Source: an uncultured Gemmatimonadaceae bacterium (GTDB taxonomy: Bacteria; Gemmatimonadota; Gemmatimonadetes; Gemmatimonadales; Gemmatimonadaceae). From it: DNA of 33,789 nt. Position numbers and translations under genes: made by a program. The stretch is taken from NCBI GenBank assembly GCA_963822945.1, contig CAWGJO010000015.1:1-33789 (forward strand), in the 5' to 3' direction. Below the pieces are notes generated by a model. That model saw only the letters and a list, made by a program, of their open reading frames with translations. It was not told the origin of the DNA and did not search any database. This document shows, piece after piece, positions 1 to 33,789 of this stretch (positions are counted from its first letter, which is position 1; each line of letters opens with the position of its first letter).

Positions 1-2735
1 GACGAACTGACCGCGGCGACGACGATTGCGCAAACGCCGGGGTTCGCGGCCGCCGTAACCGACCTCGCCGGTCGCGCCCACTCGGCCCCCGCTCGCGAAC
101 GCGTGCTCGCGTATCTCCGCATCGCCGGCACGCCGTCGCGCCGCACCGATGCGATGGTGGTGGACACGGACGGACACGTGCTCGCCAGCGCCGGGGGCGA
201 TCCGACGCCCGAGGTGGCACCCGCCACCCGGCGGGTGATGGCCGCCGCCCTCGCCGGCGGCAACGCCGCGCTGTCGCGCTTCTTCCTCGACTCGCACGGC
301 GTCGCGCGCATCGATGCGGCCGCGCCGGTCCGCACCGCGGCCGGGCGCCCCGTGGCCGTCCTGGTGCTGCGGAGCGACGCCCGCGCGAGCCTGACCCCAC
401 GGCCCCCGCAGACCGCCGAGGCGTACGGCGACATCGACGTGTACGTGGTCGAACGTGAGGGCGATACCGCCGTGGTGCTCACCGACCGCTCGGTGCCGCC
501 GGACACGGCGACGCCGCTGGCCCTCGTGCCGATGACCCGCACCCGCGTGGCCGTGGTCCAGGCCGTGCTGGGCCACACGGGCATGTACCAGAGCAACAGC
601 GCCAGCACGGGCGAGATCGTGGCCGACATGCGTTCGGTGCCCGGGTCGCCCTGGTTCCTGGTCACGTGGGGGCATGCCCAGACCCAGACGACCATCATCC
701 GGCGGCAGATTGCGGCCGTCGTCATCACGGCCGCTCTCCTGATCCTGCTGGCCGGACTGGGCGTGGCCCATGTGTACCGGCACCGCCAGGCGCTGGCGTA
801 TCGGGCCCTGTACGAGAGCGAGCGGCAACGGCGCGAGGGACAGGAGCGCCTGCGCGCCATCGTGGACGCCGAGCCCGAATGCGTGAAGGTCGTCGATCGA
901 GAGGGAGTCGTGCAGGAGATGAACGCCGCGGGCCTCGCCATGCTGGAGGTCGACTCGGTGGACGATCTGCGGCAGCAGCCTCTGGAGGCGTACATTCTGC
1001 CCCCGCACCGGGACGCGTTCCGCGCGCTCCATCAACGCGTGATGCACGGGGAATCCGGCGTCCTGGAGTTCGAGGTGGTCGGACTCCGGGCACGCGCCGA
1101 TGGCTGGAAACGCACGCCGTGCCGCTGCGCGACAAGAACGGCGACGTCGAGGCCCTGCTGGGGGTGACGCGCGACGTGACCGAGCACCGGCGGGCGCAGG
1201 CCGAACTGCTGCTGCAGAGCGCGGCGCTCAACGCGGCGGCCGACGCCATCGTGATCACCGACCGCGGCGGCACGATTCAGTGGGTCAATTCGGCCTTCGA
1301 GGCGCTGACCGGCTACACGGCCGGCGAGGCCGTGGGACGGAACCCCGGCGAACTGGTGAAGTCGGGGGTGCACGACCAGGCATTCTACCGCGAGATGTGG
1401 CAGACCATCCTGGCCGGCCGGCCGTGGCGCGGCGAGTTGACCAACCGCCGCAAGGACGGCACGCGGTATCTCGAGGAGCAGACCATCACGCCGGTGCGCG
1501 CGACGGTGTCCGACACGATCACCCATTTCGTGGCCGTGAAGCGCGACATCAGCGCCCAGCGCCAACTCGAACTCCAGTTCCTGCAGGCACAGAAGATGGA
1601 GACCGTGGGCCGGCTGGCCGGTGGCGTGGCGCACGACTTCAACAATCTGCTCACCGTGATCAATGGAACGGCGGAGCTGATGTTGCGGAAAGCCGGACCG
1701 GGCGACCCCGCCACCGCGGAGTTGCAGGCGATCGCGGACGCGGGGACCCGGGCGGCGCAGCTCACGCGCCAACTGCTGGCGTTCAGCCGCAAGCAGATGC
1801 TGCAGGTGGAGCCGCTGCATCTCAACACGTCGCTGCGCGGCATGGAAACCATGCTGCGCCGGATGGTGGGCGAGGACGTGCAGCTCGTGCTGCGCCTGAC
1901 CGACGACCTGGATCTGGTGCGTGCCGACCCCGGACAGATGGATCAGGTAATCCTGAATCTCGTGGTCAATGCACGCGACGCGATGCCACGCGGCGGCACC
2001 CTCACGATCGAGACCCGGAACGTGGAGTTCAGTGCCGAGCACGCTGCCTCGGAGCCCACGCTGAAGCCCGGGCGTCACGTCCTGGTGGCAATCAGCGACA
2101 CGGGACTGGGGATGGACGAGGCCACCCGCGAGCGCATCTTCGAGCCGTTCTTCACGACCAAGGAGTTGGGGCGCGGCACCGGCCTCGGCCTGTCCACGGT
2201 TTACGGCATCGTGCAGCAGAGCGGCGGGAGCATCGGCGTGTCCAGCGAACCCGGGCGCGGGACCACGTTCAAGATCTTTCTGCCGAGCGTGGACGGGAGC
2301 ACCGCGCATTCCAGGCCGGCGGCGGTGCCCGCCGAGCCGGCCGGTACCGAGACCGTGTTGGTGGTCGAGGACGAACCCGCCCTCCAGCAGTTGGCGGGAC
2401 GGGCGCTGCGGGCCGCCGGTTACGTGGTGCTCGCCGCGGCCACGGGCGAGGAGGCCGCCGCGCTGCTCGACGAACATCGGGACGAGGTGCACCTGATGCT
2501 CACCGACGTCGTGCTGCCCGGTATCAGCGGCCGGGAACTCGCGTCCCGGGTGGCCCCGCTCCACCCGGGACTGCGCGTGCTGTTCACGTCGGGTTACACC
2601 GACGACACCGTGCTGCACCACGGCGTGAGTGCACAGACGGCGAAGTTCCTCGCGAAGCCGTACTCGGTGGACGCGCTGATCCGGAAGGTCCGCGAAGTGC
2701 TCGACGCGGCCCCACCGCCCCGGGGACAGGTCTAG
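1..2735 (+). CDS. Membrane-bound multi-PAS hybrid sensor histidine kinase/response regulator (5'-truncated; one frameshift at ~1088-1090)
   Basis: Frame 1 is open from base 1 and encodes an extracytoplasmic Cache-like region, a TM helix ([19 protein letters not shown]) and PAS1 (DAEPECVK). Adding one G in the GGG run at 1088-1090 restores [15 protein letters not shown] and joins the 666..2735 frame. That frame has PAS2, H-box [12 protein letters not shown]-box [11 protein letters not shown]1 DTGLGM, F-box FEPFFTT, G2 GTGLGL and a receiver domain (VVEDE...LTDVVLP...LAKP). Confidence 0.9.
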
Positions 2736-2752
2736 ACCGCGCCTCGCGGCTC

Positions 2753-2781
2753 TTCATGCCCCTCCCGCGGGGCGTTAGCTT
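2753..2781 (+). promoter_or_regulatory. Possible sigma70-type promoter for the valS operon
   Basis: TTCATG (2753-2758), a 17-nt spacer and TAGCTT (2776-2781) in the short intergenic gap before valS. This is a weak match to consensus. Confidence 0.3.
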
Positions 2782-2818
2782 TCGGGTTTCCCGGCGCCCA
2801 CACCTGCCCGTTGATCCG

Positions 2819-5623
2819 ATGGCCAGCCCGCACACCACCGAACTGCCCGACCGATACGATCCCGCTGCCACCGAGGGCGAGATCTACCGCCGGTGGCGCG
2901 ACGCCGGCGCCTTCGGCGCCCCGGCCGCGGCGTCCGTCCGCGCCGGCGGCGATCGCGAGCCGTTCACGCTGGTCATGCCGCCTCCCAACGTCACCGCGAT
3001 CCTGCACGTGGGGCACGGGCTCAACAACACCGTCCAGGACGTGATCGTCCGTTGGGCGCGCATGCAGGCCGGAACCGAGGCGCTGTGGGTGCCCGGCACC
3101 GACCACGCCGGGATCGCCACGCAGAACGTGATCGAGAAGCAGCTGGGGGCCGAGGGCAAGACCCGCTTCGACCTCGGCCGCGAGGCCTTCGTGCAGCGGA
3201 CCGAGGCCTTCGTCGCCGAAACCGGCGGCACGATCCTCAAACAGCTCGAAGCGTTGGGCTGTTCCGCCGACTGGTCGCGCACCGCGTACACGTTCAGCCC
3301 CGAACTCTCGCGCGGCGTGCGCGAGGCGTTCGTGCGCCTGTACGAGAAGGACCTCATCTATCGCGGCCACCGTGTGATCCACTGGTGCCCGCGCTGCCTC
3401 ACGTCGCTCAGCGACGAGGAGGCGGAGTTCCAGGAGGAGACCGGCCGCCTGTATCACGTGGCGTACCCGGTCTCGGACGACCCGTCGCGCACGCTCGTCG
3501 TGGCCACCACCCGCCCCGAGACGATGCTGGGCGACGTGGCGCTGGCCGTGAACCCCGGCGACGACCGTTACCGCGAACTCGTGGGCAGGACCGTGCGCCT
3601 GCCGATCGTGGACCGCGACATTCCGGTGATCGCCGACGAGTACGCCGATCCGGCGTTCGGCACCGGCGTGGTCAAGATCACGCCGGCGCACGACGCCAAC
3701 GACTACGAGGTGGGCCGCCGCCACTCGCTGCCGATGCCGGTGGTCATCGACGACACCGCGCACATGGCCGAGGGGGCCGACGCCGAAGGACGCGTGCCCG
3801 ACTGGCTGGCCGGCCTCGACCGCTTCGACGCGCGCGAGAAGATCGTCGCCGCGCTCAAGACGTCGGGCGCGCTGGTGAAGACCGAGACGCACACGCACAA
3901 CGTGCGGCACTGCTACCGCTGCGACACGGTGGTGGAGCCGCGGCTGTCCGATCAGTGGTTCGTGAAGATGGAACCGCTCGCCCGCCCCGCGCTCGAGGCG
4001 GTGCGCAACGGCGCCGTCCGCATCCTGCCCGAGCGGTGGGAAGCCGTGTACGTCAACTGGCTGACCAACATCCGCGACTGGAACATCTCGCGTCAGCTCT
4101 GGTGGGGGCATCGCGTGCCCGTCTGGTACTGCGACGAGTGCGACCCGCCCAACACCTTCGCCAGCCGCGACGACCTCACCGAGTGCCCCAACTGCGGCTG
4201 CCCGGTGCGGCAGGACGAGGACGTGCTCGACACCTGGTTCTCGTCGTGGCTCTGGCCGATCTCCACACTCGGCTGGCCCGATGAGGATGCCCCCGATCTG
4301 CGGGCGTTCTATCCCACCGACGTGCTCGTCACCGCCCCGGAGATCCTCTTCTTCTGGGTGGCGCGGATGATCATGGCCGGGTACGAGTTCATGGGCCGCG
4401 CGCCCTTCCACACGGTGCTGCTGCACGGCACCGTGCGCGACACGAGCCACGTGAAGATGTCCAAGTCGCTGGGCAACGGCATCGACCCGCTGGACGTGAT
4501 CCGCCTGTACGGCGCCGACGCGCTGCGGTGGACGCTGATCTCCGGCATGGGACTCGGCGCCGACGTGATCCTCGACCCCGACGATCTCGAGAAGTCGTTC
4601 GCCACCGGGCGCAACTTCGCCACGAAGCTCTGGAACATCGGGCGCTTCCTGCTGTCGAACGTGGGCGATGCGCCCGTGCCGCCGCTGGAGTCCATCGCCG
4701 CCGGCCGGCTCGCGCGCGCCGACGCATGGATCCTCGCCCGCCTGGATGCGGCGATCGCCGAGTGCGATGCCGCCATGGGCCCGGTGCGCCCCACGACGGC
4801 GCTGGCCGGCGCGGACGCGGTGGCGTGGCGCCCCGAACAGCGCTTCCAGGGCATGCGCCTCAACGAGTACGCCGAATCGGCGCGCCGCTTCGTGTGGAGC
4901 GAGCTGGCCGACTGGTACGTGGAAGCCATCAAGGGCCGGCTCGCCGAGGGCGGGGAGGACGGCGAGGTGGCGCGCGCCGTGCTCGTGCACGCGTTCGACC
5001 GCGCGCTGCGTCTGCTGCACCCCATCGTGCCGTTCATCACCGAGGCGCTCTGGCAGCGGCTGCCGTCGCGCGAGCCCGGGGCGTTGTTGATGCGGGCGGC
5101 GTGGCCCACGGCGCGGAATCAGGCAGCACCCGGTGCGGTTGAGTTCGACCTCGTGAAGGAAGCGATCATGGCCATTCGGCAGATCCGATCGCAGTACGCC
5201 GTTCCGCCCGGAAAGCAGATCGACGTCGTGCTGGCTCCGGGACCCACCGGCTCCTTCACCAGTGCCATGACGGCGCTCTTCCGCGAGGAGTCGGGCACGT
5301 TCGCTCGAATCGCGCGGGCGTCGGTGCAGCTGGCCGACGAGTTGCCGCGAACGAGCGCGGCGCAGGCCGTGCTGTCGGGTGGCACCTCGCTGGCGGTGCC
5401 GCTTGCCGGCCTCATCGACATCGACAAGGAATGTGCGCGCCTCACGGCCGAGTTGCAGGGTCTCGACAAGCAGATCTCGGCGCTCCAGGGACGCCTGGGC
5501 AACGAGAAATTCATGTCCAGAGCACCCGAGCACGTCGTGGCGGCAGAACGGGACAAGCTCGTGGTCTGGATCGAGCGGCGCGGGCAACTGGCGCAAGCAG
5601 TCGAGGCGCTGTGCGGCGGCTGA
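2819..5623 (+). CDS. valS: Valine--tRNA ligase
   Basis: PPPNVT..LHVGH (HIGH motif), GTDHAGIATQ, editing motif ATTRPETMLGD, GTGVVKITPAHD, DWNISRQLWWGH, DVLDTWFSS, KMSKS and a C-terminal coiled coil. ATG at 2819; the upstream part of the 1507-aa ORF is a shadow of the kinase gene. Confidence 0.98.
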   Translation: MASPHTTELPDRYDPAATEGEIYRRWRDAGAFGAPAAASVRAGGDREPFTLVMPPPNVTAILHVGHGLNNTVQDVIVRWARMQAGTEALWVPGTDHAGIATQNVIEKQLGAEGKTRFDLGREAFVQRTEAFVAETGGTILKQLEALGCSADWSRTAYTFSPELSRGVREAFVRLYEKDLIYRGHRVIHWCPRCLTSLSDEEAEFQEETGRLYHVAYPVSDDPSRTLVVATTRPETMLGDVALAVNPGDDRYRELVGRTVRLPIVDRDIPVIADEYADPAFGTGVVKITPAHDANDYEVGRRHSLPMPVVIDDTAHMAEGADAEGRVPDWLAGLDRFDAREKIVAALKTSGALVKTETHTHNVRHCYRCDTVVEPRLSDQWFVKMEPLARPALEAVRNGAVRILPERWEAVYVNWLTNIRDWNISRQLWWGHRVPVWYCDECDPPNTFASRDDLTECPNCGCPVRQDEDVLDTWFSSWLWPISTLGWPDEDAPDLRAFYPTDVLVTAPEILFFWVARMIMAGYEFMGRAPFHTVLLHGTVRDTSHVKMSKSLGNGIDPLDVIRLYGADALRWTLISGMGLGADVILDPDDLEKSFATGRNFATKLWNIGRFLLSNVGDAPVPPLESIAAGRLARADAWILARLDAAIAECDAAMGPVRPTTALAGADAVAWRPEQRFQGMRLNEYAESARRFVWSELADWYVEAIKGRLAEGGEDGEVARAVLVHAFDRALRLLHPIVPFITEALWQRLPSREPGALLMRAAWPTARNQAAPGAVEFDLVKEAIMAIRQIRSQYAVPPGKQIDVVLAPGPTGSFTSAMTALFREESGTFARIARASVQLADELPRTSAAQAVLSGGTSLAVPLAGLIDIDKECARLTAELQGLDKQISALQGRLGNEKFMSRAPEHVVAAERDKLVVWIERRGQLAQAVEALCGG

Positions 5624-6900
5624 TCGCGCTCGTCCTGCTCGTCGGGTGCGCCTCCATGGCCCCGATTCCGGGCGGGCCCGAAGACCACACGCCGCCCAGG
5701 ATCGTCCGCGTCACGCCCGACACCAACGCCGTGAACTTTCACGGCGACGCGGTCGACTTCCGCTTCGACGGCGTGGTGAGCGACCGATCGGGGCCCACGC
5801 AGGATCTCAACGGATTGTTCATCATCTCGCCGCGCGACGGTGCGCCGCGCATCAGCTGGCACCGCGACCACATCGACGTCCGCCCGCAACGACGGCTGGC
5901 GCCCCAACACCGCATATCGCGTGACGATGCTGCCCGGCCTCGCCGATCTCAGCAGCAACGTCACGAAGTACACGTACTCCTTCGTCTTCAGCACCGGGCC
6001 GACGATCCCGCCGTTCGGCATCCTGGGGCGCGTGTTCGACTGGAGCGCGCAGCGAATCGCGCCCGGCGCCGTGGTCGAGGCCACGCGCCACATCGACAGC
6101 ACGGCCACGCAGCGCGCCGACAGCCTGGTCTACTTCGACATCGCCGACTCCACCGGGCAGTTCCAACTCGGGCCGCTCGACAGCGGCACGTACGCGGTCG
6201 TGGCCTACATCGATCCCAACCGCAACGGCAAACGCGATGTCGGCGAGTTGTGGGACAGCACGCTGGTCCACGTCACCACCACGCAGCCGTATCTCGAGAT
6301 GCTCGCCGCCCGCCGCGACACCGTCGGTCCGAGCATCGCGTCGGCAGACGAGATGGACAGCGTCAGCATCCGGCTCACCTTCGACAAACCGCTGAGTCCC
6401 GCCGGGCCGTTCGACCCGTCGCACTTCCGCGCGGTGCGGGGCGACTCCGTGCCGCTCACGATCGTCGCGGTGCGCACCCTCGCCGACTACCAGGCGGCCG
6501 TGGAAAAGGCCCGAGCGGACTCCGTGGCCCGTGCCGACTCGCTGGCGGCCCTGCGCGACACGACGAAGCGCCGCCGGCCCCCGACGCCGCCGGCCCCCGT
6601 GCGCCCGGCGCCCTCGGATACGTCGGCGTCGGCGCTCAAGCCCTCGAAGCCGGCGCCGCCCACCGACCTGGTCCTCCAGCTCGCGCCCCAATCCAGCCTG
6701 CCGCCGCTCACGCAGATTCGCGTCACGGCCACCGACATCCTGAACCTGCTCGGCTACAAGGGCACGTCGACGCGCGTATTCGCCACGCCCAAACCAGCGC
6801 CACCGCCCGACAGCACGAAGGCCGACACCAATCGGGTCCGCGTGCCGCCCGACACCTCCGGCGCCCGACCGCCGCTGACGAAGGCCGGAGGCGGACGGCC

Positions 6901-6904
<4 letters not shown>
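5611..6904 (+). CDS. Exported lipoprotein with Ig-like (Big_5-type) domains and a Pro-rich tail (one frameshift at ~5881-5888)
   Basis: GTG start overlapping the end of valS. Signal peptide and lipobox RRLIALVLLVG|C, then CA..PIPGGPEDHTPP as in FCB-group Ig-like lipoproteins. It continues after a +1 shift as NDGWRPNTAYRVT in the 5840..6904 frame and has a DxNxNG loop (DPNRNGKRD). The stop overlaps the selA start (GTGA). Confidence 0.8.
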
Positions 6905-8252
<1,348 letters not shown>

Positions 8253-8256
<4 letters not shown>

Positions 8257-8804
8257 GTGCCGCGCGCGCCGCCTTTCTCGACCGCGACGGCACCATCATG
8301 TACGACTTCCACTATACCGACCAGCCGGAGGACGTGATCCTGCTGGGCGGCGCGGCGCGCGCCGTGCGGCGCCTCAACGACGCCGGCATTCCGGTGATCG
8401 TGGCCACCAATCAATCGGGCGTCGCGCGCGGGTTCTTCACGATGGCCGACGCCGAACGGGTGAACGCGCGGATGCAGCAACTGCTGCTCGCCGAGGGCGC
8501 GCACTACGACGACATCTACGTATGCCCGCACCATCCGGAGTTCAGCGGCCCCTGCGCCTGCCGCAAGCCGGGCACCCTGCTCTTCGAGCGCGCCGCCGTG
8601 GACCATGGGCTCGACGTCACCCGGTCGGTGTTCGTGGGCGACCGGTTCCGCGACATCGAACCCGGCCTCGCGCTGGGCGGCGCGGGGATCCTCGTGCCCA
8701 ACGACGAGACGCCCGAAGACGACCTCGCGAGCGCGCGCCGGCGGGCGTCGGTAGCCGCCACGCTCGGCGACGCCGTGGAACAGTGGCTCGGAGCGGGCGC
8801 GTGA
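8253..8804 (+). CDS. gmhB: HAD-IIIA phosphatase, D,D-heptose 1,7-bisphosphate phosphatase/histidinol-phosphatase family
   Basis: FLDRDGT (DxD motif), TNQSGVARG, Zn loop CPHHP...CACRKP and VGD..RD. ATGA overlap with selA. The substrate is not certain from motifs alone. Confidence 0.8.
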
Positions 8805-9487
8805 GAGCACGGCTGGCCGTGCTCGCGTCGGGCGGCGGATCCAATCTCCAGGCGATCCTCGACTACTTCGACGCGCTCGGCGAGCGGCGCGCCGGCGACG
8901 TGGTGCTCGTGGCCTCCGACCGGCCGGGGGCGCACGCCCTGGCGCGTGCGCGGGCGCGCGGCATTCCCGCCGCTCTCATCCGCACCAAGGCACACCCCGA
9001 GGGCGCACCGCTGCTGCAATTGCTGCGCGACGCCCGGGTGGACTACGTGGTGCTGGCCGGATACCTTCGCCTCGTGCCGGCGGAGGTGGTGCGGGCCTAC
9101 ACGGGACGCATCGTCAACGTGCACCCGGCGCTGCTGCCGGCGTTCGGGGGTCCGGGCATGTACGGGCACCACGTGCACGAGGCCGTGATCGCCGCCCACG
9201 CAAGGGAGAGCGGCCCCACGGTGCACTTCGTGGACGAAGTGTTCGATCACGGCGCCGTCATCGCGCAGTGGGCGGTGCCCGTGCTCCCCAACGACACACC
9301 GGATGCGCTCGCCGCCCGCGTGCTGCGCATGGAACACCTGCTCTACCCGCGCGCGGTGCAGGCGCTGGCTGCCGGACGGATCCACCCCGGACAGCCGGCG
9401 CGCACCGGGCGCGTCACGCACGACCTCACCGCCGAGACGGACGTTCGGCCAATCGCAAAGGAGCTCGAGGATGCGTTGGATCGGTAA
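8801..9487 (+). CDS. purN: Phosphoribosylglycinamide formyltransferase
   Basis: LAVLASGGGSNLQAI, VLAGYLRL, NVHPALLPAFGGPGMYG and SGPTVHFV..FDHG. GTGA overlap with the gmhB-like gene. Confidence 0.96.
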   Translation: MRARLAVLASGGGSNLQAILDYFDALGERRAGDVVLVASDRPGAHALARARARGIPAALIRTKAHPEGAPLLQLLRDARVDYVVLAGYLRLVPAEVVRAYTGRIVNVHPALLPAFGGPGMYGHHVHEAVIAAHARESGPTVHFVDEVFDHGAVIAQWAVPVLPNDTPDALAARVLRMEHLLYPRAVQALAAGRIHPGQPARTGRVTHDLTAETDVRPIAKELEDALDR

Positions 9488-11631
9488 ACTGGCTTTCGCC
9501 GCGTTGTTCACGGCCGCCCTGCCGGGCGCGCGCGCGTCGGCGCAGCAGTTGGTGGCGCACCGCTCGGTCGCCTTCGTCGAGCCGTCGTTCGTGGACGCCG
9601 TGCAGGCCTGGATCCGCCTCCCCGTGGCCCCCGGGCACGAGCGCTTCGCCACCGACCGCATCCAGGCCGCCGATCCGGGGTGGACGCGCGATGCCCTGGG
9701 CAATCTGGTGAAGAGCCGCGGACAGGGCGCACCGGTGCGTGTGATCGCCTGCGGCCTCGATGCGCCGGCGTACGTGGTGAGCGAGATCCGCGACGACGGC
9801 TACATCCGCGTGCAGATGGCCGGCAACGGCCCGCGCCAACCGTTGTGGGACCAGTTCAATGAAGGCCAGCGCGTGCTGATCATGACCGGCAACCGCGCCA
9901 CGCCGGGCAAGGTGCAGATGGTGCCCGGCGTGTTCGGTGTGAAGAGCGTGCACCTGCTGCGCGGAAGCCCGGTGCACGACGGACTCACCAACATCAGCGA
10001 TCTCTGGCTCGACGTCGGCGCCACGAGCGCCGCCGACGTGAAGCGGATGGGCATCCAGCTGCTCGATCCCGTGTTCCGCGATCTCGTGCCGTGGACGGTG
10101 GACGGCTACGTGACCGGGCCCAATGCCGGGTCGCGCGCCGGGTGTGCGATGGTTGCCGCGGCGTCGAACGCGACCCCCGCCTCGGGGACGAGCATATTCG
10201 TGATCTCCGCGCAGAGTGCGTTCAGCTACGCCGGACTGCTCGGCGTGCTTGCCCGCACGCCCAACGTCGATTCGGTGTTCGTCGTGGGCGCTCCGTCGGC
10301 CCCGGCGCCCGAGGCAGATGCCGTCGTCGCCACGACGCCGCTCCGGCTGCCCTTCCCCGCGGCCGTGCCCGCCGCACCGGTGACGGCGGTGACCGTGCGC
10401 CGCGCGGACCCCAACACGCTCATCGAACGCATCAGCGGCAGCGACCTGGCGGAGCTGATGCGCGCCGTGGCGGCGCACGCCGGCGTCGACGTGGAGCGCG
10501 CGAAGCTCGTGCGCCCCAACGATGTGCTGCCAACCGTCGCCGAGCAGCGCGATGACCTCTCGCCCTACGCCGACCTGCTGGCCCGCCTTACCGACCGGTA
10601 CGGGGTCTCGCGCCACGAGGGCGCCGTGCGCGGTCTGGTGCGCGCCAATCTCCCCGCATGGGCAAGGCCGCTCGCCAAGGAAGACACGGCGGGCAATCTG
10701 TACGTGGCCGCCGGTCCCGACCGCGACACGGTGGTGATCGTGGCGCACATGGACGAGGTGGGCTTCAACGTGACGGGCATCGAGCCCGACGGCGCGCGTG
10801 GCGCTGAGCAACGCGGGCGGCTTCATCCCGACGCTCTGGGAGGGTGAGCCGGCGCTGCTGCACCGCGACGGCGACGCGCAGGGCTCGACGCGCACGCGCG
10901 ACTGCATGGCGACCAGCGCCTCGTCCACGCGCGGGGTGTTCCTGGTGCCCGACGAGACGGCGGCGCCCGCCGCCCGCGGCCGCGGCGGTCGCCGCGCGCC
11001 GGTGGTGCACTATGCCTGGTTCGGTCCCGACCCGGCCAAACTCGGCATCAAGCCCGGCATGACCGTCACCGGCTTCAAGTGCGCCACGCGGTTGGGACGC
11101 TACCGGTTCACGGCGCGCTCGATCGACGACCGGGCCGGCGACACCTCGCTGTTGTTCGCCCTCCGCGCCATCAACCCGCGCGCGCTCACGCACAAGGTGA
11201 TCTTCGCCTTCTCGACGCGCGAGGAGATCGGGCTGGAGGGCGCCGCGGCGCTCGCCGCCGAGTTCGGCGTGTCGGTCCGGCGGGTGCTGGCCATCGATAC
11301 GTTCGTGTCGTCCGACACGCCCTTCGAACCGCACCGGTTCGCCGACACGCCCATCGGCATGGGTCCGGTGGCGCGCATGCTCGACAACTCCAGCGTCACG
11401 CCGCCCGAGGAGTTCGCGCGGCTCGTGCGCATTGCCGAGTCGAACCACATTCCGCTGCAGTGGGGCACCACCAACGGGGGCAACGACGGCTCGGAGTTCG
11501 TGCGCTTCGGCGTGCCCGACGTGCCCATCGGGTGGCCGCTGCGGTACAGTCATTCGCCCGCCGAGGTGATCGATCTGCGGGACATTCGCTCGCTGTCGCA
11601 GTTGGTGGCGGCGATAGCGGTTGCACGGTAG
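9471..11631 (+). CDS. Secreted tandem M42-family metallopeptidase: degenerate N-terminal copy plus catalytic C-terminal copy (one frameshift at ~10790-10798)
   Basis: ATG 9471 follows AAGGAG/GAGG. Signal peptide MRWIGKLAFAALFTAALPGARASA|Q. The C-terminal copy has GVSRHE, AHMDEVG, SIDDRAG, STREEIG, AIDT, GGNDG and RYSHS. ORFs 9303..10847 and 10798..11631 join at GIEPDG/VALSNAGG. Confidence 0.85.
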
Positions 11632-11642
11632 TTCCGCCGGCT

Positions 11643-11713
11643 GACTGTCGGACTGTCCGACTGTCCGACCGTTGAAGGGCCCGGCGTTCCAGGTTCAGAG
11701 TTCATAGTTCATA
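11643..11713. repeat. Two short intergenic tandem arrays (8-mer x4 and 7-mer x4)
   Basis: GACTGTCG GACTGTCC GACTGTCC GACCGTTG (11643-11674) and GTTCCAG GTTCAGA GTTCATA GTTCATA (11686-11713). Confidence 0.8.
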
Positions 11714-11740
11714 GGCGACCCAATCCTTAAACCGACCATC

Positions 11741-13273
11741 ATGCCCCGCGCACTCCTCTCCGTCTCCGATAAGTCCGGTCTCGTCGACTTCGCCCAGGGT
11801 CTCGCCGCACTCGGCTGGGAGCTCATCTCCACCGGTGGCACGGCGCGCGCCCTGCGCGATGCGGGGCTCGCCGTGCGCGACGTGAGCGAGGTGACCGGAT
11901 TCCCGGAGATGCTCGACGGGCGCGTGAAGACCCTGCATCCAGTGGTGCACGGCGGGCTGCTGGCGCGCCGCGACGTGCCGGAGCATATGGCGGCGCTCGC
12001 CGAGCACGACATCGCTCCCATCGACCTGGTGGTCGTGAACCTGTATCCGTTTCGCGAGACCGCGGCCAAGGCCGGCGTCACGCCCGAAACGGTGATCGAG
12101 AACATCGACATCGGCGGCCCGAGCATGCTGCGCTCGGCGGCCAAGAACTTCGCGTCGGTGTACGTGGTGGTCGATCCGGCGGATTACGCGCGCGTGTTGG
12201 CCACGCTGCAGTCGGGCGACGACGACCTCGACCTGCGCCGGCTGCTGGCCGGCAAGGTGTACGCGCACACCGCGAGCTACGACGCCGCCATCGCCACCTG
12301 GTTCGCCGACCAGCGCGGCGACACCTTCCCGCAAACGGTGACGATGAGCTTCCAACTGGCGCAGTCGCTGCGCTATGGGGAGAACCCGGGCCAGGCGGCG
12401 GCGTTCTACGTCGAGCGGCCGGGCGTGGGACTCTCGGCCCTGCAGCAGAAGGGCGGCAAGGAACTCTCGTTCAACAATCTCATCGACCTCGAGGGCGCGC
12501 TGCTGGCCATCGAACCGTTCGGCAAGCAGACGGCGTGCGCGATCGTGAAGCACACCACGCCGTGCGGGCTGGCGGTGGGGGCCACGGCGCGCGAGGCGTA
12601 CGAGAAGGCGCTCGCCTGCGACCCGGTGTCGGCCTTCGGCTCGGTGATCGCCTTCAACGTGCCGGTGGACGAGGAGACCGCGAACGTGGTGGCGAGCCTG
12701 TTCGTGGAGTGCATCGTGGCGCCGTCGTTCAGCGCCGCGGCGGTGGACGTCCTGGGCCGCAAGAAGAATCTGCGCGTGCTCGAAGGAACGGCGAAGTGGC
12801 CACCGAAGAGCTTCGACTACAAGCGCGTGCGCGGTGGGGTGCTGGTGCAGGAGCGCGCGCCGGGCGTGATCGACGACGCAGGATGGACGGTGCCGACCAA
12901 GCGGTCGCCGACCTCCGACGAGCTGGCCGATCTCCTGTTCGCGTGGCGGGCCGTGGCGAGCGTGAAGAGCAATGCCATCGTGCTCACGCGCAATGGCGCG
13001 ACCATCGGGATCGGCGCGGGTCAGATGTCGCGCGTGGACGCCTCGTTCATCGCGGCGCACAAGGCGCGGCTCACGGGGCACGACACGCAGGGCGCGGTGA
13101 TGGGCTCCGACGCGTTCTTCCCCTTCCGGGACGGCGTGGATCACGCCGCCGAGGCGGGTGTGAAGGCGATCATTCAGCCGGGCGGGAGCGTGCGCGACGC
13201 GGAAGTGGTCGCCGCCGCCGACGAACACGGCATGGCGATGGTGTTCACCGGCAAGCGGCAGTTCCGGCACTAG
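11741..13273 (+). CDS. purH: Bifunctional AICAR formyltransferase/IMP cyclohydrolase
   Basis: [82 protein letters not shown] and RQFRH. Confidence 0.99.
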
Positions 13274-13281
13274 CCTCGAGA

Positions 13282-13504
13282 ACGGGCCTGAACCACGGGC
13301 ATCAAGAACGGAGGGAAAGAACAAGATGAAACGGAAACATCCGATGAGACCGATTTCTCTTTGATGGGACTCGGTGGGAAGCTCAGCCCGCATGGCGGCC
13401 GGTACTCTCCTCCGATGACCCCAAGGGAAACCGCAGTTCAATCAGTTCGATCCGGTGAATCCTGTATCGTTTTGTTCCAACCTCCGTTCCTGATGCCGGT
13501 CCGT
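13282..13504. repeat. Long imperfect palindrome (rod-like hairpin) filling the convergent purH/VOC intergenic region
   Basis: GGCATCAAGAACGGAGG (13298-13314) pairs with CCTCCGTTCCTGATGCC (13481-13497) at 16/17 positions. Pairing continues inward (GAACAAGATGA/TCGTTTTGTTC, TTTCTCTTTG/CAAGGGAAA, GGGACTCGG/CCGATGACCC) and outward (ACGGGCC/GGTCCGT). Confidence 0.8.
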
Positions 13505-13512
13505 CGCGCCGG

Positions 13513-13920
13513 CTACTTGAACGCCGCGAAGCCGACCATGTTGCCGCCCGGCTCGCGCACGTAGATCTCCGTGCTTCCGTAGAAGGTCTCGTGCCGCGGC
13601 TTCACCACCGGGGCGCCGGCGAGCGCGCGCTCCGCGGCGTCGATGTCGTCCACCGTGATGAACAGGGTCACCGAGTGCCCGGCCAGTTCATCGGCCAACG
13701 ACGGGTTCTCGCTCACCACGCTGGCCCGCGTCTGGTACATCACCTCGATGCCGTCGCGCTTGGCACTGGCGAAGACGAGCGCGCCGTCGGGCCCCGGCAC
13801 CTGGTTCTCGACCGTGAAGCCGAGTCGGTCCGACCAGAACGAGAGGCAGGGCTCCACCCGGTCGACGACCATCACGGGCGTCAACTGGCGGAGATTCGGG
13901 AGGTCGGCGTTGGCACTCAT
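13513..13920 (-). CDS. VOC/glyoxalase/bleomycin-resistance family protein
   Basis: LTPVMVVDRVEPCLSFWSDRLGF, LFITVDDID and HETFYGSTEIYVREPGGNMVGF. ATG 13920 has GGAG upstream. Confidence 0.88.
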   Translation of the reverse strand: MSANADLPNLRQLTPVMVVDRVEPCLSFWSDRLGFTVENQVPGPDGALVFASAKRDGIEVMYQTRASVVSENPSLADELAGHSVTLFITVDDIDAAERALAGAPVVKPRHETFYGSTEIYVREPGGNMVGFAAFK

Positions 13921-14156
13921 GGGAGGCTCCGGGGTTGAGAGGGACACGGTCATCGACGCGCCCCGAAGATACCGAATAAAGGCCGAAGCCACAATACGGC
14001 GCGGCGCGGTGACCAATGCCTTGGGACGGGGATTCCTCGCGTTCTCCTGACGCCGGATTCCCTTTCATAACTCTTGGTCCCACCGCATCTTTGAGTATCT
14101 TGTCGGCGCCCTGCCTCTCGGCGGGGCGCGTGCTGTCCGTTTCCCAATCGACCGAC

Positions 14157-16472
14157 ATGGCGACCACTTCGAAGCCGGATCTCGACTACCGCCCCTCCTA
14201 CCTGGCCGCCACGATCGCCGGCGCGCTGGTGTTCCTTCTCTACCTCGTGACCCTGGCGCCGAGCACGGCGATGTGGGACACGAGCGAGTACCTCGCCGCG
14301 GCGTACACCCTCGGCCTCCCGCATCCGCCGGGCAACCCGCTGTTCGTGCTGCTGGGCCGGGTAATGTCGCTGCTGCCCATCGCCGGATCGGTGGCGATGC
14401 GCATCAACATCTTCGCCGCCCTGTGCAGTGCCGTCGCCGCGGCGATGTGGTTCCTGACCACCGAGCGGGTGCTGGTGAGCTGGTTCCCGGAGCGGTGGCG
14501 CCGGATCGTCGGGGCGAGCATCGCCACGCTGATCGGTGCCACGGCGTTCACGGTCTGGAACCAGTCGGTGGTGAACGAGAAGGTCTACACCATCTCGCTG
14601 GCCGGCATCGCGATCATCTCGTGGCTGATGATCCGCTGGTCGGACGATCCCGACGGCCCGAAGGCGGACAAGGTCATCATCCTCGTGGCGTACCTGCTCG
14701 GGTTGGGCTACGCGAACCATATGGCGGGGATGCTCGCCGCACCGGCCGTCGGCCTGGCGATCATCATGCGCCGGCCGCGCTACCTCCTGCGCTGGAAGCT
14801 GATCCTCGCGTCGCTGCTCGCGCTGGGCTTCGGCATCACTCCTTTCGCCATCCAGCCCATTCGCGCGGCCTACTACCCGGCCATGAACGAGGGCGAGCCC
14901 ACCGCGTGCCGCGACGGCCTCCACTGGTCGTGCACGTTCAGCAAGGGCACGTACGACGCGTTCATGTACAACTTCAATCGCGGGCAGTACGGCAAGCCGT
15001 CGTTGATGGACCGCCAGGCCCCGTTCATTCAGGGCCAGGTGGGCATGTGGTGGTGGTACTTCAAGTGGCAGTGGATGCGCGACGCGCTCGACCGGAACCC
15101 GGCGCTGCAGAGCATGCTCGCCGCCGTGTTCCTGGTGCTCGGCCTGTTCGGCGGCTGGGTGCACTACAAACGCGACCGACGAAGTTGGTGGTACTTCGCC
15201 GGACTCATGTTCACGGTCACGTTGTGTCTGATCTTCTACCTGAACTTCAAGTACGGGGCCTCGCAATCGCCACAACTGGGGCAGAGTGTGCCCCGCGAGG
15301 TCCGCGACCGGGACTACTTCTTCATCTGGAGCTTCTCGCCGTGGGGCGTGTGGGCGGCGCTCGGCCTGATGTTCGTGTGGGAATCCATCGGCTCGCTGTT
15401 CGGCACCGAGCGCGTGAAGCTCGGCGGCCAGACCGTCGAAACGCCCACCCGCAACGGGTGGTGGGCGGGCTCGCCGGTGCTGCTCATTGCCATCATCCCG
15501 CTGTTCGCCAACTGGCAGTGGGCGTCGCGCGCCGGCCAGACCGACACGCGCGACTTCGCGGTGGACATGCTCAACTCGGTGGAGCCGTACGGCGTGCTCG
15601 TGGTGGTGGGCGACAACGACACCTTCCCGCTCTGGTATGCCCAGGACGTGCTGCACATCCGGCGGGACGTCGTGGTGGCCAACACGTCGCTGCTCAACAC
15701 CGACTGGTACGTGCGGCAGCTCATCCGCCGGCCCATCTATACCTACGACAAGGCCAAGGGACCGGCCATCTATCGTGACAAGGACTGGCCGAAACCCACC
15801 ACGCCGCCTCTGCACATGACGATGGACGAGGCCGACGCGGTGCCGGCGTACTTCCCGATCCGTGCGCCGACCACGTACACCCTGGGTCCCATCAAGGCGA
15901 CGATCAATCCCAAGAACCTGCCGCAGGACGACGCGGGCACCGGCTATCTGGACCGCGCCGGCGTGTTCGTGCTGCGCATGATCGCCGACTCGTACAACGA
16001 GCGGCCCATCTACATCAGCCGCACCGCGGGCAACTACGCCGAGACCCTCGGGCTGGGCAACAACGTCATCACGCAGGGGCTGGCGCAGAAGGTGTTCATT
16101 CCCACCAAGAACATGGGACCTGACACCGTGATGGTGCAGGGCGACGGCTACATGGACGTCAATCGCACGCTCACCCTGTGGGACAGCGTCTTCAAGGCGC
16201 CCGAGTCGTTGGCCAGGCGCCACGGCTGGGTGGACAAGCCGTCCATCGGCATTCCCTATCTGTATATCGCCACGGGCGTGGAACTGGAGCAGACGCTGAA
16301 CGCGGTGGGCAAGTCGCAGTACGCACCGCGCATCGTCAGCGATACACGCAAGATCGTGAAGGCGCTCAATCTGGAGGACTACTTCCCGGGCATGGACGTG
16401 CTGCCGCCGGTGCCCGCGGTTCCGTCGGGCGATTCGGCGGTCGGAACGCCGATCCCCACAAAGAAGAAGTGA
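14157..16472 (+). CDS. DUF2723 / TMEM260-like polytopic membrane protein (putative GT-C glycosyltransferase)
   Basis: YLVTLAPST..WDTSEY...AYTLGLPHPPGNPLF, VWNQSVVNEKVY, REVRDRDYFF and GDNDTFPLWY. Multiple TM helices followed by a soluble C-terminal domain. Confidence 0.88.
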   Translation: MATTSKPDLDYRPSYLAATIAGALVFLLYLVTLAPSTAMWDTSEYLAAAYTLGLPHPPGNPLFVLLGRVMSLLPIAGSVAMRINIFAALCSAVAAAMWFLTTERVLVSWFPERWRRIVGASIATLIGATAFTVWNQSVVNEKVYTISLAGIAIISWLMIRWSDDPDGPKADKVIILVAYLLGLGYANHMAGMLAAPAVGLAIIMRRPRYLLRWKLILASLLALGFGITPFAIQPIRAAYYPAMNEGEPTACRDGLHWSCTFSKGTYDAFMYNFNRGQYGKPSLMDRQAPFIQGQVGMWWWYFKWQWMRDALDRNPALQSMLAAVFLVLGLFGGWVHYKRDRRSWWYFAGLMFTVTLCLIFYLNFKYGASQSPQLGQSVPREVRDRDYFFIWSFSPWGVWAALGLMFVWESIGSLFGTERVKLGGQTVETPTRNGWWAGSPVLLIAIIPLFANWQWASRAGQTDTRDFAVDMLNSVEPYGVLVVVGDNDTFPLWYAQDVLHIRRDVVVANTSLLNTDWYVRQLIRRPIYTYDKAKGPAIYRDKDWPKPTTPPLHMTMDEADAVPAYFPIRAPTTYTLGPIKATINPKNLPQDDAGTGYLDRAGVFVLRMIADSYNERPIYISRTAGNYAETLGLGNNVITQGLAQKVFIPTKNMGPDTVMVQGDGYMDVNRTLTLWDSVFKAPESLARRHGWVDKPSIGIPYLYIATGVELEQTLNAVGKSQYAPRIVSDTRKIVKALNLEDYFPGMDVLPPVPAVPSGDSAVGTPIPTKKK

Positions 16473-16482
16473 GTTGCCAGGC

Positions 16483-16542
16483 CGGTAGGTCGGGGATCAC
16501 GGTTCCCGACCTCCCGACCTCCCGACCTACCGACTTACCGAT
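16483..16542. repeat. REP-like inverted repeat plus octamer tandem array between convergent genes
   Basis: CGGTAGGTCGGG (16483-16494) is the exact reverse complement of 16521-16532. CCCGACCT occurs three times (16505-16528), followed by ACCGACTT and ACCGAT. Confidence 0.8.
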
Positions 16543-16958
16543 CGATCTGATGTCTTCTTGCGCGCGCCGGCATCCCACTCGGGTGCCGGCGCGCCGAGTC
16601 GTTCGGGCGACGATGCACCGCCTACCGGCGGCCGTTCACCGCGGGCCAGCGCCCGCGAGCGCGCGAACATCCACGCACCCCACAAAGCCAACGGCGGCAC
16701 GGCAATCCAGAGCGCGATCGGCAGCAGCCCCGCCGACCGCTCGATCAGCGTGTGCCCCGTGCGCGAGACGGTCACTCCGATCGCGCCATCACCGAACGAC
16801 GCGGACACGTTCGCCGTGCCCGGCGGGCCGCCGGAGCGCGTGGCGCGGAAGACCGCGAGCACGATGGGTGTGAGCGTGACGGCCGCGAGTCCGAGCCAGT
16901 ACGCGGACCAGGCGGCCAACAAGTGACCGGGACGCCAGTGGAAGAGTGAGAATCGCAT
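16527..16958 (-). CDS. Hypothetical two-TM membrane protein
   Basis: ATG 16958 with GGAG upstream. Two hydrophobic segments (LLAAWSAYWLGLAAVTLTPIVLAVF and LLPIALWIAVPPLALWGAWMF). It lies 19 nt downstream of corA on the same strand. Confidence 0.7.
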   Translation of the reverse strand: MRFSLFHWRPGHLLAAWSAYWLGLAAVTLTPIVLAVFRATRSGGPPGTANVSASFGDGAIGVTVSRTGHTLIERSAGLLPIALWIAVPPLALWGAWMFARSRALARGERPPVGGASSPERLGAPAPEWDAGARKKTSDRSVSR

Positions 16959-16977
16959 ACGAGCTCCCGAGTCTTGT

Positions 16978-18045
16978 TCAAACGTCGTCGTCGCTTCCGA
17001 TCCAGCCCTTCCGCCAGAAATACGCAATCATCGCCCCCGCCGTCAGCGCCATCACGCCGAGCACGGCGGGGTACGCCCAGGGCCACGCCAATTCCGGCAT
17101 GTGCGTGAAGTTCATTCCATAAACACCGGCCACGAAGGTGAGGGGAATGAAAATGGTGGCCATGATCGTGAGCACCTTCATGACCTCGTTGGTGCGCTGC
17201 CCCATGATCGACAGATACAGATCCATGAGCGTGCCGACGAGTTCGCGATACGACTCGGTGACGTCGATGACCTGCACGGCATGGTCGTAGCAGTCGCGCA
17301 GGTGCAGGCGCACCATCTCGCTCACCAGCGGATGTTCCGTACGGATCAACGCATTGATGGCTTCGCGCTGCGGCCAGATCGCGCGGCGCAACCCGAGGAG
17401 CTGCCGTTTGGCCTCGTACATGCGGCGCAGGTGAATGGGCTGCGCGCGTTCGAGCGTTTCCTCCTCGAGCGTCTCCAGAAAGTCCCCGATCGTCTCGAGC
17501 ACCGGATAGTACCCGTCCACCACGGTGTCGATGATCGCGTAGGCCAGATAGTCCGGCCCCAGACGGCGGATCGGCCCCACGCCGCTGCGAATGCGCTCCC
17601 GCACGGGGTCGAAGATGTCCCCGTACCGTTCCTGCAGGGTGAGCACGAACGTCGGACCGAAGAAGATGCTGAGCTGCTCGACGTCCACCTCGGCGCCCGT
17701 GTCGCACCGCGTCATGCGGGTGATGAAGAGCTGGAAGCGCTCGTACGCCTCGGCCTTGGGACGCTGCGGGACGTTGATCGCATCCTCGAGCGCGAGGGGG
17801 TGCAGGGAGAAGAGTTCGCCGATCCGGCGGATCGCGGCTTCGTCTCCGATGCCCTGCACGTCCACCCAGGTCACGGTATCGCGTTCGATGAATGCGGCCA
17901 GATCTTCCACGCTGGCCACGTCCCGCTCCTCGACGGCATCGGGCCCGTAGTCGAGCACGTGGATCTTGGGCGGGAGCGCGCCGGCCGGAATGACCAGCGT
18001 GCCAGGCCTGGAGCCTGCCGGCGGGTGCCGTTTGCGAAAGAACAT
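16978..18045 (-). CDS. corA: Magnesium/cobalt transporter CorA
   Basis: GSRPGTL N-terminus, TWVDVQG, LHPLALED, QRPKAE, TNEVMKVLT, FIPLTFVAG and the signature YGMNFTHMPEL. GGAGGTG RBS before ATG 18045. Confidence 0.96.
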   Translation of the reverse strand: MFFRKRHPPAGSRPGTLVIPAGALPPKIHVLDYGPDAVEERDVASVEDLAAFIERDTVTWVDVQGIGDEAAIRRIGELFSLHPLALEDAINVPQRPKAEAYERFQLFITRMTRCDTGAEVDVEQLSIFFGPTFVLTLQERYGDIFDPVRERIRSGVGPIRRLGPDYLAYAIIDTVVDGYYPVLETIGDFLETLEEETLERAQPIHLRRMYEAKRQLLGLRRAIWPQREAINALIRTEHPLVSEMVRLHLRDCYDHAVQVIDVTESYRELVGTLMDLYLSIMGQRTNEVMKVLTIMATIFIPLTFVAGVYGMNFTHMPELAWPWAYPAVLGVMALTAGAMIAYFWRKGWIGSDDDV

Positions 18046-18055
18046 CCCCGTGTCA

Positions 18056-18117
18056 CCTCCCGGTTGCGTGGAGGCCATCGCACCGGGGTTCCGGTGCGAC
18101 CGCGCCTCTGCATTGTA
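18056..18117 (-). promoter_or_regulatory. Putative corA -10 element and structured 5' leader
   Basis: Minus-strand TACAAT at 18112-18117. Perfect 9-bp hairpin TCGCACCGG-AACC-CCGGTGCGA (18078-18099). CCTCC (18070-18074 on the minus strand) is complementary to the SD GGAGG (18056-18060). Confidence 0.4.
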
Positions 18118-18259
18118 GCCATTGCGCGGCGGCACCGCCCGTTCGGCCCGAGCGCCGCCCCGCCCCGCGAACCACCGGGGCGCTTGCCGGGTAACTTGAA
18201 GCGATGCGCCGCCGCGCGCCGTCCGGTACGGCGGCCACACTCTCATGGAAGGTGATCGC

Positions 18260-20676
18260 ATGTCCGTCATCCCGCAGACCCCCGACGCGCCGGGCGCCCC
18301 CGGCATCGGCCCCACCTGGACCAGCAGCGCCAAGGACATCGTGGGCTGCTCGCTCGGCCCGTCGCAACTGTGGTACACCATGGGCTTCGGGATCGTCAAC
18401 GAGGTCTACTATCCGCGCATCGACATCCCGCAGATCCGCGACCTCGGATTCATCGTCGCCGACGGCAAGGGGTTCTGGGTCGAGGTGAAGCGGCTGCAAC
18501 GCTACGAGTCTGCGACTCCCCGATGCCGGCATCCCGGTGGTCGACATCGTCCACCGCCACGACCGGTTCGAGTTGTCGCTGCGGGTGGTGGCCGATCCGA
18601 TGCGCGACGTGCTGCTGCTCTCGCTCCGCCTCACGGGAGACGAGACGCTGCGCCCGTACGTCCTGCTGGCGCCGCATCTCGGCGGCACCGGCCGCGGGAA
18701 CCTGGCGACCGCCGTCCGCGACCGGGGCGTCAATGCGCTGTGCGCCGAACAGGGACCGTTCGGCCTCGCACTCGTGGCCCGCGACGACGCCGGCGGTGAC
18801 GCCATGGGCCGTACGAGTGCCGGATACGTGGGCACGAGCGACGGGTGGCAGGACTTCGACCGCAACGGGGCGATGACCTGGACCCACGGGCACGCCGGCC
18901 CGGGCAACGTGGCGCTGATGGGGGAACTCGCCGCGCAGCGCCACGCTGGCGCTCGGGCTCAGTTCGAGCCCGCAGTCGGCGGCCACGCTCGCCGCCTCGG
19001 CCCTGCAGCAGGACTTCGACTCGGTGTGGAACGGAGAGGCCGACCGCTGGCGCGCGTGGCATGCGCGCACGAGCGCCGACGGCAGCGGCGGCGGCGACGG
19101 CAAATTCCGCCTGACCGATGACCGGCAGCGCGCGGCATTGCGCACGTCGGCCATGGTCTTGCACGTGCACCGCGACAAGACCTTTCGCGGCGCCATGGTG
19201 GCGAGCCTCAGCGTGCCGTGGGGCAGCAGCAAGGACGACCTGGGCGGCTACCACCTGGTGTGGCCGCGCGACCTCGTGGAGAGCGCGGGCGCGCTGCTGG
19301 CGCTCGGCGCCGATGGAGGAGGCGCGCGACGTGATGCGCTATCTCGTGGCCACGCAGAACGAGGACGGCCACTGGTTCCAGAACCAGTGGCTGGGCGGCA
19401 CGCCGTACTGGCACGGCGTCCAGCTCGACGAGGCCGCCTTTCCGTTGCTGCTCGCCGGCGCGTCGACGAGCGCGGTGCGCTGGACGGCATTCGGGTAGCG
19501 GGCATGGTGCGGCGCGCCGTGCGGCTTCATCGCGCTCAACGGCCCGTCGAGCGACCAGGACCGATGGGAAGAGGACAGCGGCGTGAACCCGTTCACGCTC
19601 GCCGTCGTGCATCGCCGCGCTGGTGTGCGGCGCCGCACTTTCTGGACGGCGCCGAGCGCGAGTTGGCACTGCGCCTGGCCGACTTCTGGAATGCGCGCGC
19701 CGAAGACTGGACGACGGTGCGCGGCACGGCGCTGGCGCAACGGCTCGGCGTGACGCGGTACTACGTGCGCGTGGCGCCCGCCCGGCGTGGTGTCGTCGGC
19801 ACGACGCGCTCGTACGAGGTGCTGGCGATCAAGAACCTGCGCGTACGACCCCGACCTGCCGGCCGACGACCAGGTGGGCACCGACTTTCTGCAGCTCGTG
19901 CGCTCGGGCTGCGCGGCGCCGACGATCCCGTGATCTGCGACAGCGTGAAGGTGGTCGACGCGCTGCTCAGGGTGGACACGCCCAACGGGCCCGCCTGGCA
20001 CCGCTACAACGGCGACGGATACGGCGAACACGATGACGGCTGCGCCCTTCGACGGCACGGGCGGCGGCCGCGGCGTGGCCGCTGCTCACCGGCGAGCGCG
20101 GCCACTACGCGCTGGCGGCGGGCGAGGATCCGCTGCCCTACCTGGACGCCATGGTGCAGATGACCGGCCCCGGCGGGCTGATGCCCGAGCAGGTGTGGGA
20201 CCGCGCGCCGATCCCCGGGCGCGGCCTCGTTCCCGGCAAGCCCACGCGGGTCGGCCATGCCGCTGGTGTGGGCGCACGCCGAGTACGTGAAACTCGCGGC
20301 CAGCATACAGCTCGGACATCCGTTCGATCGCGTGACCGCCGTGTGGGAACGCTACGCGGGCAAACGCCCGGACGCCGAGTGGTGGTGCTGGAGCCTGGCC
20401 GCCCCGATCGACGAGGTGGTTGCCGGCAAGGGCCTGCTGATCCATCTCCCCGGGGCGGCCGTCGTGCACTGGAGTGCGGACGGGTGGCAGTCGGTTCATG
20501 ACGACGCCACGCAACCCACCGGCCTCGGCGTGCACCAGTTCGCGATCGCGCCGGACGTCGTGGGCACGGCGCCGTCGCGAGCACTCGCCTTCACCTTCCG
20601 GTGGACGGCATCGGAGGCGTGGGCGGGACGCAACTTTCACGTACGGGTGGTGGACGCCGACGACGACGCGGCGTAG
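18260..20676 (+). CDS. Glucoamylase / glucan 1,4-alpha-glucosidase (GH15), interrupted by about a dozen frameshifts
   Basis: Colinear fragments in alternating frames: APGAPGIGPTWTSSAKD, GIVNEVYYP, SAGYVGTSDGWQD, ASLSVPWG, GGYHLVWPRD, QLDE, DRWEE (catalytic acid), FLQLVR.GLR, RYNGDGYGE, WPLLTGERGHY, LMPEQVWD (catalytic base) and SAMPLVWAHAEY. A true pseudogene cannot be excluded. Confidence 0.88.
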
Positions 20677-20726
20677 CCGGTCGCGGCGGCCGACGCGGCG
20701 GAGTTGGGAGCCGGGGCTCCCGGCCC

Positions 20727-23594
20727 TCACTTCTCCGTGGGGTCCAGCCGCGCGCGCACGATGCGCGCGAGCCGGTCGGCGTCGAACGGCTTGTAGAGCA
20801 GATTGACGCCCTCCACCATGGATCCGCTCGGATCGGCGACTTCGGCGCTGTAGCCCGTCATGTACACCACCGGAAGATCCGGGCGGTCCTTGACGAGGAG
20901 GCGGGCCAGGTCCACGCCGCTCATCCCCCCTGGCATCACGAGGTCGGTGAGCACGAGACGGATGGCGTCGCGATGCTCGGCCCATGTCTGGAGGGCCGCG
21001 ACGCCGTCGGAGGACTCGATCACGTCGTAGCCCAGGTGGAGCAGCGTCGTCCGCGCGGCGGCGCGCACGGCGGCGTCGTCCTCCACCAGCAGCACCGTTT
21101 CGCCACCGCCCAGCGCGGCGGGCTCGTCCGGCGAGTCTCCAACCGACTGCGCCGACGCGAGGTGCCTGGGCAGGAGGATTCGGAAGGTGGTGCCGCGGCC
21201 GGGGTCGCTCGTCACGTCGATCGAGCCCTCGTGCTGCTGCACGATCCCGAACACGGTGGCCAGCCCCAGCCCGGTGCCCTGCCCCACGTCCTTGCGGGTG
21301 AAGAACGGTTCGAAGATGCGCGGCAGGTCCTCAGCGGAGATGCCGGCGCCGGTGTCGCTGACCCGCAGGCAGGCGAACGTTCCGGTCCGCCCATCGGCCG
21401 CCCGCATGGCTCCCGCCCCATCCACGTCCACGAGCGACGTCTCGATGACCAGCGTACCGCCGTGGGGCATGGCATCGCGCGAATTCACCGCCAGGTTCAG
21501 CAACACCTGGTCGATCATCCCGGCATCGGCATGGACATACAGCGGGTGCGGCGCGAGCGCGAGCTGCATCCGGATGTCTTCACCCAGCACGCGCTGCAGC
21601 ATCTTGGAAATGCGCGTGACGACGTCGTTGAGATCGAGCGCGCGCGGCTGCATGGCCTGCTGGCGGCTGAACAGCAGCAACTGCCGGGTGAGGTTGGACG
21701 CGCGCTCGGCGGCCAGCTCGATCTCGTGCGCGTAGTCCGCGGTGGCCGATGCCGGATCCATCTGGCCGGCCAGCATTCCCGCCTGGAGCTGAATGACCGC
21801 CAGGATGTTGTTGAAGTCGTGGGCCACACCGCTCGCCAGGCGTCCCACCGCCTCCATCTTCTGGGCGTGGCGGAACTGTTCCTCGAGCTGCCGCCGTTCC
21901 GTGACGTCCCGCGCCACGCCGACGATGCGCTCCACCCGCCCGGCACGATCGTGCACGGGGAAGGCGCGGTCGCGGATCCAGCGGATGCTCCCGTCGGGAC
22001 GCACGATGCGATACGCCTCGTCGTACTCGCCGGTGACCTGCTTCGTGGTCGCCGCCACCCGGATGCGCTCGCGGTCGTCGGGATGGATGGTGTCCAGCCA
22101 GCTCCCCGAAGACGCATACAGTTCGCTGCACGGGCGCCCCCAGATCTGCTCATACGCCGGGCTGACGTACACGGCGCGTGTCTTGGCGACGTCGGCGATC
22201 CAGAACACCTCGTTGATGTTCGATGCCAACTCCTGGAACCGGCGCTCGCTCTCCCGGAGCGCCTCCTCCACCTCCCGCCGCCGTGAGATGTCGATGCCGA
22301 CGCCCACCAGGCAGGCCTCGCCGTTGAACATCACTCGGCGGCCGGTGAGAAAGTACGGGACGACGTTGCCGTCCTTGCGGAGCACGTTCGCCTCCACCGA
22401 CGCCTGGCCCTTCGTGAAGACTTCGGCAATACGGGCCTCGGCCAACGGGCGGTCGGCGAGCGCGAGCAGATCCAACGGCCGCATGCCCGCGATCTCGTCG
22501 TGCGAGTAACCGGTGGCGGCTTCCAGTTCGTGGTTCCAGCGGAGGAATCGTCCGGTCGAGTCATAGAAGTACATCGCCCCCGGCATGCTCTCGATCATCA
22601 TCTCCGAGAAGGCCCGCTCGCTGAGCGCCGCCGCCTCCACCGCCAGCCGGTGCTCCTCGCGCGCGATGTTGTCGAGCGCGAACGAAAGGTCGGTGGCCGC
22701 TTCGGTGAGCAGGGCGACCTCGCGCTCCGCGAAGAAGTCGCGTTCGTCGGAATACACGTTCAGCACCGCACACACGGCGCCCTGCATGTGGACGGGGAAG
22801 GCGGCGGACGACCGGAAACCGCGCTTCGCCACCTCCTCGCGCCAGGGCAGTGTGGATGGATCGTTGAGGGAGTCGTGGATGATCACCGGCCGGTCCTCGC
22901 GGAACGCCGTGCCCGACGGCCCCCGCCCCTCCGGACGATCGTCCGCGAAAACCTGGATGCGCGACACGTACCCGCCCTCGTCGCCCCAGATCGCCACCGG
23001 CCGCAACTGCCGGGTCTCGGGGTCGTGCCAGCCCACCCAGATCATCTTGAAGCCGCCGTGCTCGCCGAGCACCCGGCAGATCTTCTGCAACAGTTCGTCG
23101 CGTCCGTGCGTCCAGACGATGGCCTGATTCACCTGGCTCAACGCCGCGTACAACCGCGTGAGCCGTTCCAGGGCGTGTGCCTGCGAGATCTGCGTCGTGA
23201 TGTCGCGGATCACCTTCGCCGCGCCGATCACCGTGCCGTCGGGCGCGCGAATGGGCGACACCGTGATCGAGGTATCGATGAGCCGGCCGTCGCGAGTCTG
23301 CCGCACGGTTTCGAACGGCTCCACCGGCTCGCCCCTGGCAATGCGGTCGAGAATCCGCCCGCCCTCGTCACGCCGGTCGGGCGGAATGATGGTCTCGAGC
23401 GATTGCCCGACCATCTCGGCGGCCGGATATCCGAACATGCGCGCCGCGCCGCTGTTCCAAAATGTGATCACGCCCTGGAGGTCGTGGCCGATGATCGCGT
23501 CCACCGATGCCTCGACGATGGCGTTCACATCGAGCGCGCCGTCCGCGTGCCCGGACTTGCCCTTTCGCGATCCGCCCTTGCGGACACCGCCCAT
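20727..23594 (-). CDS. Cytoplasmic PAS-GAF-PAS-PAS hybrid histidine kinase/response regulator
   Basis: PAS (DAIIG..WNSGAARMFGY), GAF (GRGPSGTA..RSSAAFP) and two more PAS domains. H-box [39 protein letters not shown] and a receiver (LVEDD..LTDLVMP..LYKPF). No TM helix. Confidence 0.95.
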   Translation of the reverse strand: MGGVRKGGSRKGKSGHADGALDVNAIVEASVDAIIGHDLQGVITFWNSGAARMFGYPAAEMVGQSLETIIPPDRRDEGGRILDRIARGEPVEPFETVRQTRDGRLIDTSITVSPIRAPDGTVIGAAKVIRDITTQISQAHALERLTRLYAALSQVNQAIVWTHGRDELLQKICRVLGEHGGFKMIWVGWHDPETRQLRPVAIWGDEGGYVSRIQVFADDRPEGRGPSGTAFREDRPVIIHDSLNDPSTLPWREEVAKRGFRSSAAFPVHMQGAVCAVLNVYSDERDFFAEREVALLTEAATDLSFALDNIAREEHRLAVEAAALSERAFSEMMIESMPGAMYFYDSTGRFLRWNHELEAATGYSHDEIAGMRPLDLLALADRPLAEARIAEVFTKGQASVEANVLRKDGNVVPYFLTGRRVMFNGEACLVGVGIDISRRREVEEALRESERRFQELASNINEVFWIADVAKTRAVYVSPAYEQIWGRPCSELYASSGSWLDTIHPDDRERIRVAATTKQVTGEYDEAYRIVRPDGSIRWIRDRAFPVHDRAGRVERIVGVARDVTERRQLEEQFRHAQKMEAVGRLASGVAHDFNNILAVIQLQAGMLAGQMDPASATADYAHEIELAAERASNLTRQLLLFSRQQAMQPRALDLNDVVTRISKMLQRVLGEDIRMQLALAPHPLYVHADAGMIDQVLLNLAVNSRDAMPHGGTLVIETSLVDVDGAGAMRAADGRTGTFACLRVSDTGAGISAEDLPRIFEPFFTRKDVGQGTGLGLATVFGIVQQHEGSIDVTSDPGRGTTFRILLPRHLASAQSVGDSPDEPAALGGGETVLLVEDDAAVRAAARTTLLHLGYDVIESSDGVAALQTWAEHRDAIRLVLTDLVMPGGMSGVDLARLLVKDRPDLPVVYMTGYSAEVADPSGSMVEGVNLLYKPFDADRLARIVRARLDPTEK

Positions 23595-23726
23595 CGTGCC
23601 CCCTCGTGAAGGAACGCTCGACGTCCTCAGCGTCTGCCGTCAGCGGCCCCGTGGCCCCCCGTCCCCGCCGCCGCCCCCGGCGTTCCGATGATCATGGCAC
23701 CGCGCCGTCGGCGTGTCCATCGGGGA

Positions 23727-23776
23727 GTCACAGATTCGGTGACCCACCTGTGTCCGGGGCGGGGTCCGCATATAAT
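23727..23776 (+). promoter_or_regulatory. Putative promoter (-10 TATAAT) with an upstream palindromic operator
   Basis: Perfect TATAAT at 23771-23776, 26 nt before the aminotransferase ATG. GTCAC-N7-GTGAC at 23727-23743 lies in the divergent intergenic region. Confidence 0.45.
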
Positions 23777-23802
23777 AGTGGGTTCCACGACCCGAGTGTT
23801 CG

Positions 23803-25041
23803 ATGCCATTCACCCTCGCCGACCGCTTCTCTCAACTGGGCGCCGAATCGGCGTTCGAAACGCTGGCCGCCGCGCGCGCGCGCGAGGCGCAGGGTCACGA
23901 CGTCGTGCACTTCGAGATCGGCCAGCCCGACGTGCACGCGCCGCCGCACGTGGTCGAAGCCGCCGTGCGGGCGCTGCGCGACGGTCGGACGGGCTACGCG
24001 CCCGCGGCCGGACTCCCCGAGCTCCGAGACGTGGTGGCCGGATACATGACGCGCCGCGGCGTGCCCGCCACCGCCGAGCAGGCCATCATCACGCCCGGTC
24101 CCAAGGCGGCGCTGTTCGCCGCCATGGCAGGCGTGGTCCGCCCCGGCGACGAGGTGCTGGCGCCGTCCGTGGGGTTTCCGGCGTACACGCACATCACCCG
24201 TTTCCTGGACGGCCGGGTGGCATACTACGACCTCGACGCCGACCACGGCTTCGCGGTGACGGTGGATGCGCTCGAGGCCGGCGTGACGATGCACACGCGC
24301 GTGCTCATGCTCAACGCGCCGCACAATCCCACCGGCGGCATCATCGCGCGCCACGAGCTGCCGGCGATCGCCGACTTCGTGCAGCGCCACGACCTCACGG
24401 TGATCACCGACGAGATCTACGGCGATCTCCAGTTCGACGGCGACTTCGCCAGCCTGGCGTCGCTGCCCGGCATGGCCGAGCGCACGATCGTGGTCGACGG
24501 GCTGTCCAAGAACTTCGCGATGACCGGATGGCGCCTGGGCTACGCCGTGGTGCCGGCGGGCCACGGCGCGGCATTCGAGCGGTTCGTCACGCACAACTTC
24601 TCCTGCACCTCCACCTTCGTCCAGGTGGGAGCGCTGGCAGCGCTCACCGGCCCCACCGACGAGGTGGACGCCTCGCGCGCGCGATACGCCGCCCGTGCCC
24701 GGCGCGTGGCCCGCGCCCTCGACGCGCTGCCGGGCGTGACCTGCCACGCACCGCGTGGCGCGTTTTACGCCTTCCCCGATCTTCGCGGGCTGATGGCGGG
24801 TACCGGACTCACGTCGCGCGACCTCGCCCGGCGCGCACTCGAGGACTTCGACGTGGCCGTGCTCGCGGGCACCGCGTTCGGCCCGGGCGGCGAGGGCTTC
24901 CTGCGGATCGCCTACCTGCAGCCCGACGACGTGCTGGACCGCGGGCTGGAGCGGCTGGCCGCCTGCTTCCGGGGAGTGGCGGCGGCGCCTGGTCCCGGGG
25001 ATCGGACGGGTCAACCCGCCGCACCGACGGTCGCCCATTAG
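23803..25041 (+). CDS. PLP-dependent class I/II aminotransferase (aspartate aminotransferase-like)
   Basis: VVHFEIGQPD, GYAPAAGLPELR, NAPHNPTG, TDEIY, PLP lysine motif SKNFAMTGWRLG, GAFYAFP and GEGFLRI. Confidence 0.93.
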   Translation: MPFTLADRFSQLGAESAFETLAAARAREAQGHDVVHFEIGQPDVHAPPHVVEAAVRALRDGRTGYAPAAGLPELRDVVAGYMTRRGVPATAEQAIITPGPKAALFAAMAGVVRPGDEVLAPSVGFPAYTHITRFLDGRVAYYDLDADHGFAVTVDALEAGVTMHTRVLMLNAPHNPTGGIIARHELPAIADFVQRHDLTVITDEIYGDLQFDGDFASLASLPGMAERTIVVDGLSKNFAMTGWRLGYAVVPAGHGAAFERFVTHNFSCTSTFVQVGALAALTGPTDEVDASRARYAARARRVARALDALPGVTCHAPRGAFYAFPDLRGLMAGTGLTSRDLARRALEDFDVAVLAGTAFGPGGEGFLRIAYLQPDDVLDRGLERLAACFRGVAAAPGPGDRTGQPAAPTVAH

Positions 25042-25179
25042 GATTTGCCCGCGTGCGGCGTTGGGGCTGGTGCAACCACGCGGCGGTGGCGAAATTGGGG
25101 AACGGCGTCCTTTCCCCCGCCGGGCGGATTGTCGTCCGGCACCGACCCCCTGGGGTTCCCGCCTCGTAAGGAGCACGCC

Positions 25180-25824
25180 CTGATCAAGCACATCACGAGC
25201 ATCCGGACGTCCGGCACCATCATGCCGAGTTCACGCTATCTGGTGGACCGGCTGCTGCGGGGCATCGACTTCACGCAGGCGCGCCACCTCGTCGAACTCG
25301 GCGTCGGCACCGGCTGCGTGACGCGCGAGATCCTCCGGCGCATGCGCCCCGACGCCCGGCTCATCTCGTTGGAGATCAATCCGGAGTTCGTGACCATGGC
25401 CCGGCGGCGCATGCCCGACCCGCGGCTCACGCTGCGCAACGCCTGCGCGAGCGCGCTGCCGCTGATCCTCGCCGAGGAGGGCTTCGACGGCGTGGACGCG
25501 GTGGTGTCGAGCCTGCCGCTCCGGATCATGGATCAGGGCGTGGTGGACCGCATTCTCGACGTGAGCCGCGAATCGCTGCGCCCCGACGGGCGCTTCCACC
25601 AGTACCAGTACAGTCTGAGCCACTACGAGCAACTCGCCCGCCGGTACGCGGCGGTCGGCGTGCGCTTCACCATCCGCAACACGCCGCCGGCGTTCGTGTA
25701 CGAGTGCACGGGCACCGACGGACGCGCGCCCGTGCCCGTGCGGCTGCGTCCCTCGGTGGCGGCCGTCTACGCGGGCGCGCTCGCCGCCGCGTCGATGATG
25801 ATCCGCGTGGTCCACGGGAACTGA
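25180..25824 (+). CDS. Class I SAM-dependent methyltransferase, phospholipid N-methyltransferase (PmtA)-like; start codon uncertain (CTG 25180 or ATG 25222)
   Basis: SGTIMPSSRYL, SAM motif I LVELGVGTG, LEINPEF, VVSSLP and GRFHQYQY..RNTPPA. TAAGGAG SD at 25167-25173. Confidence 0.8.
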   Translation: MIKHITSIRTSGTIMPSSRYLVDRLLRGIDFTQARHLVELGVGTGCVTREILRRMRPDARLISLEINPEFVTMARRRMPDPRLTLRNACASALPLILAEEGFDGVDAVVSSLPLRIMDQGVVDRILDVSRESLRPDGRFHQYQYSLSHYEQLARRYAAVGVRFTIRNTPPAFVYECTGTDGRAPVPVRLRPSVAAVYAGALAAASMMIRVVHGN

Positions 25825-25830
25825 CCGCCG

Positions 25831-26352
25831 TCAGTTCCCGAGCTTCGTCCCCACGAAGGTGCCGGCGCGGTACGTGTAGACCGTGGACGCGTCGGGATAG
25901 TTGACCAGCTCGAACGCGCCCTTCTTTCCGTTGGGCGCCTCGGTGAGGTAGACCCCCACCGCATCGCCGTCGAACACCGGGATACTCGTGACCGGGAATG
26001 CGTGCGGCTTGGCGCCGTTCATGATCGCCACCACGTGGAGCGCGGAATCGCCGGGCACCGTGCCCTCGACGATCACGTCCTTCGTGCCATCGCCATCGAA
26101 GTCACCGATGGTGGCGAAGAGCGGATCGATCTTGCCGCTCCCCAGCGCCGACTGCTGCGCCACATCCGAGCGGAATTTGTCGGGCGTGATCATGCGGAAC
26201 CCGGGCATCGCGGCGTTGAGCGCGGCCTGCATTCCCGACGGCAACTGCAGCGCAAAGCCCACGACCGAGAACTGCGTGGTGGGATCGGGCGGCTTGCGCG
26301 AGCACGCGGTAAGCGTGACGACCACGGCGATGGCCGCGGCAACCTTCTTCAT
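25831..26352 (-). CDS. Hypothetical lipoprotein with an FG-GAP/DxDxDG-type Ca-binding loop
   Basis: MKKVAAAIAVVVTLTA|C lipobox, GDFDGDGTKDVIV and a GGAGG RBS. Confidence 0.8.
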   Translation of the reverse strand: MKKVAAAIAVVVTLTACSRKPPDPTTQFSVVGFALQLPSGMQAALNAAMPGFRMITPDKFRSDVAQQSALGSGKIDPLFATIGDFDGDGTKDVIVEGTVPGDSALHVVAIMNGAKPHAFPVTSIPVFDGDAVGVYLTEAPNGKKGAFELVNYPDASTVYTYRAGTFVGTKLGN

Positions 26353-26419
26353 CTCTGACCTCCGGTCGTCGTAGGCTCAATGAAGTAACCCCGGCGGCCG
26401 CGGGCAGCGATGCGCCAGG

Positions 26420-27331
26420 TCACCCTTTGTGTAATTCTTGCGGCGGTCGTGGCGAGGCCCCGAGGGGCGACCGCGGTGGCGGCCCGTTCGCGCGGCGACC
26501 GGCTCGTTCCGCGGCGTCCGACAGCCACTGCACGAACAGCACTCCCGCTGCGGCCAGATACACGAAGCCGGCGGGAATCCACATCAGCAGGCCGGCGAGT
26601 TGCTGATCCTGCAGCGGGGTGATTCCCCACGGAGCGGTGGTGTGCAGGTGCACCACGTACCACGGCCGCCGCGCGAGGGCGATGAGCGCACCGAGAGTGG
26701 CGCACTGCAGGCCGGCGGTGAACACGTAGACCACTCCGGCCCCGCGATCCATCCGGCGCCGACGGCCCGTATAGCGGAAGAGCAGCCACCAGAAGGCGAA
26801 CCCCGCCGCGACGAACGACCCGTGCTCCAACGCATGCACCGCGTCGTTGCGCACCGCGAGATCGTACGCGGCGGGGAGATGCCAGAACCAGAGGATGACC
26901 ACGTTCGCGATCCACACCGGGACCGGCTGCATCACGCGCCCCGCAATGGCGCGCAGCGGCGCGTGACGCCACCAGCGCACGAGACGATGCCTCGACCCGG
27001 GTGGCAGCCCCCACAGTCCCACGTACACCGGCGCCGACGCAACGAGCAGCGGCGCCACCACGAGCAGGAGCACGAGATGCTGTACCATGTGAAGGGAGAA
27101 CAGCGCGTCGGCCGCGGCGTCGAGCGGCGAGAGCAACGCAAACACGACCGCCCCCCCTGCGGCGAGCGCGACCCAGGGGCGCCACCATTCGAGCCCGTGC
27201 CCGGGACGCCCGCGGCGGCGCAGCCGGCGCAGCCCCGCCAGATACCACACCGCACCGACCGCCAGCGGCACCACCACCCCCGGCTCCGCGTTCCAGCGCT
27301 GCCACCAACCCGGCGGCGGCGTCAGTAGCAC
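26420..27331 (-). CDS. ctaG: Cytochrome c oxidase assembly factor (Caa3_CtaG family)
   Basis: ALLSPLD, LFSLHMVQHL, WFWHLPAAYD, HALEH, FWW and DQQLAGLLMW. GTG start overlaps the upstream ORF stop. Confidence 0.9.
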   Translation of the reverse strand: MLLTPPPGWWQRWNAEPGVVVPLAVGAVWYLAGLRRLRRRGRPGHGLEWWRPWVALAAGGAVVFALLSPLDAAADALFSLHMVQHLVLLLVVAPLLVASAPVYVGLWGLPPGSRHRLVRWWRHAPLRAIAGRVMQPVPVWIANVVILWFWHLPAAYDLAVRNDAVHALEHGSFVAAGFAFWWLLFRYTGRRRRMDRGAGVVYVFTAGLQCATLGALIALARRPWYVVHLHTTAPWGITPLQDQQLAGLLMWIPAGFVYLAAAGVLFVQWLSDAAERAGRRANGPPPRSPLGASPRPPQELHKG

Positions 27332-27675
27332 AACGGTGCCAGGAAGAGCGCCACGGTGCTGAAGAGCAGCCCGACGACGAACATCACGTTCAGCAGGGTA
27401 CCGCCGAACGCCATGAACCGCGCGCGCCGCGACGGCGTGTCGTGCGCGGGGGCGCGCCCGGCCCGTACGGTGGAAACGAGCGCGACTCCGGCGCCCAACC
27501 AGGCCACGCCCGTGATCGCCACCAGCAACACCCACGCCGGGCCGTAGGGGCGCAGCCGTGCCGCCGGCGCCAGACAGTACGCCGAGCCCGCCGACACCAC
27601 CGCCAGCAGATCGAAGCTCCACGCCGCCGCCGCGCCGAAGGCGGAGAACCAGAGGCGCTTCGCGGAGGCGGTCAC
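27322..27675 (-). CDS. Small hydrophobic hypothetical protein in the cox operon
   Basis: 117 aa with about three hydrophobic segments. GTGA overlap with the CoxI+III stop and an overlap with the ctaG start. Confidence 0.7.
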   Translation of the reverse strand: MTASAKRLWFSAFGAAAAWSFDLLAVVSAGSAYCLAPAARLRPYGPAWVLLVAITGVAWLGAGVALVSTVRAGRAPAHDTPSRRARFMAFGGTLLNVMFVVGLLFSTVALFLAPLCY

Positions 27676-30200
27676 AGGCCCAACCTCGGCGCCACGTACA
27701 GCGAGGTGAACACGGCGATCCACACAGCGTCGACGAAGTGCCAGTACATCGCCGCGTTCGAGAGATAGTGGCGGCGCGCGTCGGACAGCTTGCCCTTCAA
27801 TAGCATCACGAGTACGAGACTGAGCATCATCAGGCCCACGAACACGTGTGCCCCATGCAGTCCGGTGATCGTGAAGAACGCCGATCCGTAGGCGCTCGAG
27901 GCCGGCGTCATCGGCTGGCGGCTGTACTCGACGCCCTGCAGCACGAGGAAGACGGCGCCCAGGAGAATCGTCGCACCCAGCGCCCACTGCGTTCGCGTCT
28001 GCTGGCCGTTCCGCATCGCGCGCTCCGCCCACCAGAGCACCGCGCTGCTCGACAGCAGGATGGCCGTGTTCGGCAGCGCGACCCGCAACGCCGGAGGACC
28101 GACCGGCGGCCACGCGCCGCCGGATCGCGCTGCCAGGTAGAAGTAGCTGAACAGCAGATAGGCGAAGAGCGACGCTTCGGTCGCGATCAGCAGCGCCATT
28201 GCCCACTGTCCCGGCGGGTGCCGCTCGACCGCGTTCCCGGTGGGCAGGGCGCGCAGGTCGTAGCCGCCGCCGGCCGGTGTCGACCCCTCACGCGGTTCCG
28301 CGGGCTCCGGAAGCCGCGCGATGGATGCCCCCGGCCAGAGCCACCCACGAGACACGCGACCGTGGCGACGGCGGCCAGGACCGCAACGATCCAGCGGTCG
28401 AACAGGAGCGCGTAGAACAGAAAGAGCGTGGCCACGGACAGATAGAACGGCCACAGACTGTCGCCTGGCATCGGCAGGATCGCCGCCGGTTCCGCGTCCA
28501 GCGCCGTCGTGCTCACCGCCTGGTGTCCGTCGTCCAGCGGCGGGCCCTCCTCCAGCCGCGTGGCACGCTCGCCGATTCGGCCTTCCCACAGCGGATGGCG
28601 GCTGCCCACGCGCGGGATGCACGGAAGTTGTACGGTGGGGGCGGCGACGACGTGGCCCATTCCAGCGTTCCGGCGCCCCATGGATTCTCCGGCGCCTCCG
28701 CGCCGTGCCGCAGACTGCGCCAGACGTTGATGAGGAACAGCAGGAAGCCGAACGCGAACACGAACGACGCCGATCGTGACGATCAGGTTCCAGAGCTCCA
28801 TCCCTGTCCCGGCGCGTAGGTATAGATGCGGCGCGGCATCCCCAGCAGCCCGAGAATGTGCATCGGAAAGAAGCCACGTTGAACCCCAGGAACATCAGCC
28901 AGAAGTTCCAGCGTCCCAACCGCTCCCACATGAACCGGCCCGTCATCTTCGGGAACCAGTAGTACACGCCCGCCACGACCGGGAAGAGATTGATGCCCAC
29001 CAGCACGTAGTGCAGATGCGCGACCACGAAGTAGGAGTCGGTGGCCTGCCAATCGAACGGCACCGAGCCGGTAACCACCCCGCTCACCCCGCCGATGACG
29101 AACAGGATGATGAAGCCGACGAGGAACAGGAACGGCGTGCTGAAGACGGGGCCGGCCCTGCCAGATGGTGGCGATCCACGCGAACACCGACACGGCGCTG
29201 GGAATCGCGATCACCATGCTCGCGCCGCTGAAGAAGGAGAGCGCGACCGGCGACAGCCCGGTGGCGAACATGTGGTGCACCCACACGCCGAACCCGAGAA
29301 TCCCCACGCCCACCGTGGCCAACGCGACCATACTGTAGCCCACCAGCGGACGGCGGCAGAAGGTGGGGATCATGTCCGACGCCAGGCTCATGGCCGGCAG
29401 CACGATGATGTAGACCCACGGGTGACCGAAGATCCAGAACAGGTGCTGCCAGAGCAGCGGCTGTCCGCCGTGCGCGTGGTCGAAGAAGTGCATCCCGAAA
29501 TGGCGGTCGAGATACAGGAACAGGCAGGCGGCGGTGAGTGACGGGCAGCGCGAACAGGATGGACACCGACGCGGTGGCCGTACCCCAGAGCAGAATCGGC
29601 ATCCGGTCGAGCGACATTCCGGGCGCGCGCATCTTGAAGAACGTGACCACGAAGTTGATCGCACCGGCCGTGGTCGAGATGCCCAGGAACAGCATCCCCA
29701 GCGCGAAGAAGTCGATGTTGGGACCGGTCAGATACCGGCTCGACGCGAGCGGCACATAGTTGAACCAGCCGGCGTTGGGCATCGATCCCAGCGGGAAACT
29801 CGTGTAGAGAAAGATTCCCGCCGCGAGAAAGAGCCAGTAGCCGACCGCGTTGACGCGCGGGAACGCCATGTCGCGCGCGCCGATCATCAGGGGCCACAGG
29901 TAATTGCTGAAGCCCGACAGCATGGGCAGCGCGAACAGGAACAGCATCGTCACGCCGTGCATCGTGAAGAGCTGATTGTACAGCTGCGGCGAGAGCACGT
30001 CGGCGTGCGCATGTGTGAGTTGGAGGCGCATGGCGAGCGCCTCGAGGCCGCCGATGACGAGGAAGACGAAGGCCGTCACCAGATAGCGGATGCCGATCGT
30101 CTTGTGATCGACGGTCGCCAGCCGGCCGAGCACGCCGGCCGGCGTCTCCCAGATCGCCTGCAATCGCTTGACCCGAACGGGCGGACACGGTCGTCGTCAT
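27672..30200 (-). CDS. ctaD: Heme-copper oxidase subunit I+III fusion (A-family-like), interrupted by about 8 frameshifts
   Basis: ATG 30200 (ATGA overlap with coxII). Colinear motifs across frames: TVDHKTIG, YNQLFTMHG, GARDMAFPRVN, HLFWIFGHPWVY, VWVHHMF, DSYFVVAHLHY, GMPRRIY and NPWGAGTLEW. Subunit III motifs follow: LIATE, FFTITGLHGAHV and YWHFVDAVW. Shifts near 30172, 29543, 29150, 28870, 28800, 28768, 28620 and 28348. Confidence 0.9.
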
Positions 30201-31129
30201 CGCAGCTCCCTCAGGTAGTGGACCAGGGCCGTCAGGTCCGCGTGATCGAGTCCGGTGACCGGCATCAACGATCCCGGCTTCACCGAATCGGGGTGGGCCA
30301 GCCACCGGCTGAGCCCGGCCTCGGTGTTCGGCAGCACGCCGGCGGCCAGCGTCTCGCGACCGCCGACGTGCGTGAGATCCGGGCCGGCCTGCCCGTCGGC
30401 CGTGGTGCCCATGAGGCGATGGCACCCCGCGCACCCGTGCGCGCGGAGCAGCGCCATCGCGGTCGCCGAGGTATCGACCACGGGCAGCCGTTCGTGCGCC
30501 TCCCACGCCCGGAATGCAGCCGGCCGCTGCGCCACGACGAGGATCTTCATGTTCGCGTGCTCCGTCCCGCAGAACTCGGCGCACTGCCCGTGATACTCGC
30601 CCGTCGAGTCGGCCTCCAGCCACATCTCGTTGGTCTGGCCGGGAATCATGTCGGTCTTGCCGCCGAGCGCCGGCACCCAGAAGCTGTGGATCACGTCGCC
30701 CGCCTTCAGCAGGAAGTGCACCGGCGTCCCCACCGGGATATGGATTTCGTTGGCGGTCACGAAGTCCACGCGGTGGTCGGGATCCAGGTACGCCACCTTC
30801 CACCAGTAGCGGTATCCGGTCACGCGGATCGTCATGCCCGGCTCGCGCAGCACCCGGGCGTAGCCGTCGAGCACGCGGAGGGTGTACAGGAAGCTGACGA
30901 AGAGAATGCCGGTGGTGATCAGCGCGCCGATCGCGATCCACCGGCGCGCCGGCGCTTCGCCCGCTTCGGTCAGCTCGTCGCCTGCCTCGCGACGGTGAAA
31001 GAGCGCGTACACGATGAGCCCGGTGACCACGATCGCCACGGCGAGCGCCGTGAGATTCAGCATCCACCCGAGGCGCGCCAGCGGGCGGCCGGCGCTCCCC
31101 ATGGCACGCAGGACGTCGGTGCCGTTCAC
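30197..31129 (-). CDS. ctaC: Cytochrome c oxidase subunit II with a fused C-terminal cytochrome c (caa3-type)
   Basis: Two TM helices, VTGYRYWWKVAY, CuA ligands DVIHSFW and CAEFCGTEHANM, heme motif CAGCH and distal KPGSLMP. Confidence 0.95.
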   Translation of the reverse strand: MNGTDVLRAMGSAGRPLARLGWMLNLTALAVAIVVTGLIVYALFHRREAGDELTEAGEAPARRWIAIGALITTGILFVSFLYTLRVLDGYARVLREPGMTIRVTGYRYWWKVAYLDPDHRVDFVTANEIHIPVGTPVHFLLKAGDVIHSFWVPALGGKTDMIPGQTNEMWLEADSTGEYHGQCAEFCGTEHANMKILVVAQRPAAFRAWEAHERLPVVDTSATAMALLRAHGCAGCHRLMGTTADGQAGPDLTHVGGRETLAAGVLPNTEAGLSRWLAHPDSVKPGSLMPVTGLDHADLTALVHYLRELR

Positions 31130-32568
31130 TGTCCCGCCCCCGTCGCGGTTCCGCGGTCCCGGCCTGCATCCCCGCCGTGCCGCGACGTCAGGAATGCGGC
31201 CAGCGCATCGAGTTGATCGCTCGGCAGCACCTTACTGAACGCCGGCATGTTGTAACCGCCGTTCTCGATCCACTGCTTGATCTCGTTTTCGGACATGCGA
31301 TCCCCGACGTTTGTCAGATCGGGTCCGCGCAGCCCGCCGAACCCGTGCACGCGGTGGCAGTCCTCGCACCCGCGCTGGTGAAAGAGCACGGCGCCGCGCT
31401 GCACGGACGAATCGGACGACGCCACCACCGAGTCGGGCAGCGCCTGGGCCGAGAAGTGCGGCGACCACGGGGCCACGACGCCCAGCCGCCAGAGCACGCC
31501 CACCCCAACGACGATGGCGGCCACGACCGGCAGCGCCCAGGGACGCCGCCGCACGTGCCGTTCGCCGCGGCCGAAGACCACCGGCAACAGAAGGAGTACC
31601 GTTGCCGCGGAGAGCGGCAGCAGCCACATCAACACCGACTCCGTGCCGTGCGGCAGCTCGGCGAGCAGCGCGAAGTACCAGAGCAGATACCAGTCCGGAC
31701 GTGGGCGCGCGCGGATGAGCGCGGGATTGGGCGGCCGGCCCAGCGGCTCTGGCCCCACGAACACCGCCAGGCCCAGCACGAACAGCAGCACCGCGCAGGC
31801 GAAGACGACGTCGCGCCAGGCCGCGTCGGGCCAGAAGGGCACGCCGCGCTTCTCGAGCAGCGTCGCGTAGCGCGCGCGTTCGGTGCCGGGGTCCACCGGT
31901 TGCCCCGGCTTGGGCGGGTCGGAGATCCCGTGGTGCAGCACCAGATACAGGTGCAGGGCGATCACGCCGCCGATGAGCAGCGGAATCACGAAGACGTGGT
32001 AGGCGAACAGATGGCTGAGTGTCGCCGTGCCGATGTGGCCGCCGGCGAGAATGAGGTTGGCCAGCAGGTGCCCGACCACGGGCACGCGGCCGGCCTGCTC
32101 CGCCGCCACGACCGCCGACCAGACCCCGTTCTGATCCCAGCGCAGCACCTGCCCGGTAAAGCCCATCGTCACGGTGAGCCCCAGCAGCAGCACCCCCGAG
32201 ATCCAGTTGACCTCGCGCGGGAACTTGTACGACCCGGTGATGAACACCCGGATGGCGTGCAGCCCGATGAGCACGATCATCGCGGAGGCGCCGAAGTAGT
32301 GCAGGCCGCGGAGAATGCTCCCCCACAGGGCGCGGTGCGAGATGTACTGCAGGCTCTGATATGCGCTGCCGGCCGAGGGCACGTACATCGTGGCGAGCGC
32401 GACCCCGGTGACCACCTGAAGGAGGAACGCGGCCAGCGTCGCGCTGCCGAACACGTAGCCCCATCCCGTGTCGGGAGGCACCTTGTGCTTGATCAATGGG
32501 CGCAGCTTGGCGGACAACCCCAGCCGGTCGTCCAGCCAGTGCGCCACCCGTCGCCAGAGTCGCGTCAT
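31126..32568 (-). CDS. qcrB: Cytochrome b (b6+subunit IV-like) with a fused C-terminal monoheme cytochrome c
   Basis: Heme b His pairs LRGLHYFGAS..GLHAIR and YHVF..ALHL, PREVNWISG, Qo motif RPDWY and C-terminal CEDCH...NMP. GGAGG RBS before ATG 32568. Confidence 0.93.
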   Translation of the reverse strand: MTRLWRRVAHWLDDRLGLSAKLRPLIKHKVPPDTGWGYVFGSATLAAFLLQVVTGVALATMYVPSAGSAYQSLQYISHRALWGSILRGLHYFGASAMIVLIGLHAIRVFITGSYKFPREVNWISGVLLLGLTVTMGFTGQVLRWDQNGVWSAVVAAEQAGRVPVVGHLLANLILAGGHIGTATLSHLFAYHVFVIPLLIGGVIALHLYLVLHHGISDPPKPGQPVDPGTERARYATLLEKRGVPFWPDAAWRDVVFACAVLLFVLGLAVFVGPEPLGRPPNPALIRARPRPDWYLLWYFALLAELPHGTESVLMWLLPLSAATVLLLLPVVFGRGERHVRRRPWALPVVAAIVVGVGVLWRLGVVAPWSPHFSAQALPDSVVASSDSSVQRGAVLFHQRGCEDCHRVHGFGGLRGPDLTNVGDRMSENEIKQWIENGGYNMPAFSKVLPSDQLDALAAFLTSRHGGDAGRDRGTATGAGQ

Positions 32569-32605
32569 ACGCCGCGCCTCCGGGCGATCCCGCGCCGTCC
32601 CGCCC

Positions 32606-33109
32606 TCACCCGACAATGGGAATGGGACGGGTGGACACTTCGACGCGTCCGTGGCGGACGCGTACCGGATGATGCTTCAGCGGCTCGGCGGGCGGCCCCG
32701 CGGCCACCTGCCCGTCGGCGTAGAACACCCCGCCGTGACAGGGACACATGAACAGATCGGCGTCGGCCAACCAGCGCACGGGACAGCCCAGGTGCGTACA
32801 GTCGATGGCGAACGCCGTGAACTCGGCGTCGCCGGTGCGGCGCAGCCAGGCGCCCATCCGTTCCGAAACGCCGGCCCAGCGTTCGGCGCCCGGCGAATCG
32901 AAGATGACTTCGTGCGTCGTGCCGACCGGGTACTTCGAGACGGGCCCCACATCCCGCCACACCTCCGTCTCGCGGCGGATCACCGGCCCGAACACGAACG
33001 TCAGCGGCGGCACCGCCGCCACCGCCGCCGCCAGCGCCCCCAGCGCCATCGAGACGCGCGAGAGAAAGGTGCGCCGCTTCATGGCGGCCGAATCATCCGG
33101 TGGGTTCAT
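32606..33109 (-). CDS. qcrA: Rieske [2Fe-2S] subunit of a quinol:cytochrome c reductase
   Basis: Tat motif KRRTFL plus a TM helix, box 1 CTHLGC, box 2 CPCHGGVF and GPP..PL. ATG 33109 with GGAGG and an ATGA overlap. Confidence 0.95.
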   Translation of the reverse strand: MNPPDDSAAMKRRTFLSRVSMALGALAAAVAAVPPLTFVFGPVIRRETEVWRDVGPVSKYPVGTTHEVIFDSPGAERWAGVSERMGAWLRRTGDAEFTAFAIDCTHLGCPVRWLADADLFMCPCHGGVFYADGQVAAGPPAEPLKHHPVRVRHGRVEVSTRPIPIVG

Positions 33110-33789
33110 GCGTCCTCCCGCGCGTCGGCTTCGTGCAGGGCCATCCGCAGCACTTCGGCCAGGTGCATCGGCTGCCGCCCGGTGCCGTGCTCGGTCTGCT
33201 CCCGGCACGAGAAGCCGTTCATCACGATCAAGGTGTCGTCGGCGGCCTCGCGAACCTTTGGGAGCAGCACCCGTTCGCCGGCGCGCATCGAGATGTCGTA
33301 CTTGTCCTTCGAGAATCCGTAGGAGCCGGCGAGCCCGCAGCACCCCGCGTCGAGCACGTCGAGGTCGAGCCCCATCGCTTTGAGCACGGCCAACTCGGCG
33401 TCCATGTGCATCACCGCCTTGTGCTGGCAGTGGCCATGCACCACGGCGCGGCGATGGAGCGGGGGCGGCACATAGCGCTGGCGCACCAGATACTCGCTGA
33501 GCAGGAAGGTGCTGTGCGCCAGCCGCCGGGCATCCTCGTCGTTGGGAAAGAGGTTCACCAGTTCGTCGCGGAAGGCCGCCACGCAGCTTGGCTCGAGCCC
33601 GACGATGGGCACGCCGTCGCGCAGATAGGGGCGCAGCACGCGCAGCGTCTGCTCCCAGAGCGCCTCGGCGCGGTCGAGCATCCCGAAGTCGTAGAGCGGA
33701 CGCCCGCAACAGAGCGGGCGCGGGGGAATCTCCACCCGGCAGCCCGCCCGCTCCAGCACCTCGACGGCGGCCTGCCCCACGTCCGAGCG
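33106..33789 (-). CDS. C-terminal CCG-domain part of an Fe-S oxidoreductase, probably the FAD-linked GlcD/GlpC-type fusion family (5'-truncated by the window edge)
   Basis: LCCGRPLYDFG, GLEPSC, HGHCQHK, GCCGLAGSYG and NGFSCREQ. The frame is open to the window end. Confidence 0.85.
   Translation of the reverse strand, partial: RSDVGQAAVEVLERAGCRVEIPPRPLCCGRPLYDFGMLDRAEALWEQTLRVLRPYLRDGVPIVGLEPSCVAAFRDELVNLFPNDEDARRLAHSTFLLSEYLVRQRYVPPPLHRRAVVHGHCQHKAVMHMDAELAVLKAMGLDLDVLDAGCCGLAGSYGFSKDKYDISMRAGERVLLPKVREAADDTLIVMNGFSCREQTEHGTGRQPMHLAEVLRMALHEADAREDA

Follow-up and report, generated by a model that had tools for sequence, protein, structure and literature searches.

The window, by which is meant the whole 33,789-nucleotide stretch that was analysed (the entirety of contig C15 of an 88%-complete genome), encodes on its minus strand a heme-copper oxidase in which tryptophan takes the place of the D-channel glutamate and serine that of the K-channel lysine, while the residues of the O2-reducing centre and of the D-channel mouth are kept. 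This tryptophan-type oxidase is real, conserved and mechanistically unexplained, and to judge from its residues it most likely works as a low-yield O2 reductase; the reading preferred here, with a probability of roughly 0.45, is that of an accessory, non-pumping O2 reductase that would be fed through the D-channel. Its gene lies in an operon ordered as FAD/Fe-S oxidoreductase, Rieske protein, cytochrome b-c, coxII-c, coxI-III, small open reading frame and ctaG, which was compared with that of a genome of the same genus (G012) harboring an intact copy. The features are as follows.

33106..33789, minus strand: 3' end of an FAD/Fe-S/CCG oxidoreductase (GlpC/YdiJ-like), whose stop overlaps the Rieske start; the contig end cuts the gene, which is whole in G012
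32606..33109, minus strand: Rieske iron-sulfur protein (CTHLGC, CPCHGG; sequence and domain search)
31126..32568, minus strand: cytochrome b fused at its C-terminus to a cytochrome c (Qo motif PDWY, CxxCH at 31368; sequence and domain search)
30197..31129, minus strand: coxII of the caa3 type, having CuA ligands and a cytochrome c at the C-terminus (domain search and alignment)
27672..30200, minus strand: coxI-coxIII, subunit I of the tryptophan-clade heme-copper oxidase fused via a two-helix linker to a subunit III domain (open reading frames, domain search and G012 comparison)
29654..30085, minus strand: kept D-channel residues Y39, N99, D110, N117, S175, T176 and N182, corresponding to Y33, N121, D132, N139, presumably S200 and S201, and N207 (alignment)
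29416..29418, minus strand: Trp codon where canonical enzymes encode the D-channel Glu (E242 in bovine, E286 in R. sphaeroides numbering), W261 in the G012 copy (alignment)
29410..29424, minus strand: CuB ligand His259 and cross-link Tyr263 of HPWVY (sequence)
29188..29190, minus strand: Ser codon where canonical enzymes encode the K-channel Lys (K319/K362), S337 in the G012 copy (alignment)
27322..27675, minus strand: small membrane open reading frame after coxIII, lacking a Pfam match and weakly related (31-37%) to the reading frame at the same place in other tryptophan-type operons
26420..27325, minus strand: caa3_CtaG copper-insertion factor (PF09678, E 1e-59)

A sequence-only reading of this DNA had proposed both replacements, and in an HMMER alignment of subunit I with mycobacterial CtaD chains the tryptophan indeed fell on the glutamate of GHPEVY and the serine on the lysine of PTGIKF. 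In translation of the minus strand helix VI reads HLFWIFGHPWVY, with TGG at 29416-29418, and helix VIII reads MVIAIPSAVSVFAW, with TCG at 29188-29190 in the same frame. The further claim that a base-calling error was unlikely is borne out by the codons, since TGG differs from GAG and GAA by two and three bases and TCG from AAG and AAA by two and three, and by the same residues in G012; sequencing error at the two codons was ruled out by that intact copy together with the tryptophan of the best 120 homologues. The six histidines (at 29957, 29422, 29275, 29272, 29016 and 29010), the cross-link tyrosine (29410), the aspartate and asparagine of GARDMAFPRVN at the D-channel entry (29870 and 29849) and the arginine pair (28831 and 28828) had likewise been reported as retained, and all are present in the window. 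By those histidines and the helix VI tyrosine the protein would be a heme-copper O2 reductase, with both O2 reduction and the covalent link predicted. Among the equivalences used for subunit I, we take those to S200, S201, S299, D407, H411 and R481/R482 to hold. The remainder (Y33, N121, D132, N139, N207, G283, E286, T359 and K362), as well as the numbering of the glutamate site, come from the accessible part of PMC12901375, namely its Table 2. An AlphaFold model of the oxidase (pLDDT 88.8, pTM 0.91) matched aa3/caa3 structures at a TM of about 0.9, with positional arguments on the channels resting on alignment rather than on side-chain geometry.

The second subunit displays a corresponding loss. 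The absence of an LE.xW-type glutamate at the K-channel entry of CoxII, also part of the earlier reading, was upheld: isoleucine (30935-30937) stands where the A1 CoxII of the same genome has the glutamate of LEILW, and the entry glutamate is absent from all 34 aligned CoxII rows from 33 tryptophan-type loci, an alignment that left out rows without an anchor motif (mostly Burkholderiales). A CoxII-like match was found at 76 of 80 tryptophan-type loci. Identity as a quinol oxidase was ruled out by the CuA ligands present in CoxII.

The fusion encodes 842 amino acids in G012, where the operon stands at about 94% DNA identity to the window and the intact CoxI-III protein is 98% identical and carries the same W and S. 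Relative to that copy the window gene is split by ten single-base indels, which are probably assembly errors rather than decay. Seven of the ten are absent from near-identical low-depth contigs (other samples, four of the six runs listed, depth 2-4), while the other three are not bridged by other-sample contigs; among the differences listed for such contigs none falls at the Trp or Ser codon. Other genes are split in the same assembly as well (an M42 peptidase and a GH15 gene in the window, and a cytochrome b on contig C22). Between the window and G012 fusions, 62 synonymous and 22 non-synonymous codon changes and no stop were counted, with a dN/dS of 0.12 for the fusion and 0.10 for its core, inside the range of three neighbours (0.06-0.20), and relaxed selection was ruled out on those values. 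Whether this strain's own copy in the window is nonetheless a true pseudogene (the clade as such is not one) is a question separate from mechanism, and the answer is unlikely to be yes: all ten indels do lie in coxI-III, with none in coxII, the small reading frame, ctaG or the body of cytochrome b, and because that clustering has no explanation some weight is left for a real lesion, against which stand the missing in-frame stops, the dN/dS, the contigs of other samples and the genes split elsewhere.

The tryptophan feature is not special to the source genome, and many database copies of it exist. The DNA pattern WxF[GA]HPWVY matched at least 120 loci, which among the 120 matches listed were distributed over Pseudomonadota (90), Acidobacteriota (14), Gemmatimonadota (11), Actinomycetota (2), Myxococcota (2) and Binatota (1); 22 of 401 genomes sampled from the window's own phylum contained a match, G545 among them, and the operon is carried by 2 of 17 genomes of the window's genus. 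(Two of the rows belong to unpublished genomes, the tryptophan-type locus L074 to G084 and the canonical comparison row L012 to G022; none of the findings hinges on these or on G545.) The bias of the tryptophan pattern was controlled for by the best 120 homologues ranked by similarity, from a search in which the 8000 candidates with the most words in common were scored and whose reach is the close subclade (67-85% identity). Tryptophan occupies the glutamate site in all 120, and the lysine site holds Ala (73), Ser (28), Gly (17) or Thr (2) but no Lys; in the 80 pattern-found loci plus the reference the latter site is Ala 50, Gln 14, Ser 7, Gly 3, Thr 3 and gap 4, and again never Lys. No close homologue has either E or K, contrary to what would be expected had the window copy alone come under relaxed selection.

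Residues Y39, N99, D110, N117, N182, the six histidines, Y263, R456, R457 and D382 are each found in 120 of the 120 best homologues, as is the clade-specific Asn403 of helix X. In the 80 loci plus the reference, position 110 is D in 77 and E in one, and N117 is kept in 78, with three gaps at each. Hydroxyl residues on the D-channel helices are nearly as constant (of 120, S95 in 119, S98 in 117, T176 in 115 and T177 in 117), and lie at or beside the positions of buried glutamates in a sister clade. Invariance is common in this close set, extending to 123 of 494 columns; in a subclade of tryptophan sequences bearing glutamine at the lysine site, N99 is about half conserved and the D275 position is mostly Met. 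Taken together, the comparisons indicate that the tryptophan form is a conserved clade under purifying selection. The 'divergent subfamily' of the earlier reading can accordingly be described as such a clade in six phyla, and the search for homologues and their operons that it called for returned tryptophan throughout the best 120, with the operon contexts set out below. The trees and the literature covered yielded no already characterised, normally pumping clade into which it could be placed.

By its subunit I fold, its place among A sequences in the trees and its CuA-bearing subunit II, the oxidase is of the A family by descent, and by their defining channel residues it is neither A1 nor A2. 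With the A1 aa3/caa3 enzymes (mycobacterial CtaD 6ADQ/9WCX, C. glutamicum 7Q21, R. sphaeroides 1M56 and P. denitrificans 1AR1) the clade shares the fold (TM about 0.9, 39-47% identity), the six histidines, the cross-link tyrosine, the D-channel mouth, the arginine pair and a CuA subunit II; it differs in having Trp for E286, Ala, Ser, Gly, Gln or Thr for K362, no subunit II entry glutamate, and added S95, T177, T295, T376 and N403. The A1 D-channel set as numbered for P. denitrificans in the accessible text of PMC3084760 (Asp124, Asn199, Asn113, Asn131 and Tyr35) is present in full, with Trp instead of Glu278 on helix VI; on the K-channel side Lys354 and Thr351 are both Ser, Ser291 and Tyr280 are kept, and Glu78 of subunit II is absent. 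The position of Ser134 in the same numbering is Gly in the window copy and Ser in 115 of the 120 best homologues. Loss of the Mg-site histidine (T386) was dropped as a clade-specific trait, because Thr is also found in mycobacterial CtaD.

The A2 enzymes pump protons. Like the tryptophan clade, the caa3 oxidase of Thermus thermophilus (2YEV) and other A2 enzymes have no glutamate at the site, a CoxI-III fusion and a cytochrome c on subunit II, but they place Tyr-Ser before the histidine and usually keep the lysine (15 of 17 A2-type rows), whereas the clade reads FGHPWVY or FAHPWVY, with F257 and G/A258 in place of the first residues of YSHPxVY, and has no lysine. In their operons many tryptophan-type relatives resemble both the a-II type of COX operon (Degli Esposti 2014, PMC4013037) and the XoxF3-linked cox clusters (Voutsinos 2024, PMC10875860), which, in the parts of those papers available, share a COX4-like C-terminal extension of COX1, a PQQ dehydrogenase, a cytochrome c, CtaG and a small open reading frame after coxIII; the extension domain PF12270 was found on two tryptophan-type homologues, while the window locus differs in having a Rieske/cytochrome b pair and no PQQ dehydrogenase. 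On this operon likeness, compared by description rather than by accession, a-II and the tryptophan clade may be the same. The a-II type was described with PQQ dehydrogenases (PMC4013037), and the passages covered of PMC4013037 and PMC10875860 say nothing of the channel residues; 'subtype a & a-II' is tabulated as K-channel 'yes' in the 2021 table of PMC8239418, and according to the accessible portion of that survey the D-channel was unchanged in all proteins of one of its trees.

A-family oxidases without the lysine and with a kept D-channel have been described from sequence, as far as the available sections go (bioRxiv 2020.03.01.968255 section 7; PMC8239418 tables). Such enzymes from iron-oxidising acidophiles and others (Degli Esposti 2020/2021) also lack the subunit II glutamate and keep the D-channel mouth; they differ from the tryptophan clade in keeping HPEVY and having mostly a large hydrophobic residue at the lysine site. 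The B-family ba3 oxidase of T. thermophilus resembles the clade in having neither Glu nor Lys at the two sites (Ile and Thr in Table 2 of PMC12901375, the part seen). It has lost the D-channel residues, however, and possesses Thr312, Tyr244, Tyr248 and Glu15(II), unlike the clade, which it matched far more weakly than the A family did (E about 1e-12 vs 1e-152); at the B-family K-analogue positions (Thr312, Ser309, Tyr244, Tyr248 and Glu15(II)) the clade has, by offset, S337 (A in most), S334, M270, S274 and no Glu. Gly302 stands, again by offset, at the Tyr255 position of the C-family (cbb3) helix VII cross-link tyrosine, and the C-family Ser244/His247/Tyr255 positions are Val, Ala/Ser and Gly. 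NO reductases lack the cross-link tyrosine (PMC11214002, including Murali Dataset S1) and are marked by the motifs H-X-Arom-X-E and HH...E (PMC3084760, as available) or by Gln, Asn or Glu at the tyrosine site; here the tyrosine is kept and HPWVY is found. No description of the tryptophan form was encountered in the literature covered, which included the accessible text of PMC3084760, PMC11214002, PMC6431628, PMC4013037, PMC10875860, PMC12901375, PMC5023235, PMC10766771, PMC8239418 and bioRxiv 2020.03.01.968255. Within that coverage the operon type appears already published and the tryptophan form appears new.

The tree proposed by the earlier reading placed the clade among A1-like sequences, with the root assumed and no B/C outgroup included. 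FastTree, run on the 154 of 205 rows covering at least 430 of 494 columns (tryptophan-type and near-identical canonical rows being subsampled), united all 41 tryptophan rows as one clade (support 1.0). Its sister is a clade with Gln for Lys in which Glu/Asp mostly persists, the two being joined with support 1.0. IQ-TREE (46 rows, shortened search) gave 100 for the joint lysine-less clade, and for the tryptophan clade 100 without L088 but only 59 with it, and placed the pair next to a Gemmatimonadota-type A1 group. Because its sister has exchanged Lys for Gln, the lineage probably lost the lysine before the glutamate, and, the glutamine-bearing tryptophan sequences branching first within the clade, the simplest order would begin with Lys to Gln, followed by Glu to Trp and lastly by replacement of Gln with a small residue. 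The sister clade has a D-channel rebuilt with Glu at positions 95, 173 and 182 (at 182 in 21 of 27 rows), and N99 is replaced in 4 of its 25 ungapped rows; these replacements in the same fold imply that the fold does not demand the D-channel residues. Further lysine-less lineages were found among 150 distant representatives.

Gene neighbourhoods vary across the clade. A PQQ dehydrogenase lies near 42 of 80 loci (within 6 kb), 15 of 20 and 11 of 12 in three sets, and a triheme cytochrome c near 27 of the 80; a Rieske protein was found near one and a cytochrome b near three of the 80 (the latter at 28% identity), near none of the 20 and near two of the 12. In these two, both are close orthologues (b 57-59%, Rieske 51-52%), encoded on the other strand and past the PQQ genes. 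A motif in L218 that resembles those of Rieske proteins proved to be a chance match. In Burkholderia the oxidase occurs with bd oxidase, GMC, TPP and GH15 genes. Such varied neighbours suggest that the donor varies and that electrons enter at the level of cytochrome c. At the window locus and in the 88%-complete genome no PQQ dehydrogenase was found, the sole PF01011 match being weak (43 positions), and a 'methanol-linked oxidase' was for that reason not adopted as the general role. A canonical lysine motif, which is shared with bo3 oxidases, is also present in 42 of the 50 carrier genomes tested (of 80), and the eight without it may be incomplete or hold motif variants; the source genome itself encodes A1 and bd oxidases along with CtaA and a second cytochrome b. 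The tryptophan-type enzyme would thus usually be a second, accessory oxidase, and the A1 and bd oxidases of the source genome would make a low-yield enzyme affordable.

In the preferred reading, from whose comparisons we infer O2 turnover, proton route, absence of pumping and physiological role alike, the enzyme would be a caa3-type cytochrome c oxidase of A-family descent that reduces O2 to water and conserves less energy in doing so. Electrons would be provided by a dedicated partner, here the Rieske/cytochrome b-c quinol-oxidising pair and elsewhere in the clade PQQ dehydrogenase cytochromes or a triheme cytochrome c, and would reach the low-spin heme, and after it the heme-CuB-Tyr centre, by way of the subunit II cytochrome c and CuA. 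With the K-channel dismantled (no lysine, no subunit II glutamate), the protons for water would travel from the cytoplasm through the kept D-channel mouth and a Ser/Thr-lined water chain past Trp261, by no titratable relay; and with no glutamate gate splitting chemical from pumped protons, few or none would be pumped, and about one charge per electron would be moved instead of two. The different proton routing or non-pumping O2 reduction put forward in the sequence-only reading is a reasonable proposal. Delivery through the D-channel without pumping is favoured by a mouth that is kept though replaceable in the sister clade, together with the Ser/Thr gained on the helices, and also by K-side losses in two subunits with the B- and C-family substitutes absent; the concerted nature of those losses was counted for this reading. 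Counted against it, in turn, were the commonness of invariance in the close set, the partial retention of N99 in the glutamine subclade, and the lack of three clade hydroxyls in the window copy, which has G120, F89 and V298 instead. Moreover, canonical enzymes are stalled at Pr-to-F and F-to-O by E242Q and at the reduction of heme a3 by K319M (PMC12901375, accessible text), so that the double loss predicts a nearly dead enzyme; the clade alignment contained no conserved protonatable residue next to W261 and no A2 Tyr-Ser pair, and the tryptophan could act as a plug of the D-channel.

Closure of the D-channel by the tryptophan is the premise of a rather unlikely alternative, in which protons would arrive by a rebuilt K-side route (Y263, S334, S274, D275, T295 and T298) through a single channel, as in the B and C families. 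The conservation of that region in the best 120 (S274 120, T295 120, S334 119, S327 119, D275 116, T298 114), the presence of T295 and T298 where canonical enzymes have mostly Met and Ile, and the Ile and Thr of ba3 all speak for it; yet 90 of the 120 have Ala or Gly at the lysine site, the entry glutamate of subunit II is missing, the ba3 Tyr244/Tyr248 (Murali Dataset S1) and C-family (PMC8239418 table) positions are occupied as given above, T298 is Val in the window copy, D275 mostly gives way to Met in the glutamine subclade, and the kept D-channel mouth is left without an explanation. That mouth, along with the arginine pair, W145/Y148, D382 and the invariant Asn403 near the bovine S382/V386 region, would instead be accounted for if pumping were retained, either through a water-only gate past Trp261 or by a route at the low-spin heme of the H-pathway type. 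The argument of PMC12901375, in its available part, that E242 carries no pumped protons, and the A2 enzymes without glutamate (PMC3084760, as accessible) lend themselves to this proposal as well, but it is decidedly unlikely: no Tyr-Ser substitute exists, the S382 position is hydrophobic (I/V/L) in the clade, the same part of PMC12901375 also reports that E242Q removes both proton movements, and a bacterial H-pathway is disputed.

Two further proposals were weighed. Because the position is strictly Trp in all 120 and not simply any hydrophobic residue, the chemistry might have changed, either to the reduction of NO or peroxide or to the handling of radicals, with Trp261 next to the heme-CuB centre as a redox relay, and the portions available of PMC11214002 describe both slow NO reduction by A-family oxidases and Trp/Tyr hole-hopping chains in the family. 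This is quite improbable, given that the cross-link tyrosine absent from NO reductases is kept in 120 of 120, that HPWVY departs from the first NO reductase motif, that the neighbour clusters identified contain no denitrification genes, and that peroxide turnover also needs the steps blocked by E242Q; the 'altered chemistry' of the sequence-only reading, in the sense of NO reduction, is accordingly disfavoured by the tyrosine and the missing glutamate motifs. Very improbable, finally, is that the enzyme slowly scavenges O2 or serves as an electron sink, drawing protons from the periplasmic side without conserving energy. Loss of both canonical relay residues, the accessory status of the enzyme, its frequent periplasmic dehydrogenase partners and its Burkholderia neighbours are in keeping with such a role, but it leaves the conserved cytoplasmic mouth of the D-channel without an explanation, and no P-side channel was identified.

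E242 and K319 have been treated as indispensable, since single mutants stall the cycle, and both are missing from a clade that purifying selection maintains in six phyla; with its O2-reducing centre and D-channel mouth whole, that clade bears on how chemical and pumped protons are routed. The most far-reaching outcome, an A-family oxidase with normal O2 turnover and pumping but neither a Glu/Tyr gate nor a lysine channel, and with the invariant tryptophan as a water gate or redox relay, is unlikely. If pumping with a tryptophan gate were true, the accepted model of a glutamate-gated D-channel would be broken and the dispute between D- and H-pathways would become testable in one natural bacterial enzyme. 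Assumptions about the energy yield of soil bacteria, in which these genes are simply annotated as ctaD, are affected as well, and cultured carriers that are not pathogenic, such as Paraburkholderia phytofirmans, Nitrosospira multiformis, Methylocystis and Methylobacter, make an experimental test practical.

The nearest relatives of the W-type clade in trees of subunit I form a large sister clade (loci L003, L004, L005 and L073:2-1813, together with many distant representatives) in which Gln occupies the site of the K-channel Lys and the helix VI Glu is retained, and in which three new Glu residues, at positions 95, 173 and 182, stand in place of the Gly/Asn lining of the D-channel. Among the distant representatives, the helix VI Glu is replaced in other ways in P0011, P0012, P0046, P0061, P0092, P0037 and P0041 (HPDVY, FGHPAVY and FGHPLVY), and Ile, Leu or Met at the Lys site, accompanied by a retained Glu, defines a separate lineage (P0091, P0104, P0122 and others). 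Within the W-type clade itself, position 258, which precedes the CuB His and lies two residues away from the Trp, carries Ala for Gly in 29 of 80 loci (approximately one-third of the clade); this Gly corresponds to G283, at the constriction of the O2 channel.

Several genes in the window's genome, including one on contig C22, are split across reading frames, and the oxidase operon carries a further gene pair:

window 9303-11631, M42 peptidase, split
window 18489-20673, glucodextranase/GH15 gene, split
C22, about 84700-85730, second cytochrome b, split
window 31126-33789, Rieske and cytochrome b-c pair

The splitting of these three genes suggests that this assembly contains indel errors in patches. 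The same-genus genome G012 also carries such errors, since its Rieske gene appears frameshifted by one extra base at the start (L151:9260-9305), where the window's copy is open. A match on C22 (31021-31398) to the COX1 family is weak (E 3e-8) and confined to profile positions 1-140; it could represent a fragment, or else a membrane protein unrelated to the family. Also encoded in the window, at 5431-8256 and 20727-23594, are the selenocysteine synthase SelA and a hybrid histidine kinase with multiple PAS/GAF domains.

In Burkholderiales (L178:1-15940, a B. multivorans plasmid; L043, L050, L052, L053), the W-type operon ends with a triheme cytochrome c. Genes for GH15, TPP-enzyme, SDR, GMC and bd oxidase proteins surround it there, and this set may be related to stress or stationary phase; the window, too, carries a GH15 gene, 6 kb downstream.

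The window's Rieske protein reads CPCHGG, lacking the Ser that marks high-potential forms, and the cytochrome b reads PDWY; these motifs suggest that the pair uses menaquinol. Close orthologues of the Rieske/b-c pair flank the W-type operons of two other genomes of the family (L223:1708-3229; L225:380-1894).
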